DNA from: Candidatus Omnitrophota bacterium
Lineage (GTDB): Bacteria; Omnitrophota; Omnitrophia; Omnitrophales; Aquincolibacteriaceae
Assembly (NCBI GenBank): GCA_043718225.1
Contig: JAYSWD010000001.1
Location: 49,092 to 113,091 of the forward strand
Direction of reading: 5' to 3'
DNA: 64,000 nt
Made by a program: the position numbers and the translations under genes. Positions 1-64,000 of the stretch are shown piece after piece; within the stretch, counting starts at the first letter, position 1, and every line of letters begins with the position of its first letter. The notes under the pieces were generated by a model. The model saw only the letters and a list, made by a program, of their open reading frames with translations. It was not told the origin of the DNA and searched no databases.

Positions 1-1667
1 TGAGCTTTTGCTGGGAAAAGGAAAACGCCTGGTATGTGCCAGTTTCGGACGCAAGACATGCCGGCCCCGGAATTCCAGCCAATGTGGTTTTGGAAGCGAT
101 AAAACCCGTTTTGGAAGACGCGAAAATCGCCAAGTATGGACAAAATATTAAATATGACACGATTGTGATGAAGCGCGCGGGCGCGGAAGTCCGCGGGATT
201 ACTTTTGACACGATGATCGCGAGTTATTTAATTCAGCCGATCAAACGCAATCACAACCTTGATGACCTTGCGATGGAATATTTGTCGATGAAAAAAATTC
301 TCACAATGGCGCTTCTCGGCGAAGGCAAAAATCAAATCACGATGGATTTGGTGCCGCTCGCGCAAATCAAAGAATATGCCTGCGAAGATGCCGACGCGGT
401 TTGGCAGCTTGTGCCGGTTCTGAAACAGAAATTAAAAGAAAACAGTCTCGAAAAACTTTATGCCGATGTGGAGCTGCCACTCGCGGAAGTGCTGGCGCGC
501 TGCGAAATGAACGGCGTTAAAATCAATTCCGAATTTCTACGTGAACTGTCGATCCGCGCCAGCCGTGAAATCGAAGCGCTTGAAAAAAAAATATGGACGG
601 CTGCGGGCGGCGAATTCAATATCGGCTCGCCGAAACAGCTGGCCGAAATCCTTTTTGAAAAATTGAAATTACCGACGGTGCGTAAAACCAAAACCGGCTA
701 TTCGACGGATGCCGCCGTACTCGAAAAGCTGGCGGTTGAGCATCCGGTCGCGAGTGATGTTCTGGAATACCGCGAAAAAACGAAACTGCAGTCGACTTAT
801 CTCGATGCGCTGCCTGAAATCGTAAACCCCGAAACGGGTTTGATTCACACATCGTATAACCAGACGACCACCGATACCGGGCGTTTATCCAGCACGGAAC
901 CGAATCTGCAGAACATTCCGATAAAAACCGAAACCGGCCGACTGGTGCGCAAAGCTTTCATTTCCCGGTTTCCAAAAGGAAAAATTGTTTCGGCGGATTA
1001 TTCCCAGATTGAATTACGCGTGCTTGCGCATTATTCCGATGATCCAAATTTGAAAAAGGCTTTTGAGGAAGACCGCGACATTCACGCTTTTACGGCTACC
1101 GTGCTTTACGGTGTAAAAGAAAAAGATGTGACCCGCGAAATGCGCAATGCAGCGAAGACGATTAACTTTAGCGTGATTTACGGTAAGACGAGTTACGGCC
1201 TTTCCGGTAATCTGGGAATTTCAATAGCTGAGGCGGATTTGTTCATTAAAAATTATTTCAGTCGCTATCCGCGCGTGCATGATTTTATGGAAAGCCAGAA
1301 AGAAAAAGCAAAAGAACAGGGCTGGCTGACGACGATTCTCGGGCGGCGCTCTTATTTTCCTCAGATTCATGCGAAGAATATGATGCTGCGTAATTATGCC
1401 GAACGCGCCGCGATTAACGCGCCGCTGCAGGGTTCGGCCGCGGACCTGGTGAAAATCGCGATGATTCAGATTAATCAGGTGATGGAACAGGAAAAATATA
1501 AAAGCTTAATGATCATGCAGGTGCATGATGAACTTGTGTTTGACGTGCCTGCGGGCGAAGAAGACAAGCTGGCGAAAATGGTAAAAAAGGAAATGGAAGA
1601 AGCGTATGTCTTGCGAGTGCCTTTGAAAGCCGATGTCACGATCGGCGATTCCTGGTATAAGCAGTAA
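1..1667 (+). CDS. polA: DNA polymerase I, C-terminal part (3'-5' exo and polymerase domains); 5' end lies outside the window
   Basis: The ORF runs to the left edge. Pol A-family motifs are present (RNAAKTINFSVIYG, QVHDELVFDV) and the protein ends ..SWYKQ. Confidence 0.9.
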   Translation, partial: SFCWEKENAWYVPVSDARHAGPGIPANVVLEAIKPVLEDAKIAKYGQNIKYDTIVMKRAGAEVRGITFDTMIASYLIQPIKRNHNLDDLAMEYLSMKKILTMALLGEGKNQITMDLVPLAQIKEYACEDADAVWQLVPVLKQKLKENSLEKLYADVELPLAEVLARCEMNGVKINSEFLRELSIRASREIEALEKKIWTAAGGEFNIGSPKQLAEILFEKLKLPTVRKTKTGYSTDAAVLEKLAVEHPVASDVLEYREKTKLQSTYLDALPEIVNPETGLIHTSYNQTTTDTGRLSSTEPNLQNIPIKTETGRLVRKAFISRFPKGKIVSADYSQIELRVLAHYSDDPNLKKAFEEDRDIHAFTATVLYGVKEKDVTREMRNAAKTINFSVIYGKTSYGLSGNLGISIAEADLFIKNYFSRYPRVHDFMESQKEKAKEQGWLTTILGRRSYFPQIHAKNMMLRNYAERAAINAPLQGSAADLVKIAMIQINQVMEQEKYKSLMIMQVHDELVFDVPAGEEDKLAKMVKKEMEEAYVLRVPLKADVTIGDSWYKQ

Positions 1668-1695
1668 CATTTTGCGGCGCTCGAATAAAGAAGCA

Positions 1696-2292
1696 ATGAA
1701 AAAGCACAAAAGAAGGAAAAAATTAGTAGTCGGCATTACCGGCGGGTTCGGAACGGGGAAGAGCAAAGTCGCAGGACTTTTGCGCAAGCAGGGCTTTTTT
1801 GTTTTGGACGCGGACCGCGTAGCGCATGAAACTTTGCAGGCCACGAATCCTGTTTTTGAAAAAATCCGCGAAAAATTTTCCGACGCGTTTGTAAGCGGAT
1901 TTTTAGAGCGCCGCAAACTCGCGGAAATTGTTTTTAAAAACCCTTTGCGCTTGAAGCGCCTTGAGAAATTAATTCATCCTTATGTGCTGAAACGTCTGGT
2001 TAATGAAATCCGGAAATCAAAAAATAAAAGAATCGCCATCGAAGTTCCGCTGCTTTTTGAAGCTAAATTTCAAAAAATATTCGATTTCATCGTCACCGTT
2101 TTCGCGGGGACAAATGAAGCCGACGCCAGGCTTCAGGAACAGGGCTGGACGAAAACAGAAATCCGCCGCCGCCGCGCGGAGCAATGGCCGATTCACAAAA
2201 AAATGGCAAAGTCTGATTTTGTAATCAACAACTCGGGAACAAGAAAAGAAACAAGAAAACAAGTCCGCAAGCTTTTGAAAAAATTAACGTAA
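1696..2292 (+). CDS. coaE: dephospho-CoA kinase
   Basis: P-loop VVGITGGFGTGKS at the N-terminus and a size of ~199 aa. I chose the ATG at 1696, just after the polA stop, rather than the upstream in-frame Met that overlaps polA. Confidence 0.85.
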   Translation: MKKHKRRKKLVVGITGGFGTGKSKVAGLLRKQGFFVLDADRVAHETLQATNPVFEKIREKFSDAFVSGFLERRKLAEIVFKNPLRLKRLEKLIHPYVLKRLVNEIRKSKNKRIAIEVPLLFEAKFQKIFDFIVTVFAGTNEADARLQEQGWTKTEIRRRRAEQWPIHKKMAKSDFVINNSGTRKETRKQVRKLLKKLT

Positions 2293-2461
2293 AAAAATAA
2301 ATTTAAATCAATAAACTGATCAAAAAGTTTTAGACGCAAGGCTTGAGCGAGCGACCGCGGAGCCGTAGTAAAACCTACGGCGCACAAGGAAGCGAAGCTC
2401 GTAACGCAGCGGATAAGCTTTTTCATCGGTTTAAACAAAGAACAAAAAGGATCTAACTCAC

Positions 2462-3967
2462 ATGTCCACAAGAGAACGCCCCCCCCGCAACGATAATGGC
2501 GGTTCCCACCGCCGCCCATCTCATTCTGACCGCGACCGTCGTCCTTACGCCGGCGGAGGAGGCCAGGGCCAAGGAGGTTCTTCTTACAGTCAGGGAGGTT
2601 CCAACGGCGGTGACCGCCGTCCGCCCATGGCTCCGCGGCGCCCAAATTTCGACCGCGCAGAAGAAGGCGAAGATATGCAGCAAGTCGCTTTGAAACCCGG
2701 CGAAAAACCGCTTGATGTCGCAAGCTTGCGTAATCTTAAAGTTTTAGATTTGCAGGAACTCGCCGGAAAATTTAACATCGAAGGCATTACAGGGCTTAAA
2801 AAACAAGACCTCATGTTCAAGATTCTCGAAGCGCAAGCCAAACAATCAGGCATGATGTTCGGCGCAGGCGTGCTCGAAATTCTTGAAGACGGTTTCGGGT
2901 TTTTGCGTTCACCGGATTACAATTATCTTCCGTCACCGGATGATATTTATGTGTCTCCAAGCCAAATCCGCCGTTTTAGTTTGCGAACCGGTGATACCGT
3001 GAGCGGATTGATCCGTCCGCCGAAGGAAGGCGAAAGATATTTCGCTTTGCTCAAAGTCGAACTTGTGAACACGGAAGACCCCGAAAGTGTCCGTCACAAG
3101 ATTCCTTTCGACAATTTGACGCCGCTTTATCCGAACCGGCGCATTCAGCTTGAAACAAGCGCGGAAGATGTTTCGATGCGCGTCATGAATCTATTGACAC
3201 CGGCAGGTTTTGGCCAGCGCGGATTGATTGTGGCGCCGCCTTACAGCGGTAAAACAGTTTTGATGCAAAAAATAGCAAATAGCATTACAACGAACCATCC
3301 AGACGCATATTTAATCGTGCTTCTGATCGATGAACGCCCGGAAGAAGTTACTGACATGCAACGGTCTGTTAAGGGGGAAGTTGTGGCCTCAACCTTTGAC
3401 GAACCGGCTGAGCGCCATGTGCAGGTGGCCGAGATTGTATTGGAGAAAGCCAAGCGGCTGGTTGAGCATGGCAAAGACGTAATCATCCTTTTGGATAGCA
3501 TTACTCGTCTGGCCCGCGCTTATAACACCGTTGCACCTCACTCTGGCAAAATTTTGTCGGGTGGTGTAGACTCCAACGCTTTGCACAAGCCCAAACGCTT
3601 CTTCGGGGCCGCGCGCAACGTGGAAGAAGGCGGCAGTTTGACGATTATCGCGACTGCGCTTGTGGATACGGGATCGCGCATGGACGAAGTGATTTTTGAA
3701 GAGTTTAAGGGTACGGGCAATATGGAATTGCAGCTGGATCGCAATTTGTTCCAGCGCCGCATTTATCCGGCGATCGACGTGAAGAAGTCGAATACGCGCC
3801 GCGAAGAAGTCGTGGTGCCCGCGGACGAACTCAAACTGATGTGGATTTTGCGCAAGGTTTTGAACGAGTTGAATCCGACCGAAGCGATGGAGCTTTTGGT
3901 GGACCGCTTGAAGAAAACCAAATCCAACGCCGACTTTTTGGCGAGCATGAGCAAAGCGGATAAGTGA
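2462..3967 (+). CDS. rho: transcription termination factor Rho with an N-terminal Gly/Arg/Ser-rich low-complexity extension
   Basis: Rho N-terminal domain, RNA-binding domain and RecA-like ATPase ([24 protein letters not shown]). About 70 aa of RGG/GGS-rich sequence precede the conserved core. Confidence 0.9.
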
Positions 3968-4144
3968 CATGACGGCTTCATTTGCGGAGCGAAGCGAGCG
4001 CAAATGAAATTGCCGGAATGTCATCCCAGAAACGCGTAGCGTTATCTGGGATCCAGACAAATGAAAAATTGGATTCCCGCCGGAGTTTACCCTCGAGCGA
4101 CATCGGGGGCGGGAATGACAGAAAGATTTTACAGTATCATTTTT

Positions 4145-4168
4145 GCTCTGCGCCTTTGGCGCAACCGC
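4145..4168 (+). repeat. Family A short hairpin repeat (CTCTG-RGC-loop-GCY-CAACCGC)
   Basis: gctctgcgcctttggcgcaaccgc. Confidence 0.8.
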
Positions 4169-4245
4169 CGAAAGCAAAAAAGATTTTTTTGAAAACCGCA
4201 TGTTGAGTTTATCGAGACATGCAAAATGTGAACGAGGAAAAGAAA

Positions 4246-4614
4246 ATGAAAAAAGAAATTCACCCCGAATACCGCAAGGTCGTCTTTCGTGACGCCTCAA
4301 GCGATTTTATTCTGTTAACAAGCTCGACGGTTAAAACCACCGAAACGCATGTTTTGGACGGCGTCACTTATCCGTCATATTTGGTCGACATCACAAGCGC
4401 GTCGCACCCGTTTTTCACGGGCAAGCAGCGTATTATGGATACGGCCGGACGCATTGACCGCTTCAAGAAGAAGTTTCAGGACAAGGTCACCGTTGGCGCG
4501 AAAAGCTCTGTGGATGTGAAGGCCCAGAATGCCGCGAAGAAATCCAGCGTCGGATCGACGATCAGCGAAAAACTGAAGGCGCTTAAAGAAAAAGCCGCTG
4601 CTCAGAATTCTTAG
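4246..4614 (+). CDS. rpmE: 50S ribosomal protein L31, type B (no Cys zinc ribbon), with a Lys/Ala-rich C-terminal extension
   Basis: MKKEIHPEY...HPFFTGKQR signature with no CxxC pairs. GAGGAAAAG lies upstream of the ATG at 4246; the start could be 4219. Confidence 0.8.
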
Positions 4615-4623
4615 ACTGTTTCC

Positions 4624-4661
4624 AAAAAATCCCCGTTACTTTCGAGTAGCGGGGATTTTTC
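4624..4661 (+). terminator. Rho-independent terminator after rpmE
   Basis: aaaaaatccccgttactttcgagtagcggggattttt. Confidence 0.6.
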
Positions 4662-4668
4662 TATTTAG

Positions 4669-4692
4669 GCTCTGGGCGCTTCGCCCAACTGC
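4669..4692 (+). repeat. Family A repeat
   Basis: gctctgggcgcttcgcccaactgc. Confidence 0.8.
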
Positions 4693-4725
4693 TAACAATA
4701 ATTACATGCCGAGCTTTATCGAGGC

Positions 4726-5817
4726 GTGAAAGACATAACTGTGAAAATACGGGAAAGATTAGAAAAGCTGGTTTTAAGAAAAGGCGAGGTCGAGGCACAA
4801 TTGTCCGATCCCGTGACACTGCAGAATTCCACGCTGGTTCAAAAATTGACACGCGAACTTTCCTCAATCCGTCCGATCATTAAAAAATTCGCGGAATATA
4901 AAATGAGCGAAGCCCATCGCCACGCGCTTGACTCCGCATCCGATTCCGATCCCGAAATGGAAAAAATGATCCGCGAAGAAAAAGAAGCTCTCGACCAAAA
5001 ACTTGGAAGCCTTCAACTTGAGATGGAAGATTTATTTTTAAAGGGCAGTGAGCCCGACGCTTCGCGCGACGTGATCATGGAAATCCGCGCCGGAACAGGC
5101 GGAGAAGAAGCGGCGCTATTTGTTGGCGTGCTTGTGCGCATGTACGAATATTTCGCGGGCAAACACGGCCTTAAAACGGCGATGATGGAATCAAGCGAAA
5201 CCGAATTGGGCGGTTACAAAGAAGCTGTTTTTTCAATCGCCGGTGAAAACGCTTACAGCTACTTTCGATTTGAACGCGGCATTCATCGCGTTCAGCGGGT
5301 TCCCAAAACCGAATCCAGCGGACGCGTGCATACTTCCGCGGTTACCGTTGCGGTGCTTGCCGAAGTTTCCGAAGAAGAAGTCGAAATACTGCCGAAAGAT
5401 CTCAAAATTGACGTTTACCGTGCCGGCGGCAAAGGCGGACAGCATGTCAATAAAACCGAATCGGCTGTCCGTATTACGCATCTTCCGAGCGGTTTTGTCG
5501 TGACGTGTCAGGATGAAAGGTCCCAAATGAAGAATAAAGCCAGCGCAATGCGTGTATTGAGGGCGCGGCTTTTTGAATTCCAGCGCGCCAAGGAGCATGA
5601 CGCCCAGGCCAAGATTCGCAAAGAGCAGGTTGGAACCGGCGATAGATCGGGCAAAATACGCACCTATAACTATCCGGATCAACGGGTTACGGATCATCGA
5701 ATCGGTTTGACATTGCATAGTCTCGATGATATTCTCGACGGCTCTTTGGACCCTATTGTGGACGCCCTATGGCGCGCTGAAAGGGAAAAAAAGCTGACTC
5801 AGGCTAGCGATAGCTGA
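4726..5817 (+). CDS. prfA: peptide chain release factor 1
   Basis: GGQ motif (AGGKGGQHVNKTESAVRITHLPSG) and RF-1 domain architecture. The stop overlaps the start of prmC. Confidence 0.9.
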   Translation: MKDITVKIRERLEKLVLRKGEVEAQLSDPVTLQNSTLVQKLTRELSSIRPIIKKFAEYKMSEAHRHALDSASDSDPEMEKMIREEKEALDQKLGSLQLEMEDLFLKGSEPDASRDVIMEIRAGTGGEEAALFVGVLVRMYEYFAGKHGLKTAMMESSETELGGYKEAVFSIAGENAYSYFRFERGIHRVQRVPKTESSGRVHTSAVTVAVLAEVSEEEVEILPKDLKIDVYRAGGKGGQHVNKTESAVRITHLPSGFVVTCQDERSQMKNKASAMRVLRARLFEFQRAKEHDAQAKIRKEQVGTGDRSGKIRTYNYPDQRVTDHRIGLTLHSLDDILDGSLDPIVDALWRAEREKKLTQASDS

Positions 5818-6731
5818 TGCTGATCGGCGAAGCTTTATCTCTAGGAGAAAACCGGCTGAAACTTGCTGGCGTCCTTGAGGCTAGGACTGAATGCGAGCAT
5901 ATGTTGATGGAGCTGATGAACGCGAATCGTTCAGAAGTGCTGTTTTATATTAGCTCTGAGCAAAGCTCAACCGCGCCGTTTCATTTTGCCTCTGAGCCTT
6001 CGGCTCAAACGGCGAAGAGCAATTTGACGGCGCAGCAAGAGAAACAGTTTTTTGATTGGATTGCGAGCAGGGGAAAAAGAATTCCTTTGGCGTATTTGCT
6101 GGGCGATACGTTTTTTCATTCTTTGAAATTAAAAGTGGGACCGGGATGTTTGATTCCGCGGCCTGAAACAGAACGGTTGGTGGAAGCGGCGCTTAAGATT
6201 ATCCGCGAAGATAAATTGAATGCCCCGGTAATCATGGATATTGGAACGGGATCGGGCGCGATTGCGCTTGCGATTTTAGCCGCCGTGCCTGAGGCTAAAG
6301 CGGTGATGGTTGACTTTTCTGCGGAAGCTTTGAAGATTGCCCGTGAGAATACTGCGGAACTTGGATTTTTAGGCCGCGCTGAGTTAATTCACTCAGATTT
6401 ATATTTAAATATACCGTCTGATTTGAAAGTTAATTTGATTTTGTCGAATCCGCCCTATTTAACGGCCGAAGATTTGGCCGGCCTGCAGCCGGAAGTGGTT
6501 TTTGAGCCGCGAATGGCATTAGACGGCGGGAAAGACGGCTTGGATTTTTACCGGAAAATGATTCCGGATGCCGCAAAGTTTTTAAAGCCGCAAGGCTGGT
6601 TGGGATTTGAAGTCGGCGCCGGACAGGCCCAGGCAGTTAGCGCAGAGTTAAAGAGAAACGGTTATGAAGATCTGAGAATTATTAAAGATCATCAAGATAT
6701 AGAGCGCATAGTTTTAGCCCGAAAAGGTTGA
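5817..6731 (+). CDS. prmC: release factor glutamine N5-methyltransferase PrmC/HemK, carrying an in-frame ~20 aa insertion made of two Family A repeat copies
   Basis: NPPY motif (LSNPPYL), the SAM-binding MDIGTGSGAIA, and PLAYLLG..LIPRPETE. It aligns collinearly with E. coli PrmC except for the insertion SSTAPFHFASEPSAQTAKSN. Confidence 0.85.
   Translation: MLIGEALSLGENRLKLAGVLEARTECEHMLMELMNANRSEVLFYISSEQSSTAPFHFASEPSAQTAKSNLTAQQEKQFFDWIASRGKRIPLAYLLGDTFFHSLKLKVGPGCLIPRPETERLVEAALKIIREDKLNAPVIMDIGTGSGAIALAILAAVPEAKAVMVDFSAEALKIARENTAELGFLGRAELIHSDLYLNIPSDLKVNLILSNPPYLTAEDLAGLQPEVVFEPRMALDGGKDGLDFYRKMIPDAAKFLKPQGWLGFEVGAGQAQAVSAELKRNGYEDLRIIKDHQDIERIVLARKG
5943..5964 (+). repeat. Family A repeat, in-frame inside prmC
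   Basis: gctctgagcaaagctcaaccgc. Confidence 0.8.
5979..6004 (+). repeat. Family A repeat, in-frame inside prmC
   Basis: cctctgagccttcggctcaaacggcg. Confidence 0.75.
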
Positions 6732-6777
6732 AATGCATCGCCGGTCGGGCGTAAGCCCGGAGGCTTAAAAGATACCG

Positions 6778-8043
6778 ATGGACAAAATAATTGTAAAAGG
6801 CGGAGCCAAGTTAAAAGGCGAAGTCGAAATTTCAGGAGCAAAAAACTCCGCGCTGCCCTTGATGGCGGCGGCACTGCTTTCGCCGGATGAATCGATTTTT
6901 GAAAATGTGCCGAATCTGAGCGACATCATGACGATGTGCAAACTTTTGCGTTCGCTCGGCGCGCGTGTTACGTACGAAGACGGAACGCTTGCGATTAAGC
7001 CTGGCAAAAATTTAAAAGCATTCGCGCCTTATAAGTTAGTCAGCACGATGCGTGCTTCTGTTTGTGTTATGGGGCCATTGCTTGCACGGCTGGGTGAAAC
7101 AGAAGTTTCTTTGCCGGGCGGCTGTGTTATCGGGCCGCGTCCGATCGATTTACATTTAAAGGGCTTGGAAGCATTGGGCGCGAAGATTGAAATTCGCCAC
7201 GGTTATGTGCGTGCGAAAGCGGGACCGAAAATGCGCGGCGCGGAAATTTATCTCGGCGGGTCTTACGGCTCGTCTGTTTTGGCGACAGGCAATGTCATGA
7301 TGGCGGCGACATTGACGCCCGGTAAAACGATTATCGAAAGCGCCGCCTGCGAGCCTGAAGTTGTGGATCTCGCGAATTTTTTGAAAGCGATGGGCGCTAA
7401 AATTTCAGGTGAAGGTTCGCCGCGCATTGAAATCGAAGGCGTCAAAAAGTTGCACGGAGCCAATTATCGCGTCATACCGGATCGCATCGAAGCCGGAACT
7501 TTTATGTTTGCAGCGGCGATTACGGGCGGCGATTTGATGATTAAAAAAATGGAGCCGAGCCATCAGAACGCGGTGATTGATAAATTGCTGCAAACCGGTG
7601 TTAAAGTTGTGAAGTATAAAAACGCCGTGCGTGTTTCGCGCCGCGGAAAACTGAAAGCCGTCGATATGACGACATTGCCGTATCCGGCGTTTCCGACGGA
7701 TTTGCAGGCGCAAATGATGGCCTTGATGACAATTGCGCCGGGCATCAGCGTGATTACGGAAAAAATTTATCCGGATCGTTTCATGCATGTCAGCGAGCTC
7801 GGACGTATGGGCGCGAAGATCATTATGGAAGGCTCGACATCAGTTATTCATGGTGTAAAGAAATTGAGCGGCGCGCCGGTGATGGCATCTGATTTGCGCG
7901 CGAGCGCGGCGCTGGTTTTGGCGGGTTTGGTCGCGGACGGTGAAACGGAAATAAGCCGTGTTTATCATTTGGATCGCGGATATGACCGGTTGGAGCAGAA
8001 GCTTTTAAAAGTCGGCGCGTCTATAAGAAGAGTAAAAGAGTAA
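6778..8043 (+). CDS. murA: UDP-N-acetylglucosamine 1-carboxyvinyltransferase
   Basis: N-terminus MDKIIVKGGAKLKGEVEISGAKNSALP, EPSP-synthase-like fold, 421 aa. Confidence 0.9.
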   Translation: MDKIIVKGGAKLKGEVEISGAKNSALPLMAAALLSPDESIFENVPNLSDIMTMCKLLRSLGARVTYEDGTLAIKPGKNLKAFAPYKLVSTMRASVCVMGPLLARLGETEVSLPGGCVIGPRPIDLHLKGLEALGAKIEIRHGYVRAKAGPKMRGAEIYLGGSYGSSVLATGNVMMAATLTPGKTIIESAACEPEVVDLANFLKAMGAKISGEGSPRIEIEGVKKLHGANYRVIPDRIEAGTFMFAAAITGGDLMIKKMEPSHQNAVIDKLLQTGVKVVKYKNAVRVSRRGKLKAVDMTTLPYPAFPTDLQAQMMALMTIAPGISVITEKIYPDRFMHVSELGRMGAKIIMEGSTSVIHGVKKLSGAPVMASDLRASAALVLAGLVADGETEISRVYHLDRGYDRLEQKLLKVGASIRRVKE

Positions 8044-8067
8044 ACGCGAAGCGTTTTCTTTTACTCG

Positions 8068-8091
8068 GCTCTGCGCTTTTGGCGTAACCGC
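8068..8091 (+). repeat. Family A repeat
   Basis: gctctgcgcttttggcgtaaccgc. Confidence 0.75.
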
Positions 8092-8150
8092 GCAAAACTA
8101 GCAAATTGTAGATTAGTAGTTAGTAAGTAGTAATAAAGGGAGAAAAGAAA

Positions 8151-8408
8151 ATGGCAGTAAGAATTCGTATGAAGCGTTTTGGCGCGAAGAACCGTCCGCA
8201 ATGGCGCATTGTTGTCGCGGACGCAAAGTCACCGCGTGACGGCCGTTTCATCGAGGAAATCGGTTTTTATGACGCTCTTCCGAAAGAGGAAAAGTTTGTC
8301 TTGAAACAGGATCGTCTCGATCATTGGACCAAGGCCGGTGCTCAAGTTAGCATTTCGGTGAAAAGTCTGATTAAGAAGCAGCAGCGCAAGACCAAAGCGA
8401 AGGCGTAA
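8151..8408 (+). CDS. rpsP: 30S ribosomal protein S16
   Basis: MAVRIRMKRFGAKNRPQWRIVVAD signature. An RBS GGGAG lies upstream. Confidence 0.9.
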   Translation: MAVRIRMKRFGAKNRPQWRIVVADAKSPRDGRFIEEIGFYDALPKEEKFVLKQDRLDHWTKAGAQVSISVKSLIKKQQRKTKAKA

Positions 8409-8420
8409 CAGTTTTCTTTC

Positions 8421-8442
8421 GCTCTGGGCTTTGCCCAACCGC
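8421..8442 (+). repeat. Family A repeat
   Basis: gctctgggctttgcccaaccgc. Confidence 0.8.
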
Positions 8443-8475
8443 GACGCGGTTGTGGTGTATCCGCAGAGCAGCAAT

Positions 8476-9237
8476 ATGTTAGAAATTGATATCGTCACGT
8501 TGTTTCCGGATTTTTTCGAATCTCCGTTGAAACAGTCGCTTTTGAAGCGCGCGCAGGCCGACGGATTGATTAAAATCCGCGTGCATAATCTGCGCGATTG
8601 GGCGCGCGATAAGCATCACAAAACGGATGATTCGCCTTTTGGCGGCGGCCCCGGAATGGTGTTTAAGATCGAGCCAATGCATGAGTGCTTGAAAGAAATC
8701 GGTGCGGGAGCATGGAAAATTTTGCTCGATGCGCATGGCGAATTGCTGAAGCCAAAGTTGGCTGAAAGCCTCGCGCAGAAAAAGAAAATTGTTTTGATCG
8801 CGGGCCATTACGAAGGTATGGACTACCGCATTAAAGAACACCTGGTCGACCAAATGGTTTCGGTCGGTGACTTTATTACGATGGGCGGCGAAGCCCCGGC
8901 CTTGTGTTTGATTGAAGCGCTGACAAGGTTTGTTCCGGACGTGCTCGGAAACGAAGAATCGACGGCAGAAGAGAGTTTTAGCGGCGGGATGCTTGAATAT
9001 CCGCAGTATACGCGGCCGCGCGAATATAACGGTTGGGAAGTTCCCGAAGTTTTGTTTTCGGGAAATCATGCGAAGATAAAAAAGTGGCGTAATGAGACGG
9101 CGGAGAAATTGACGCGGAAGCACAGACCAGACTTACTACATTCTGCTTCTGCGCTGCCGGCGCAACCAGCGGATGAAGAGGGCAACAAAACCGTGAAGGT
9201 TAAGCTGAAAAGAGAAAGAGCTTCGAAAAAGAAATAA
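8476..9237 (+). CDS. trmD: tRNA (guanine37-N1)-methyltransferase
   Basis: SPOUT TrmD motifs (IVTLFPDFF, SPFGGGPGMV, LIAGHYEGMDYR). I chose the ATG at 8476 (MLEIDIV); the upstream in-frame stretch is Family A repeat sequence. The C-terminal tail contains a Family A copy in-frame. Confidence 0.85.
   Translation: MLEIDIVTLFPDFFESPLKQSLLKRAQADGLIKIRVHNLRDWARDKHHKTDDSPFGGGPGMVFKIEPMHECLKEIGAGAWKILLDAHGELLKPKLAESLAQKKKIVLIAGHYEGMDYRIKEHLVDQMVSVGDFITMGGEAPALCLIEALTRFVPDVLGNEESTAEESFSGGMLEYPQYTRPREYNGWEVPEVLFSGNHAKIKKWRNETAEKLTRKHRPDLLHSASALPAQPADEEGNKTVKVKLKRERASKKK
9147..9170 (+). repeat. Family A variant, in-frame in the trmD 3' end
   Basis: cttctgcgctgccggcgcaaccagc. Confidence 0.6.
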
Positions 9238-9250
9238 TAGTATTGTTTGG

Positions 9251-9275
9251 CCTTTGAGACGCTGTCTCAACCGGC
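9251..9275 (+). repeat. Family A-like variant
   Basis: ctttgagacgctgtctcaaccggca. Confidence 0.45.
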
Positions 9276-9313
9276 ATGCAGAGCAAAAATTTAAAGAAAT
9301 AATAATAGGAAAA

Positions 9314-9336
9314 TGCGGTTGGGCGAAAGCCCAGAG
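9314..9336 (-). repeat. Family A repeat, reverse orientation
   Basis: gcggttgggcgaaagcccagagc. Confidence 0.8.
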
Positions 9337-9354
9337 CAAAAAGGAGACAGGAAA

Positions 9355-9669
9355 ATGAATGTAATTCAAAAAATCGACGCAAAAACAAAAGCAAGCCGTC
9401 AAATCCCCGAGTTTCGCGTGGGCGACACTTTAAAAGTTCACTTGAAAGTGAAAGAGGGCAGCAAGACTCGCACGCAGATTTTCGAAGGCGTTTGTCTTCG
9501 CCGCCGCGGATCCGGTGCCGGAGCCAGCTTCGGTGTCATCAAGGATTCCCACGGCGACAAAGTGGAAAAGACTTTCCCGCTTTATACGCCCTCGATTGAA
9601 AAAATCGAAGTGACACGCACGGGTTCAGCCCGCCGCGCCAAGCTTTATTATTTGCGCGACCTGAAATAA
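9355..9669 (+). CDS. rplS: 50S ribosomal protein L19
   Basis: MNVIQKID...RVGDTLKVH signature with an RBS AAGGAGA upstream. The longer ORF start at 9313 would read through a reverse-oriented Family A repeat. Confidence 0.9.
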
Positions 9670-9690
9670 GAGCCAAGAGACTTCCTTTTT

Positions 9691-9713
9691 GCTCTGGGCT
9701 TTTGCCCAACCGC
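9691..9713 (+). repeat. Family A repeat
   Basis: gctctgggcttttgcccaaccgc. Confidence 0.8.
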
Positions 9714-9764
9714 ATGAGCTGAGCATGAGCAACTGCGGATCATTGGAAATGCTCGGATTAAGTT

Positions 9765-10508
9765 ATGGCCACAGTAGGGTCTTCCGAAACTCAAATTGAG
9801 TTATTTGATTTTGACAGGAAGGCCATTCTTTCCGGTGGTCAGGCCGAAGGCGATACTGTCGGTCGCTGGGCCGGAGTCGATGAGGCCGGCCGAGGACCGC
9901 TCGCGGGTCCTGTGGTTGCCGCCGCGGTCATTCTGATCTTTCCCGAAGGCCTTGAAGGCTTAAATGACTCCAAGAAGCTCACCGCTAAAAAACGAAAAAT
10001 GCTTTACAGCGAAATTATTTCGCGCCAGTTGGTGGGAATCGGCTTCGCCGACGAAAAAGAAATCGACACGATTAATATTCTGCGAGCGTCATTACTTGCC
10101 ATGAAGCGCGCCGTGCTTGATCTTTGCATTTCTCCGACCGGCCTTTTAATTGACGGAACTTATTCCACGGATTTACCTCTTCCGCAAAAAACAGTGATCG
10201 AAGGCGACGCCAAATCCGCGAGTATCGCCGCCGCCTCGGTCGTTGCGAAAGTCGTGCGGGACGCGTGGATGGAAAAATGTGATATCGAATATCCGCTTTA
10301 TGGTTTCGGGAAACACAAGGGCTATGGAACTAAGATTCATATGGATGCGCTAACGGAACATGGGCCATGCGCGATTCACCGCCGTAGCTTTGAGCCGGTG
10401 CGACGGCTACATTTAAGCTCTGAGCCAAGGCTCAACCGCACGGAAAATCCCAGCTCTGGAATTTTGCCCCTGTCTGCCGGCAGGCAGGCAACCACGCACA
10501 TGCCATGA
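9765..10508 (+). CDS. rnhB: ribonuclease HII with a ~35 aa C-terminal tail encoded by repeat elements
   Basis: AGVDEAGRGPLAGPVV and HRRSFEPV motifs. The tail after ..PVRRLHL is encoded by Family A copies plus a CTGCCGGCAGG palindrome. The start is uncertain, since an internal Met is possible. Confidence 0.8.
   Translation: MATVGSSETQIELFDFDRKAILSGGQAEGDTVGRWAGVDEAGRGPLAGPVVAAAVILIFPEGLEGLNDSKKLTAKKRKMLYSEIISRQLVGIGFADEKEIDTINILRASLLAMKRAVLDLCISPTGLLIDGTYSTDLPLPQKTVIEGDAKSASIAAASVVAKVVRDAWMEKCDIEYPLYGFGKHKGYGTKIHMDALTEHGPCAIHRRSFEPVRRLHLSSEPRLNRTENPSSGILPLSAGRQATTHMP
10417..10439 (+). repeat. Family A repeat, in the rnhB C-terminal tail
   Basis: gctctgagccaaggctcaaccgc. Confidence 0.8.
10469..10488. 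repeat. Family E GC palindrome (CTGYCYGCCGGCRGGCAGG)
   Basis: cctgtctgccggcaggcagg, in the rnhB tail, where it encodes ..AGRQA.. Confidence 0.55.
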
Positions 10509-10891
10509 AAATCAAACCGGTAGAGGCGGACTTTCATTTGTCGCTTGGAGACCGCGGTGAAATTATTGCCGCGGCATATCTGGTTGAAAGAGGATATAAG
10601 ATCCTGGAAAAAAAGGCGCGGACTCCTTACGGCGAACTGGACCTTATTGTGCGCACAAAGGACGCCGTGGTCTTTGTTGAGGTCAAAACAAGAAGCTCCC
10701 GGCAATTTGGCTTGCCCGAAGAAGCGGTTGAGGCTCAAAAGCAAAAGCAAATGATCCGGCTCGCGAATGGATACCTTCAAAAGAACGGCCTTTCCAAAAT
10801 GAAGGCGCGCTTTGATGTGATGTCTATACTTTATAATGGTGTCAATGAACCGCAAATCCGACACATTCAAAACGCTTTTGACGCGCAATAA
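10505..10891 (+). CDS. YraN-family (UPF0102) predicted endonuclease
   Basis: DLIVRTKDAVVFVEVKTRSS core typical of UPF0102. Its start overlaps the rnhB stop (ATGA). Confidence 0.75.
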   Translation: MKIKPVEADFHLSLGDRGEIIAAAYLVERGYKILEKKARTPYGELDLIVRTKDAVVFVEVKTRSSRQFGLPEEAVEAQKQKQMIRLANGYLQKNGLSKMKARFDVMSILYNGVNEPQIRHIQNAFDAQ

Positions 10892-10994
10892 CCTCTCAAG
10901 CGCTTAAAGGAGATGCCGATAGAAATATGCGCTGAATATGAGCAATTGCTTGAATGCGGCCTTTATTGTTCTTATAATCTGCGCCCAAGGAATT

Positions 10995-12320
10995 ATGTTT
11001 AATAAAATAAAACGTCAAAACACAGTTTGGGGAGCCGCCCTATTGGCCGTGCTTATTTTGCAGGCGGCACCGGCTTTTTCAGCCGCTCCCGACAAATATG
11101 CCCCGGTTTATGAAAAGCCGCTGAAGTCCTCGGCTTTGAAAGACCCGCTTTCTTATATTCTCGCGTTTCCTTTCGAACTCATCCGCTGGCCGATGAGCAA
11201 AAACCTTCTTTTCGTTGAGCAGCAGCATCTCGACCAAAAATTTAAATGGCTTTATACCTATCTCAAGAATCACGGTATTACGCCTTCTTTCGGTTATTCC
11301 GGAGGAACGGGATTTGAAACGGGATTGAAACTCGACCTTCCGCGGCTCACCGACTTAAAAACAAAATATCCTGATTTTATTTGGGATACGTGGATTAATT
11401 ACGGTCACGATGTTTATTTTCAAACCGGAACCGAAGTAGGCCTGGAGAAAATCGCCGGAACCGATTTTTTTGCTTCGGGCCTGGTTCAATATGAAAAACG
11501 TTTTCAGGAAGATTTTTACGGTATCGGTCCCGACACCAGCAAAGGTGAGGGAGTTTCCTACGAAATTGAAACGACAACTGTAGCCGGAAAAGCCGGATAT
11601 GAATTTTCGCCGAGTCTCAAGGCCATGACGCATATTAAGTACAGAAACATTAATGTCGGCGAAAGCGACGATGAAGGCAAAGGGCAGCTTGCCCAGTATG
11701 CCCCGGCTCGCCTGAATGGGTTTTCGGGCGACAGAATTTTGACCCTGGCGGGCGAGATCAAGCACGACACACGCGATTTTATTGACGCTCCGACCAAGGG
11801 CGGTTACCGGCAACTGTTTTTCGGCTATAACGAAGGGTTCGGAGATTCGCAGGCGCGCTATTTGACTTATCGCGCGGATATCGCGCAGTATCTAAAAGTG
11901 GGATCTGATCGCCGCATTCTCGCTTTGCGCGGATTAATGCAAATGCAGGATGAGTTTAACGGCGGTTATGTTCCTTTTTACGATTTATCTAAATTGGGCG
12001 GCTATGGAACGATGCCCCAGGTCAGCGAAACGTTGCGCAGTTACGGTGCCAACCGTTTTACCGGAAACAACCTTTTGCTTTTCAATATCGAATACCGTTT
12101 TGCGATTTGGGAGTATAAGGAATTACAGCTCGACGCCGTTCCGTTCTTGGATATCGGGCAGGTTTTCGGCGAGTGGAGCCGCTTCCAAATGAAGGATTTT
12201 AATGAGTCGTATGGTTTGGAATTCCGTGTCTATGTTGCGAGAACAGGCCTTTTAAATATTTCTGTCGCTCACGGCGACGAAGGCACGAACTTTTTTGTCC
12301 GCACCAAGAGAGCTTTTTAA
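10995..12320 (+). CDS. Omp85/surface-antigen-family outer membrane beta-barrel protein without POTRA repeats
   Basis: A signal peptide after the Met at 10995 (MFNKIKRQ..AAPAFSA), alternating beta-strand patterning, a C-terminal barrel signature and a terminal Phe (..FFVRTKRAF). Confidence 0.55.
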   Translation: MFNKIKRQNTVWGAALLAVLILQAAPAFSAAPDKYAPVYEKPLKSSALKDPLSYILAFPFELIRWPMSKNLLFVEQQHLDQKFKWLYTYLKNHGITPSFGYSGGTGFETGLKLDLPRLTDLKTKYPDFIWDTWINYGHDVYFQTGTEVGLEKIAGTDFFASGLVQYEKRFQEDFYGIGPDTSKGEGVSYEIETTTVAGKAGYEFSPSLKAMTHIKYRNINVGESDDEGKGQLAQYAPARLNGFSGDRILTLAGEIKHDTRDFIDAPTKGGYRQLFFGYNEGFGDSQARYLTYRADIAQYLKVGSDRRILALRGLMQMQDEFNGGYVPFYDLSKLGGYGTMPQVSETLRSYGANRFTGNNLLLFNIEYRFAIWEYKELQLDAVPFLDIGQVFGEWSRFQMKDFNESYGLEFRVYVARTGLLNISVAHGDEGTNFFVRTKRAF

Positions 12321-12321
12321 A

Positions 12322-13893
12322 ATGACAAGCATATTCAAAAAAATATTCGCGGCGATTCTGTTGGTTGCAGTCGCGCTGCCGTGCAATGCGCCGGCGGCAG
12401 AAACAGCCGATTACCGTAAACAGGAAACGCTGCCTTACAGAGATATTTACGAGCAAAATGTTCACAGTGAAATCGTCAATCAGCTCGACTTAAGCCGGCA
12501 GACGAGAAGGCTTTTTAACAAGCCTCTGCGCGCGGCCAATATTAATGCTTTTGATGAAGTTCCGGACTCCTCTTTTTTTACGAATCGCCACGCGCGCGCC
12601 GCTCTTTCCAAAGAGCAGCTCGCTAAAGGATTTGTTGAAAACAGCGGGCCTGATCTTGCGGGTGATTTAGCCGTGATAGGCGGAGAGATCGAAGGCGTGC
12701 ACCCAAGCTATTTTGTGAAGGATTCGCGCGGCGACCAGTATATTTTAAAATTTGATTCAGCCGAAAATCCGGAACTTTCTACCGCCGCGGAAATTATCGG
12801 CAGCCGCTTTTATCACGCGCTTGGTTATAACGTGCCGCAGTATACAATCGAGTTAATCTCGGCGGAAAAAGTAAAAGCGGCTGAAGGGTCTATGCTCCGC
12901 GATGACACGGGCTTCCGTAAACCGCTGACTCAGGAACGGCTCGATGAATATTTTCTTTTTTCGCCGCAAACCGCCGACGGATCCTACCGCGTTGCTGCAA
13001 GCAAAATTCTTACGGGAGAAAATAAAGGCTATTTCAGCCTTATCGGCCGCCGCAAAAACGACCCTGATGACATTATTAATCACCGTGACCGCAGGGAAAT
13101 CCGCGCTTTAGCCGTATTTGCCGCGTGGCTTAATAACAGCGGCGTCAGTGAAACCAATACGCTGGATGTTGTTGCGAATGAAAACGGGAAAATATTTTTA
13201 AAGCATTATTTGATTAATTTTAACGGCGTTCTCGGAAGCGCGGGACACGGGGCTAAGCCGCCGATGTACGGGCATGAATACATCGCCGATTTTAGCGACA
13301 TAGCCAAGGCCTTTTTTACATTGGGCTTTTGGGAAAAGCCCTGGCAAAAACGCTGGCGCGAAGCCGGCGAAAAACCGAATGACTCGACGGCGGTTGGATA
13401 TTTGGACAATCGCGAATTTAAGCCGGGTAAATATAAAAACCAATTACCTTACGAATCTTTTAAGCGCGTGACCCGCGCGGATGGATTTTGGGCGGCAAAG
13501 CAAATCGCCGCTTTCAGCGATGAAGATATTCGCACCATGGTCTCAGCCGGAAAATTAACTTCTTCCGAAGACGCCGAATTCATTTCAAAAAATCTTATAG
13601 AACGGCGCGATTTGATAACTCAATATTGGTTTTCGATGGCGGCGCCTTTGGATGACTTTAGCGTTGAATCCGGCAAACTCGTGTTTAAGGATTTAGCCAA
13701 GCCCGCAGCCTCTGTGTATTACGTCACAGCGTTAAATGAAAAAAATAAAGCTGTGAAGTCCTGGACGGTAAATGAACCGCGTATCAACGTAGACTCCAAT
13801 CAGACTTTAGAAGTCCGCACCTCCGAAAATGGCCCGTTTGTCCGCGTCGCTGTGAATGCGGACAATGTTCTCTCCGTTCGACACGAAGACTAA
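12322..13893 (+). CDS. hypothetical secreted protein (523 aa), signal peptide, translationally coupled to the upstream barrel gene
   Basis: The ATG at 12322 (MTSIFKKIFAAILLVAVALPCNA) comes 2 nt after the barrel gene's stop. I recognise no known family. Confidence 0.5.
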   Translation: MTSIFKKIFAAILLVAVALPCNAPAAETADYRKQETLPYRDIYEQNVHSEIVNQLDLSRQTRRLFNKPLRAANINAFDEVPDSSFFTNRHARAALSKEQLAKGFVENSGPDLAGDLAVIGGEIEGVHPSYFVKDSRGDQYILKFDSAENPELSTAAEIIGSRFYHALGYNVPQYTIELISAEKVKAAEGSMLRDDTGFRKPLTQERLDEYFLFSPQTADGSYRVAASKILTGENKGYFSLIGRRKNDPDDIINHRDRREIRALAVFAAWLNNSGVSETNTLDVVANENGKIFLKHYLINFNGVLGSAGHGAKPPMYGHEYIADFSDIAKAFFTLGFWEKPWQKRWREAGEKPNDSTAVGYLDNREFKPGKYKNQLPYESFKRVTRADGFWAAKQIAAFSDEDIRTMVSAGKLTSSEDAEFISKNLIERRDLITQYWFSMAAPLDDFSVESGKLVFKDLAKPAASVYYVTALNEKNKAVKSWTVNEPRINVDSNQTLEVRTSENGPFVRVAVNADNVLSVRHED

Positions 13894-13903
13894 GATCTCT
13901 CTA

Positions 13904-13925
13904 CTCTGAGCCTCAGCTCAACCGC
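13904..13925 (+). repeat. Family A repeat
   Basis: actctgagcctcagctcaaccgc. Confidence 0.8.
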
Positions 13926-13953
13926 AAAGTCTCATTCTAATATATAATTTGGC

Positions 13954-14979
13954 ATGACGAACTTTTCTGAAACAGTTAATTTAGCGGTAAAAAATTTACG
14001 TGATATTCTCACGTTGTCTTTTGATCACTCGGAAAATAAAGACGCGATTGTTGTCTTTGATAAAAACTGCGATTTGGCGAATTTGCTCACCGAAGCTTAC
14101 CGGCGTGTTTTGCCTCGGGCGCGGTTTATTGATTTTGAGACCATCAAACCCGAAGAAGCGTTGGCGCTTTTCGAAGTCCTCAAGCCGGGCGGCCTGGCAG
14201 TTTTAATTCAATCCACCAGCTTCCGTCTAAGTGCTTTTCGAATACGTATTGAGCTTTTCAATCTCTCGATTAAAGTGATTGAGCATCCGCATTTGAATAC
14301 CATGGAAGGCGACCAGATGCGCGTGTATGTCGATGCGCTGGCTTATGACGCGCCTTATTTCCGGAATACCGGCAATGCGCTGCGCACTCTGATTAACGGA
14401 GCTTCTTCGGGAGTTGTCGACAGCGGCGGCGATAAACTGGTTTTTGCCGCGGGTTTCGAGCCCGCAAAAATGAATGTCGGAGATTATTCAAGCATGAAAA
14501 ACATCGGCGGCCAATTTCCCATTGGCGAAGTTTTTACCGAATCAAAAAAACTGGAAGACGTCAACGGCCGCGTGCGCATTTTCGCTTTCGGCGATACGGG
14601 ATTCGTGGTGAACAAGCCGGAAAAACCGATCACACTTGTGATCGAAAATGGGCGCGTTACGGATGCGCTTGATTCGACGCCTGAATTTAATGAAGTGCTC
14701 GCGAATATTGTCGCGGATGAAAACGACGTTTGGGTGCGGGAATTGGGCTTTGGCTTAAACCGCGCATTTTCGCGCGACCGTATTGTAAGCGACATCGGAA
14801 GCTACGAGCGCATGTGCGGCGTCCATCTTTCGCTGGGCGCGAAACATTCTGTCTATGCTAAGCCCGACTTTGCTTTTTCACGCCGCACCGCACGGCATCA
14901 TGTCGATGTTTTTGCCGTAACGGAAGCGGTCATGCTTGATGAGAGGGTGATCTATAAGGACGGCGCTTGGTGTGTTTAA
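13954..14979 (+). CDS. hypothetical protein, possibly an aminopeptidase-like (M29-like) fold
   Basis: A long, well-supported ORF. The similarity to thermophilic aminopeptidases is weak and from memory only. Confidence 0.4.
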   Translation: MTNFSETVNLAVKNLRDILTLSFDHSENKDAIVVFDKNCDLANLLTEAYRRVLPRARFIDFETIKPEEALALFEVLKPGGLAVLIQSTSFRLSAFRIRIELFNLSIKVIEHPHLNTMEGDQMRVYVDALAYDAPYFRNTGNALRTLINGASSGVVDSGGDKLVFAAGFEPAKMNVGDYSSMKNIGGQFPIGEVFTESKKLEDVNGRVRIFAFGDTGFVVNKPEKPITLVIENGRVTDALDSTPEFNEVLANIVADENDVWVRELGFGLNRAFSRDRIVSDIGSYERMCGVHLSLGAKHSVYAKPDFAFSRRTARHHVDVFAVTEAVMLDERVIYKDGAWCV

Positions 14980-14991
14980 AGGGAGATTTAA

Positions 14992-15693
14992 ATGACGGAT
15001 AACAGCGAAGAAAATAAAAAAGTGGCGGCGGTATTAGGCGGTCTAGCGGATTCCGCAGGGCTAAAGGCTGAAGCGGAAAGAACGCTTTCCTCTCCGCGCC
15101 GGACCTATTCACTGTTTGGCAAAGTTCTTTTCTTTTGCATGGATTTTTTCTACGGCAAGCCGCGAACTTTTTCCAAGTTTAAAGTGCTTGAGGTGGTAGC
15201 ACGTGTGCCTTATCAGGCATGGGAGCATGTGGCCTATATTTCCATGACGCACACCTACGCATTGCCTGATTTTGCGCGCAGAATTTTTGATTTTATTCAG
15301 GAGGCGCGCCATCAGCAGGATAACGAGCAATGGCATCTGCTAATTCTTGAAGAATTAACCCAGAAAAAAGGAATCAAAGAAAATTTCTGGCTTTACCGGA
15401 TTCTCCCGCAATTCGGCGCGTTTTTTTATTACCATGTCAGCTGGCTGCTTTATGTGATTCAGCCGGCTTGGAGCTATGAACTGAACGCGGACTTTGAAGA
15501 CCATGCCGAACATGAGTACATGGAATTTGTGCGCGAAAACCCGGCTTTTGAAAACGAACCATTTGAAAGCACTTTCGAAAAAGATTACGGTTCTTTCAAA
15601 AGCTTAGCTGATTTATTGCGGCGAATCGGCTTGGATGAAAGGCAGCATAAGGAAGAAAGCATGCGAAGAATCGAAAAGGCGCGTTTCGCCTGA
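14992..15693 (+). CDS. alternative oxidase (AOX/PTOX-like) di-iron carboxylate ubiquinol oxidase
   Basis: Four AOX iron-ligand regions are present: LEVVARVP, NEQWH, EDHAEHEY and DERQH (the E...ExxH...E...ExxH pattern). The size is ~233 aa. Confidence 0.65.
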   Translation: MTDNSEENKKVAAVLGGLADSAGLKAEAERTLSSPRRTYSLFGKVLFFCMDFFYGKPRTFSKFKVLEVVARVPYQAWEHVAYISMTHTYALPDFARRIFDFIQEARHQQDNEQWHLLILEELTQKKGIKENFWLYRILPQFGAFFYYHVSWLLYVIQPAWSYELNADFEDHAEHEYMEFVRENPAFENEPFESTFEKDYGSFKSLADLLRRIGLDERQHKEESMRRIEKARFA

Positions 15694-15749
15694 CATCAAG
15701 GCTGTGAAGTTGCGCTTTAACCGGTGGATGTAGCCACAGGCCGAGGGCT

Positions 15750-15953
15750 TCATTTTTTTATTTTTAGTGACTTGAGATAAGCAAGCGCAAGATTGACGGC
15801 ATTTTTGAATGGCTTTGTATTGCGCTCCGCTTTTGCCATCCATAATCCACCTTGAGTGATAGTGTAACAAAAATCCACTAATGCCACTGCCGATGGATTT
15901 TTCTTGAGTCTGCCGACCGCCTGTTCTTTTCTGAAGAAATCAGCGAAAGCCAT
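15750..15953 (-). CDS. small hypothetical ORF (67 aa) in an otherwise empty 470 bp gap, with no clear RBS
   Basis: It is only the longest ORF in the 15694-16163 gap, and coding status is doubtful. Confidence 0.15.
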   Translation of the reverse strand: MAFADFFRKEQAVGRLKKNPSAVALVDFCYTITQGGLWMAKAERNTKPFKNAVNLALAYLKSLKIKK

Positions 15954-16163
15954 TTAAAGCCGTGCACACAGGAGAATTCGCTTTGGCTCAAGAAGGCGCT
16001 TCAGCCCGGATGACTTGGCGCATGTATGGAACAAATAATTTTATGAGTAAAGTTATCAATATTTTCATGAGTTGCGATAAAATGATAGGTGAACAATTCG
16101 AAAAAGGTCTTAATAGTTTAAAAACAATGCTTGAAAAAGCATAAACAATTTAAAAAGGAATCT

Positions 16164-16763
16164 ATGAAAAAACTAATTTTAACGCTTGGAATTTTAACGG
16201 TATTGAATGGCCAGGTTTCCTTTGCGGAAGAGGTGCCGACAGGAATGCCGCCGATGGACGAAAAAATGATTGAAGCTATGAAGCTCATGCAGCCGGGAGA
16301 AGATCATCGCAAATTGGATGTATTAGTCGGTAAGTTTAAAGCTAAGACGACAATGTGGATGAGCGCGGATGCGCCAGCTGAAATTTCGGAAGCAAGCAGC
16401 GAAACCAAATGGATTTTAGACGGACGGTTTATTCAACAGACTTTCAAAGGGCAATTTTTGGGCAGGCCCTTTGAGGGAATGGCGATCATAGGGTATGACA
16501 ATGTCGCGAAAGAATATACTTCAATTTGGATTGATAATATGGCCACAGGCGTGATGAAATCAACCGGGCAATATGATGCGGCCACGAAAACTTTCAAAGA
16601 AGAAGGTACTTTTTCTTGTCCTTTAACAGGCAAAAAAGATAATGCGCATAAGGGAATTACCAAAATTGTGGATGCTGACCATCACATTTTTGAAATGTGG
16701 CATGATGATGTGAAGACCGGTAAAAATTATAAAGCCATGGAAATCGTTTACGAGCGCGCATAA
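16164..16763 (+). CDS. secreted protein, DUF1579-like
   Basis: A signal peptide (MKKLILTLGILTVLNGQVSFA) and C-terminal similarity to DUF1579 proteins, from memory. Confidence 0.5.
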   Translation: MKKLILTLGILTVLNGQVSFAEEVPTGMPPMDEKMIEAMKLMQPGEDHRKLDVLVGKFKAKTTMWMSADAPAEISEASSETKWILDGRFIQQTFKGQFLGRPFEGMAIIGYDNVAKEYTSIWIDNMATGVMKSTGQYDAATKTFKEEGTFSCPLTGKKDNAHKGITKIVDADHHIFEMWHDDVKTGKNYKAMEIVYERA

Positions 16764-16796
16764 TTTCTCCGGCAATCAAAAATAAGGCGGTTCATA

Positions 16797-17225
16797 ATGT
16801 TTAAGAAGTTTTTCTCTGTATTGAATCATTCAACCTTCGGCGATATTGCGTTGCTTCTTTTGCGCCTCGTTACCGGTACCGCGTTTATTCTGCATGGCTG
16901 GGGCAAAATTCAGCATCCGCTTAATTGGATGGGGCCTGATGCGCCGGTTCCGGCCGTGCTGCAGTTTTTAGCGGCTTTTTCGGAATTCGGCGGGGGCATT
17001 GCGCTGATCCTCGGACTTTTGACGCCCCTTGCGGCGCTTGGACTCGCTTCCACGATGGCCGTGGCAGTGCATATGCATGCCATTGTCAGGAAAGATCCGT
17101 TTGTAAATCTGACGGGCGGCATGTCCTATGAACCCGCGCTCGGGTATTTGGCAATCGCGATTCTGATTATCGCGATGGGGCCAGGGAGATTCTCTCTCGA
17201 CTCGAAAATATTCGGTAAAAAGTAA
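16797..17225 (+). CDS. DoxX-family membrane protein
   Basis: LLLRLVTGTAFILHGWGKI and multiple TM segments, 142 aa. Confidence 0.7.
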   Translation: MFKKFFSVLNHSTFGDIALLLLRLVTGTAFILHGWGKIQHPLNWMGPDAPVPAVLQFLAAFSEFGGGIALILGLLTPLAALGLASTMAVAVHMHAIVRKDPFVNLTGGMSYEPALGYLAIAILIIAMGPGRFSLDSKIFGKK

Positions 17226-17244
17226 CAGCCTCCGTTCGGCTTTC

Positions 17245-17279
17245 GCAGCCTCAACCGGCTGTAAGACGGTTGAGGCTGC
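17245..17279 (+). terminator. 12 bp hairpin after doxX with no T-run, followed by TGCTATAAT
   Basis: gcagcctcaaccggctgtaagacggttgaggctgc. Confidence 0.4.
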
Positions 17280-17281
17280 TC

Positions 17282-17299
17282 TGCTATAATTCCACCATG
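17282..17299 (+). promoter_or_regulatory. Extended −10 box TGCTATAAT 6 nt upstream of the pabB ATG (leaderless-type arrangement)
   Basis: ctgctataattccaccATG. Confidence 0.35.
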
Positions 17300-18559
17300 A
17301 AACAGGATCGACTTTCTCCCTGGCAGGTTTATCAATCCATTTACGCCTCGCAAAAGGTGTCATTTTTTCTCGACAGCATCACTTATCAAAAGCCCAATCA
17401 GCGCTATTCTTTGATTGGCTGGAAGCCCGAAGCCGAGCTGATCCTGCATGAGAAAGATTTAAATGCCGCGGGATTAAAACGTCTGCGTGAATTTGTGCTG
17501 AAAAAAGGTTTTGTTTTCGGTTACTTCGGCTATGAAGCCGCTGCGCTATTTGATACGGTAAAGTTCAGGACTAAAAAATCTTCGGTGTATCCGGCTGTTT
17601 ATCTGGGTTGTTTTAAAAACCTCTGCCGTTATGACCATAAGCTGAAAAAATGGCATGGCCGAATTCCCACCAGTTTATCCGCGCCGCGCGAAAAACTCAA
17701 ATTCAATGGTTTTCGCCCTGAAATTTCAAAAGCCCGGTTTACGGCGAATGTGCGCCGCGCGAAAAAATATATCGAAGCGGGAGATATTTATCAGGCGAAC
17801 TTATCTCAAAAGTTTCTTTTTAATTATCAGGGCTCTCCGCTTGTGATTTATGACCGTCTGCGCCGAATCAACCCGTCGCCTTTTTCTTCATTCATTAAAA
17901 TTCGCGGGCTTGAAGTGGCGAGCTCGTCACCGGAACGGTTAGTACAAAAACGCGGAAGATTTTGTGAAACGCGCCCTATCGCAGGCACCTGTCCGCGACA
18001 TTTAAGCCTCCGCGCTAGCTGCGCGACCGGCGAACAAAAATTGGCAGAGTGGAGAGAAAAATTAATCGGCAGTAGCAAGGAACGCGCCGAACATTTAATG
18101 CTGGTTGATTTGGAAAGAAACGATTTGGGGCGTGTATGTGAATACCGCTCCGTGAAAGTGGAAGAGTTCATGACGCTTGAAAAGTATTCACATGTAGTGC
18201 ATTTGGTTTCGAGCGTCACCGGAAAACTGCGCAAAGACAAAGACGGCCTAAGCCTGCTTGCCGCGATGTTTCCCGGCGGCACGATTACGGGCTGCCCTAA
18301 AATCCGCTGCATGGAAATCATTGATGAGCTTGAGCCGTCGCGGCGGGGTCTTTATACCGGATCCATCGGCTATGTTATGCCGAACGGGGACATGGATTGG
18401 AATATTGTGATTCGCACTTTAGTTTTTAATGAGGGAAAGGGAAGCTTTCAAGTTGGAGCGGGGATTGTGCATGATTCGGAACCGGAAAAAGAATATTTAG
18501 AAACGCTCGCGAAGGGCGAAGCGATGATGCAGGCATTAGCCGAGGCAAGCGCAATCTGA
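17297..18559 (+). CDS. pabB: aminodeoxychorismate synthase component I (chorismate-binding enzyme, PabB/TrpE family)
   Basis: C-terminal chorismate-binding signature (FPGGTITGCPKIRCMEIIDELE, GLYTGSIGYV). It is adjacent to pabC and folC. Confidence 0.75.
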   Translation: MKQDRLSPWQVYQSIYASQKVSFFLDSITYQKPNQRYSLIGWKPEAELILHEKDLNAAGLKRLREFVLKKGFVFGYFGYEAAALFDTVKFRTKKSSVYPAVYLGCFKNLCRYDHKLKKWHGRIPTSLSAPREKLKFNGFRPEISKARFTANVRRAKKYIEAGDIYQANLSQKFLFNYQGSPLVIYDRLRRINPSPFSSFIKIRGLEVASSSPERLVQKRGRFCETRPIAGTCPRHLSLRASCATGEQKLAEWREKLIGSSKERAEHLMLVDLERNDLGRVCEYRSVKVEEFMTLEKYSHVVHLVSSVTGKLRKDKDGLSLLAAMFPGGTITGCPKIRCMEIIDELEPSRRGLYTGSIGYVMPNGDMDWNIVIRTLVFNEGKGSFQVGAGIVHDSEPEKEYLETLAKGEAMMQALAEASAI

Positions 18560-18562
18560 TGA

Positions 18563-18666
18563 AAAATGCTTGCTCACTGCGTTGCAAACAGCGCTCCCTT
18601 GTGCGACGTATTACCGCATACGCCTCCGCGGTCGCTTGTTTACGCCTTGTGCCCAAGCCTTTTTGA
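18563..18666 (+). repeat. Family B ~105 nt structured terminator-associated repeat (A5...CTGC.TCGTT...CCTTGTGCG...CCTCCGCGG...CGCCTTG...T5GA)
   Basis: Copy after pabB, with the conserved blocks tgcgttgcaaa, cccttgtgcg, gtattaccgcatacgcctccgcgg and cctttttga. Confidence 0.75.
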
Positions 18667-18703
18667 TCAGATTGTGTTATAAAATTATTATTTGGAGAAA
18701 TAA

Positions 18704-19564
18704 GTGAACTTTAAGTGTTATTTAGACGGAAAAGAAATTTTTGATCAGGGATTGATTTGCGCTTTTGACCAAAATGAAATTCCGGTTTTTGAATCACTGC
18801 GTGTTTATAACGGAGTTGTTTTTAGATTCGACGAGCATTTAAAACGCTTTGCCGAATCGTCAAAAGCTTGCGGATTAAATTTACCGCCTTCGGCGGTTTT
18901 GAAAACCGCGGTAGAAAAAGCTTTAAAGGCGCATAATGCGGCTGGCGGATTTATTCGCGTTAATTTCACGGATCAAAAAATTTTCATAATGATCGGGGAG
19001 CGAAAACACAAACCCGAAATTTACCGAACCGGCGTTGATCTTAAAACCTCTTCTTTCCGCATGCCGTCGCCAAGGGCCACCGATTCCCAGTCTAAAACGG
19101 GCAATTACCGTTTGCAGCTTTTAGCAACCAGAAGCGAACCACGAACCACGAGCCACGAACCACGTGGTGGCCAACAGCCACCGTACGAATGGCTTTTCCT
19201 CGATGAAAATCACTTTTTGACTGAATCGCGCGTGGGAAACTTTTTTATCGTAAAAAAAGGGGTGATTTTAACGCCCCCGGCCCGGTCGGTGCTGAATGGA
19301 ATCACTAGGGAAGTTGTGATAGAATGCGCCCGCGAATCGGGGCTTTTGGTGCAGGAAACTCCGCTGACCAGGCATGAAGCTTTCAATGCCGACGAAGCTT
19401 TCCTGACCAATACTTCGTGGGAAATTCTTCCGGTGCGTTCACTCGACGGCCGCGTGGTTCAACAAACGGTTCCCGGCCCGGTGACAAAAAAACTCACACA
19501 ATGTTTTCATAGAAAGGTGAGGGGTCGGAGGCCGACCCACTCATCCCCGCGCTGCGAAGCTTAG
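18704..19564 (+). CDS. pabC: aminodeoxychorismate lyase / class IV aminotransferase, with an in-frame heptanucleotide tandem repeat
   Basis: Class IV aminotransferase fold (ESLRVYNGVVFRFDEHLKRF..NFFIVKKGVILTP). The internal (CGAACCA)x4 repeat encodes PRTTSHEP. Confidence 0.7.
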   Translation: MNFKCYLDGKEIFDQGLICAFDQNEIPVFESLRVYNGVVFRFDEHLKRFAESSKACGLNLPPSAVLKTAVEKALKAHNAAGGFIRVNFTDQKIFIMIGERKHKPEIYRTGVDLKTSSFRMPSPRATDSQSKTGNYRLQLLATRSEPRTTSHEPRGGQQPPYEWLFLDENHFLTESRVGNFFIVKKGVILTPPARSVLNGITREVVIECARESGLLVQETPLTRHEAFNADEAFLTNTSWEILPVRSLDGRVVQQTVPGPVTKKLTQCFHRKVRGRRPTHSSPRCEA

Positions 19565-19679
19565 TCCCCGTGAAAGCGGGGAACGGGGATCTAGAAATGG
19601 ATCCCGGCTCTAGGGCCGGGATGACACTCCTGTTTATAAAAAGTAAAAATTACCGAGAGGTCAGAAAGGTTCAAATTGC

Positions 19680-21311
19680 ATGTCGTCAAAAAAAACTGCC
19701 AACCCACTGAAAAAAAATTCCGCGAAACTTTCGCGAGTTAAACGCGCGCTTATCTCTGTCTCGGATAAGGAGGGCTTAATTCCTTTCGCGAAAAATCTGC
19801 GCCGTTTCAAAGTCGAAATTATTTCCACAGGCGGCACACTCAAAGCCTTGAAAGAAGCCGGGATTCCCGCAATCGCGATTGACCAAGTTACCGGCTTTCC
19901 TGAAATGATGGACGGTCGCGTCAAAACTTTGCATCCCAAAATTCACGGCGGTCTTTTATATGTGCGCGGCAACAAGTCGCATGAAAAACAAGCCAAAGCC
20001 CACGGCATTACCGCGATTGATTTAGTGGTGGTGAATCTTTATCCGTTTGAAGCTGTTACTCAGGACCCGAACGTGGAGCTCGCGCATGCAATTGAGAATA
20101 TTGATATTGGCGGACCTTCCATGCTGCGTTCAGCCGCCAAAAATTTTAAATCAGTTACGGTCGTTACGGATCCAAATGACTATCACCGCGTACTGCTTGA
20201 GATGGACACTTATAAAGGCGCAACTTCATATGATTTGCGTTTCGAACTTGCGCGCAAAGTTTACGCACGTACATCCGCTTATGATGCGGCCATTGCGGCA
20301 CATTTGAATGCGGAAGTTTCTTCCAAAGAAGAAGTGCTGCCCGCATCGATTGTAGTAGGCCTAAAAAAAACTCAGGAATTACGCTACGGAGAAAACCCAC
20401 ATCAGCGTGCGGCATATTATTCAGTTTCCGGTTGCGCCGGAGGCGCAGAGGGAAAAAACAAGTTGGCATGGAAACAGCTGCACGGCAAAGAACTTTCTTA
20501 TAATAATTTGGTGGATATGGAAGCGGCGATCGAATGCTCCGCCGAATTTAAAGAACCCTCGATTTGCGTGATTAAACATACCAACCCATGCGGCCTGGCG
20601 CAAAATAAAAATCTCGTTCAGGCTGTGGATGAGGCGATTGATTCAGACCCCGTTTCCGCATTTGGCGGCATCGTTGGCATTAATCGCATTTGCACCGAAG
20701 AAGTCGCACAGCGGATTTTAGACCGCCTCGGTTTTTTTGAAATTATCGTTGCGCCCGGCTACAAACCGAAAGCGCTTGCAAAACTTCAGGCGCGTAAAAA
20801 TTTGCGCATTATGGAAGTTGCTGGGCTTGATAATCAATCCGGTTTTGAAATTAAATTGCTGCGCACAGGCGCATTGGTTCAGGAGAAGAATCATCCGATC
20901 CGTTTCCGGCTTGCGGAGTTCAAGAAAAACCTGAAATGGGTTACGAAACATAAACTCACTAAAGATAAATTGGATGAACTGGTTTTTGCCTATCAATGCG
21001 CGAAACTTGTGAAATCAAACGCGATTGTTTTGACACAAGGTTTTAAAACCGTCGGTGTGGGTGCGGGTCAAATGTCGCGGGTCGACTCGACAAAAATCGC
21101 CTGTGATAAAGCCGGCGCGAAAACACGCGGCGCTTTCGTCGGCAGTGATGCATTCTTTCCGATGCCTGACTCAATCGAATATGCCGCAAAGTTCGGCATT
21201 GAAGCTATCATCCAGCCGGGTGGATCGATCAAAGATCAAGATGCGATTGATACTTGCAATAAACTGGGAATAGCCATGGTCTTCACTGGCGAACGACACT
21301 TCAAACATTAA
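19680..21311 (+). CDS. purH: bifunctional AICAR transformylase / IMP cyclohydrolase
   Basis: MGS-like N-terminus (KRALISVSDKEGL) and AICARFT domain, 543 aa. Confidence 0.9.
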   Translation: MSSKKTANPLKKNSAKLSRVKRALISVSDKEGLIPFAKNLRRFKVEIISTGGTLKALKEAGIPAIAIDQVTGFPEMMDGRVKTLHPKIHGGLLYVRGNKSHEKQAKAHGITAIDLVVVNLYPFEAVTQDPNVELAHAIENIDIGGPSMLRSAAKNFKSVTVVTDPNDYHRVLLEMDTYKGATSYDLRFELARKVYARTSAYDAAIAAHLNAEVSSKEEVLPASIVVGLKKTQELRYGENPHQRAAYYSVSGCAGGAEGKNKLAWKQLHGKELSYNNLVDMEAAIECSAEFKEPSICVIKHTNPCGLAQNKNLVQAVDEAIDSDPVSAFGGIVGINRICTEEVAQRILDRLGFFEIIVAPGYKPKALAKLQARKNLRIMEVAGLDNQSGFEIKLLRTGALVQEKNHPIRFRLAEFKKNLKWVTKHKLTKDKLDELVFAYQCAKLVKSNAIVLTQGFKTVGVGAGQMSRVDSTKIACDKAGAKTRGAFVGSDAFFPMPDSIEYAAKFGIEAIIQPGGSIKDQDAIDTCNKLGIAMVFTGERHFKH

Positions 21312-21320
21312 GATTCGATG

Positions 21321-21426
21321 AAAAAACATCATCTGCTTCGTTCCAAACTTCGCAATCTGCGTGCTGCGTATTACCGCATACGCCTCCTTAATTGCTCGTT
21401 TGCGCCTTGCATCTAATGCTTTTTGA
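21321..21426 (+). repeat. Family B repeat
   Basis: Copy after purH: ctgcttcgttccaaa ... gcgtattaccgcatacgcctcc ... tgcgccttgca ... ctttttga. Confidence 0.75.
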
Positions 21427-21444
21427 TCGAATCTTCCACTCGAT

Positions 21445-22722
21445 ATGAATTATAAAGAATCGCTCCGTTACTTAAATTCTTTCATAAACTATGAGAAGAC
21501 TCCGCCGAAAAGCCATGCCGAGCTCAATCTTGAGCGCATGCGCCACGGTCTTGATGCTTTAAGCCACCCCGAGACAAATTTTTTTCCGGTTTTAATCGCG
21601 GGCACGGTCGGCAAAGGTTCAACCGGATTTTTTTTGGAGCAGATTCTTCAAAGCTCGAAAATATCTGCGGGCTTCTATCACTCTCCGCATATCGATGATA
21701 TTCGCGAGCGCATTCGTGTCCGCGGTGAAATGCTTTCAGAAAAAAAATGGGCTGAGGGCGTCACGCAAATTCAAAAACTTTTAAGGCAAAAACCTTTTCC
21801 AGAAAAATCGGGGACACCGACTTTCTTCGAAATGTTGACCTTGCTCGCGATTTGGATTTTTGCGGAACAAAAAATAAGAATCGGAATTTTCGAAATCGGT
21901 ATGGGCGGCAGGCTGGATGCGACCAATATTTTGGAAGCGCCGCTTTGTATTTTGACACGCATCGATTTTGACCATCAAGCTTTTTTAGGAAATACGCTGT
22001 CAAAAATCGCGCGGGAAAAAGCGGGCATTATTAAGTCAGCATCGGTTGTCGTTGCGGAGCCCCAGAATACCGACATATTGCAAATTTTTAGGAAGACTTT
22101 GTCAAAGCAAGGCCGCTTGATTATTTCCAAGCCCGTTTCTTTTCAACCCGGGTTGAACGGCGCATTTCAAAAGAAAAACGCCGGCAATGCTCAAGCGGCG
22201 GCAAAAATACTGGCGGAGCAATTTGATTTTTCGGTTAAAACGAAGGATATCAAAAAAGGCTTAAGCCAAAAAATATGGCCCGGAAGAATAGAAGTCTGCC
22301 GTTCCGGCAAACGCCAATTTTTAATGGATGCCGCGCACAATCCTGTGGGCTGCGAGGCTTTGGTGCAAACGCTCGCGGGCATGAAAAAGAAGCCGGCATA
22401 TATTCTTTTCAGCGTTTTACGGGATAAGGACAGCGTGGCCATGCTCAAGGCGTTGTCACAATTGAATATTCCCATTATTGTGGCGCCTTTGAAGCATGCG
22501 CGTTCCAAAAAACTGGCCGATTTGGCGGCGGAAGCGGAAGCCTATTTTGACCGGGTCATTCCATCGAAAAATAGTGCGCATGCGTTGGAAATTTTGAAGA
22601 AAATGGTCCGGCCGGCAGAAAGAGTTTTAGTCACCGGATCCTTTTATTTGTTAGGCGAAATTAGAAAAACCCTAAAAACCGCGCAGGTTCTTGAACCTGC
22701 GCGGTTAAAAGAGGGGCAATGA
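21445..22722 (+). CDS. folC: folylpolyglutamate synthase / dihydrofolate synthase
   Basis: Mur-ligase P-loop (IAGTVGKGST) and FolC architecture, within a folate gene neighbourhood. Confidence 0.85.
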   Translation: MNYKESLRYLNSFINYEKTPPKSHAELNLERMRHGLDALSHPETNFFPVLIAGTVGKGSTGFFLEQILQSSKISAGFYHSPHIDDIRERIRVRGEMLSEKKWAEGVTQIQKLLRQKPFPEKSGTPTFFEMLTLLAIWIFAEQKIRIGIFEIGMGGRLDATNILEAPLCILTRIDFDHQAFLGNTLSKIAREKAGIIKSASVVVAEPQNTDILQIFRKTLSKQGRLIISKPVSFQPGLNGAFQKKNAGNAQAAAKILAEQFDFSVKTKDIKKGLSQKIWPGRIEVCRSGKRQFLMDAAHNPVGCEALVQTLAGMKKKPAYILFSVLRDKDSVAMLKALSQLNIPIIVAPLKHARSKKLADLAAEAEAYFDRVIPSKNSAHALEILKKMVRPAERVLVTGSFYLLGEIRKTLKTAQVLEPARLKEGQ

Positions 22723-24095
22723 CAGAAAGTTTCGAAGATACAATCGCGGCCATCGCGACGCCGGTAGGCGAAGGCGGGATTGCGGTGATCCGCGTTAGCG
22801 GTGCCGCGTCTTTTTCTATTGTCCAAAAGATTTTTTACCCCGCAAAAGAGCAGGAGCTTAAAAATGCCGCGACGCATACGATCCACTTTGGTCAAATCGT
22901 CGGAAACGGCAAAACCGTGGATCAGGTTTTAGTTAGCCTTTTTAAAAATCCGCACAGTTATACCGGCGAAGAAACAGTCGAAATCAGCTGCCACGGCGGG
23001 TTAGTTGTGTCGCGTAAAATTTTGGAACTGCTTTATCAGTCCGGCGCGCGACCCGCGGAACCCGGTGAATTCACCAAGCGCGCATTTCTCAATGGCAAAA
23101 TTGATTTGACGCAGGCGGAAGCGGTGCTTGATTTGATTCGCGCCAAAAGCGATCGCGCACGCGAAATCGCAGTGCGGCAGCTTTCCGGCGCGCTTTCACG
23201 GCGCTTTAAAGACTTGCGTGACCGCATTATGAGCGTTTACGCGAATATGGAAGCATACTTGGACTTTCCTGATGAAGATTTAGAAATTGATATCCGCGAA
23301 GGCATGCAGAATCAGCTTACTGAAATAGAAAAAACGATGCGGACATTGATCAGCGGATTTTCGAAAAACAGTTTATTGCGCGAAGGCGCGTCAATTGTTC
23401 TGGCGGGAAAACCGAACGCGGGCAAGTCATCGCTTTTTAACGCGCTGCTTGAGCGTGACCGTGCGATTGTTTCCGATATTCCGAATACCACCCGTGATGT
23501 GATCGAAGAGCCGCTTGAAATCGGCGGATTTTGGCTGCGCCTTGCGGATACCGCGGGAATTGTTTCAACGCCCGAACATCCGCTGGATGAAATCAGCATG
23601 CGCCGCAGCCGCGAAGCGATCGAAAAATGTCATTTAGTTTTATTTATCGCGGATGGTTCGCGGCCTCTCGAAGAAGCGGATCGGACGGTGCTTTCTAGAA
23701 TTCCTGCCGGAAAGCCAAAATTTATTTTAACGAACAAGTCTGATTTACCGCAGCGACTTTCAAAGGAAAACCTCAAAGAGCTAGGCGAGACAATCGCGGT
23801 TTCAACCAAAACCGGACAAGGGCTGGATGTTTTGGAAGCACAGCTTGCTGCGTTTTTAGAAAAAAACACTTCCGATAACGGCGAGCAAATTACAAAGCTG
23901 CGCCATCAAAATGCATTAAACCAAGCGCTCGATGCGCTGGCGCGTGCGCGTATGGCCTATGATCAAAAGCTTTCATTGGAATTTGTGACGTTAGACCTGA
24001 AAGCGGCAATTGACGCGCTCGGAGAATTGATCGGCACTGTCTACTCGGAAGATTTATTGGATGTTATCTTTGCCCAATTCTGCATCGGTAAATAA
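22719..24095 (+). CDS. mnmE: tRNA modification GTPase MnmE
   Basis: GTPase motifs (GKPNAGKSSLFN, DTAG) and the C-terminal FCIGK signature. The start overlaps the folC stop. Confidence 0.9.
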   Translation: MTESFEDTIAAIATPVGEGGIAVIRVSGAASFSIVQKIFYPAKEQELKNAATHTIHFGQIVGNGKTVDQVLVSLFKNPHSYTGEETVEISCHGGLVVSRKILELLYQSGARPAEPGEFTKRAFLNGKIDLTQAEAVLDLIRAKSDRAREIAVRQLSGALSRRFKDLRDRIMSVYANMEAYLDFPDEDLEIDIREGMQNQLTEIEKTMRTLISGFSKNSLLREGASIVLAGKPNAGKSSLFNALLERDRAIVSDIPNTTRDVIEEPLEIGGFWLRLADTAGIVSTPEHPLDEISMRRSREAIEKCHLVLFIADGSRPLEEADRTVLSRIPAGKPKFILTNKSDLPQRLSKENLKELGETIAVSTKTGQGLDVLEAQLAAFLEKNTSDNGEQITKLRHQNALNQALDALARARMAYDQKLSLEFVTLDLKAAIDALGELIGTVYSEDLLDVIFAQFCIGK

Positions 24096-24210
24096 AAATT
24101 CATTGAAAACTTTCCGTCTGCGTTGTTGCGAACTGCGCTTTGTCGTGCGGCGTATTACCGCAGACGCCTCCTCCCGCACTTATTCGCGCCCAGCATCTAG
24201 GGATTTTTGA
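24096..24210 (+). repeat. Family B repeat
   Basis: First of two tandem copies after mnmE: tctgcgttgttgcgaa ... gcggcgtattaccgcagacgcctcc ... atttttga. Confidence 0.7.
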
Positions 24211-24225
24211 ATGAATCGCGAGTGA

Positions 24226-24330
24226 TTCGGCATTATCTGCGGTGTTGCGCCCATCGCTTCTTTACTCGGCGTATTGCCCCGATATGCCTCCGCAGAAGGT
24301 CGAGCGCGCCTTGCCGCTGAACTTTTTTGA
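24226..24330 (+). repeat. Family B repeat
   Basis: Second tandem copy after mnmE: tctgcggtgttgcgc ... ggcgtattgcccc ... cctccgc ... gcgcgccttgcc ... cttttttga. Confidence 0.65.
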
Positions 24331-24411
24331 GAAGAAATTAACAGACGAAGGTTTTCTCAAAAAAAGCCGAAAATCTAAAGTGGATTTTAAAATTAACAAG
24401 CCAAGCAAAGC

Positions 24412-26151
24412 ATGAACTCCGACGAACAAATTACAAAAGACCAGCTGTTTTCACGCATTAAGCAGCGGAAGCAGCTGCTTGTTAAAAGACAAATGGTTGT
24501 GGCGGTGCTAGCCCTTGTTTTTGGCGGCCTGTTTGCAATGAAGGTTTTTGAACCGCTCGAATTTTTTTTCCTGGATAGCTGGCTTTCGCGGGCGCAGTGG
24601 AAAACAGAAACGAGCGTTGTTTTGGTGCCGATTACGGAAAAAAGCATTCAGCTCATCGGTAAATTGCCCTGGCCTCCTTCCCAGTATTCCGCAGTCCTGG
24701 AACTTTTAGCTGCTTGGAATGCGCGTGCTGTTTATATTGACCGTCATTTTGCGGAAAATTGGCCTGCCGAAGAATGGCAGCCGCTTTTAAAAATATTGCT
24801 AAAACGCAAAATCCCTGTTTTTTTTGCTTCCGGTGAATCATCCGGAGGGAAGACGATGAACTATCGAAATCCGCTTTCAGATTCAAAACCAGACACGGTT
24901 GATCTGCCGAAACAAATCAGTAAATATGCATTTTTTGGACACCGGGAATTAATGTCAGGGAAAGATCATGTTTTTCGCTTTTGGCAGCCCTGGATTAAAG
25001 ACAGCCGGGGGTTGACCCATCATTTAGCAGCATTGACCATGCTTATGGATCTCCGTTTTAATTTCAAGGACCGGGCGCTCGTGCGGTCATCAAGAAAAGA
25101 AATGCGGTTAATTCCCTGGAACCGTGTTCGCTTCGAAACTTGGCCACGTGTCGAGTTTTCGGATTTAATGCAAAACTATGTTCCCGCGCGCGACGGAATT
25201 CCTTCGCTGCTACCCACCACTTTATTTAATGACAAAGTTATTTTTATCGGCCAGGTGGATGAACCGCACGCAGGCTCAGGGTTAACGCCATGGAGAGAAG
25301 CCGTTGCTCCGATTGAAACCATGGCTGCAATTTATGACGGCTTGGGACGGCCGGGGTGGAACCTGAGTGTGATGGCGCCTTTTTGGGGATGCATTGTGTT
25401 TTTTATTTTGGTTGCGGGCCTGTTGATTGCATGGGTCGGAGTTTGCGCCGGAATGCGCTTTTGGCTGGGTTGGTTTGGACTGCTTTTTCTCGTGGCTTTG
25501 ACATGGGGCAGTTTTGTATTTTTCAAAACATGGTTTCCTTTTGCCGGGGTATTTTTGTTTTTATTAATTGCGGGTGCGGTTCTTTTTGCTTTTGAATCGA
25601 TTTATGCAGCGGGCGAACGCTCGGCATTATTTCACTTTGCGACGCGCGACGGATTAACAAATATTTATTCCATCCGTCATTTTCGTTTGATAATGAATCA
25701 AGTTACCCGTGAAGCGGCGATGAGATCCGAAGCATTGGCGGTTATTTTAATCGACATCGATTATTTCAAAAAAATCAATGACAGCTACGGCCATGCGGCG
25801 GGAGATAGGGTGATAAAAAAAACGGCGGAAGTGATCGAGGCGTCAATCAGGCAAAAAAGGACCTTTAAAGACGTTGATTTTCTTGCGCGGTATGGTGGTG
25901 AAGAATTTATCATTTTAATGCGCCGATCTTCGCTTGAAAATGCGGGCTTGGTTGCTGAGCGGATTCGAAACGCAATCGGACAAACGCATTTTGAGTGGCA
26001 GCTTAAGCGCGTTTTTGTAACTGTAAGTTTGGGCGTCGCCGTATTACATGAAGGTGAAAATGTTCCCGACCCCATGGTGCATCGAGCCGACAAGGCGCTT
26101 TATCGCGCCAAAGAAGCCGGGCGTAATTGTGTTTGTGTCGAGGAAGTGTAA
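24412..26151 (+). CDS. membrane diguanylate cyclase: CHASE2-like periplasmic sensor, TM bundle and GGDEF domain
   Basis: The N-terminal TM and ~250 aa periplasmic region are followed by three or four TM segments and a GGDEF domain (RYGGEEFIIL). Confidence 0.75.
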   Translation: MNSDEQITKDQLFSRIKQRKQLLVKRQMVVAVLALVFGGLFAMKVFEPLEFFFLDSWLSRAQWKTETSVVLVPITEKSIQLIGKLPWPPSQYSAVLELLAAWNARAVYIDRHFAENWPAEEWQPLLKILLKRKIPVFFASGESSGGKTMNYRNPLSDSKPDTVDLPKQISKYAFFGHRELMSGKDHVFRFWQPWIKDSRGLTHHLAALTMLMDLRFNFKDRALVRSSRKEMRLIPWNRVRFETWPRVEFSDLMQNYVPARDGIPSLLPTTLFNDKVIFIGQVDEPHAGSGLTPWREAVAPIETMAAIYDGLGRPGWNLSVMAPFWGCIVFFILVAGLLIAWVGVCAGMRFWLGWFGLLFLVALTWGSFVFFKTWFPFAGVFLFLLIAGAVLFAFESIYAAGERSALFHFATRDGLTNIYSIRHFRLIMNQVTREAAMRSEALAVILIDIDYFKKINDSYGHAAGDRVIKKTAEVIEASIRQKRTFKDVDFLARYGGEEFIILMRRSSLENAGLVAERIRNAIGQTHFEWQLKRVFVTVSLGVAVLHEGENVPDPMVHRADKALYRAKEAGRNCVCVEEV

Positions 26152-26184
26152 AATAATTTTTTTTATAAACAAAAATAAAGCTCG

Positions 26185-27960
26185 ATGATCAATTTAGACG
26201 AGCCCCTTACAACCGACCAGCTCTTTAGCCGTACCAAGCAGCGTCAGAATCTTTTAATTAAACGCCAAATTTTAACGTCAGTTTGCGCGCTGGTTTTCGG
26301 TGTGTTGCTTTTTTCGCGAACACTTGAACCGTTAGAGACAGCGCTTCTCGATGGATGGCTTTCGCGCACGCAGACAGAGGGCGCGCCGAAAATTGTTCTC
26401 ATTTCTGTTTCCGGCAAAAGCATCAGTCAAATCGGCAAATGGCCCTGGCCGCCTTTTCAGCATGCCGTGATGCTTGAATTACTTCAGCGCTTTGGAGCGC
26501 GTTCGGTTTATATTGACCATCCTTTTTCTGAAGCGTGGCGGGAAGAAGAGCAAAAACCGCTTACAACCGTTCTTGCCCGGCATCAAATGCCGGTTTTTTT
26601 TGCCGCGAATTACAGTCCTCGTTTTGAAAACGCCGGTCCCGGCCTTACGATTTTAAAGCAAGAAGGCCCGGCAAAAATGGAATGGGTGCGGCCTGTTCCG
26701 GAAATCGCGGAACTTGCGGCCTTCGGACACCGGCAGCTCAAGCCCGAACAAGACAGGGTTTTTCGCTTTTGGCAGCCGTGGCTGGAAGGACAGGAAGTTT
26801 CTTACCCACTTGCCGCGGTTAAGATGAACATGGAAACGCAAGCGAACCTTCGCGACAGCTCGCTGCTCAATTCTAACGAAACAGGAAAGCGTTTAATTCC
26901 CTGGAACCAAGCGCGTTATAAAAGTTGGCTGCGAATTGAATTTTCAGATTTAGTGGAAAGTTACCTGGCGATGCGCGAAGGCATGCGCCCCGCGATAACA
27001 GCCGAGATCTTTAAAGGCCGCGATGCTTTTATCGGCCTCGCGGATGAAGCCCAAGCGTTTTCAGGTTTGACACCGTGGCATCAAACCGTTTTTCCTTTTG
27101 AAGTTATGGCGGCCATTTTTGACGGGTTAAATCATCCGGGCCACAACATACGCCGCGTGGCGGGCGCGTATGCTCCGCTTATTTTTCTGCTTGCCGCGGC
27201 CGGAGTGCTTATTTTTTGCACAGGCAGAGCGGTTGGCCCTTTTTTTTGGATGGTTTGGGCAGGATTACTTTTCGGCGTGGTTTTAGCCTGGGCTATTTTC
27301 GTTTTTTTATTGATTTGGCTGCCTTGCGCGGCAGTGCTTTTATTTCTTTTAGTTTCAGGCGCGGCTATTTTTGCTTTTGACGCTTTGCATGCAAGACAGC
27401 AGCATTCGGCTCTTTTTCACCTCGCCACGCGCGATGGATTAACCAATTTATATGTGATCCGGCATTTTCGCGTCATCATGAATCAACTGACGCGCGAGGC
27501 CTGTGCTCGCAAAGAGCCGATTGCGGTTATTCTCATGGACATCGATCATTTCAAAATAATCAACGACACTTATGGCCACCCCGCGGGGGACATGGTGTTG
27601 AAAAAAACCGCACAGGCGATACAGGCCGCGGTCCGTCAAAAACGAATGTTTAAAGACATCGATTTTGTCGCGCGTTATGGCGGAGAAGAATTTATTGTCC
27701 TTGTCCGGCGCAATTCGCTTGAAATGGTATCTTCTAGGATCGCGGAACGGATTCGAAAGGCGATTCAGGAAACTCATTATGAATGGGAAGGAGAGCGCAT
27801 TTTTGTGACCGCCAGTTTTGGTGTTGCGGTTTTAAATGAAGGTGAAAATATTCCCGATGCCATGGTTCACCGCGCGGATAAAGCGCTTTATCTCGCGAAG
27901 CAAAATGGCCGTAACCGGGTTTGCACTGAGAACGATGTCAGGGGTGTCAAGGAAGCCTGA
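26185..27960 (+). CDS. membrane diguanylate cyclase, tandem paralog of the preceding gene
   Basis: It has the same architecture and is collinear with 24412-26151 (DQLFSRTKQR.., RYGGEEFIVL). I judge roughly 45% identity by eye. Confidence 0.75.
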   Translation: MINLDEPLTTDQLFSRTKQRQNLLIKRQILTSVCALVFGVLLFSRTLEPLETALLDGWLSRTQTEGAPKIVLISVSGKSISQIGKWPWPPFQHAVMLELLQRFGARSVYIDHPFSEAWREEEQKPLTTVLARHQMPVFFAANYSPRFENAGPGLTILKQEGPAKMEWVRPVPEIAELAAFGHRQLKPEQDRVFRFWQPWLEGQEVSYPLAAVKMNMETQANLRDSSLLNSNETGKRLIPWNQARYKSWLRIEFSDLVESYLAMREGMRPAITAEIFKGRDAFIGLADEAQAFSGLTPWHQTVFPFEVMAAIFDGLNHPGHNIRRVAGAYAPLIFLLAAAGVLIFCTGRAVGPFFWMVWAGLLFGVVLAWAIFVFLLIWLPCAAVLLFLLVSGAAIFAFDALHARQQHSALFHLATRDGLTNLYVIRHFRVIMNQLTREACARKEPIAVILMDIDHFKIINDTYGHPAGDMVLKKTAQAIQAAVRQKRMFKDIDFVARYGGEEFIVLVRRNSLEMVSSRIAERIRKAIQETHYEWEGERIFVTASFGVAVLNEGENIPDAMVHRADKALYLAKQNGRNRVCTENDVRGVKEA

Positions 27961-28022
27961 AACTTTCGCGTGGGTGGACACTCTGATTTCTCTGCGCTAC
28001 CATATGCCTCTTGCACAACCGG

Positions 28023-28109
28023 GGAGAGGTGGCAGAGTGGTTGAATGCGCTAGTCTCGAAAACTGGTATGCCCGCAAGGGTATCGGGGGTTCGAATCCCC
28101 CCCTCTCCG
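28023..28109 (+). tRNA. tRNA-Ser (anticodon CGA), class II with a long variable arm
   Basis: Acceptor GGAGAGG/CCTCTCC, anticodon loop CTCGAAA, T-arm GGGGGTTCGAATCCCCC, discriminator G. CCA is not encoded. Confidence 0.85.
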
Positions 28110-28230
28110 GTTCTAAATATGCCCTTGCCTGCTGCGTTACGCTCCCTCAAATTTTCTCAACGTACATTTTAAGGTAAGCCTTAAAAATTTTCGGTCGCAA
28201 GCCTTGCATTCAAGGGCATCTTTAGAACCG
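28110..28230 (+). repeat. Family B-like variant directly after tRNA-Ser, enclosed by a 19 bp inverted repeat (ggttctaaatatgcccttg / caagggcatctttagaacc)
   Basis: cctgctgcgttacgctccct ... cgcaagccttgcattca, inside a long stem. Confidence 0.6.
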
Positions 28231-28236
28231 CTAAAT

Positions 28237-28407
28237 GGAGTGGGGATTCGAAGTGAGGAGCCCAAACCATCAAGTTGACCGAAGGAAAAATCTGACTTAA
28301 TGTCAGGTTTTGAAAGAGGGAAGACAAGGGGCGACGAGTGGCCGACCTGGAAAGAGTGCGGCGACTAGCCGACACGAATGGAGGGCGCCGTTAATCCCCC
28401 TCTCTCC
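28237..28407 (+). repeat. Family C ~170 nt tRNA-downstream element whose 3' end near-duplicates the tRNA-Ser T-arm and acceptor 3' half
   Basis: Shares aaatctgacttaatgtcag and agtgcggcgactagccgacacgaatgga with the copy at 34901-35068. It ends aatccccctctctccg, compared with aatcccccctctccg in the tRNA. Confidence 0.6.
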
Positions 28408-28508
28408 GTATCGATTCCGCTAATTGAAATCATGCTTGCTAGAACAGAGTGGCGTTAATTCCCTGGCAGATGCTTTTATTTTATTTGAAGAGGGAACGCT
28501 CTCACGTT

Positions 28509-30062
28509 ATGATTTCCCCAATGAATTTCACTGCGAAACGCTCGCCGTCCTTTATTTTAATTTTATTTTTTCCGCTTATTTTGCTTTCTGCATGCTCCAA
28601 GAAAAATGAAGTTTCACCTGCCGTAGATACGCTTATTTTAAAAAACGGCGGAAAAATTCAATGCGAAATTATTAAAGAAGATGAAACAAAAATAACCGTT
28701 CAATATCAGGGCGGGCTGGTCGATTTCACGCGCGCGGAAATTCAAACGATTTTGCATGATCAGCAAACCGTGAAAACGGAAGATGGTATTGAGACCTCAG
28801 TTGATCGCGGCGAGACCCGGCTTGCGAAGAATTATCCTTATGTGCGCACAACGGATGGCAAGGCGCATTATGGCAAGAAGCTTCGCAAGGAAGGCGCCAA
28901 TTTTATTTTTGAAAGCGCGGATGAAGCGTCTGAAACGATTCCTCAAGATAAAATCGAAAAAATACTGCTTTGGCCCGCCGCGGATCAAAAAACTTTAAGT
29001 AAAGATTTTCAAAAAATGATCGAGAAAAATCCAAAAAAAATTTACCATTTAGACCCTTACGTTATTTATTCGGATGTGGAATCCTCGGATTTTGTCTTAT
29101 ATCGCAATGCCGTTGAGGGTGCTTATCATCGTTTCATGACTTATTTTTTTGAATTGGTGGATACCGAGCACGCGCCAGATTGGGGGCTGGGCGTAATTCT
29201 CTACGGTAAGTACGAGGATTATCTTAAAAGCGGAGGGCCGCCTAAAACGGCGGGATATTATCGGTCCGATGATCACGTTTTGCGGCTTTACAATGTCCGC
29301 GAAATGGAAATGGTCAAATGGGTTTTGGGAGTGGAAGAAAAATTTGGATCCGAGGTCGGAAAAAAATTAACCAATATCGAGGCTTCAAACAGCGGGGCTG
29401 AAACCGGTAAATGGCGGGCTTATGACTTTTATGAGAAGCTTCAACACGCGGTTGAAAAAGACCGGCTGCGCATCGAACAAACCGCCCGCTCGGAAACCAT
29501 GGAAACAATTCGGCATGAAGGCACGCATCAGATTTTAAATTTATTTGGAATTGACCGGGATTTTCGTGGAGTTTGGTTTTCTGAAGGAATGGCGGATTAT
29601 CTTTCTCCCTCCGAGCCGAATGGGATTGTGCTCAGCCGCATGATGTCGCTTAAATCGGAATTGGAAGATGGGCATAAACTTCTTCCGTTGGATTACATGA
29701 TGAGCATGCCTTCCGGCGGACATATTTATAATTTCAAAGATTTTCATCTTACGGGCCAGTTTTATTCTCAGAGCTGGGCGTTTGTCCACATGTTGATGAA
29801 TCATTATCGCGTGCCTTTTATAGCCTATATGGCGGAGCTCAAGGTGCAGGATAAAAAATTTGATGTGACGCAAGACAAGGCTCTTTTCCAGAAACATATC
29901 GGTAAAAAGCTTTCCGAGCTGGATGAAGAGCTTGAGGCTTATGTCGCTGAACTTGGCAGTCAAATGGATGAAGAGGAGTATCTCTTTTTCAAACATGCGG
30001 GGCTTAGGGGCCAGCAGCAAAAAAAAGACTTTGAGGACTCGATTCAAAACCTGCGGCATTGA
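28509..30062 (+). CDS. lipoprotein with an HExxH zinc-metallopeptidase motif (DUF1570-like)
   Basis: Lipobox LLSAC after the Met at 28509, and IRHEGTHQ as an HExxH motif. The nearest family match is uncertain. Confidence 0.5.
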   Translation: MISPMNFTAKRSPSFILILFFPLILLSACSKKNEVSPAVDTLILKNGGKIQCEIIKEDETKITVQYQGGLVDFTRAEIQTILHDQQTVKTEDGIETSVDRGETRLAKNYPYVRTTDGKAHYGKKLRKEGANFIFESADEASETIPQDKIEKILLWPAADQKTLSKDFQKMIEKNPKKIYHLDPYVIYSDVESSDFVLYRNAVEGAYHRFMTYFFELVDTEHAPDWGLGVILYGKYEDYLKSGGPPKTAGYYRSDDHVLRLYNVREMEMVKWVLGVEEKFGSEVGKKLTNIEASNSGAETGKWRAYDFYEKLQHAVEKDRLRIEQTARSETMETIRHEGTHQILNLFGIDRDFRGVWFSEGMADYLSPSEPNGIVLSRMMSLKSELEDGHKLLPLDYMMSMPSGGHIYNFKDFHLTGQFYSQSWAFVHMLMNHYRVPFIAYMAELKVQDKKFDVTQDKALFQKHIGKKLSELDEELEAYVAELGSQMDEEEYLFFKHAGLRGQQQKKDFEDSIQNLRH

Positions 30063-30140
30063 GTCTGATGCATTTTCGAATCTATAAGACTTTCTTTTTA
30101 TTCAGAAATTAATTTGGTCTTCAAAAAACTTGATTTGAGT

Positions 30141-30178
30141 TTGCTCGGACAGTCCTCGCTTCGCTGCGGAACTCGCAA
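30141..30178 (+). repeat. Family D 35 nt motif (GCTCRRACAGTCCTCG.CTTCGC.TGCGGAACTCGC), left end of a ~410 bp element
   Basis: ttgctcggacagtcctcgcttcgctgcggaactcgcaa, enclosed by the ACTTGATT / AATCAAGT stem. Confidence 0.6.
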
Positions 30179-30513
30179 CTCCCAATCAAGTTTTCTGAAA
30201 ATATCCTCGCAAGTGGGGGTGTAGGCTGTAAGCAGAGAAAAAAGGCTGAGCCACGCTCTTCGTCAAAATGCGATAGAGTTAAATAAAAACGATATCCCTC
30301 GAACTTCAAAGAATTTTCCCATGATCTTTTTTCATGGCGCTGCTGAGCCGCGCCATGAAAAAGTATTATTGGAAACTTCACCAGCTGGTTCGAGGTATTT
30401 AATTAGCAAAAGAACGCGGAGCTTTCGAGTAAGTTGATATGCGCAACTTGTTTCTCCTTTCATAGCCCACATCCCCATCTTTGTTGCTATGTCGTCAGGG
30501 CAGAGGCTTAGCA

Positions 30514-30551
30514 TGCGAGTTCCGCAGGCCAAAGGCCGAGGACTGTTTGAG
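30514..30551 (-). repeat. Family D motif, inverted copy at the right end of the element
   Basis: The reverse complement reads gctcaaacagtcctcggcctttggcctgcggaactcgc. Confidence 0.6.
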
Positions 30552-30651
30552 CAGGCGAAGCTTCTGCTCGGGCGACCAAGCTATTTTATAAAAGAGATTA
30601 TTTTTTGAATACAAGAGCTAGTTACCATTCACTATCCACGAGTCACAATTC

Positions 30652-30672
30652 GCTGCTATAATGACCCCCATG
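30652..30672 (+). promoter_or_regulatory. Extended −10 box TGCTATAAT 7 nt upstream of the second dnaX ATG (leaderless-type arrangement)
   Basis: gctgctataatgacccccATG. Confidence 0.35.
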
Positions 30673-32436
30673 GCAGCCAAAGAATCTCCCAAACCCTCAG
30701 GTTATCTTGTTTTCGCGCGTAAATACCGCCCTCAGACTTTTGACGAAGTCGTCGGGCAGCAATCCACGCTGACAACGCTTAAAAACGCGCTGGCTTCGGG
30801 ACGTATCCCGCAAAGTTTTATTTTCTCAGGTTCCCGCGGCGTCGGAAAGACATCCGTCGCGCGTATTCTCGCGAAAGCTTTGAACGCGTCCGGCGGAGCA
30901 AACCCCGATTTTGACCGTAAAGACGCGGCTGCCCGTGAAATTGAAGAAGGCCGCTCCATGGATGTGCTTGAAATTGACGGCGCATCCAATCGCGGCATCG
31001 AAGAAATCCGTTCCTTGCGCGAAACCGTTAAATTCAAACCCGCATCCGGCGCGTATAAAATTTATATTATCGATGAAGTCCATATGCTCACAACCGAAGC
31101 GTTCAATGCTTTGCTCAAAACGCTTGAAGAGCCGCCACCGCATGTAAAATTTATTTTCGCGACAACTGAAATTCACAAAGTGCCGCTGACGATTCTTTCG
31201 CGCTGTCAGCGTTTTCATTTTCGCCGGCTCACCGCGGATGAAATTGTTGAGAAACTGGTCGATATCGCGAAAATTGAAAAAATCAAATGCGACAAAGACG
31301 CACTTTATTTAATCGCGCGCGCGAGTGACGGAGCGCTGCGTGACGCTGAAAGCCTGCTGGATCAAATTTCCAGTTTTTCCGACGGTGAAATTAAAGAAGA
31401 ATCCGTTCTGACATTGCTCGGAATTGCCTCCGACAAAATCAATGAAACTCTGATCGAAGCGGTGAAGGCGCGCAGCGGCCAGGATATTTTGGCCGTGATT
31501 CAATCTTTTTATGAAAGTGGCGGCGACTTGCTTCAGCTTTCGCGCGGATTTTTTGAAATTTTAAGGCATTTGCTTGTGCTGCAGCATGTCAAAGACACAC
31601 AGGGTTTAATCGAAGCGGGACCCGCGATGCTTGAAATGTTGAAAAAACATAAAGCCTCTTTTAGCGAAGCCGAAATTTTACTCGGCCTTGCCATCTTCCA
31701 AAACCTGCAGGCTGATTTGCGCCGGCCCGTAACCGCGCCGCGCTTCATGGTTGAAGCCGCTTTTTTAAAATTGATTTATGCCGACGGCATGCGTTCCGTA
31801 AACGAACTGATTTCTAATTTCTCCCTGCCTGCCGCCCGGCCGGTGAGCGAGCCGCAACCGGCAATACCAAAACGAAATATTTCTTCTGCTCCGGCTCAGC
31901 AAAACGTTCCACAGCCGCCGATTAAATCTCAGTCTGTCGCTCCGGTAAAACCTTCAACATACAATGAACCCAAAGCGCAGATCCAACCTAGGGTTGGTGG
32001 CTCGGGAACAGAGACGCTGGTTGCGCCTTTGGCGCAGAAGCAAAATGAAATAGCAATTGAACAGGTTAAGACGGCTTGGCCGAACGTGATTGAATCCGTC
32101 AAACAAAAGCGCATGTCCACCGGCATTTTTCTTTCCGAGGCCGAACCTGTCGAAGTAGATGACACTGTGATTATTTTAGGGCTTCCCGAAGAGTTTAAAT
32201 TTCATAAGGAGAGCCTTGAAAAAGATAACAATAAAAAACTGGTCGAAGATTGTTTTTCAGAAAGTATCGGAACCAAAGTCCGCGTGCGTTTTGTCGTGAC
32301 ACAGCAAGCTGCCGTCGAAAGACCGGCACCCCGGCCCGTGACGCTTCCTTCGGAGTCCGAAAAACGGGAGCTGCCAGATATTATTACGAAAGCGCTGGAT
32401 GTTTTTGACGGCGCTAAAATCGTTCGTGCTGAATAA
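30661..32436 (+). CDS. dnaX: DNA polymerase III subunit gamma/tau
   Basis: AAA+ clamp-loader motifs (GSRGVGKTS, DEVHMLT, SRCQRF). The start may be the second ATG at 30670. Confidence 0.9.
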   Translation: MTPMAAKESPKPSGYLVFARKYRPQTFDEVVGQQSTLTTLKNALASGRIPQSFIFSGSRGVGKTSVARILAKALNASGGANPDFDRKDAAAREIEEGRSMDVLEIDGASNRGIEEIRSLRETVKFKPASGAYKIYIIDEVHMLTTEAFNALLKTLEEPPPHVKFIFATTEIHKVPLTILSRCQRFHFRRLTADEIVEKLVDIAKIEKIKCDKDALYLIARASDGALRDAESLLDQISSFSDGEIKEESVLTLLGIASDKINETLIEAVKARSGQDILAVIQSFYESGGDLLQLSRGFFEILRHLLVLQHVKDTQGLIEAGPAMLEMLKKHKASFSEAEILLGLAIFQNLQADLRRPVTAPRFMVEAAFLKLIYADGMRSVNELISNFSLPAARPVSEPQPAIPKRNISSAPAQQNVPQPPIKSQSVAPVKPSTYNEPKAQIQPRVGGSGTETLVAPLAQKQNEIAIEQVKTAWPNVIESVKQKRMSTGIFLSEAEPVEVDDTVIILGLPEEFKFHKESLEKDNNKKLVEDCFSESIGTKVRVRFVVTQQAAVERPAPRPVTLPSESEKRELPDIITKALDVFDGAKIVRAE

Positions 32437-32437
32437 C

Positions 32438-32525
32438 GGTGACAAGGTGACATGTGACAAGTGACCGAAATAAAAAATCGAGCGATATCTTTTATCCGTC
32501 ACCCGTCATCCGTCACCCGTCACTT
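32438..32525. promoter_or_regulatory. Mirrored arrays of four GTGAC(A) direct repeats at 8 bp period filling the dnaX-recR spacer
   Basis: ggtgacaaggtgacatgtgacaagtgacc, then a central ATAAAA..gatatc..TTTTAT palindrome, then ccgtcacccgtcatccgtcacccgtcac. Confidence 0.5.
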
Positions 32526-32530
32526 CTCTT

Positions 32531-33130
32531 ATGAAGGCATATCACGATACTTTAAATGAACTGATCGAAGCCATTGCCGAACTGCCCGGCCTCGGGAAGC
32601 GTTCGGCCGAGCGTATCGCGATGTATCTGTTGAAAGCGGAGAAAAGCGAATGCCTGCGCCTTTCCGAATTAATTATACAGCTGCGCGACAAAACTCAATT
32701 TTGCAAAATCTGCAATCATTACAGCGACGGCGAGATTTGTCCGGTTTGCGCTGACCCGAGCCGCGACACAGGCCTGATTTGTGTTGTGGAAGATCCGCGT
32801 GATTTAATCGCGCTTGAAAAGACCGGAACTTATTCGGGGCAGTACCATGTTTTGCTCGGCGTGATTTCGGCTTTGGACGGTATCGGACCCGAAGAGATTC
32901 AGCTCGCGGGGCTTTTAGAGCGCGTCAAGAAAGGTAAAATCCGCGAAGTCATTCTAGCGACGAATCCCAACACCGAAGGCGACACGACCGCTTTCTATAT
33001 CACAAAGATTTTAAAACCGCTCGGCATTAAAACTACGCGCATCGCCCGCGGAGTGCCGGTGGGCAATCATCTCGAATATACCGATGCCGCGACTTTATCC
33101 CGCGCCCTCGAAGGCCGAGTGACAGCTTGA
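32531..33130 (+). CDS. recR: recombination protein RecR
   Basis: C4 zinc finger (CKICNHYSDGEICPVC) plus Toprim domain. No ybaB-like gene lies between dnaX and recR. Confidence 0.9.
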   Translation: MKAYHDTLNELIEAIAELPGLGKRSAERIAMYLLKAEKSECLRLSELIIQLRDKTQFCKICNHYSDGEICPVCADPSRDTGLICVVEDPRDLIALEKTGTYSGQYHVLLGVISALDGIGPEEIQLAGLLERVKKGKIREVILATNPNTEGDTTAFYITKILKPLGIKTTRIARGVPVGNHLEYTDAATLSRALEGRVTA

Positions 33131-33139
33131 AGACCGCTG

Positions 33140-33245
33140 AAAAAAGTCATTTGCCGCGTTGCAAACCTCGCTTCCTCCCGCGATGTATTACCGAATACAC
33201 CTTGGTCGGGCGCTTGTTTGCGCCTTGCAACTGATCTTTTTTGAT
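33140..33245 (+). repeat. Family B repeat
   Basis: Copy after recR: ttgccgcgttgcaaa ... cttcctcccgcgatgtattaccgaatacacc ... tgcgccttgca ... cttttttga. Confidence 0.75.
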
Positions 33246-33282
33246 CAGTCTTTCCAAAATGAGGTTTTAAAAAGGAGATTTT

Positions 33283-33837
33283 GTGAAAAAAACAGCGGTT
33301 TTTATTTTAATGGTAATCGCTGGCATGTCTTTGGCATGGGCGCAAGAAACAACAGAAGAGTGGACCGCGGCAAGAATGGAATATGCCAAATCAAAAAACT
33401 ATAATTCACTTATCCAGAGCAGCTCAGAGAGAAAGGCAGTGATGGAGGCCTTTAAAGCCGAAGATTATGAAAAAACAATTAATTTAGGGTTGAAATGGCT
33501 GGAAAAAAATCCGACAGATATTAGAGGGCTGCATGTTGTCGGAGTTTCATACGATAAATTGGGAAAAATAGAAGAAGCTAAAAAATATTTGAATAACCGC
33601 AACAAAATCTGCGATTCAATCGCCGCTTCAGGTGACGGGCGTACGCTCGAAACCGCTTTTTTAATGTTATCAACTGCAGAAGTCCATGATTTTATAAATA
33701 TTCTTGGCGCTCAAAACTGTAAATACGTTTTGCAGCCAGGCGGCGGTGATCGGGCTGATTGTAATACTCCCGAGGGCCGTGAGATTTCTATCTATTTCAA
33801 ATATATTTCCGAATATTGGTCGGGCTTACTGAGATAA
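33283..33837 (+). CDS. hypothetical secreted protein (184 aa)
   Basis: Signal peptide MKKTAVFILMVIAGMSLAWA, a TPR-like helical region and a Cys-containing C-terminus. Confidence 0.5.
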   Translation: MKKTAVFILMVIAGMSLAWAQETTEEWTAARMEYAKSKNYNSLIQSSSERKAVMEAFKAEDYEKTINLGLKWLEKNPTDIRGLHVVGVSYDKLGKIEEAKKYLNNRNKICDSIAASGDGRTLETAFLMLSTAEVHDFINILGAQNCKYVLQPGGGDRADCNTPEGREISIYFKYISEYWSGLLR

Positions 33838-33855
33838 TTCAAATTAAGGAAAAGA

Positions 33856-34650
33856 ATGAAGTCTTTTGAAGGTAAGACAGTTTTAATTACGGGCGCGTCT
33901 TCGGGTATCGGAAAAGTTTTCGCGGAAAAGTTCGCGGCATCCAAAGCCAAAATTTTATTGACTGCGCGCCGCGAAGACAGGCTCCATCAATTATCCAAAG
34001 ATTTATCCGCGCGTTACGGTGTTGAAGTTCATTATTTAAAAGCTGATTTGTGCGCCGCGGACGCGCCGCGGCAGATTTATGAATGGTCGAAATCCGGAAA
34101 TTTTAAAGTGGACCTGCTCGTGAATAACGCGGGCTTCGGACGTTACGGCCGCTTTGACGAAATGCCGGCGGAGGAACTGCAGGCGATGATGCAGGTGAAT
34201 ATTCAGTCGCTTGTCTGGCTGACGCGCCTTTATTTGCCCGAAATTAAATCACGCAAGGGCGGTATTATTCAAATTGCTTCTACAGCAGCCTTTCAGCCGC
34301 TGCCGTATCTCGCGCTGTATGCTGCGACGAAATCATTCGTTAAAAGTTTTTCCGAAGCGATTTGGTCCGAAAACCGCGACGTGCGGATTTTCTGTTTATG
34401 TCCCGGCAACACGCAGTCGGAGTTTCACGATCTTGCGGGAATTCATCAGAAAAAAGTTTTTTTGCGCGCTTCGACTGAAGACCTTGTCCAGTACGGGCTC
34501 AATAAATTTTTAAATTCAAACAACCCCACAGGAGTTCACGGATGGGCCAATGCCGGCGTGGCCTTTTCCAACCGCTTGATTCATACGCGGCTTGGGCTTT
34601 GGGTTGCGCGTAAAATCTATGAAATCCGCACGGAAAATAAGCAGAAATAG
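33856..34650 (+). CDS. short-chain dehydrogenase/reductase (SDR)
   Basis: TGASSGIG Rossmann motif, NNAG and a YxxxK-type catalytic region. Confidence 0.85.
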   Translation: MKSFEGKTVLITGASSGIGKVFAEKFAASKAKILLTARREDRLHQLSKDLSARYGVEVHYLKADLCAADAPRQIYEWSKSGNFKVDLLVNNAGFGRYGRFDEMPAEELQAMMQVNIQSLVWLTRLYLPEIKSRKGGIIQIASTAAFQPLPYLALYAATKSFVKSFSEAIWSENRDVRIFCLCPGNTQSEFHDLAGIHQKKVFLRASTEDLVQYGLNKFLNSNNPTGVHGWANAGVAFSNRLIHTRLGLWVARKIYEIRTENKQK

Positions 34651-34702
34651 AGCTTAAACATTGATTCTGAGACTCGTCTTGATTAGAATACCGCTCTCTT
34701 GC

Positions 34703-34773
34703 GCGGGTATTGCTTAATGGTAAAGCGCTAGCCTTCCAAGCTAGTTATGAGGGTTCGATTCCCTCTACCCGCT
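34703..34773 (+). tRNA. tRNA-Gly (anticodon TCC)
   Basis: Acceptor GCGGGTA/TACCCGC, anticodon loop CTTCCAA, T-arm GAGGGTTCGATTCCCTC. Confidence 0.8.
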
Positions 34774-34897
34774 CTCGGTTTCTAAAAAGAACCGTCTGCT
34801 GCGTTATCACCTTCGCTCCCTTGTGCGGAGTAATTAGCATTACACCTCCGCGATCGCTCGGCGACGCCTTGCATTCAGGCTCTTTTGAGAAACCGAG
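34774..34897 (+). repeat. Family B repeat directly after tRNA-Gly, enclosed by a 20 bp inverted repeat (ctcggtttctaaaaagaaccg / ggctcttttgagaaaccgag)
   Basis: tctgctgcgttatcaccttcgctcccttgtgcgg ... cacctccgcg ... cgccttgcattca. Confidence 0.7.
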
Positions 34898-34900
34898 CGG

Positions 34901-35068
34901 ATAACGGGGGAATCGAACGGGAGGCGCGATTAGTTTTAATGATTTAGTATGAAAAAATCTGACTTAATGTCAGATTTTTTTGTGATAAATGCGTTATGAG
35001 CGCCGGGAGGCGAGTCGAAGTAAGTGCGGCGACTAGCCGGCACGAATGAAGACCGCTCGATTCCTTGT
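34901..35068 (+). repeat. Family C element downstream of tRNA-Gly
   Basis: Blocks gggggaatcgaac, aaaatctgacttaatgtcagatttttt and agtgcggcgactagccggcacgaatgaag. It ends ..cgattcc. Confidence 0.6.
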
Positions 35069-35151
35069 GTTTTTAATCACTTAAAAAATGATCTAACCCA
35101 TTCATATTAAATGACTTCCAGCTTGAATACAAGGCCTGCCTGAGCCATTCT

Positions 35152-35179
35152 TTGACTTTTGACCTGAAAAACCTATAAT
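35152..35179 (+). promoter_or_regulatory. Sigma70-like promoter of the nusA-infB operon (TTGACT-16-TATAAT)
   Basis: TTGACT at 35152 and TATAAT at 35174. Confidence 0.45.
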
Positions 35180-35246
35180 AACCCCGTTTTGACGCCCGAA
35201 AACTACTAGGGCGAACGCAGTCATTTTAATGTTTTAGATTTTGATA

Positions 35247-35278
35247 AGAAGTGGGCTTTGACCCACTTCTTTTTTTTC
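35247..35278 (+). terminator. Leader hairpin plus T-run between the promoter and nusA (attenuator-like)
   Basis: agaagtgggctttgacccacttcttttttttt: a 9 bp stem followed by T8, 43 nt before the nusA ATG. Confidence 0.5.
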
Positions 35279-35320
35279 CGCTGAAAGTGTTTTGTTCGCT
35301 TTGCGAACCGGGGAGCATGT

Positions 35321-36586
35321 ATGTCGCAGGAGCTTTTGTCATCGTTGGAATATATCGAAAAAGAAAAGGGCGTTTCGCGCGAAGTCCTTTTTGACGCGAT
35401 TCGTCACGCCTTAATTTCCGCTTTACGTAAATCTTTTCCACAGTACGGCGAAGATTTTGACGTGCAAATCGATCCTCAAACGATGCGCATTCAATTATTG
35501 CGCGCCGGAAAACCTTTTCAAGATCCGCATTTCGGGCGCATCGCCGCACAAACCGCGAAGCAGGTCATCATTCAGAAAATCCGCGAAGCACAGCGGGATT
35601 CTATTTTTGATGAATTTACCGCGAAGCAAGGCGATATCGTGAACGGTACCGTTCATCGCGTGGACGCGCGCGCCATTGTTGTGGACTTCGGAAAAACTGA
35701 AGGAATTCTGCCTGCCCGTGAAATGTCCCCGGCGGATCAATACCGCCAAGGCAATGTCATCCGCGCTTTTGTGCTCGAAGTGAATCGTACGCCGCGCGGC
35801 CCGGAAATCATTCTTTCTCGCACGCATCCTGATTTCGTAAAAAAACTTTTTGAGCTCGAAGTTCCCGAAATCGCGGACAAACTTGTTTTGATTAAGGGCG
35901 TCGCGCGTGAGGCGGGCTCGCGCAGCAAGGTCGCCGTTGTTTCTTCGGATCCCAAAATCGACTGCGTTGGTTCCTGTGTGGGCGTACGCGGGCAGCGCGT
36001 GAAGAATATCGTGCGCGAACTGGAAGGCGAAAAAATTGATATTGTTCCGTACTCCGAAAAAATCGAAGAATTTATTAAAAGCGCGATGTCGCCGGCGGAA
36101 ATTTTTGAAATGAAACTTGACCGTCAGCGGCTAGTTGCCGACTTGCTTGTTAAAGATGACCAGCTTTCGCTGGCGATTGGAAAGCGGGGACAAAATGTGC
36201 GCCTTGCTTCCAAACTTGTGGGATGGACGATTGATGTTCGCAGCGAAGGCCAGCGCGCGGCTCTGGACGTGCTGCCCGGAATTGATGCCGCGGTGATTCA
36301 AACATTGAAGGCCGGCGGAATTTTATCTATCAAAGATGTTTTGAAGTCATCTCCCGAACAGCTGTCGCAGATTGCCGGGCTCGACTTGGCAACCGCGCAA
36401 AAAATTTTACAAGCCGCGGAAGCAACCAAGGCCGTAAAAGTTGAACCGGAAAAAGAAATACCAGTCGCAACTGAAAATATTGATGCGGTATCCGAAAATG
36501 AAAGTCCCGCTGTGGACAGTCAGCCCGAAGCAGAGAAGCCGTCTCATTCTTCCTCTGAGCCCTTGGCTCAACCGGATAAGGACTAA
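35321..36586 (+). CDS. nusA: transcription termination/antitermination factor NusA, C-terminal tail ending in a Family A repeat
   Basis: NusA N-terminal, S1 and two KH domains. The tail ..SSEPLAQPDKD is encoded by the CTCTGAGC..GCTCAACCGG element. Confidence 0.9.
   Translation: MSQELLSSLEYIEKEKGVSREVLFDAIRHALISALRKSFPQYGEDFDVQIDPQTMRIQLLRAGKPFQDPHFGRIAAQTAKQVIIQKIREAQRDSIFDEFTAKQGDIVNGTVHRVDARAIVVDFGKTEGILPAREMSPADQYRQGNVIRAFVLEVNRTPRGPEIILSRTHPDFVKKLFELEVPEIADKLVLIKGVAREAGSRSKVAVVSSDPKIDCVGSCVGVRGQRVKNIVRELEGEKIDIVPYSEKIEEFIKSAMSPAEIFEMKLDRQRLVADLLVKDDQLSLAIGKRGQNVRLASKLVGWTIDVRSEGQRAALDVLPGIDAAVIQTLKAGGILSIKDVLKSSPEQLSQIAGLDLATAQKILQAAEATKAVKVEPEKEIPVATENIDAVSENESPAVDSQPEAEKPSHSSSEPLAQPDKD
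36553..36576 (+). repeat. Family A repeat, in the nusA C-terminal tail
   Basis: cctctgagcccttggctcaaccgg. Confidence 0.75.
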
Positions 36587-36591
36587 TTATT

Positions 36592-38856
36592 ATGCGCGTT
36601 CATGAGCTTGCGAAGCAAATTGATAAAACGAGCAAAGAGATTATCGCTGAATTTGAAAAAATCGGCGTTTCCTTAAAGAGCCATATGTCTGTTATTCCCG
36701 ACGGAGCACTGCATCAATTAGCCTCTGCGTCTGCGACGAAACCGGCGGCAACAGCACCACAGTCCGTTCCAAAAAATGAAGAAGCAAAACAAAAAACAGC
36801 AGCCGGTAAAGCTTCTGCCCCCGCGCCAAAAGCGCAGCCGGCAGCAGCCAAACAAAAAGAAACCCCTAAAAAAGAAATCGCGCCCGCTCCGACGGTTGCC
36901 GCTCCTGTTGTTAAAAAAGAAGAGATAAAGCCCGTGGCGGAAGTAAAAGCGCCTGCGCCCGCAGCCGCTTCCATTGCCGCAGCCGTGCCGAAAGCAGCGT
37001 CTGCGCCGGCACCTGTTCCGTCTCGCTCTGCCTCTGGGCCTGCAGCCCAACCGACAAAAACGCCATATGAACGGCCGCGCGTGGAAGAAGTTCTGCCTCA
37101 AAAAGTGACATTGGCATTCCCGATTACGGTCGGAAATTTTTCTCAAGCCACTGGCCGCAAGGTCGCGGAAATTATTAAAACTCTGATGAAAATCGGCGTT
37201 ATGGCAAATGTGAACCAGCTCCTCAACGAAGAAATCGGAATGGGGCTCGCTTCCGCGTTAAGCATTGAAATTGAAAAAGAACAGGATGAAATCGAAGCTT
37301 TGCTGCGTGACTCGGCTCAGAGCGAAGACCCTACAAAATTAAAATTCCGTCCTCCCGTTGTAACAATGATGGGCCATGTTGATCACGGCAAAACATCACT
37401 TTTAGATGCGATCCGCAAAACGAGCGTCGCTTCCCGTGAAAAAGGATTTATTACGCAGCATATCGGCGCTTATGGCGTAGATGTTCCGGGCAAAGGGCAT
37501 GTGACTTTTCTTGATACACCGGGCCACGAAGCTTTTACCGCCATGCGTGCGCGCGGCGCGAACGTGACGGACATTGTGGTGCTTGTGGTTGCGGCGGATG
37601 ACGGCATTATGCCCCAAACAGTGGAGGCGATCGCGCATGCGCGCGAAGCCGGTTGTCCTATTATCGTCGCGATCAATAAAATTGATTTACCCGCGTCGAA
37701 TCTTGAAAAAGTAATGGGCGGCTTACAGAAAGCTGATTTAACTCCCGAAGAATGGGGCGGAAAAACGATTTGCGTGAAAGTCTCCGCGAAAACCGGTGCC
37801 GGAATCGACGAGCTTTTGGATATGCTTTTGCTGCAAGCGGAAGTTTTGGAATTAAAAGCTAACCCCGACCGTTTTGCAGTGGGAACTATTATTGAAGGCC
37901 ACTTGTCAAAAGGCAGCGGCCCCGCGGCAACCGTGATCGTTCAGAACGGAACTTTGAAAACAGGCGATATTATCGTCGCAGGCCCGAACATGGGCCGCGT
38001 ACGCGCGCTGCGTGATGATTTGGGTAAACATATGAAAGAAGCGGGACCGTCTTATGCCGCGGAAGTCATGGGGCTTGACGGCGTACCCGCCGCGGGCGAA
38101 ATTTTTCACGTTGCGCCGGATGAAAAAATCGCGCGCCGTTTCGCGGAAAAGAAAAGACTCGAATTGCGCGAAAAAGAGATGCATTCGGCCAGCAAACATA
38201 TGTCGCTTGAAAGTGTTTACGAAAAAATTTCCGAAGGTAATTTTAAAGAACTTAAATTAATTGTTAAAGCGGACGTGCAGGGTTCGATCGAAGCTTTGCG
38301 CGACGCTCTCGAGCGCCTTTCAACCGAAATGTGCCGTGTCCATATTATTCACAGCGTTGCCGGCGGCATCAATGAATCCGACGTCATGCTTGCGGCGGCG
38401 AGTGACGCCATCATTATCGGTTTTCATGTGCGCGCGGACGCGAAAGCCAAAGTGCTTGCGGACCGCGAAGGCGTGGATTTACGCTATTATGGAATTATTT
38501 ATGAAGCCGTAGAGAACGTAAAAATGGCCATGGAAGGAATTCTATCACCGACGCTTACGGAAAAAATAGTCGGGACGATTGAAGTTCGCCAGATTTTCAA
38601 ATCTTCAAAAGTAGGCACAATCGGCGGCGCTAAAGTTAAAAAAGGCACGGTCACACGCTCCAATCAAATCCGCGTACTGCGCGACAATGTGGTGTTGTTT
38701 GAAGGTAAGCTGGCATCGCTTAAGCGTTTCAAGGATGACGTTCGTGAGGTCAAAGAAGGCTTCGAATGCGGCGTTGCGGTGGAAGGCTTTAATGATTTGC
38801 AGCCCGGAGATCTTATAGAAGCTTTCCATATTGAAAAAACTGCGACCAAACTTTAA
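36592..38856 (+). CDS. infB: translation initiation factor IF-2
   Basis: Ala/Pro-rich N-terminal region, a G-domain (GHVDHGKTSLLD, DTPGHEAF, NKID) and C-terminal domains. Confidence 0.9.
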   Translation: MRVHELAKQIDKTSKEIIAEFEKIGVSLKSHMSVIPDGALHQLASASATKPAATAPQSVPKNEEAKQKTAAGKASAPAPKAQPAAAKQKETPKKEIAPAPTVAAPVVKKEEIKPVAEVKAPAPAAASIAAAVPKAASAPAPVPSRSASGPAAQPTKTPYERPRVEEVLPQKVTLAFPITVGNFSQATGRKVAEIIKTLMKIGVMANVNQLLNEEIGMGLASALSIEIEKEQDEIEALLRDSAQSEDPTKLKFRPPVVTMMGHVDHGKTSLLDAIRKTSVASREKGFITQHIGAYGVDVPGKGHVTFLDTPGHEAFTAMRARGANVTDIVVLVVAADDGIMPQTVEAIAHAREAGCPIIVAINKIDLPASNLEKVMGGLQKADLTPEEWGGKTICVKVSAKTGAGIDELLDMLLLQAEVLELKANPDRFAVGTIIEGHLSKGSGPAATVIVQNGTLKTGDIIVAGPNMGRVRALRDDLGKHMKEAGPSYAAEVMGLDGVPAAGEIFHVAPDEKIARRFAEKKRLELREKEMHSASKHMSLESVYEKISEGNFKELKLIVKADVQGSIEALRDALERLSTEMCRVHIIHSVAGGINESDVMLAAASDAIIIGFHVRADAKAKVLADREGVDLRYYGIIYEAVENVKMAMEGILSPTLTEKIVGTIEVRQIFKSSKVGTIGGAKVKKGTVTRSNQIRVLRDNVVLFEGKLASLKRFKDDVREVKEGFECGVAVEGFNDLQPGDLIEAFHIEKTATKL

Positions 38857-38957
38857 TTCGCTGAAAAATGTTCATCTGCTTCGTCAGTCGCTTCGCTTCC
38901 TTGTGCGGGTATTGCCGCATACGCCTCCGCGGGCGCTCGCGACTTCCTCGCGTCTAA
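38854..38957 (+). repeat. Family B repeat
   Basis: Copy after infB: atctgcttcgtcag ... cttccttgtgcgggtattgccgcatacgcctccgcggg ... tttttttga. Confidence 0.75.
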
Positions 38958-39002
38958 ATTTTTTTGAGCGAATTTAATATTTTTTGAATTTAGGAATTAT
39001 TT

Positions 39003-39398
39003 ATGCAGGGAAAAAGAGTTGATCGCGTGGGCCAGCTGGTTCAACAGGAAATGAGCAAGCTGATTTTAGGGCGCACCAAAGACCCCCGGATTGGATTTAC
39101 AACCGTGACGCATGTAAAAATGACGGCTGATTTAAAATCGGCGGTTGTGTTTGTCAGCGTCATGGGCACTGAAAAAATAAAACAAAATACGATCGCGGGA
39201 CTTGAACATGCGCGCGGTTTTTTTCAGCATGAAATCGGCGAAGCTCTTAAGCTGCGGTTTACTCCTAAAATCCAATTTGAACTTGACCGCTCCATTGACC
39301 GCAGTTTGGAAATCGATCAAATCTTAAAGAAAGTGACCCCGGCCAATTTGCCGGCGGAATCATCGGCTGAATTATCACAAGAAGAGGACGCTTCATGA
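39003..39398 (+). CDS. rbfA: ribosome-binding factor A
   Basis: RbfA KH-like core (RVGQLVQQEMSKLI, LRFTPKIQFELD). Confidence 0.85.
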   Translation: MQGKRVDRVGQLVQQEMSKLILGRTKDPRIGFTTVTHVKMTADLKSAVVFVSVMGTEKIKQNTIAGLEHARGFFQHEIGEALKLRFTPKIQFELDRSIDRSLEIDQILKKVTPANLPAESSAELSQEEDAS

Positions 39399-40138
39399 GC
39401 ACGCCCGTGCCACTTTCCGTGTCAGCGGATATTAACGGTATTTTGCTGGTTGATAAGCCTACCGGATGGACTTCGCATGATGTCTGTGCTTTTGTGCGCG
39501 GACGTTTTAGGATTCCGAAAGTTGGGCATGCCGGAACGCTTGATCCCAATGCAACCGGGCTTTTAGTATTGCTTTTGGGCCGGTTTACGCGCCAGTCCGC
39601 AGATTGGAGTTCTTGCGACAAAGATTATGAAGGGGCCATGGAACTTGGCGTCGAAACAGACAGCCACGACCGCCAGGGCAAGGTCACGAGAGAAGCTCCT
39701 GCGGATCACATCACTGAAGCGGCCGTCAAAGACGGAATGAAAAAATTTGTCGGAGAAATCATGCAGATTCCGCCGATGGTCTCGGCTGTAAAGCACCAGG
39801 GCAAACGTTTGTATGAACTCGCGCGCAAAGGACAAGTGGTCGAACGCGAAAGCCGTCCCGCGATTGTGTATGGCTGGGATTTTCTGGAAAAGAACGGCAA
39901 TTTCATCAAATTTAAATGTTCCGTTTCCAAAGGAACTTATGTGCGTACGCTTGCCGATGATTTGGGCCATCAATTAGGCTGCGGCGCGGTACTCGCTGAA
40001 TTGCGGCGCACGCGTTGCGGCCCTTTCAAAATTGAAAACAGCGTCCGCGTGGATCAGCTCAAAGAAATGCTCAGCGAAGATTTTCCCGCGCGTGTGCTGA
40101 TTCCTTCCGCCGCTGCAGCGAAGCCGCCGATTCAATAA
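39395..40138 (+). CDS. truB: tRNA pseudouridine(55) synthase
   Basis: Catalytic motif GHAGTLDPNATGLLVL. The start overlaps the rbfA stop. Confidence 0.9.
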   Translation: MSTPVPLSVSADINGILLVDKPTGWTSHDVCAFVRGRFRIPKVGHAGTLDPNATGLLVLLLGRFTRQSADWSSCDKDYEGAMELGVETDSHDRQGKVTREAPADHITEAAVKDGMKKFVGEIMQIPPMVSAVKHQGKRLYELARKGQVVERESRPAIVYGWDFLEKNGNFIKFKCSVSKGTYVRTLADDLGHQLGCGAVLAELRRTRCGPFKIENSVRVDQLKEMLSEDFPARVLIPSAAAAKPPIQ

Positions 40139-40142
40139 AAGC

Positions 40143-41132
40143 ATGCGGATTTTTAAGGTAACGGCGTCATTTAAAAAAATTACCAAACGGCCGCTTGTTC
40201 TTGCGCTCGGAAATTTTGACGGTATTCACCGGGGGCATCAAAAGCTTTTAGATTATGTTGTCAGCCAGGCAAAGAAACTGCATGGTTGCGCGGCAGTGTT
40301 TACTTTTCAAGAGCATCCGCAAGCGATTTTGCATCCGGAACATGCGCCCGAAAGCCTGCAAGCGCTTGAGCAAAAACTGGCGCTTTTCCGAGCGCGCGGA
40401 ATCGAGATTTCTTTTTTACAGAATTTTGATTCGCGTTTTTCGATGCTTTCGGCGGAAGAGTTTGTAAAAAAAATTCTTGTTAAGCAGCTTGGCATTCGCG
40501 AGATTTGCCTCGGTTATAACGCGCGTTTTGGCCGCGGGCGGGAAGGCGATGCAGATCTTCTCCGTAAGCTGGGCAAAGAATGCGGTTTTAAGGTTTTTCA
40601 GGCGCGGCCTGTCGCTTGGCGGGGAGTGCCGGTTTCAAGTACGGCGGTCAGAAAAGCCGTACATGCGGGGAAAATGAACCTCGCGGCGCAATTATTGGGG
40701 CGGCCGTGGAGCGTAGCGGGTATCATCAAGCGCGGAAGTGCGCGCGGGGAAAAACTGGGGTTTGCTACGGCGAACATGGATTTAAATAAATATGCACGCC
40801 CGGCTTTTGGAGTTTATGCCGTCCATGTGCTGCTACATAATATTGCCTCTGCGCCTAAGGCGCAACCGGCGCAGCGTCGTTCAGCCTCTGGGCTCACCCA
40901 ACCGGCATTTTGCAACGGTGTGGCGAATTTTGGATTGAGGCCTACTTTTGGAGGAACGGTAAAGCCTGTTTTGGAAACCCATCTTTTTAATTTTAAGAAA
41001 AACATTTACGGAAAAAAAATAGAAGTATTTTTTGTGAAGCGCCTGAGAAATGAAAAAAAATTTACCTCCAAAGAAGAGCTCGCGAAACAAATTCAAAAAG
41101 ATATTCGTGCCGCGAAGGTCGCGTTGAAATAA
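40143..41132 (+). CDS. ribF: bifunctional riboflavin kinase / FMN adenylyltransferase, with a ~20 aa in-frame insertion made of two Family A repeats
   Basis: N-terminal FMNAT (GNFDGIHRGHQ) and C-terminal riboflavin kinase (GVYAV..GVANFGLRPTF). The insertion ASAPKAQPAQRRSASGLTQPA sits in a loop that is absent from E. coli RibF. Confidence 0.85.
   Translation: MRIFKVTASFKKITKRPLVLALGNFDGIHRGHQKLLDYVVSQAKKLHGCAAVFTFQEHPQAILHPEHAPESLQALEQKLALFRARGIEISFLQNFDSRFSMLSAEEFVKKILVKQLGIREICLGYNARFGRGREGDADLLRKLGKECGFKVFQARPVAWRGVPVSSTAVRKAVHAGKMNLAAQLLGRPWSVAGIIKRGSARGEKLGFATANMDLNKYARPAFGVYAVHVLLHNIASAPKAQPAQRRSASGLTQPAFCNGVANFGLRPTFGGTVKPVLETHLFNFKKNIYGKKIEVFFVKRLRNEKKFTSKEELAKQIQKDIRAAKVALK
40846..40870 (+). 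repeat. Family A repeat, in-frame inside ribF
   Basis: gcctctgcgcctaaggcgcaaccggc. Confidence 0.75.
40884..40906 (+). repeat. Family A repeat, in-frame inside ribF
   Basis: gcctctgggctcacccaaccggc. Confidence 0.75.
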
Positions 41133-41134
41133 AA

Positions 41135-41791
41135 ATGAATCAAAAAAAAAGTTCTTACAAGCTTCCGGTTGATAGACGCGCGTTCCCCGGTGTTGTTTTG
41201 CTTATTATTTTAAGTGGAATCAGTTTATTTTTGGTTCCGGCGAACATTGTTTTTTTTGCGACGTTGTTTTGCCTGTTTTTGCACGTTTCTTTTTTTCGTG
41301 ATCCTTGCCGCAAACCGGCGGGTGAGGGCGTCCTGTCGCCGGCGGACGGCAAAATTATCGAAATCAGCATATGCGATGAACCGCGTTTTATAGGCGCTAA
41401 AGCGGTCAAAATCGGAATTTTCCTTTCCGTTTTGAATGTGCATGTGAACCGCATGCCCTGGAACGGTACTTTGGAGTGGCAGGAACATGTCCCCGGAAAA
41501 TTTCTCGACGCGCGTGACCCGGAATCGTCCAAGCAGAATGAAAGCAATTGGATGGGCTATTATGATGGCAGCCGAAAGTTTATTGTGAGGCAGATTTCCG
41601 GGATGATCGCGCGGCATATTCACTGGGATGTTAAAAAGGGCGAAACGCTTGCGCGGGGCGCTAAAATAGGTATGATTTGCTATGGATCCCGGGCGGAACT
41701 TTATCTTCCGGCGGAAGAATTTGAAACCTCGGTTCATCTGGGGGATGATGTGAAATCAGCCGAAACGGTCGTGGGAGTATGGAAAAAATAA
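41135..41791 (+). CDS. psd: phosphatidylserine decarboxylase (short/archaeal-type proenzyme)
   Basis: SPADGKI, VHVNRMP and the C-terminal GSR self-cleavage-like region, with pssA adjacent. Confidence 0.75.
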   Translation: MNQKKSSYKLPVDRRAFPGVVLLIILSGISLFLVPANIVFFATLFCLFLHVSFFRDPCRKPAGEGVLSPADGKIIEISICDEPRFIGAKAVKIGIFLSVLNVHVNRMPWNGTLEWQEHVPGKFLDARDPESSKQNESNWMGYYDGSRKFIVRQISGMIARHIHWDVKKGETLARGAKIGMICYGSRAELYLPAEEFETSVHLGDDVKSAETVVGVWKK

Positions 41792-42516
41792 ACGAACGCA
41801 CAAAACGGAAAATGAGATTCGCGCCGGCTGATGCCGCGACATCCATGAACTTGGTTTGCGGACTGCTGTCGATGGTGATGGCGGCGCATGATCAGCCGTA
41901 TCATGCGATTTGGCTGATTGTGATGGCGATGGTGTTTGATTCGGTGGACGGCAATCTTGCCAAGATGTTCAACACCGTTTCGGAATTTGGCCGTGAGCTC
42001 GATTCGCTCGCCGATATGGTTTCATTCGGAACCGCGCCCGCTTTTCTATTCGCGGAATTATTTATTCAGCCGGAATTTTCATTTATCGCTTTTTTAGCGC
42101 CGGCAACTTATACAGTTTGTGCCGCAATAAGGCTTGCGCGCTTTAATCTTCGTCCGCCAATGAAGGGCTATTTTCAGGGGTTGCCGTCGCCTTCCGCGGC
42201 TTTGGGAGTAGTCATGTTTGCGCTCGCGGGACTTCATAATGGCTGGTTCGGTTACCCGCTTTTCTCAGGAATTTCACTTTTGTTCATGGGCAGCCTGGCA
42301 GTTTTAATGGTGAGCTATATTCCTTATCCTAAACCCTTCGGTGAATCCTATGAGATTTGGAAACCTTTTATGGCATTGGCTGGAACAGCTTTTCTTTTAT
42401 CTTGGGCGGTGTTTGACCGCGAGATTGGGTTTTTGACTTTGATGCTGGTCTACATAATTGGCTCACCCTTTTACGGTCTTTCGCTTAGCAAAAAGGCACA
42501 AACCGCACTTAATTGA
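41779..42516 (+). CDS. pssA: CDP-alcohol phosphatidyltransferase (phosphatidylserine synthase-like)
   Basis: CDP-OH P-transferase motif D..DG..AK...G...D...D and multiple TM segments. The start overlaps the psd 3' end. Confidence 0.75.
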   Translation: MEKINERTKRKMRFAPADAATSMNLVCGLLSMVMAAHDQPYHAIWLIVMAMVFDSVDGNLAKMFNTVSEFGRELDSLADMVSFGTAPAFLFAELFIQPEFSFIAFLAPATYTVCAAIRLARFNLRPPMKGYFQGLPSPSAALGVVMFALAGLHNGWFGYPLFSGISLLFMGSLAVLMVSYIPYPKPFGESYEIWKPFMALAGTAFLLSWAVFDREIGFLTLMLVYIIGSPFYGLSLSKKAQTALN

Positions 42517-42531
42517 TTGCCGGTTTGTTTT

Positions 42532-42553
42532 GCTCTGACCCCTGGCTTAGCCG
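42532..42553 (+). repeat. Family A-like variant
   Basis: gctctgacccctggcttagccg. Confidence 0.4.
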
Positions 42554-42730
42554 AATACCTGAGACATAACCATTGATATAGAATATAGTTACATTAACTT
42601 AGCATAAGTGTACTTCGAAAGATTAACGGCTGAGCCTTCCAATATAAATCTTTACAATTTTAAACCGCCTAGAGTACAATCCTCGGCTCAAAGAAGAAGA
42701 ATCAAGACAGACGAAGAGGAATAAAAAAAC

Positions 42731-43000
42731 ATGGCATTGACGAAAGAAAAAAAGAAAGAAACGATCGACAAATTTAAGATCAACAAGAACGATGCCGGCT
42801 CTGCTGCCGTTCAGGTTGCCATTTTAACCGAAAGAATTAATGGTCTTTCCGGTCATTTTGAAAAAAATAAAAAAGATAATCATTCCCGTCGCGGACTTTT
42901 GACGATGGTTGCCCGCCGTAAGACACTTTTGACTTACGTGATGCGGCAAGATCCGAAGAAACATGCGGATCTCCTCGAAAAGCTGAATCTGCGCAAGTAA
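42731..43000 (+). CDS. rpsO: 30S ribosomal protein S15
   Basis: GSAAVQVAILTERINGLSGHF signature, 89 aa. Confidence 0.9.
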   Translation: MALTKEKKKETIDKFKINKNDAGSAAVQVAILTERINGLSGHFEKNKKDNHSRRGLLTMVARRKTLLTYVMRQDPKKHADLLEKLNLRK

Positions 43001-43016
43001 GCACTGTTTTGTTTTT

Positions 43017-43039
43017 GCTCTGCGTTGAATACAACCGCA
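43017..43039 (+). repeat. Family A degenerate copy in the rpsO-pnp spacer
   Basis: gctctgcgttgaatacaaccgc. Confidence 0.55.
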
Positions 43040-43089
43040 CTGCGATACACTTCAAATTATTAACAACTAACACAAACGGAATTTAATTT

Positions 43090-45279
43090 ATGTTGAACCC
43101 TAAGCAAGTGTCTTTCAATCTCGGCGGACGCGAATATATTCTTGAAACAGGTAAAGTTGCCCGTCAGGCCAGCGGGTCAGTGCTCGTAAAATGTGGCGAC
43201 AGCGTTGTGCTTGTCGCGGTTGTCGGCGCTCCGGAATCGGAAACTCCACGCGATTTTTTTCCTTTAACCGTGGATTTTCGTGAACGCGCTTATGCCGCAG
43301 GCCGTTTTCCGGGCGGATATTTCAAGCGTGAAGGCAAAGCATCCGAGCGCGAAGTTTTAGTTTCGCGTTTGATTGACCGCCCGATCCGCGCGCTTTTCCC
43401 TAAGAATTACCGCAGCGAAGTCAGCGTTTCGATCATGGTGCTTTCATCTGATCCCGATGCACAGACCGATATCATGGCGATGATCGGAGCTTCGGCTGCG
43501 ATTCACATCTCAGACATTCCTTTTGCCGAACCGATGGGTTCGGTGCGTGTCGGACTCATTGACGGTAACTTTGTCATTAATCCATCCGCCGCGGAACTTG
43601 AAACCAGCGATTTGGATCTTGTTATGGCCGGCACTAAAAATGCCGTCGGCATGCTTGAAGCGGGCGCAAATGAAATTTCCGAAGAAAAAGTTTTCGAAGC
43701 GATTCAATTCGGCCATAAAGCCATTCAGGAAGTTATTGCCGCGCAGCAAAAACTTTTTGACTTGGTGAAACCGATTAAGCGTGTTGTTAAAGGCGTTCAG
43801 ATCAACGAAGAATACGTGAATAAAATCACCGAAAGCCTCGGCTCTGAATTTAAGAATGTTTTCGGCAAGAAAACAAAAGTTGAGCAGGATGCAGTTTTAG
43901 GCGCGATTAAAGAAAAAGCGCTCGCGCTTTTTGACACTACAAGCGCCGATTTTAAGAAAGCCGATTTCATCGAAGCTTTCGCTAAAGTTGAAAAGAAAAA
44001 AGTCCGCGAAGGATATATTAAGGACAACAAGCGCGTCGACGGCCGCGGTTTCTACGATATTCGCCAAATTGTATGCGAAGTCGGAATGCTGCCCCGCACA
44101 CACGGTTCCTCGCTTTTTACACGCGGTCAAACGCAGAGTTTGGGCGTTGCGACGCTTGGCACAGGCCAGGACGAGCAGACGGTTGATTTGCTGCATGGGC
44201 CGACTTCCAAGAGTTTCCTTTTGCATTACAACTTTCCTTCATTTAGCGTGAATGAATCCAAGCCGGATCGCGGGCCGGGCCGCCGCGAAGTAGGGCATGG
44301 CGCATTGGCAGAACGGGCTTTATCGCCTGTGATTCCTTCGCCTGAAGATTTTCCGTACACCATTCGCGTTGTTTCCGATATTTTGGAATCAAACGGTTCA
44401 AGTTCAATGGCGAGTGTTTGCGCCGGAACTTTGGCTTTGATGGATGCAGGCGTACCGATTAAGTCGCCAGTTTCCGGAATCGCGATGGGCCTTGTTACCG
44501 ACGGCGATGAATTCCGTGTATTAACGGACATTGCCGGTATCGAAGACCATCTGGGCGATATGGATTTCAAAGCCGCCGGAACAATCAACGGTCTTACGGC
44601 AATTCAAATGGATTTGAAGCTTTCGGGAATCAGTGAAAAAATTCTCAAAACAGCTTTTGATGATTCGAAAAAAGCGCGCCTCACGATCATGAAACTTTTG
44701 ACGGATTGCATCTCTGAGCCGAAAAAAGAAGTTTCCGAATTCGCTCCGCGTATTACGACCATCCAGGTTGATCCCGAGAAAATCGGCGAAATCATCGGCC
44801 CTGGCGGAAAGAATATCCGTAAGCTTGTCGAAGAAACCGGCGCCAAGATTGATATTTCCGATGACGGCAGCATCAATATTTCCGCGGTTAATAAAACCAG
44901 CGTCGATGCCGCAATCGCCAAAATTCAATCGATTACCGAAGAACCCGAAGTCGGCAAAACCTATGACGCGGAAGTGAAGAAGCTGACATCGTTCGGCGCA
45001 TTCTGCGAAATTATTCCGGGCAAAGACGGATTGTTGCACGTTTCTGAAATGGCCGACGGCTTTGTGAAAAGCCCCGGTGATTATTTGAAAGTGGGCGACA
45101 AAGTTACCGTTCAGGTTGTCGGTGTTGATGACCGCGGCAAAGTTTCTTTGAGTGTGAAAGCGATTAATCCTGCGGGACTTCCGCTTTTGCCTGAAAGCGA
45201 ACGCGTTATGATCGAAGCTGAAGCTCCGCGCGGTGACCGCGGCGGACGCGGCGGCGGTTTTCGCGGCGGTAGACGCTGA
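43090..45279 (+). CDS. pnp: polyribonucleotide nucleotidyltransferase (PNPase)
   Basis: Two RNase PH domains, a KH and an S1 domain, and an RGG-rich C-terminus, downstream of rpsO. Confidence 0.9.
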   Translation: MLNPKQVSFNLGGREYILETGKVARQASGSVLVKCGDSVVLVAVVGAPESETPRDFFPLTVDFRERAYAAGRFPGGYFKREGKASEREVLVSRLIDRPIRALFPKNYRSEVSVSIMVLSSDPDAQTDIMAMIGASAAIHISDIPFAEPMGSVRVGLIDGNFVINPSAAELETSDLDLVMAGTKNAVGMLEAGANEISEEKVFEAIQFGHKAIQEVIAAQQKLFDLVKPIKRVVKGVQINEEYVNKITESLGSEFKNVFGKKTKVEQDAVLGAIKEKALALFDTTSADFKKADFIEAFAKVEKKKVREGYIKDNKRVDGRGFYDIRQIVCEVGMLPRTHGSSLFTRGQTQSLGVATLGTGQDEQTVDLLHGPTSKSFLLHYNFPSFSVNESKPDRGPGRREVGHGALAERALSPVIPSPEDFPYTIRVVSDILESNGSSSMASVCAGTLALMDAGVPIKSPVSGIAMGLVTDGDEFRVLTDIAGIEDHLGDMDFKAAGTINGLTAIQMDLKLSGISEKILKTAFDDSKKARLTIMKLLTDCISEPKKEVSEFAPRITTIQVDPEKIGEIIGPGGKNIRKLVEETGAKIDISDDGSINISAVNKTSVDAAIAKIQSITEEPEVGKTYDAEVKKLTSFGAFCEIIPGKDGLLHVSEMADGFVKSPGDYLKVGDKVTVQVVGVDDRGKVSLSVKAINPAGLPLLPESERVMIEAEAPRGDRGGRGGGFRGGRR

Positions 45280-45287
45280 TTCGTTTT

Positions 45288-45310
45288 GCCTCTGCGCAAA
45301 GCGCAACCGA
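45288..45310 (+). repeat. Family A repeat
   Basis: gcctctgcgcaaagcgcaaccga. Confidence 0.75.
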
Positions 45311-45326
45311 CGACAATTATATTTTT

Positions 45327-45358
45327 GCTCTGAGCTGCGCTCAACCGCGGCTCAGAGC
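45327..45358 (+). repeat. Family A repeat with a head-to-head partial inverted copy
   Basis: gctctgagctgcgctcaaccgcggctcagagc. Confidence 0.8.
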
Positions 45359-45390
45359 AAACTTTTTTTAGGGAAACTGTTTTTATTTAG

Positions 45391-45412
45391 TTCTGGGCTT
45401 CGCCCAACCACA
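45391..45412 (+). repeat. Family A repeat
   Basis: ttctgggcttcgcccaaccaca. Confidence 0.7.
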
Positions 45413-45423
45413 GGAAGAGAAAT

Positions 45424-45870
45424 ATGAGCATGCAAATCTCCGTTAAAACATTGCCGCATTTTGAGGGTTTGGAGCTTCCTAAATATCAGACCGAGGGGTC
45501 AGCCGGTTTAGATCTTACGGCGGCATGCCGCGAGGATATTATTATTCGCTGCGGAGAACGCAAGCTTGTCCCTACGGGAATGTGCATCTCCATTCCGCAA
45601 AATTACGAAGTTCAAATCCGTCCGCGCAGCGGCCTCGCCTTGAAAAATGGCATCACATTGCCTAACTCACCGGGCACGATTGATTCGGATTACCGCGGCG
45701 AGCTGCAGGTGATTTTAATGAATCTTGGAAATGAACCCTTTACGGTCAAACGCGGTATGCGTATCGCTCAAATGATTGCCGCGCCTGTTGTCAAAGCCAA
45801 TTTGGTGTCTGTCGACAACTTGGAAGACACGGTTAGAGCCGCGGGCGGCTTTGGCAGCACAGGACATTAA
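45424..45870 (+). CDS. dut: dUTP diphosphatase
   Basis: dUTPase motifs (GSAGLDL, RPRSGLA, GTIDSDYRGE). Confidence 0.9.
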   Translation: MSMQISVKTLPHFEGLELPKYQTEGSAGLDLTAACREDIIIRCGERKLVPTGMCISIPQNYEVQIRPRSGLALKNGITLPNSPGTIDSDYRGELQVILMNLGNEPFTVKRGMRIAQMIAAPVVKANLVSVDNLEDTVRAAGGFGSTGH

Positions 45871-45963
45871 GCAAGTTTCTGCGCATAATAAACTGCGTTT
45901 AGTGCTTAGGAATTTCAAGCATCTTTCCGATAATATGAGAGCTCTATCTCAATTGTTGTTTTG

Positions 45964-45989
45964 GTTCTGCGCTTTTGGCGCAACCACGG
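45964..45989 (+). repeat. Family A repeat
   Basis: gttctgcgcttttggcgcaaccacgg. Confidence 0.7.
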
Positions 45990-46022
45990 TAAAATTTCTA
46001 AAATAACTTTATATTGGCTTAA

Positions 46023-46046
46023 GCGGTTGAGCCTTCAGCTCAGAGC
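46023..46046 (-). repeat. Family A repeat, reverse orientation
   Basis: gcggttgagccttcagctcagagc. Confidence 0.8.
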
Positions 46047-46056
46047 AAAAAATATC

Positions 46057-48450
46057 ATGCGAAAAGAACGAATCAATGAAATCTGGGGCGTGTTTTTTTT
46101 GCTGTTGGGCCTTTTTGCTCTTTGCAGTCTGATCGGTTTCAACCGGCTTGATATTCCTTTTTATACCTCGCATCCGAATAATCCCGTCAAAAATTACACG
46201 GGCATTATCGGAGCCTACACTTCGTTCGGACTTTATCTCAGTTTTGGCTGGAGCGCATTTGTTGTTCCTATTCTTTTTTTAATTTGGGCTTGGAGTTTTC
46301 TTAAGCAGCGTGTTCCGGATAAACGTTTTTTAAAATTTCTCGGCCTTTTCGCGGCGATAGCGGCGAGCGCCACTCTTTTTTCGGTTTTAGCTTCCGACGA
46401 AAATCGTATTACCGCGGGCGGCTGCCTCGGGCATGTGACGGCAACTTATCTGCTGAAATATTTCGGATTTGCGGGAAGTCTGATCGTTTCTTTTTGCACA
46501 TTGATGCTCGCGCTTATTTTAGCGACGGACTATCTGCTTTTCCCGCTTATTGAAGCGGTGGCACAGCTTGCCGCTCATGCGCTTATGGGTGTGTGGCCTT
46601 ATTTTTCGCGCGCCGGCGAAGCTTTTGCGGGCATTTTTTCTTTTTTGAGTAAAACCGATGAACGCCCGAAGAAAAGCCGCGAGCCGCATGTCAAAGCTGA
46701 AAAAGAAAAGCCCCTGCCCGGCCGGCAGGCAGGCAAGAAAGAAACGGAAGTACCAAGGCCCGCTTTGGACGCAAAAATTCTCAACCAGCCGATTAAAGTA
46801 AAAGCTTACCGTCCGGAAGCCGGTGCCGAAGAATTAAAACAGAAAGAAATGTTAGCTGCCGCGGAAACAGCGAGATCCGCGAGTAAGCCCGCCATTCTCA
46901 AAGCAAAATTAGACCAGCCTAAAGCCGAGGCTCCTGTGTCCGAAGATTCTTTTAAAGGCGTGATCGGATCCGCGGCAAAGAAAAAATATGTTCTGCCGCC
47001 GCCGAGCCTTTTAACACGCCCGCCCGCGGCGAAAGCTTCGAATGATAATCTCGAAGCGAATTCAAAAATTATTGAGCAAACCTTGTCTGAGTTCGGCATC
47101 GAGGTGAAGGTCACCGAAGTTGAGCAGGGCCCCGTCATCACCCGTTATGAACTCTTGCCCGCGCCCGGTGTGAAGCTGAATTCAATTTCCAATCTCGCGG
47201 ACAACCTGGCTTTGGCGCTAAAAGCGTCGAGCGTGCGCATGATTATTCCGATTCCGGGTAAATCGGCGGTGGGGATTGAAATTCCGAACTCCGTAACCAA
47301 CATGGTTTATTTGCGCGAGCTTGTGGAAACGCCCGAATTTAATGCCGGCAAGCATCCGCTGCCGCTTATCTTAGGCAAAGACACAAGCGGACGGCCTTTG
47401 CTATCCGATTTAAGCGGAATGCCGCATATGCTGGTTGCGGGAACCACGGGCAGCGGAAAAACAGTTTGCGTGAACGCGATTATCGGCGGCTTGCTTTTTT
47501 CAAAAACACCCGATGAGCTTAAATTTGTGATGGTTGATCCGAAGATGGTGGAAATGGCGGTTTACAATAAAATTCCGCATATGTTGACGCCGGTTGTGAC
47601 TGATGTCAGAAAAGCCGCGCACGCGATCAATTGGGTGGTGCAAGAAATGGAAAAGAGATACCGGCTTTTATCGACTGTCGGCGTAAGAAACATCAGCGCG
47701 TTCAACGCGCGCGTGATCAGCGAAGAAGATCAGCTGCAGCTTGATATCGCGGACGCGAAGACTTCAGAAAATCTTATTCCGGCAAAGCTGCCTTACATTG
47801 TGGTGATCATCGACGAGCTTGCGGATTTGATGATGACGATGCGTGATAAAGTCGAAGGACCGATTTGCCGCCTGGCGCAGCTTTCGCGTGCGGTCGGGAT
47901 TCATTTGATTCTCGCCACACAGCGCCCGTCGGTGGATGTTATCACGGGTGTAATCAAGGCGAATTTTCCGGCGCGTATTTCATTTAAGGTTTCTTCCAAA
48001 GTGGATTCACGCACGGTTTTGGACGGAAATGGCGCGGATCAACTGCTCGGCAAAGGTGACCTGTTGTTTTTAAAGCCGGGAGAAGCGAAGTTAATTCGCG
48101 GCCAGGCGCCGTTTGTTTCGGATGAAGAAATACGTGACGTTGTCGACTACTGGGCAAAGCAGGGCAATCCGGAATTTCTTCAGGAATTAATCGCGCCGGT
48201 TGAAAAAAAAGCGGGCGAGGGCAGCGGTGAAAAAGATGAGCTTTACGACGAAGCCCTGCGGGTAGTCGTCGAAACGCGAGTTGCTTCCACATCCAATCTG
48301 CAGCGCCGCATGGGGCTTGGCTATACGCGCGCCGCGCGAATTATGGACCAGCTTGAATCTCAGGGCGTAATAGGCCCTTCGCAGGGCGCCAAAGCGCGCG
48401 AAGTCTATATGCCCAATCCCAATGCCGAAACTCCTGCCACCACCGAATAA
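46057..48450 (+). CDS. ftsK: DNA translocase FtsK
   Basis: N-terminal TM segments, a Pro/Ala/Lys-rich linker, a motor domain (GTTGSGKT Walker A) and a gamma winged-helix C-terminus. I chose the start at 46057 (MRKERINEIW). Confidence 0.85.
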   Translation: MRKERINEIWGVFFLLLGLFALCSLIGFNRLDIPFYTSHPNNPVKNYTGIIGAYTSFGLYLSFGWSAFVVPILFLIWAWSFLKQRVPDKRFLKFLGLFAAIAASATLFSVLASDENRITAGGCLGHVTATYLLKYFGFAGSLIVSFCTLMLALILATDYLLFPLIEAVAQLAAHALMGVWPYFSRAGEAFAGIFSFLSKTDERPKKSREPHVKAEKEKPLPGRQAGKKETEVPRPALDAKILNQPIKVKAYRPEAGAEELKQKEMLAAAETARSASKPAILKAKLDQPKAEAPVSEDSFKGVIGSAAKKKYVLPPPSLLTRPPAAKASNDNLEANSKIIEQTLSEFGIEVKVTEVEQGPVITRYELLPAPGVKLNSISNLADNLALALKASSVRMIIPIPGKSAVGIEIPNSVTNMVYLRELVETPEFNAGKHPLPLILGKDTSGRPLLSDLSGMPHMLVAGTTGSGKTVCVNAIIGGLLFSKTPDELKFVMVDPKMVEMAVYNKIPHMLTPVVTDVRKAAHAINWVVQEMEKRYRLLSTVGVRNISAFNARVISEEDQLQLDIADAKTSENLIPAKLPYIVVIIDELADLMMTMRDKVEGPICRLAQLSRAVGIHLILATQRPSVDVITGVIKANFPARISFKVSSKVDSRTVLDGNGADQLLGKGDLLFLKPGEAKLIRGQAPFVSDEEIRDVVDYWAKQGNPEFLQELIAPVEKKAGEGSGEKDELYDEALRVVVETRVASTSNLQRRMGLGYTRAARIMDQLESQGVIGPSQGAKAREVYMPNPNAETPATTE
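46713..46733. repeat. Family E-like GC palindrome inside the ftsK linker
   Basis: cctgcccggccggcaggcagg, encoding LPGRQAGK. Confidence 0.4.
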
Positions 48451-48456
48451 ACCATT

Positions 48457-48564
48457 GAAAAAGGGCTTCTGCGTCGTTGCAAAAATCTCACTTCCTTGTG
48501 CGGCGCACGTTTCTAGTACGCCTCCGCGGGCGTTCGTTGGCGCCTTGCATAACCACCTTTTTGA
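48457..48564 (+). repeat. Family B repeat
   Basis: Copy after ftsK: ttctgcgtcgttgcaaaa ... cttccttgtgcgg ... tacgcctccgcggg ... gcgccttgca ... cctttttga. Confidence 0.75.
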
Positions 48565-48603
48565 ATGCCTTTTGTGTTTTGAGATTCTGCAAATGAGGCA
48601 TTT

Positions 48604-48624
48604 GCGGTTGAGCTTGCTCAGAGC
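48604..48624 (-). repeat. Family A repeat, reverse orientation
   Basis: gcggttgagcttgctcagagc. Confidence 0.8.
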
Positions 48625-48686
48625 CAAATATAGAAGGGGAGCGCTGGTTTTCGGGGATGTCAAACCAACGCTCCCGGGGTTGATCA

Positions 48687-48706
48687 CCTGCCCGCCGGCG
48701 GGCAGG
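48687..48706. repeat. Family E GC palindrome, perfect over 20 nt
   Basis: cctgcccgccggcgggcagg. Confidence 0.55.
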
Positions 48707-48829
48707 GAAGGTTAACAAAATAATTAAAGCAATCCTCGTGCCATGTTTTTTCTCAAGAGAGCGGGTGCATGGAATAGGTTTTTTTGAACATTTATGTGTT
48801 TTTGGTGATAGTTTTTGTGGGCTTGAAAA

Positions 48830-48990
48830 GCAACAATGTCCCGTCCAACTTGTTTTTAAGCCCGACACAGCACCGAGGTATATTCTTATATCGCCTATAG
48901 CGATTTAAATTTTAACGAAGGGCCAGGTCCGTCCGACTTGTTTTTAAACCGGACACGGCACGGAGCATTGTTTTCAAATGGCTTTAAGCC
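48830..48990 (+). promoter_or_regulatory. Two ~40 nt direct repeats plus short palindromes, ~200-330 bp upstream of phoB
   Basis: Repeat 1 (48838-48877) is gtcccgtccaacttgtttttaagcccgacacagcaccgagg. Repeat 2 (48926-48966) is gtccgtccgacttgtttttaaaccggacacggcacggagc. The palindromes atcgcctatagcgat and aatggctttaagccatt lie alongside, and the pair is flanked by caacaatg / cattgtt. Confidence 0.4.
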
Positions 48991-49162
48991 ATTTGAATTA
49001 AAAGGAAGCGCCAGTGTCAAGAACGTGTAAATTCATTTTCCGCCTCTCGCAATCAAAGGCGCACTTGTGTATGATTCACCGAGGAAGAAGCCGGTTTTAA
49101 GAAATTAAGTGATAGTAATAAAGCTTAAACCTTATCACTTATAACTTATTACCAAAGGACCC

Positions 49163-49864
49163 ATGCCTAAAAAAATTCTGATTGTTGAAGACGAGCCGGC
49201 CATTCACGAGCTTGTAAAATATAACCTTCAAAAAGAAGGTTATACGGTTCTATCCGCTTATGACGGGAGCGCGGGCGCTGATGTAGCCCGCGATCAAAAG
49301 CCGGATTTGATTTTACTCGATATTATGCTGCCTAAAATGGATGGTATCGAAGTTTGCAAAATGCTTAAAAGCAATACGCGCACCTCTGGCATTCCGATTA
49401 TTATGGTGACCGCAAAATCTGAGGAAGCCGATAAGGTTTTAGGCCTTGAAATCGGAGCGGACGATTACCTAGCTAAGCCATTCGGAGTCCGCGAGCTTTT
49501 GGCGCGCATCAAAGCTGTTTTGCGCCGGCAAAAGAAAAGCGGGAGTTCAGGCGGAAAAGAGTTGTTTGAGCTGGGCGAACTTATTTTGGATGACGGAAGG
49601 CATGAGGCGACTTTAAAGGGCAAGCCTCTTTACCTGACCTCAAAAGAATATGATTTGCTTAAAGCCTTGCTTGAGGCAGACGGACGTGTTCTAAGCCGCG
49701 ACCAGCTGCTTGACCAGGTATGGGGTTATGAGCACTCCGAAAACATCGAAACCCGCACCATCGATATGCATGTCGGGCAATTACGCAAGAAACTAAAAAC
49801 CGAATCCGAACGGATTATTACGGTTAAAAATGTCGGCTACCGGATCGAACCTGATTCCCGATGA
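49163..49864 (+). CDS. phoB: OmpR/PhoB-family response regulator
   Basis: The receiver domain aligns closely with E. coli PhoB (ILIVEDE, LILLDIMLP, GADDYLAKPF). A winged-helix C-terminus follows. Confidence 0.8.
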   Translation: MPKKILIVEDEPAIHELVKYNLQKEGYTVLSAYDGSAGADVARDQKPDLILLDIMLPKMDGIEVCKMLKSNTRTSGIPIIMVTAKSEEADKVLGLEIGADDYLAKPFGVRELLARIKAVLRRQKKSGSSGGKELFELGELILDDGRHEATLKGKPLYLTSKEYDLLKALLEADGRVLSRDQLLDQVWGYEHSENIETRTIDMHVGQLRKKLKTESERIITVKNVGYRIEPDSR

Positions 49865-51135
49865 GTTTGTCCGCCGTTAGTTTTCTTCTCGGCCTCTTAA
49901 TCGTTTCATTCGTTTCCTTGCTTTTGCTCGGGAGAAAGGCGGGGCAAGACCGCAAAACTCTGGATGCGTGCTCCGAGCTTCTTCAAGATATTTTTAAAAT
50001 GATGGGCGAGCCTTCCACGGTGACGCGCATTCTTTCCCAGGAAACGCCCGATCAGGAATTAACGCGCCTCAAATATCTACTCGAAAAAAAAGTTCACGCA
50101 GCCCTTTTAGAAAACACCGCGTTGAAATTTATCTTGAGCGGGTTACCGGACGGGTTAATCGCGGTGGACGCAGCGCGGAATGTTCTTTTTTGTAATCGCG
50201 AGTATTGCGAATTAGCGGCGCTGCCTGTCGAAACGCATGAAGGAAAAAAACTGTTTGAGATTTTACGGTATCACATTGCGCTGACCGAGGCCGAAAAATT
50301 TCTGAATAAAACACAAAACAACTTTTTTGAAACCGAACTTTTAACGGGCGCGGGCAAAACATTGCGCATGCGCATTGTGCGGCTGCAGCAAGAGTCATCG
50401 CTCACGGCTATTTTTGTTTTTTCCGATATTTCAGACCTGAAAAAACTAGAAACGATGCGGCGTGATTTTGTGGCAAATGTGTCGCATGAGTTACGCACCC
50501 CTTTGACCTCAATACATGGGTTCATCGAAACGCTTCTGGACGGCGCGGGAGAAGAGGCGGTAACGCGCAAGAAATTTTTAAATTTAATGAAAACCGATTC
50601 GGAGCGGCTGCGCCGGCTGATCGAAGATTTATTGACCCTTTCGCGCGTAGAAAGCCAGACTCGCGATTTTGAAAAACGACCGCTTAATGCAGAAGCTGAA
50701 ATACACGCAGTTCTTGAGCTTTTTGAGCTTCGTTTGCGGCAAAAAAAGCTGATTCTAAAAAAACAAACTGAACCTAATTTGACTTTAACGGCAAATCAAG
50801 ACCAGTTTCGCCAGGTGCTTATTAACTTATTGGACAACGCCGTTAAATTTACTCCCGAAGACGGGGTGATTTCAATTTCAGCTGCCTCTTCCACGAATGA
50901 ACAAATCGAAATTCGGGTCGCGGATTCAGGTCCGGGAATTCATCCCGATAATCACGAAAAAGTATTTCAAAGATTTTTCCGAGAAGACAAAGCGCGTTCA
51001 CGTGAGACAGGCGGTACCGGGCTTGGGCTTGCGATTGTGAAACATATCATGGAAGCCCATCGAGGGCGGGCGCGTTGTGAAGCTGCGCCTGATAAACGCG
51101 GTTCGGTTTTTATTCTTTCATTTCCTTCCAATTAA
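49861..51135 (+). CDS. phoR: sensor histidine kinase (PhoR-like)
   Basis: N-terminal TM, a PAS-like region, HisKA (SHELRTPL) and HATPase_c (GGTGLGLAIV). It overlaps the phoB stop. Confidence 0.75.
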   Translation: MSLSAVSFLLGLLIVSFVSLLLLGRKAGQDRKTLDACSELLQDIFKMMGEPSTVTRILSQETPDQELTRLKYLLEKKVHAALLENTALKFILSGLPDGLIAVDAARNVLFCNREYCELAALPVETHEGKKLFEILRYHIALTEAEKFLNKTQNNFFETELLTGAGKTLRMRIVRLQQESSLTAIFVFSDISDLKKLETMRRDFVANVSHELRTPLTSIHGFIETLLDGAGEEAVTRKKFLNLMKTDSERLRRLIEDLLTLSRVESQTRDFEKRPLNAEAEIHAVLELFELRLRQKKLILKKQTEPNLTLTANQDQFRQVLINLLDNAVKFTPEDGVISISAASSTNEQIEIRVADSGPGIHPDNHEKVFQRFFREDKARSRETGGTGLGLAIVKHIMEAHRGRARCEAAPDKRGSVFILSFPSN

Positions 51136-51187
51136 GATCCTGCAAAGCTCTTTGCATTAAATAAAATTGGGATGTGCTCATAAAAGG

Positions 51188-51238
51188 AATACAAATTTAC
51201 TCAAAAGTTGCCTTTTTAGGAAAAACTCGTAAATTCGT
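51188..51238. terminator. Long AT-rich hairpin between the convergent phoR and membrane-transporter genes
   Basis: ggaatacaaatttac ... gtaaattcgtattcc: a 14/15 bp stem with a 28 nt loop. Confidence 0.4.
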
Positions 51239-51247
51239 ATTCCTTAT

Positions 51248-52306
51248 TTAAAACCCATAAGCAAGCGCAAGTCCGCCGATCAAAAGCCCTAATGCTAGCT
51301 TAATAACCTTAATCACAATGACATCGCGCTTGGGATAAGGCAAGAGAGGCAGAATTCCGTGGCCTTCCTGAACGATCGAATTTGCGAGTAAAATCGAAAA
51401 GGGAATTGCGCCTTGCGAAAAAAGAACCGCGAAAGTTAAATGCGGGCCCGAAACGGGAAGCAGACCGATTAGCAAAGCAAAAACCAGCGTCTGCCAGAGG
51501 TTTTGGCTCAGCCAGGAATGCAGCCCCACATATTGCCCGCCCACTTTTAAAAGCAGTAGGGTTCCGGCTGTCCAAAGAGCGAATTTTGGTAAATGATGTT
51601 TGATGATATGCTCCCAAACATGTTCCTCAAGATAATGTCCGGAAGTTTTTAGGAAAATCCAAAGTGAAGAAAGCAGCGCGAAAGCGGTGAACCATGTTTC
51701 GCCGCGCTCATGTTGGCCGTGGCTTTCATGCGCATGGCCTATAAATTCAGGGTGATGGATCCAGCCGAGAATCAGCGCGGCAGAGAGGCTCAGCATAATG
51801 GCGGAAAGAATCCAGCGCAGGTTCGCGGCTGAAATTGAATAACCGGATTTTTCATGATGATGGGAATGGTCACTGTCTTCGCCGTGCATCGGTAATTCAT
51901 GGAAAAGAGGAGAAGTTTTTTCAAAATTTGGAAAGAAACGGTCAAAAAGCGCGCCTACAGAAAAACCGAGAATGATCAGCAGGGCAAAAAGAAAAAGCGC
52001 CTTTTGAGGAAAAAGCGCGAGCATAAAAAACCCCTCATCGCCGGTTGCCGCGATCATTCCCGCCAAAAGCGCACCGAATGAGTAAAGACGATGAGTGTAA
52101 AGCGAAACGTTGATAAAAGAGCCAAAACAGCCTGGAAGCCCCCCCAGAACCGTTGCTGAAACATATTGGTGATGAGGATGTTTCTTCAGGTGTTCCGCCG
52201 CGCGGCCATGCGTTAAAGTATTAAGATAGTCCGCCCAAAGCAGCATCACAAAAGCGAGCGCGAGAAACCAAATGGTGTCGTTCAGTAAATCCATTAGAAA
52301 AACCAT
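51248..52306 (-). CDS. polytopic membrane protein with His-rich loops (putative heavy-metal transporter)
   Basis: About ten predicted TM segments and the loops EDSDHSHHHEKSG and GHAHESHGQHERGE. Confidence 0.45.
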   Translation of the reverse strand: MVFLMDLLNDTIWFLALAFVMLLWADYLNTLTHGRAAEHLKKHPHHQYVSATVLGGLPGCFGSFINVSLYTHRLYSFGALLAGMIAATGDEGFFMLALFPQKALFLFALLIILGFSVGALFDRFFPNFEKTSPLFHELPMHGEDSDHSHHHEKSGYSISAANLRWILSAIMLSLSAALILGWIHHPEFIGHAHESHGQHERGETWFTAFALLSSLWIFLKTSGHYLEEHVWEHIIKHHLPKFALWTAGTLLLLKVGGQYVGLHSWLSQNLWQTLVFALLIGLLPVSGPHLTFAVLFSQGAIPFSILLANSIVQEGHGILPLLPYPKRDVIVIKVIKLALGLLIGGLALAYGF

Positions 52307-52409
52307 ATTTGTATTGTAGCAGGATCACTGGGGTCAGAGCAGCTGTTTCACTTGTTTGCGTAGCAAAACTTTCTGTCCCCAGCGAGTGATGCAGTATAAT
52401 TCCAAGTAT

Positions 52410-53117
52410 ATGAAGCAAGATTTACAGGAAAGACAAATCGGCTCGCCCTTGGTTCCGCCGCATGGCGAAAAGAAAGTGCTGCTGCATTCCTGCTGCGCGC
52501 CTTGTTCGGGCTCAGTAATCGAAGATATGCATAAAGCGGGGATTGAGCTCACGGTTTATTTTTATAATCCCAACATTCATCCCATCGAAGAATACCTTTT
52601 GCGCAAAGATGAAAATATCCGCTATGCCGAAAAATTAGGAATTCCTTTTATTGACGCGGATTACGATGACAAACGCTGGTTTGAAACGATGAAAGGCCAT
52701 GAGCGTGACCCGGAGCGAGGTGAGCGCTGTTCCATGTGTTTTGAAATGCGTTTCGTCAAAACCGCGGAATACGCGGCGCAAAATGATTTTAAAGTGATTA
52801 CAAGCTGTCTGGGCATTTCACGCTGGAAAGATTTTAATCAAGTGACGAATGCCGGTATCAAAGCCGCGTCGCTTTATCCCGGTGTTAAGTATTGGGATTA
52901 TAATTGGCGCAAAGAAAATGGTTCGTCACGCATGATTGAAATATCTAAGAAAGAAGAATTTTATCAACAGCAGTATTGCGGTTGCGCGTACTCTCTGCGC
53001 GATACCAACGCATGGCGTGTTTCGAAGGGGCGCGACAAAGTCGAATTAGGCAAAGATTATTATAAGGCCGCTGAAAAATCCGCCGAAATTTGCCGCAATC
53101 CTATCGGATTAAAATAA
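52410..53117 (+). CDS. queH: epoxyqueuosine reductase QueH (DUF208)
   Basis: Conserved Cys pattern HSCCAPCS...CSMCFEMR...CGCAYS. Confidence 0.7.
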
Positions 53118-53147
53118 AAAACCCCGGGCCGAAGCCCGGGGTTTTTG
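53115..53147. terminator. Bidirectional intrinsic terminator between queH (+) and the small minus-strand ORF
   Basis: aaaaaaccccgggccgaagcccggggttttt. Confidence 0.8.
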
Positions 53148-53163
53148 AATTTCTTAGATTCGA

Positions 53164-53448
53164 TTAAATTTTCCCGTCCCACCGGCCGCCTTTACGGTCA
53201 ATGAGAGCATCCCAACCCGACCAAAGCTGGAATATGCCTGTTAAGCCGAGTGCGGCATGAGTCCAATTTTTCTTTGGAGGATTTCCGTTGATGTATTGTC
53301 CAATGCCTGGCCACACAAGAAGTGATAATAAACCAGTAACTACGGTTTTTCCTCTAATTTCTCCATGAGTTGCGGTGTTAACAGCCCAAGCACTGGGAGA
53401 AGCGAGTAATGTGAACGCGATCAAGAGCACGGCGAATATTTTCTTCAT
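53164..53448 (-). CDS. small exported/membrane protein (94 aa)
   Basis: A signal or anchor MKKIFAVLLIAFTLLASPSAWA plus a second hydrophobic segment. It shares a bidirectional terminator with queH. Confidence 0.45.
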   Translation of the reverse strand: MKKIFAVLLIAFTLLASPSAWAVNTATHGEIRGKTVVTGLLSLLVWPGIGQYINGNPPKKNWTHAALGLTGIFQLWSGWDALIDRKGGRWDGKI

Positions 53449-53569
53449 AGAGGCTCCCTTATTTGTGTTATTTATTGCAAATCGATTCATTGAATGCGCT
53501 TCCATCATAGGATTCAGAAACGCGATTTACAATCTATTTAAAAAAAAGGCATCGAGTATAATAAGCTGC

Positions 53570-54526
53570 ATGAAAAACAACTTTGACCACGTCCTTTTGA
53601 TCGGTTTTGGCGGGCCTGAAAAGACCGAAGATGTCATGCCTTTTCTGCGCCAGGTGACCGCGGGCCGCGATGTTCCGGATGAGCGTCTGCAATCCGTAGC
53701 AAAGCATTATGAAATGATTGGCGGCAAATCGCCTTACAACGCATGGGCTTCGCGGCTGCAAAAGGATCTCGCCAAACTGCTCGGCACCGAACGGCCCGTT
53801 TTTTTGAGCTATCGTAATACCGCGCCGTTTTTAAAAGATGTGTTGCTTGATATTCATGACCGCGGCCTGAAAAAAGGAGTCGGGGTTATTCTCGCGCCTT
53901 TCCGCAGTCCCGTGAGCTGCCGGCGTTATAAAGAAAACATCCATGAGGCGCTGCATCAAAACGGCATCATGGATTTAAATTATATTTATCTGCCCGCCTG
54001 GTATCACCACCCGGAGCTTATTAAAATCATTTCCGACGCCGTTAAGGGTGCGGTACAAAAAATTCCTTCCGGTATCCGGCAGGGGACGGAAGTTATTTTT
54101 ACATGCCACTCCATTCCGTTGATGATGGAAAAGGACTGCCACATTTGTATTTTTAGTGCTGAATATGAAGCGGCGAGCAGATTAGTCGCGGATAGCGCGG
54201 GTTTGTTTGATTGGAAACATGTTTATCAGTCTCGGAGCGGCAATCCCGAACAGCCGTGGCTTGAACCGGATATTCTTGCGACGATTAAGGCCGCCGCGGC
54301 TTCAGGCAAGAAAGCTGTTCTGGTCATTCCGATGGGCTTTTTGAGCGATAACGCGGAAGTTTTATATGATCTTGATATTGAAGCTAAAAAATTAGCGGAA
54401 GAATTGGGCCTTCAATTTTACCGCGTTCCAACGCCCGGTAATCATAAAGCGCTTACGGAGCTTTTCGCGGACCTAATTCAGGATGTTTTAAAAAGCGGCC
54501 GCAATAAAAATACCTGTTCGGTTTAA
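53570..54526 (+). CDS. hemH: ferrochelatase
   Basis: LLIGFGGPE N-terminus and chelatase fold, ~318 aa. It could be a coproporphyrin-type enzyme. Confidence 0.7.
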   Translation: MKNNFDHVLLIGFGGPEKTEDVMPFLRQVTAGRDVPDERLQSVAKHYEMIGGKSPYNAWASRLQKDLAKLLGTERPVFLSYRNTAPFLKDVLLDIHDRGLKKGVGVILAPFRSPVSCRRYKENIHEALHQNGIMDLNYIYLPAWYHHPELIKIISDAVKGAVQKIPSGIRQGTEVIFTCHSIPLMMEKDCHICIFSAEYEAASRLVADSAGLFDWKHVYQSRSGNPEQPWLEPDILATIKAAAASGKKAVLVIPMGFLSDNAEVLYDLDIEAKKLAEELGLQFYRVPTPGNHKALTELFADLIQDVLKSGRNKNTCSV

Positions 54527-54531
54527 TTTTT

Positions 54532-54553
54532 GCTCTGAGCTACGCTCAGCCGC
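54532..54553 (+). repeat. Family A repeat
   Basis: gctctgagctacgctcagccgc. Confidence 0.75.
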
Positions 54554-54585
54554 GATTTAATTTGCTTTGGGGCGCAATTGCGTTT

Positions 54586-55797
54586 TTAATCTTTGAATTC
54601 TTCTTCCATCAGTTCGGGCAAAAAGGAAAGCGAATCTTCCTGTCGGACATCCGGCAGGCCTTTTTGTTTGTGAAGTGATTCAATTTTCTTCAGCGGCTTT
54701 TCCAGTTTGTTTTGGCGTGTCGTCGTCAGCAAATCAAACTCTTCCTTTGCCTTTTCAAGTTTGTCGCCCAGGCTTTCCATTTTCTTGGTGTATTCGCCCC
54801 ATTGTTTTTTGAATTCAACCAGCAGGGAGAGAATTTCATTCGAGGTTTTTTCGAGAGAAAAATTATCGACCGCCTGGCGAATGACGGCAAGCACGGCGAA
54901 TAACGTTAGCGGAGAACAGAACACAACTTTGTTTTTCAGGCCTTCTTCCAGAAGGTTTTGATTTTTTTCATGAATAAAAGAATAAATCGTTTCATTAGGT
55001 ATAAACAATAAAACGTAATCCAGCGTGCTTTGATCCGGATCAATGTAATCGCGCGTCGTCACTTCTTTAATACGCGCCTTCACGTCCCTGAAAAAACTGT
55101 TCAAACAACTTTCTTTTTCGACTTCGCCCGCGGCTTCCAAGTATTTGCTGTAATTCGCCGCCGGAAATTTGACGTCCATGTTCAATTTTAAATTTTTAGG
55201 CAAAAGAAAAGTAAAGTCGGGCCGCGAGCCGGCGGATTCAATCGTTTTTTGCTTGAGGTAATTGATGTTTTCGATAAATCCGGCGATACGGAGAATGTCT
55301 TCCGCGATTCTTTCGCCCCATTGTCCGCGGGCTTTGTTGTTTGACAGCGCTTCATTCAGAGTTTGTGTGGTGCGGATCAGGTCGGAGGTTCTTTCGTTCG
55401 TTGTTTTTAGCTGATTCGTCAATTCTCCAAATTTTTGTTCGCGGTCTTTTTCAAGCGCGCTGACAAGCTTTGTAACGTCTTCTAATTTTTTAGAAACCTG
55501 GGAAATATCTTTCTCGATCAGCTGCTTTTTTTTATCGAGTTCAGCGGAATTGGTGCCAGTCTGGCTTTCCAATTTTTCTTTCGCGAGCTTTAAAAATTCC
55601 GAAGAGTTCTGAGAAAGTGCTTCGAGCGATAGTTTGCCGAAACTGTTTTGGAGCTGAATTTGGGACTCCTGGAACATTTCTGAAGCGAGGTCTTTGGCGG
55701 TTTGATGGCGATACAGTTTTAAAATGTATGCCAGCCCCAAACCCAAAACAAGCCCGGCTCCGAACACCAAAACAAAAGTCAATAAAGAGGTCGTCAT
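54586..55797 (-). CDS. rmuC: DNA recombination protein RmuC
   Basis: N-terminal TM, a long coiled coil and a C-terminal RmuC nuclease-like domain (DYVLLFIPNETIYSF). Confidence 0.75.
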   Translation of the reverse strand: MTTSLLTFVLVFGAGLVLGLGLAYILKLYRHQTAKDLASEMFQESQIQLQNSFGKLSLEALSQNSSEFLKLAKEKLESQTGTNSAELDKKKQLIEKDISQVSKKLEDVTKLVSALEKDREQKFGELTNQLKTTNERTSDLIRTTQTLNEALSNNKARGQWGERIAEDILRIAGFIENINYLKQKTIESAGSRPDFTFLLPKNLKLNMDVKFPAANYSKYLEAAGEVEKESCLNSFFRDVKARIKEVTTRDYIDPDQSTLDYVLLFIPNETIYSFIHEKNQNLLEEGLKNKVVFCSPLTLFAVLAVIRQAVDNFSLEKTSNEILSLLVEFKKQWGEYTKKMESLGDKLEKAKEEFDLLTTTRQNKLEKPLKKIESLHKQKGLPDVRQEDSLSFLPELMEEEFKD

Positions 55798-55858
55798 AGC
55801 CGAAATTATACAACAGAGGCCCGCGAGGGGATGCTATACTTTTTTTAAGAGGTTATTC

Positions 55859-56485
55859 ATGGATTTTGCGATTCTTTGTTTTTCATCTTTGATGGCGATA
55901 GTCGATCCGATCGGGTTAATACCCGCTTTTTTGGCGATTACCCCGGGAAAGTCCGCCGCCGACCGGGTGCGTATTTCCGCAATGGCCTGCACATTAACCT
56001 TTCTTGTTCTCTCCGTTTTTGCCTTTTTTGGAAAGGTGATTCTCAAGCTGCTTTCGGTTACTTTGCCGGCCTTCCAAATCGCGGGGGGAATACTGCTTTT
56101 TTTCATCGCGATTGATATGTTGAACGCCCGGATGACGGGTGTCAGACAGACCCAGGAAGAACAGGATGAAGGCGCGGATAAAACCGATATTGCCGTCACG
56201 CCGCTGGCGATACCCATGCTCGCCGGGCCCGGTGCGATCACCACGGTCATGATTTTAGCGAATCATGTTACTAGCTGGATGGACGGGATGGTGATGCTGC
56301 TTGCGATTCTATCCGTATCGCTCATTTCATTTTTTGTTTTCTATATGGTTTCGATGCGGGCGACGCTTATAAGCGGCATTGTCCAAAAGATTTTTACTCG
56401 CCTGATGGGGCTTTTGCTGGCCGCCATGTCGGTTCAATTTATCCTGAATGGCTTGGCCGAATCCGGTTTGTTAAGCTCCTTTTAG
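55859..56485 (+). CDS. MarC-family (UPF0056) membrane protein
   Basis: MDFAILCFSSLMAIVDPIGLIPAFLAIT, six TM segments. Confidence 0.75.
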   Translation: MDFAILCFSSLMAIVDPIGLIPAFLAITPGKSAADRVRISAMACTLTFLVLSVFAFFGKVILKLLSVTLPAFQIAGGILLFFIAIDMLNARMTGVRQTQEEQDEGADKTDIAVTPLAIPMLAGPGAITTVMILANHVTSWMDGMVMLLAILSVSLISFFVFYMVSMRATLISGIVQKIFTRLMGLLLAAMSVQFILNGLAESGLLSSF

Positions 56486-56574
56486 TCCGCAATTTACTTT
56501 TACCCCCCTCCCATGTAATATAGCGCTCCCGTTTCGGGCGATTGACGCTTTTATTGTTAGTTAAGGAGGACATT

Positions 56575-57195
56575 ATGATTGAATTATATTATGCCGCGCC
56601 GTCGATTTATGGCCGCAAAGTTTTGGCTGTTTTGGATGAAAAGAACCTGGATTACACAATTAAAAATATCGCTTGGGGCGACAATAAAAAAGAAGAATAT
56701 TTGAAGCTTAATCCCAACGGTGAGTTTCCGACAATGACCGATGACGGGGAGACTATCTATGAGTCAACCGCGATCATTGAGTATCTGAACGATGAATATC
56801 CCGAGCCCGCGCTTTTGCCGGAAGCTTCCGCGGAACGCGCCCGCGTCCGTATCGTCAGTGCTTATTGCGATTTGCATTTTTACAAGGCGGTCATTAAATG
56901 CGTCCTCAAAAAACGCGCGAACGAAGAAATCACGGAAGAATTAATCGCGGGCGTTGCCGAAGGCGTGAAGCGTCTTGATACTTATCTCGGCAAGCAAGAA
57001 TATATCGCCGGAAAATTTTCTTTAGCGGATTGCACCGTCATGGCGGGGCTGGCTTCTTTGGAGGGGCTCGCAATAGCCGACAAAGTCGGTATCACGCCTA
57101 AGCTTCGCCAATATTGGGATCGTCTGAAAAGACGCCCCGGCTATAAAGGCGCTAGTCTTTTTACCGTCAAAGAAGAAACTGTCGTATCACAATAA
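56575..57195 (+). CDS. glutathione S-transferase family protein
   Basis: A GST N-terminal thioredoxin-like fold (IELYYAAPSIYGRKV) and C-terminal helical domain. The Met at 56575 follows an RBS AAGGAGGA. Confidence 0.7.
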   Translation: MIELYYAAPSIYGRKVLAVLDEKNLDYTIKNIAWGDNKKEEYLKLNPNGEFPTMTDDGETIYESTAIIEYLNDEYPEPALLPEASAERARVRIVSAYCDLHFYKAVIKCVLKKRANEEITEELIAGVAEGVKRLDTYLGKQEYIAGKFSLADCTVMAGLASLEGLAIADKVGITPKLRQYWDRLKRRPGYKGASLFTVKEETVVSQ

Positions 57196-57257
57196 AAAGC
57201 AGGCTCTTTATGTCAAGAGCTGTTCATTCCAACACAATAACTGGAAGGATATAGCAG

Positions 57258-57677
57258 ATGAAAGTTTTGAAGGAATTTAAAGACTTCGCGATGAAGGGCA
57301 ATGTGGTCGATATGGCTGTCGGTGTCATTATCGGCGGCGCGTTCGGAAAAATCGTAAGTTCGCTCGTCAATGACATCATCATGCCGCCTATCGGCAAGCT
57401 TCTAGGCGGTGTGGATTTCACCAGCTTGTTTATCGATATGAGCGGTGTCGGATACGCTTCATTGGCCGAGGCCCAGAAGGCCGGCGCCGCGACGATTAAT
57501 TACGGTGTGTTCTTGAACACGATTATTAATTTCGTTATTGTCGCCTTCTGTTTGTTCCTTGTGATCAAAGGCATGAATGCGCTGAAGAAAAAAGAAGAGG
57601 CCAAACCCGGAGTTCCGGTTGCGGCGCCGCGTAATGAAATCTTGCTTGAAGAAATCCGCGACCTGTTACGTAAATAA
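57258..57677 (+). CDS. mscL: large-conductance mechanosensitive channel
   Basis: [33 protein letters not shown] signature. Confidence 0.9.
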
Positions 57678-57681
57678 TTAA

Positions 57682-57701
57682 CTCTGCGCTACGCGCAACC
57701 G
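57682..57701 (+). repeat. Family A repeat
   Basis: ctctgcgctacgcgcaaccg. Confidence 0.7.
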
Positions 57702-57710
57702 TAAATTACT

Positions 57711-57741
57711 AGGGCGGCGCTAATAGCGCCGCCCTTTTTTA
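57711..57741 (+). terminator. Rho-independent terminator after mscL
   Basis: agggcggcgctaatagcgccgcccttttttt: an 11 bp GC stem plus T6. Confidence 0.85.
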
Positions 57742-57757
57742 TTTAACCTAAGAAAAA

Positions 57758-57793
57758 CTCCCGGGGTTAGGAGTGATCTCCTAACCCCGGGAG
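57758..57793. promoter_or_regulatory. Perfect 14 bp inverted repeat upstream of the MFS transporter gene
   Basis: ctcccggggttagg agtgatct cctaaccccgggag, with no T-run. Confidence 0.4.
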
Positions 57794-57823
57794 TTGAGAT
57801 GGTTCAGAATGAAATTATTTTCG

Positions 57824-57845
57824 TGGTTGAGCCATAGGCTCAGAA
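57824..57845 (-). repeat. Family A repeat, reverse orientation
   Basis: tggttgagccataggctcagaa. Confidence 0.7.
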
Positions 57846-57865
57846 CAAAAGCAACACTGATCTGG

Positions 57866-59170
57866 ATGCCGGAAAAACACCGTAAAAGCCTCGAGGCTTC
57901 CTGGAAGGAAGGCATTCCCGGCAATATCATGCTGACCTTGACGGAGTTCTATCTTACGCCTTACGCGCTTTTCCTCGGCGCGCCGCATGCCGCGATCGGT
58001 ATGCTCGTGGCATGGCCCAGCCTGTTAGGGTCTTTTTTCCAATTATTCGCGGCGGAAAGAGTTCGGCACGCCAAGAGCCGGCTGAAATTTTTGATTACCA
58101 TGGCCCGCGTTCAGGGATTTTTACTGATAGCGTCCGCGGGACTTTGTTTTTGGAAAGGCATGATTCCGGTTTTTATTTTAACGCTGATTACGGTTTTATT
58201 TAAAATCGTCGGCAACTGGATCGCCGCCGCCTGGGGCAGTTTGATGAGCGATTATCTTGAACCGCATGAACGCGGGCGCTATATGGGCGACCGCCAATTG
58301 ATTGTCGGGCTGGCTGGAATGGCGGCTTTATTTACCGCGGGAATTTTTCTGGATTGGGTTCGCCCTTATTCCGCACGGCTTGGATTCGGCCTGCTTTTTC
58401 TTTTGACCGGAATAGCAAGGCTGATTTCAGCGCATCTTTTTCGCCATATGGAAGATATTCCTTATGAAGAAAAACCCGAAAGCCGGTTTACGTTTTGGAT
58501 GTTTATCAAACGTTTTCGGCAAAGCAACTTCGTCAGGTTCGTCATGTTTTCGGCGGGAATTATGTTCGCGACGCAGATTTCCGCGCCCTACTTCGGTGTT
58601 TATATGCTGGAAGATTTAAAATTTAATTATTTCCAGTACATGTCTATTTACCTGGTGGTTATCATCGCCGTTCTGGCCGGCTCGCCGTTATGGGGCCGCA
58701 TTGCCGATCGTGTGGGCAATGCGCGCGTGCTTAAATTAACGGGCGGATTGATTCCGCTTATTCCGCTTCTCTGGTGCCTTTCGACGAACTGGTATTTTTT
58801 GCTCGCCGTCCAGATGTTCGGCGGATTTATTTGGGGCGGTTACAACCTTTGCTCCGCCAATTTTATTTTGGACAGCGTCCGGCCCGAAAAGCGCGTGCGC
58901 TGTTTAAGTTATTTCAATCTGATCAGCGGCACGGCACTTTTTTTAGGCGCGTCTTTGGGAGGCTTTCTCGCGGAACGGCTTCCACCGCTGAACGGGTACT
59001 CGATGATCACTTTATTTTTGGTTTCAGGTATATTGCGGCTTTTTTTCTATGCGCTTCCGCTGAACCGTTTTAAGGAAGTACGCGCGCATGTGCAGAAGGT
59101 TTCAAGCCGGGAATTATTTTTCAGCGTGCTCGGAATTCAGGTAACGCCTTCGGCCCAAGAGCAGGATTAA
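57866..59170 (+). CDS. MFS-family transporter
   Basis: Twelve predicted TM segments and an MFS-like loop motif. The start at 57866 is downstream of a reverse Family A repeat. Confidence 0.65.
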   Translation: MPEKHRKSLEASWKEGIPGNIMLTLTEFYLTPYALFLGAPHAAIGMLVAWPSLLGSFFQLFAAERVRHAKSRLKFLITMARVQGFLLIASAGLCFWKGMIPVFILTLITVLFKIVGNWIAAAWGSLMSDYLEPHERGRYMGDRQLIVGLAGMAALFTAGIFLDWVRPYSARLGFGLLFLLTGIARLISAHLFRHMEDIPYEEKPESRFTFWMFIKRFRQSNFVRFVMFSAGIMFATQISAPYFGVYMLEDLKFNYFQYMSIYLVVIIAVLAGSPLWGRIADRVGNARVLKLTGGLIPLIPLLWCLSTNWYFLLAVQMFGGFIWGGYNLCSANFILDSVRPEKRVRCLSYFNLISGTALFLGASLGGFLAERLPPLNGYSMITLFLVSGILRLFFYALPLNRFKEVRAHVQKVSSRELFFSVLGIQVTPSAQEQD

Positions 59171-59181
59171 CAGCAGTGGAA

Positions 59182-60123
59182 TTAAAAGGAACCGGGCCGC
59201 GGGTCATGGGGTTCGCCGGGCTTTTTATGCAATATCGAAACAAGAATTGACACCCCGATCAGCCCCGCCACGACCCCAAGCGAAATGCCGATCGGAATAT
59301 GATAGTAATGCGAAATCAGCATTTTGACGCCGATGAAAGCCAGTACCGCGGAAAGCCCGAATTTTAAATATTCGAACATTTTAATGACGCCTGCCAAAGC
59401 GAAATAAAGCGACCGCAGTCCAAGAATCGCAAAAATATTCGAAGTGTAAACAATAAAAGAATCTTTGCTGATCGCAAGCACCGCCGGAATCGAATCCATG
59501 GCAAAAACAAGATCGGTGAGCTCAACGCAGATCAAAGCGACAAACAGCGGCGTGATGAATGTCTTGCCGTCGATTTTTAGAATAAACCGCCCGTTCTCGG
59601 CGTTAGGCGCGACCGGAAACATTTTCGTGACGAGTTTCAAGACGGGGTTTTTTTCGGGATGCATTTCCTTTTCTTTTTCAAAAGCCATTTTCAGGCCGGT
59701 ATAAAGCAGGAAAGCGCCAAAAATATAAATAATAAAATGGAATTTATTGATGAGAAAAAGGCCGGCTGTAATAAAGAAAGCGCGCATTACTAGCGCGCCG
59801 AGAATGCCCCAGAATAAAATTTTATGCTGATATTGGTCCGGTACGCGGAAATATTGAAAAATGAGAATGAAAACAAAGAGATTGTCTACGGACAAGGATT
59901 CTTCAATCAAGTACGCGGCAAAAAACTCCAAGGCGGATTGCTGGCCTTTAACAAAAAAGACACCGATTCCGAAAAGAACGGCCAGCGAAATCCAAAAGGC
60001 GCTTTGCCATAAAGCCTCTTTAACTTTTATGGCATGCGGCCGCTTATGCATAAGGGTTAGATCCAGCGTCAAAAGTGTAATGACGGCGGCATTAAATAAA
60101 ATCCAAGGCCAAAGGGTATTCAT
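59182..60123 (-). CDS. TerC-family integral membrane protein
   Basis: TerC signature (ESLSVDNLFVF, DLVFAMDSIPAVLAI). Confidence 0.75.
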   Translation of the reverse strand: MNTLWPWILFNAAVITLLTLDLTLMHKRPHAIKVKEALWQSAFWISLAVLFGIGVFFVKGQQSALEFFAAYLIEESLSVDNLFVFILIFQYFRVPDQYQHKILFWGILGALVMRAFFITAGLFLINKFHFIIYIFGAFLLYTGLKMAFEKEKEMHPEKNPVLKLVTKMFPVAPNAENGRFILKIDGKTFITPLFVALICVELTDLVFAMDSIPAVLAISKDSFIVYTSNIFAILGLRSLYFALAGVIKMFEYLKFGLSAVLAFIGVKMLISHYYHIPIGISLGVVAGLIGVSILVSILHKKPGEPHDPRPGSF

Positions 60124-60207
60124 GGGGAGAGATCATAACTGCCGTTTGACTTCCAATCAAGTGAGAATAGAATAAGCCCTGTTATAAACAAGTTTTTGGG
60201 AGGAATT

Positions 60208-60675
60208 ATGAAGATTGATATCGGAATTGAAAAAAAGGACCGCAAAGAAATCGCCGACGGGCTTTCGAAGCTGCTGGCAGACACTTACACGCTTTATCTT
60301 AAAACGCATAATTTTCATTGGAATGTAACGGGGCCGATGTTCCAAACATTACATCTTATGTTTGAAACGCAATACAACGAACTTGCGCTTGCGGTTGATT
60401 TAATCGCGGAACGAATCCGTGCTTTGGGTTTTCCCGCGCCGGGAAGCTATAAAGAGTTTTCCAAGCTGGCCTCGATTAAAGAAGCGAGCGGTGTTCCCAA
60501 AGCCACCGATATGATCCGTCAGCTGGTTGACGGGCAGGAAGCGGTTGTTCGAACCGCGCGCGCGGTATTTCCCGCGGTGGAACGGGTGAGCGATGAACCG
60601 ACGGCGGATCTTTTAACGCAGCGCATGCAGATACACGAAAAAACGGCTTGGATGCTGAGAAGTTTAATAAGCTGA
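60208..60675 (+). CDS. dps: Dps (DNA protection during starvation) ferritin-like protein
   Basis: [23 protein letters not shown] ferroxidase-centre motifs. Confidence 0.85.
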
Positions 60676-60736
60676 TTTTTTCCTGTCATTTCCAGCTTAG
60701 TCGAGAGTCTATAAGGCTCAAAAAAATTCTATCGCT

Positions 60737-60772
60737 GGCTCAAACAGTCCTCGGCTTCGCCTGCGGAACTCG
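60737..60772 (+). repeat. Family D motif, third copy between dps and the R-M island
   Basis: gctcaaacagtcctcggcttcgcctgcggaactcgc, enclosed by the ctcaaaaaaattctatc / gataggatttttttgag stem. Confidence 0.6.
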
Positions 60773-61068
60773 CCATTGATAGGATTTTTTTGAGTTCATC
60801 GCTCAAGGGGTGGAGGCTTAAAAAGGAGAAACAAGGCGAAGAATGCCGAGTTGCTCGAAGGCGCTTTTATTTTATCTGCGGATACCTGCCTCGAATCTTT
60901 GAATAGTTTCCCATCATACGGTCTTTCCTCGATTCCACGCGAATCGCGGAAAGACGGACGTATCTCCGTCCTTTGGCGGAGGCGCTAAAGGAGGCGGGGA
61001 TTGACTCACATGCTGCGCAGTGGTATCAAAATAGTAGTTAGTATTTTTTATTTAAGCCGATAACTCTT

Positions 61069-61680
61069 TTGATGAAAATCATAAAAATAACCACGCTTAT
61101 TGAATCTGGGCCTTTTTCCAAATCAGATATCTTGGAAAAAATTCTTAAAGAAATTTATTCCTCCATCGAGAAAATTGAACACCCAAAAGGATCTGGTAAA
61201 TTTATTTTACATGACCAATGCGGAAAGAAGCGGGGCGAAGGTAATGGCGTTAAACCCATTAAGCTATTGTGCATGAAATTTTTAAAGCAGGCGGGATGGG
61301 AGTTGGAAACCAGAGAGCCGGTATCCTCTGAAAAGCACCCTGGCCCTATCGATGCCGCACTGAAAGTGGCGGGAAGATTATTTTGTTTTGAATGGGAAAC
61401 TGGAAATATTTCGTCTAGCCATAGAGCCTTAAATAAAATGGCAATAGGCATTTTGAAAGGGCGACTTATAGGTGGAGTATTAGTTTTGCCATCAAGGGCA
61501 ATGTATCATTACCTTACCGATCGAGTTGGAAATTTTCAAGAAATAGAGCCTTACTTTCTTTTGTGGAAATCGTTATCTGTTAAAGAGGGTTATCTCGCGG
61601 TAATTGAAATTGAACATGACGGAGTGAGTAAAAAAGTAAAACGAATACCCAAAGGGACAGATGGGCGAGCGTTAAATTAA
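61069..61680 (+). CDS. Type II restriction endonuclease, BamHI-like
   Basis: Collinear similarity to R.BamHI as I remember it, including PID...FEWETGNISSSHRALNKM (the D/E.E catalytic triad), YLTDRVGNFQEIEPYF and IPKGTDG. GC is about 35% against roughly 50% for the window. Confidence 0.7.
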   Translation: MMKIIKITTLIESGPFSKSDILEKILKEIYSSIEKIEHPKGSGKFILHDQCGKKRGEGNGVKPIKLLCMKFLKQAGWELETREPVSSEKHPGPIDAALKVAGRLFCFEWETGNISSSHRALNKMAIGILKGRLIGGVLVLPSRAMYHYLTDRVGNFQEIEPYFLLWKSLSVKEGYLAVIEIEHDGVSKKVKRIPKGTDGRALN

Positions 61681-62829
61681 AAGCAAATTTTCTTTTTTGT
61701 TTTGTTCTATTCGTCTAATGATGGGGAAGCAGTCTTCGATTTCGCACCCAATCCACCGACGCTTTAGTCTTTCTGCTGCATAGTAAGTGGTCCCACCGCC
61801 ACCAAATGGATCAAAAACCAAATCATTTTCCTGAGTCGCAATTTTTAAGACGCGCTCAAGCAATTTGACAGATAATTCATTTGCTGGACGAGCTTTGTTT
61901 TTTTTGTGACGCACAGGAGGAATATCATCCCACACATCTGTAAGATTTAATCCCAACGGATTTAAAAATTTTCTATGCCCGCCATAATCTTTTATATCGC
62001 CACCGCAATGTCTGCATTTTGGAATGGGGACGCGCAGATGATTAAAAGTTTGAGGCTTGCCCTTGGTGAAATAGAGCAAACTGTAGTGCGAGGGGTACAA
62101 ACGGCCCGGAATGGGAAGGGAAAGCTTGATGTTGACGGCGATCCAGTGGCGAAATGTTAATTGTTTAATGAGAAACGAAGAGTAGTAAACATTCCATTTT
62201 GGGATGTTGTATACAAAAAGACTTCCTCCTGGCTTTAATATGCGAACGCATTCTTCCAGCCACTGATATGACCACTGTAAATATTTTTCTTCCGCTAGAT
62301 TGTCGTTAACTTTCGCACCATAGTTTTTATTTAAATTAAATGGCGGGTCAGCAAAAATGCAGTCGATGGATTCAGTGTCAATTTTAGGGAGCAGGTCTAA
62401 ACAGTCGGCTTTATACAATTTTCCCAAAGAGCTTTCATAGATAGGTTGCAATGACTTCTCTTCTTGGATTTCTCTTTCATAGTTATAGACAGAGAAACTT
62501 TCCCGCAAAACAGAGGCAGCTTCTGATGGGTGCTCGTGAAAAATTTTGTAAATATCTTTTGGTAATTTTCCAGTAGCCAGGCGCAGACGATCGATGTCTT
62601 GTTTGAAGTATTTAGATACTTTTTTAAGAAGTTTGTCTGAAGGCGGAACAGAGCCCTTTTCAACTCGGCTTAGATAAGCGTGGTCGACTTGAATTTTTTC
62701 TGAAAACTTTCGAATGCTGAGCTTTTGATTCAATCTAATTTTTTTGATTACATTTTGAGGAGCCAAGATTTCTCCAGGTGTTGACTTGATTTGTCCACAC
62801 ATTGTTGCATTTTTAAGACGACCTTGCAA
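61672..62829 (-). CDS. DNA methyltransferase (beta-class amino-MTase, N4-cytosine or N6-adenine) with an N-terminal XRE-type HTH
   Basis: Motif IV DPPF (IFADPPFNLN) precedes motif I FDPFGGGGTT, which marks the beta class. The N-terminal IKKIRLNQKLSIRKFSEKIQVDHAYLSRVEKG is an HTH. The gene is convergent with the R gene and overlaps it. Confidence 0.75.
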   Translation of the reverse strand: MQGRLKNATMCGQIKSTPGEILAPQNVIKKIRLNQKLSIRKFSEKIQVDHAYLSRVEKGSVPPSDKLLKKVSKYFKQDIDRLRLATGKLPKDIYKIFHEHPSEAASVLRESFSVYNYEREIQEEKSLQPIYESSLGKLYKADCLDLLPKIDTESIDCIFADPPFNLNKNYGAKVNDNLAEEKYLQWSYQWLEECVRILKPGGSLFVYNIPKWNVYYSSFLIKQLTFRHWIAVNIKLSLPIPGRLYPSHYSLLYFTKGKPQTFNHLRVPIPKCRHCGGDIKDYGGHRKFLNPLGLNLTDVWDDIPPVRHKKNKARPANELSVKLLERVLKIATQENDLVFDPFGGGGTTYYAAERLKRRWIGCEIEDCFPIIRRIEQNKKENLLLI

Positions 62830-62870
62830 ATACTTTTCTTAAGAGATCGGCAAAATTTGGAGTATTTTCC

Positions 62871-62946
62871 TGACTGCCGGTCGGCAGACAAAAGTATTTC
62901 GAATTAGTCTTTGGTCGTTGGTCCCTTCCCTGCCGGCAGGCAAGGG
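62871..62946. repeat. Two Family E GC palindromes at the right border of the R-M island
   Basis: tgactgccggtcggcagaca and cccttccctgccggcaggcaaggg. Confidence 0.5.
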
Positions 62947-62958
62947 ATAATCGTGAGT

Positions 62959-64000
62959 CTAGCTGACTTGCAGCAGCAGGCCTTTGAGGTATTCGCCTTC
63001 GGGGTGATAAATCGAAACTGGATGGTCGAGAGCATGGCCGGTTTTGGTGAGGATTTTCACCGCGCGCTTCGCGTCTTTTGCGGCACCGAAGATAATCTTT
63101 TGAAATAAATCCGGGCTAATAAATGAAGAGCAAGATGCCGTATAAAGAAAACCACCAGACGCAATCTTCTTCATAGCTTCCAAATTAATATCTTTGTAGC
63201 CGCGCGCGGCCTGTTGAATTTGGTTTTTGTTTTTACAGAAAGCCGGAGGATCCAAAATAATCAGGTCGGGTTCAAAAACATTTTCCCTTAAAAACTCAAA
63301 GACGTCTCTTTTTTCAATAAAGTGCGGAATCTTTGGAAAGTTAAGGCGCATATTCTCTTCGGCGGCTTCTGTGGCGAATTCAGAAATATCGACGGACATA
63401 ATTTCTTTGGCATGGCCGGCGGCCGCGGCGACCGAGAACCCGCCGCTATAACAAAAACAATCGAGAACTTTTCTGTCTTTCGCGATGCCGCGGATCAAAT
63501 TTCTGTTTTCGCGTTGATCTAAAAAGAAGCCCGTTTTCTGAGTCGTTTTCCAGTCAATCAAAAAATGCAGCGCATTTTCTGAAATTTCTGTTTGATCGGG
63601 AAGCGTTCCCGCCAAAATAGTATTTTCATTTTTTAAGCCTTCCAATTCACGTTCTTTCATGCCTTTTTCAAAAACGGCGCGGAGCGGAAAAAGATTTTTA
63701 AAAACTGAGAGAATTTCCTTTTTGTATTTATCTATGCCCGCGGTTGAAAATTGCAATACAAGAACATCGCAATAAAGGTCGGCGGTTAACCCGGGCAATC
63801 CGTCGCCCTCGGAATTAATTAACCGGCAGGCGTTTGTTTGATTATTTAAAATTTGGATTTTGCGCAGCGAAACCGCGGACTCAATTTTATTTTTTAAAAA
63901 ATCCGTGTTAATTTCGGTTTTTTCGAATGCCAGCATGCGGACCGTGATTTGAGATTTGGGATTAAAGTAGCCGATTCCTAAAAAGTCGCCCGAAGCCGAT
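62959..64000 (-). CDS. rlmI: 23S rRNA m5C methyltransferase RlmI-like (PUA plus SAM-MTase); the 5' end continues beyond the window
   Basis: LDCFCYSGGFSVAAA, DLIILDPPAFCK, a PUA-like N-terminal region. The reading frame stays open past 64000 and aligns with E. coli RlmI. Confidence 0.75.
   Translation of the reverse strand, partial: SASGDFLGIGYFNPKSQITVRMLAFEKTEINTDFLKNKIESAVSLRKIQILNNQTNACRLINSEGDGLPGLTADLYCDVLVLQFSTAGIDKYKKEILSVFKNLFPLRAVFEKGMKERELEGLKNENTILAGTLPDQTEISENALHFLIDWKTTQKTGFFLDQRENRNLIRGIAKDRKVLDCFCYSGGFSVAAAAGHAKEIMSVDISEFATEAAEENMRLNFPKIPHFIEKRDVFEFLRENVFEPDLIILDPPAFCKNKNQIQQAARGYKDINLEAMKKIASGGFLYTASCSSFISPDLFQKIIFGAAKDAKRAVKILTKTGHALDHPVSIYHPEGEYLKGLLLQVS

What the first reader, a model, noticed from the sequence alone, without database searches (positions are those of the whole stretch)
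60676..62958. Low-GC BamHI-like restriction-modification island with an HTH fused to the methyltransferase, bordered by repeat elements
The 203 aa protein is collinear with R.BamHI and keeps its catalytic and DNA-contact residues (PID, FEWETGN, GNISSSHR.LNK, YLTDRVGNF, IPKGTDG). The convergent partner is a beta-class amino-MTase (DPPF before FxGxG) with an XRE-type HTH at its N-terminus and no separate C protein. In BamHI the controller is a separate gene, so this would be a different regulatory architecture. The two genes run about 35% GC against roughly 50% for the neighbourhood. They sit between dps and rlmI. A Family D motif lies on the left flank, and two CTGCCGGCAG-type palindromes lie on the right.
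Basis: partly seen in the sequence, partly recalled or inferred. Interest (0 to 1): 0.7.

Follow-up and report, generated by a model that had tools for sequence, protein, structure and literature searches.

The report
Inserted BamHI/OkrAI-type restriction-modification gene pair
A two-gene "cut foreign DNA / mark own DNA" defence cassette of the well-known BamHI/OkrAI type has been inserted between two housekeeping genes of an Omnitrophota-like bacterium. Its methylase carries a built-in DNA-binding switch that most likely shuts off its own gene, which is a known design and common in this enzyme family, so the finding is real but fairly ordinary.

Summary
R (61072-61680, +, 202 aa) is a full-length BamHI-family endonuclease. 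It is closest to OkrAI (E=1.3e-63) and keeps all 11 OkrAI catalytic and GGATCC-contact residues. M (61672-62766, -, 364 aa, TTG start) is an XRE-type HTH joined to a beta-class amino-methyltransferase. The genes converge and overlap by 9 bp, and there is no C gene.

A related Omnitrophota MAG has the same MFS-terC-dps-rlmI synteny but no R-M genes, so about 2.0 kb (~60956-62958) is an insertion. GC is 39.5% against 47.4% for the window, not 35 against 50. The left "Family D" motif is native DNA. The right palindrome belongs to a small repeat family in the window.

A 19-bp palindrome, GTTGAC-N7-GTCAAC, lies just upstream of M in 14 of 14 HTH-M cassettes. It is the only such site in the 64-kb window (62780-62798). 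It is absent from R promoters and from MTase-only relatives. The best reading is that M represses its own gene.

The architecture is not rare: 69 of the top 120 M homologues carry the long N-terminal extension. Even classical BamHI-type MTases with a separate C gene keep a degenerate copy. HTH-fused regulatory MTases are textbook (SsoII, EcoRII). The island is a new member of a known kind, of modest interest.

The parts
60956..62958 (.). Inserted segment of about 2.0 kb that carries the R-M cassette. The edges are approximate: left about 60954-60990, right about 62870-62958.
   Evidence: blastn against the empty-site relative L025: homology runs to window 60953 and resumes at 62968. In L025 only about 29 bp separate the conserved hairpin from the rlmI stop codon. 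No target-site duplication or terminal inverted repeats were found.
61072..61680 (+). Restriction endonuclease gene, 202 aa, BamHI/OkrAI family. Predicted to cut GGATCC.
   Evidence: Pfam PF02923 at E=1.7e-58. PDB OkrAI 3odh at 1.3e-63 and BamHI 1bam at 1.8e-21. PADLOC REase_II at 1.6e-65. All 11 OkrAI catalytic and recognition residues are conserved: E79 D94 E107 E109 N112 R118 D150 R151 D197 G198 R199 (residue list from PMC3025578). More than 100 homologues are also 202 aa long.
61672..62766 (-). Methyltransferase gene, 364 aa, TTG start. Its stop codon overlaps the end of R by 9 bp.
   Evidence: An exact 364-aa NCBI copy exists (P0001). Close homologues are 364 aa with the same SD-TTG geometry. 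PADLOC MTase_II at 2.1e-118. It is 47-50% identical to the MTases partnered with BamHI/OkrAI-like endonucleases.
62575..62766 (-). N-terminal XRE-type helix-turn-helix domain of M (aa 1-64). The recognition region reads VDHAYLSRVEKG.
   Evidence: Pfam HTH_3 at E=9e-11. AlphaFold model: five helices with pLDDT 86-96. The reading head is conserved in 14 fused homologues. The nearest solved HTH is 9sf2 at 7e-8, and R-M controller proteins are only weak hits.
62437..62574 (-). Conserved helical extension and flexible linker (aa 65-110), motif ...AGKLPKDIxxIFxEHPxEAA...
   Evidence: Helices at residues 70-78 and 80-94, followed by a low-pLDDT linker. The segment is conserved in fused homologues and is recognisable in classical long MTases.
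61675..62436 (-). Beta-class amino-methyltransferase domain (aa 111-364). Motif IV DPPF is at 62338-62349 and motif I FGGGG is at 61792-61806.
   Evidence: Pfam PF01555 at E=1.8e-42. Foldseek best hits are M.BceJIV, M.MboIIA, rotifer N4CMT, M.RsrI and M.PvuII.
62780..62798 (-). Putative operator for the M HTH. It is a 19-bp palindrome, GTGGAC-AAATCAA-GTCAAC, one mismatch from GTTGAC-N7-GTCAAC. It lies 14 nt upstream of the TTG start.
   Evidence: It is the only site with 2 or fewer mismatches in the 64-kb window. There is exactly one such site per fused locus, always just upstream of M (window plus 13 relatives). MTase-only loci show only background 2-mismatch sites (12 in 293 kb). The chance of a site with 1 or fewer mismatches in a given 100 nt is about 2e-4.
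62772..62775 (-). Shine-Dalgarno GGAG for M, 5 nt before TTG 62766.
   Evidence: Read directly from the sequence. The same GGAG/GGAGG plus TTG arrangement is found in L089, L090, L169 and L171.
62801..62829 (-). Hand-called M promoter: -35 TTGCAA (62824-62829), 17-nt spacer, -10 AACAAT (62801-62806). The -10 abuts the operator.
   Evidence: Positional analogy with relatives, where CATAAT, CATTAT or CATGAT directly precedes the operator. In subgroup B the operator's left arm is itself a TTGACA -35. The consensus scan tool did NOT call this site, so it remains an inference.
61059..61064 (+). A -10-like hexamer, GATAAC, exactly 7 nt before the R ATG. This suggests a possibly leaderless R mRNA. 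An alternative hand-called promoter is TTGACT 61001-61006, 17-nt spacer, TATCAA 61024-61029.
   Evidence: A conserved block, TAGTTAT.TTTT...CGATAA, lies upstream of R in L169, L170 and L171. L170 has the same 7-nt spacing. There is no SD before the R start. The scan tool did not call either site, so this is an inference.
60921..60955 (.). Native hairpin, GTCTTTCCTCGATTC/GAATCGCGGAAAGAC. It marks the left edge of the insertion.
   Evidence: Inverted repeat I9. It is conserved in the empty-site relative L025.
60715..60796 (+). It is not part of the island.
   Evidence: Copies lie at about 30120-30200 and 30495-30575. An orthologous copy is present in L025. RNA folding z-score is -5.8.
62922..62947 (.). 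Palindrome TCCCTTCCCTGCCGGCAGGCAAGGGA, just 3' of the rlmI stop codon. It belongs to a repeat family in the window. A second, imperfect one (CTGCCGGTCGGCAG) lies at 62875-62888.
   Evidence: Related copies lie near 10474 and 46712.
60196..60675 (+). dps (ferritin-like), the left native neighbour.
   Evidence: Pfam PF00210 at 7.4e-26. It is syntenic in L025.
62959..64000 (-). RlmI-like SAM methyltransferase gene, the right native neighbour. It runs off the end of the window.
   Evidence: Pfam PF10672. The reading frame is open to the window end. It is a 395-aa gene on contig L001 and is 78% identical to the L025 orthologue.

Best explanation
This is an intact, horizontally acquired Type IIP restriction-modification cassette of the BamHI/OkrAI family. 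It sits in the chromosome of an Omnitrophota-like bacterium.

What each part most likely does:
- R most likely cuts GGATCC.
- M most likely protects the host by methylating GGATCC, by homology at N4 of the inner cytosine.
- M is bifunctional. Its N-terminal XRE-type HTH binds, probably as a dimer, to a 19-bp palindrome that lies between the -10 region and the ribosome-binding site of its own gene. This represses M transcription once enough M has accumulated. The logic is the same as in the SsoII, Ecl18kI, EcoRII and MspI regulatory methyltransferases, and it replaces the separate C protein of classical BamHI-type systems.
- R is not under direct HTH control. It appears to be held low by weak expression signals: no SD, a possibly leaderless mRNA, and perhaps head-on transcription from the M promoter.

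Shown:
- gene identities and conserved catalytic and recognition residues
- the insertion, relative to an empty site in a related genome
- the HTH fold
- a conserved, position-specific palindrome upstream of M

Inferred:
- GGATCC and m4C specificity
- binding of the HTH to the palindrome, and autorepression
- promoter positions
- how R expression is delayed
For: R identity:
- PF02923 at 1.7e-58 and OkrAI at 1.3e-63.
- 11 of 11 OkrAI catalytic and base-contact residues are conserved (PMC3025578).

M identity:
- HTH_3 plus N6_N4_Mtase, with DPPF before FGGGG.
- 47-50% identity over nearly its full length to the MTases paired with OkrAI-like and BamHI-like endonucleases. The Geobacillus R is 70% identical to the BamHI sequence as recalled from memory, of which residues 16-198 agree with the PDB alignment.
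- M.BamHI makes 4mC in GGATCC (PMC9150344).

Island:
- L025 has the same MFS-terC-dps-rlmI order without R-M genes.
- R+M GC is 39.5% against 47.4% for the window, in the lowest 0.16% of same-size windows.
- The closest cassette (R 79% identical) lies next to integrase and resolvase genes in another Omnitrophota MAG.

Regulation:
- The HTH is modelled with high confidence, and its reading head is conserved.
- A GTTGAC-N7-GTCAAC/GTCACC palindrome lies directly upstream of M in 14 of 14 fused cassettes. It is unique in the 64-kb window. It is absent from R upstream regions and from 293 kb of MTase-only loci beyond background.
- No other HTH ORF exists in the island.
- Autorepression by HTH-bearing MTases is established for other families (PMC3874152, PMC12707154, PMC2760811).
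Against: - There are no experimental data for this family.
- The window's operator has one arm mismatch and a less symmetric spacer than those of its relatives.
- The consensus promoter scan found no sigma-70-like site upstream of either gene, so overlap of the operator with a promoter rests on hand calls and on analogy.
- GGATCC is not depleted in the window: 13 sites against 11.4 expected. There is therefore no genomic footprint of restriction pressure.
- N4-cytosine and N6-adenine chemistry cannot be told apart by sequence or fold.
- Most convergent relatives do without any HTH, so the HTH is not essential to the chassis.
Confidence: 0.72

Rival explanations
1. The fused HTH acts like a classical C protein. 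It activates or represses the R promoter, so R depends directly on M-HTH binding.
For: The fused-domain profile matches the C proteins of classical BamHI/OkrAI-type systems at E=3e-13 to 6e-9. Operator half-sites (GAC/GTC, and GACT...AGTC in relatives) recall C-boxes.
Against: No copy of the palindrome (2 or fewer mismatches) lies upstream of R in the window or in any fused locus. R and M promoters sit at opposite ends of the cassette, about 1.8 kb apart. C-box spacing differs: GAC-N4-GTC tandem boxes against GAC-N7-GTC.
Confidence: 0.08
2. The N-terminal domain is not a transcriptional regulator. It is either an accessory DNA-binding or dimerisation module that helps the methyltransferase on its substrate, or a vestige.
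For: A homologous but degenerate N-terminal domain persists in classical long MTases that have their own C protein. This suggests a role other than regulation in those proteins.
Against: In the window lineage the domain scores as a bona fide HTH with a conserved reading head. It co-occurs 14 of 14 times with a palindrome at its own gene that is unrelated to GGATCC. MTase-only relatives at 60-70% identity lack both the domain and the palindrome.
Confidence: 0.1
3. The pair is functional but has a different specificity or chemistry. Either the site is not GGATCC, or protection is by N6-adenine methylation.
For: R is only 53% identical to OkrAI and 34% to BamHI. Motif IV is DPPF, a form common in N6-adenine enzymes. 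NCBIfam's best sub-threshold names are adenine-specific, and JGI labels homologues as adenine-specific.
Against: All base-contacting residues of OkrAI and BamHI are conserved. OkrAI and BamHI share the same specificity at only about 36% identity. All MTases partnered with BamHI/OkrAI-type endonucleases also have DPPF. The automatic 'adenine-specific' labels are generic.
Confidence: 0.12
4. The cassette is a decaying or silent remnant: either R is inactive or M is effectively an orphan.
For: The operator is slightly degenerate. R lacks a recognisable SD and promoter. GGATCC is not avoided.
Against: Both ORFs are full length with every catalytic motif intact. The lengths match those of many homologues. 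An identical copy was assembled independently from another read set.
Confidence: 0.05

Closest known systems
OkrAI restriction endonuclease (Oceanobacter kriegii; PDB 3ODH), a BamHI isoschizomer
   Same: It is the best solved relative of R (E=1.3e-63, about 53% identity). Both are compact enzymes of about 200 aa. The catalytic residues E-D-E-E and the recognition residues N, R, D, R and D-G-R are identical (PMC3025578).
   Different: OkrAI's nearest genomic relatives (Hahella, Thalassocella) have M divergent from a C-R operon, with canonical C-boxes. The window has convergent R and HTH-M genes with no C gene. The gene context of OkrAI itself could not be retrieved.
BamHI R-M system with C.BamHI (Bacillus). 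Proxy used here: Geobacillus plasmid pGeo12b.
   Same: Same endonuclease family (PF02923) and a homologous MTase: 48% identity over 357 aa, DPPF at the same position, and an N-terminal extension of the same length.
   Different: R is only 34% identical. BamHI-type systems use a separate C gene upstream of R, divergent from M. The N-terminal domain of their MTases no longer scores as an HTH.
Regulatory (dual-function) methyltransferases: M.SsoII, M.Ecl18kI, M.EcoRII, M.MspI, M.ScrFIA
   Same: An N-terminal HTH joined by a flexible linker to the catalytic domain. The operator lies at the MTase's own promoter and gives autorepression (PMC3874152, PMC12707154, PMC3978073, PMC2760811). The window shows the same anatomy: HTH, linker, and a palindrome at its own 5' region.
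   Different: Those are C5-cytosine MTases, mostly with divergent R and M genes that share one regulatory region, so that M binding also boosts R. Here the MTase is a beta-class amino-MTase, the genes converge and overlap at their 3' ends, and no operator lies near R. There is no sequence homology between the catalytic domains.
C-protein-controlled R-M systems (PvuII, Esp1396I, AhdI, Kpn2I) and C-REase fusions (NsoJS138I)
   Same: An XRE-family HTH recognises GAC/GTC-type dyads. Fusion of the regulator to an R-M enzyme has precedent (PMC3850674).
   Different: There is no separate C gene and there are no tandem C-boxes. The regulator is fused to M, not R. The predicted effect is repression of M only.

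Membership tests
BamHI/OkrAI restriction endonuclease family (Pfam PF02923) | Full-length match to the family profile | tested here: met
   197 bits against a cut-off of 22.8, covering residues 3-163 of 203 and profile positions 1-156 of 157. PADLOC REase_II covers 1-199 of 200.
BamHI/OkrAI restriction endonuclease family (Pfam PF02923) | Catalytic E...D...E-x-E, with a glutamate in place of the usual lysine | tested here: met
   E79, D94, E107 and E109 align with OkrAI E71, D86, E99 and E101 (PMC3025578).
BamHI/OkrAI restriction endonuclease family (Pfam PF02923) | GGATCC-contacting residues: N104, R110, D142, R143 and the C-terminal arm D-G-R (OkrAI numbering) | tested here: met
   N112, R118, D150, R151, D197, G198 and R199 are conserved.
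BamHI/OkrAI restriction endonuclease family (Pfam PF02923) | Cleavage of G^GATCC | not testable with these tools
   Needs enzyme assays.
Beta-class DNA amino-methyltransferase (PF01555), M.BamHI-like | Profile match, with motif IV (DPPx) N-terminal to motif I (FxGxG) | tested here: met
   PF01555 at 146 bits. DPPF is at residue 140 and FGGGG at 321-325. The fold matches beta-class MTases.
Beta-class DNA amino-methyltransferase (PF01555), M.BamHI-like | Orthology with MTases partnered to BamHI/OkrAI-type endonucleases | tested here: met
   47-50% identity over 318-357 aa to the Geobacillus, Hahella, Thalassocella, Salmonella and Desulfocapsa partner MTases.
Beta-class DNA amino-methyltransferase (PF01555), M.BamHI-like | Produces N4-methylcytosine in GGATCC | not testable with these tools
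   Inferred only from homology and from M.BamHI chemistry (PMC9150344). Sequence and fold do not separate N4-C from N6-A.
Regulatory (dual-function) methyltransferases with an N-terminal HTH | HTH domain N-terminal to the catalytic domain, joined by a linker | tested here: met
   HTH_3 at 9e-11. The model shows a five-helix bundle with pLDDT 86-96 followed by a low-confidence linker.
Regulatory (dual-function) methyltransferases with an N-terminal HTH | Specific operator at the MTase's own promoter or 5' region | tested here: met
   The palindrome at 62780-62798 is unique in the window and is conserved in position in 14 of 14 fused cassettes.
Regulatory (dual-function) methyltransferases with an N-terminal HTH | Operator overlaps the promoter | tested here: inconclusive
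   In subgroup B the left arm is a TTGACA -35 with a TAnAAT hexamer 16-17 nt downstream. In the window's subgroup a -10-like hexamer abuts the operator. However, the scan tool calls no promoter there.
Regulatory (dual-function) methyltransferases with an N-terminal HTH | Demonstrated binding and autorepression | not testable with these tools
   Needs EMSA or footprinting and reporter assays.
C-protein-controlled R-M system | Separate small HTH gene upstream of, and co-oriented with, R | tested here: not met
   No HTH ORF other than the M N-terminus lies in 60150-63100. Classical relatives do have such a gene.
C-protein-controlled R-M system | Tandem C-boxes upstream of C/R | tested here: not met
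   No palindrome lies upstream of R. Canonical boxes are seen only in classical loci.
Horizontally acquired genomic islet | Absent from the syntenic site of a related genome | tested here: met
   In L025, dps and rlmI are separated by 302 bp with no R-M genes.
Horizontally acquired genomic islet | Atypical composition | tested here: met
   39.5% against 47.4% GC, in the lowest 0.16% of same-size windows. GC3 is 0.35-0.38 against 0.47-0.57.
Horizontally acquired genomic islet | Mobility signatures: integrase or transposase genes, target-site duplication, terminal repeats | tested here: not met
   None in the window. The one 14-nt direct repeat (60698/62948) falls inside DNA shared with the empty site, so it is chance. 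Integrase and resolvase genes flank the cassette only in another MAG.

The most novel reading that the evidence does not exclude
The convergent HTH-M/R cassette may be a C-protein-independent timing switch.

Proposed mechanism:
- On entry into a naive cell, the unrepressed M promoter fires head-on through the overlapping R gene, which has no terminator and may be leaderless. This holds R down.
- Once M accumulates, its HTH shuts the M promoter at a +1 operator. That relieves the interference and lets R rise.

Proposed evolution:
- The N-terminal domain of all BamHI-type methyltransferases, including those that now rely on a separate C protein, may be a relic of this same HTH.
- If so, 'fused HTH', 'separate C' and 'no regulator' are interconvertible states of one evolving R-M chassis.
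Probability: 0.2. Interest if true: 0.5.

Novelty: new member of a known kind. Interest (0 to 1): 0.28.

Why it matters
The value is modest.
- **Enzyme source.** It adds a probable GGATCC isoschizomer pair from the little-studied Omnitrophota.
- **Regulation.** In the papers searched here, every characterised self-repressing methyltransferase is a C5 enzyme (EcoRII, MspI, SsoII, Ecl18kI, ScrFIA). This finding suggests the same logic also operates in a beta-class amino-methyltransferase family. It comes with a clear, testable operator.
- **Natural experiment.** The comparison across loci shows the same endonuclease/methyltransferase chassis with three regulatory states: a fused HTH, a separate C protein, or no regulator. 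R/M reassortment also occurs. That could be used to study how R-M systems rewire the timing of toxin and antitoxin expression.

None of this changes current understanding of R-M systems.

Tried and rejected
1. **Alternative M starts** (TTG 62829, 385 aa; ATG 62802, 376 aa). Rejected. The stretch between them and TTG 62766 contains the conserved operator and SD. Close homologues and the NCBI copy are 364 aa.
2. **Target-site duplication or terminal inverted repeats.** None found. The 14-nt direct repeat at 60698/62948 lies in DNA shared with the empty site.
3. **'Family D' and the CTGCCGGCAG palindromes as island borders.** Rejected. The left element is native and conserved in L025. The right palindrome has relatives elsewhere in the window.
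4. **A second operator at the R promoter.** None in any locus.
5. **Sigma-70 promoter and terminator scan.** No call upstream of either gene and no terminator between them. Counts were at or below shuffle expectation.
6. **Rfam on 60100-63100.** No hits.
7. **Gene context of OkrAI itself.** The protein is on record without a contig, so near relatives were used instead.
8. **The exact M protein** could not be traced to its NCBI contig. Taxonomy was inferred from RlmI identity and synteny.
9. **Phage and plasmid collections.** No close relative in phages. Only four plasmids carry the R family, and the two examined (Desulfocapsa and Geobacillus pGeo12b) have the classical C-R layout.
10. **N4-C versus N6-A chemistry from PDB sequence or fold hits.** Not discriminating.
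11. **The Bujnicki & Radlinska paper on m4C MTase motifs** is not held in the library. One literature query failed on term length.
12. **GGATCC avoidance.** None: 13 sites against 11.4 expected.


Full report
**What is there**

The interval 60676-62958 is the complete gap between a ferritin-like dps gene (60196-60675, +) and an RlmI-like rRNA methyltransferase gene (62959 to beyond the window end, -). It holds two convergent ORFs.
- **R** (ATG 61072 to 61680, 202 aa) matches Pfam BamHI PF02923 at E=1.7e-58.
- **M** carries HTH_3 (E=9e-11) followed by N6_N4_Mtase (E=1.8e-42).

Their 3' ends overlap by 9 bp (61672-61680). A six-frame scan of 60150-63100, using a profile that does detect the C proteins of classical systems, finds no HTH other than the N-terminus of M. 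There is therefore no separate controller gene.

**The endonuclease**

Among solved structures the best match is OkrAI, the compact BamHI isoschizomer (3odh, E=1.3e-63). BamHI itself is much more distant (1bam, 1.8e-21). The OkrAI paper (PMC3025578) lists these key residues:
- catalytic: E71, D86, E99, E101
- base contacts: N104, R110, D142, R143 and the C-terminal arm D189-G190-R191

All eleven are conserved in the window protein (E79 D94 E107 E109 N112 R118 D150 R151 D197 G198 R199) at 53% overall identity. OkrAI and BamHI share GGATCC specificity at only about 36% identity, so GGATCC is the strong prediction here. PADLOC's REBASE-derived Type II REase model covers the protein end to end (1.6e-65). 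The public protein collection holds thousands of homologues, most of them exactly 202 aa.

**The methyltransferase**

Motif IV (DPPF, residue 140) precedes motif I (FGGGG, 321-325), which is the beta-class order. An AlphaFold model (mean pLDDT 81) shows:
- a confident five-helix XRE bundle (residues 3-64, pLDDT 86-96)
- two further helices (70-94)
- a low-confidence linker
- a methyltransferase fold

The nearest solved relatives of that fold are M.BceJIV, M.MboIIA, the rotifer N4CMT, M.RsrI and M.PvuII. Neither sequence nor fold separates N4-cytosine from N6-adenine enzymes.

The protein is 47-50% identical, over almost its whole length, to the MTases partnered with OkrAI-like and BamHI-like endonucleases in Hahella, Thalassocella, Salmonella, a Desulfocapsa plasmid and Geobacillus pGeo12b. 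The Geobacillus R is 70% identical to the BamHI sequence as I recalled it, of which residues 16-198 agree with the PDB alignment. M.BamHI makes 4mC in GGATCC (PMC9150344). The same product is therefore inferred here, not shown.

**It is an insertion**

The window's own genome is not among the species representatives. The best RlmI match (78% identity) is a Candidatus Omnitrophota MAG (L025). It has the same gene order, MFS transporter, TerC, dps, rlmI, but dps and rlmI are only 302 bp apart and there are no R-M genes.

Nucleotide homology runs from window 59217 to 60953 and resumes at 62968. A hairpin at 60921-60955 is conserved in both genomes. In L025 only about 29 bp separate that hairpin from the rlmI stop codon, against about 2.0 kb in the window. 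The inserted DNA is therefore about 60956-62958.

I found no target-site duplication, no terminal inverted repeats and no mobility genes.

Composition agrees with foreign origin, but less dramatically than stated:
- R+M is 39.5% GC against 47.4% for the window, in the lowest 0.16% of same-size windows.
- GC3 is 0.35-0.38 against 0.47-0.57 in neighbouring genes.

GGATCC is not avoided in the window: 13 sites against 11.4 expected. The closest cassette elsewhere (R 79% identical) lies in another Omnitrophota MAG next to integrase and resolvase genes. An identical copy of the window's cassette was assembled from an independent read set.

**How common is the architecture?**

It is not rare.
- The search with M returned dozens of proteins of 364-443 aa with PF01381+PF01555 at 45-76% identity. 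Named sources include Elusimicrobia, Nitrospiria, Gemmatimonadetes and haloarchaea. The search also returned MTase-only relatives of 270-330 aa.
- Of the top 120 hits, 69 have the long N-terminal extension and all 120 have DPPF.
- In 80 metagenomic loci, 11 have an HTH-M. A convergent BamHI-family R lies directly downstream in the ten whose contig reaches far enough to show it. Most of the rest are MTase-only, and most of those also have a convergent R.
- Overlap of the two stop codons is a family-wide trait, with a median gap of -4 bp in both classes.
- 35 of 38 testable MTase-only cassettes have no HTH gene upstream of R.
- The gamma-proteobacterial relatives nearest to OkrAI, and the two annotated plasmid systems, have the classical layout. 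There M is divergent from a small C gene that overlaps R, with canonical C-boxes between them.

**The N-terminal domain is old in this family**

A profile built from the 69 fused N-termini gave these matches:

| Target | E-value |
|---|---|
| C proteins of classical systems | 3e-13 to 6e-9 |
| N-terminal ~110 residues of classical long MTases: Thalassocella | 5e-10 |
| Geobacillus | 1.5e-8 |
| Desulfocapsa | 2e-8 |
| Hahella | 6e-6 to 1e-4 |
| Salmonella | 1e-5 to 2e-4 |

Those classical MTases have DPPF at the same position (residues 137-144), although Pfam no longer sees an HTH in them, even at E<=10 for the three that were scanned (Hahella, Salmonella, Thalassocella). PADLOC's 428-position MTase model already aligns from residue 25 of the window protein.

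The 'HTH fused to the MTase' is thus not a new fusion in this island. The domain belongs to the whole M.BamHI-like family. What distinguishes the window's lineage is that the domain is still a bona fide HTH and that no C gene exists.

An exhaustive search with the 115-residue module alone found 759 clusters (50% identity) at E<=1e-3. Many of them are stand-alone proteins of about 100-125 aa.

**Mechanism**

Upstream of M, all eleven fused metagenomic loci carry a palindrome, GTTGAC-N7-GTCAAC or GTCACC. L169 and L171, the two closer relatives whose contigs include the region upstream of M, carry it too. The pattern was defined on the relatives and then used to scan other sequence:

| Sequence scanned | Sites with 2 or fewer mismatches |
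|---|---|
| 64-kb window | exactly one, at 62780-62798 (one mismatch), 14 nt upstream of TTG 62766 and followed by a GGAG SD |
| 293 kb of MTase-only loci | 12, all with two mismatches, which is background level |
| R upstream regions | none |

The chance of a site with one or fewer mismatches in a given 100 nt is about 2e-4.

This also fixes the true start of M. The NCBI copy and the closest homologues are 364 aa, all with GGAG plus TTG. In one subgroup the left arm of the palindrome is itself a TTGACA -35, with a TAnAAT hexamer 16-17 nt downstream. In the window's subgroup a -10-like hexamer (CATAAT, CATTAT, or AACAAT in the window) directly abuts the palindrome. The HTH reading head (VDHAYLSRVEKG) is conserved in the window protein.

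The best-supported reading is therefore that M binds this operator and represses its own transcription. This has been demonstrated for the HTH-bearing C5-methyltransferases EcoRII, MspI, SsoII, Ecl18kI and ScrFIA (PMC3874152, PMC12707154, PMC2760811, PMC3978073).

Caveat: the consensus promoter tool calls no sigma-70-like site upstream of either gene and no terminator between them. Promoter positions are hand calls.

**How R is restrained is less clear**

There is no operator near R, there is no SD, and a -10-like GATAAC lies exactly 7 nt before the ATG. The closest relative with the same structure has the same spacing. Other subgroup members show a -10-like hexamer followed by 7 nt and then GTG. 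This suggests a leaderless, weakly translated mRNA.

The genes overlap tail to tail with no terminator. Head-on transcription from an initially unrepressed M promoter could therefore hold R down until M represses itself. This is an attractive but untested timer, and I give it as the 'novel case'.

**Flank elements**

The left motif (60715-60796) is a long hairpin. Its stem sequence differs between its three copies in the window and the orthologous copy in L025, while a loop of about 35 nt is conserved. It has no Rfam match. It is native DNA.

The palindrome at 62922-62947, just 3' of rlmI, belongs to a small family...CTGCCGGCAGGCAGGCAA, with copies near 10474 and 46712. The real right edge of the foreign DNA may therefore lie nearer 62870-62900.

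**Verdict**

The regulatory architecture does differ from that of BamHI. However, it is a widespread, database-visible variant within the family, and it follows a known principle: a methyltransferase with its own HTH repressor domain. I could not find any experimentally characterised amino-methyltransferase of this kind in the searchable literature. A modest novelty therefore remains at the level of the sub-family, not of this locus.

I rate it a new member of a known kind, interest 0.28.

Noticed in passing
window 60715-60796 (+), ~30120-30200 (+), ~30495-30575 (-); L025 8062-8150 (-): A dispersed hairpin element. The long stem differs in sequence between copies but still pairs in each. The apical part of about 35 nt is conserved (GCTCAAACAGTCCTCGGCTTCGCCTGCGGAACTCGC). 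RNA-fold z-scores are -5.8, -3.9, -1.1 and -6.5. There is no Rfam hit in the region searched. The Logan contig L001 breaks inside this element at window 60745. It could be a small structured RNA or a REP/MITE-like element of this Omnitrophota lineage.
   Followed up: partly
window 62922-62947, ~10465-10490, ~46705-46735: A small family of GC-rich palindromes, ...CCCTGnCTGCCGGCAGGCAGGCAA, resembling REP elements or terminators. One copy lies directly 3' of rlmI, inside the segment that is absent from the relative.
   Followed up: partly
L089 (OBEQ011142464.1) versus the window: R/M reassortment. The L089 methyltransferase catalytic domain is 85% identical to the window's, and its operator is of the window's subgroup. 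Its endonuclease is only 43% identical and belongs to another clade (56-62% to L091-L096). The overlapping 3' ends may serve as a recombination joint.
   Followed up: partly
L086/L087 (Salmonella enterica CP011289.1), locus 3049-4597: Two BamHI-family ORFs lie in tandem (296 aa, then 198 aa) downstream of a C gene and divergent from a 418-aa MTase. This may be a duplicated or two-subunit endonuclease arrangement.
   Followed up: no
window 62764-62766, and the M starts of L089, L090, L169 and L171: All five members of the window's subgroup start the methyltransferase gene with TTG after a GGAG/GGAGG SD. A weak start codon that is conserved in this way may be part of the expression balance.
   Followed up: partly
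one search hits (e.g. P0366, P0368, P0370, P0375-P0379): The HTH plus helical-extension module of M (residues ~6-97) also occurs as stand-alone proteins of about 100-125 aa, and fused to unrelated larger proteins (300-770 aa). It appears to be a discrete, mobile regulatory module.
   Followed up: no
window 62959-64000 (-): The RlmI-like gene runs off the end of the window. The 325-aa ORF in the mechanical ORF list is only its internal Met-to-stop part. The full gene is at least 395 aa on contig L001 and includes a PUA domain.
   Followed up: yes
L002-L004 (Omnitrophota MAG, Ga0172380_10000152), locus ~4188-9918: The closest related cassette sits in a cluster that looks like a defence or mobile island. 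The cluster includes a ParB_N-N6_N4 methyltransferase, a separate small HTH gene, a Methyltransf_35 protein, an HATPase_c_3 protein, an integrase and a serine recombinase.
   Followed up: no
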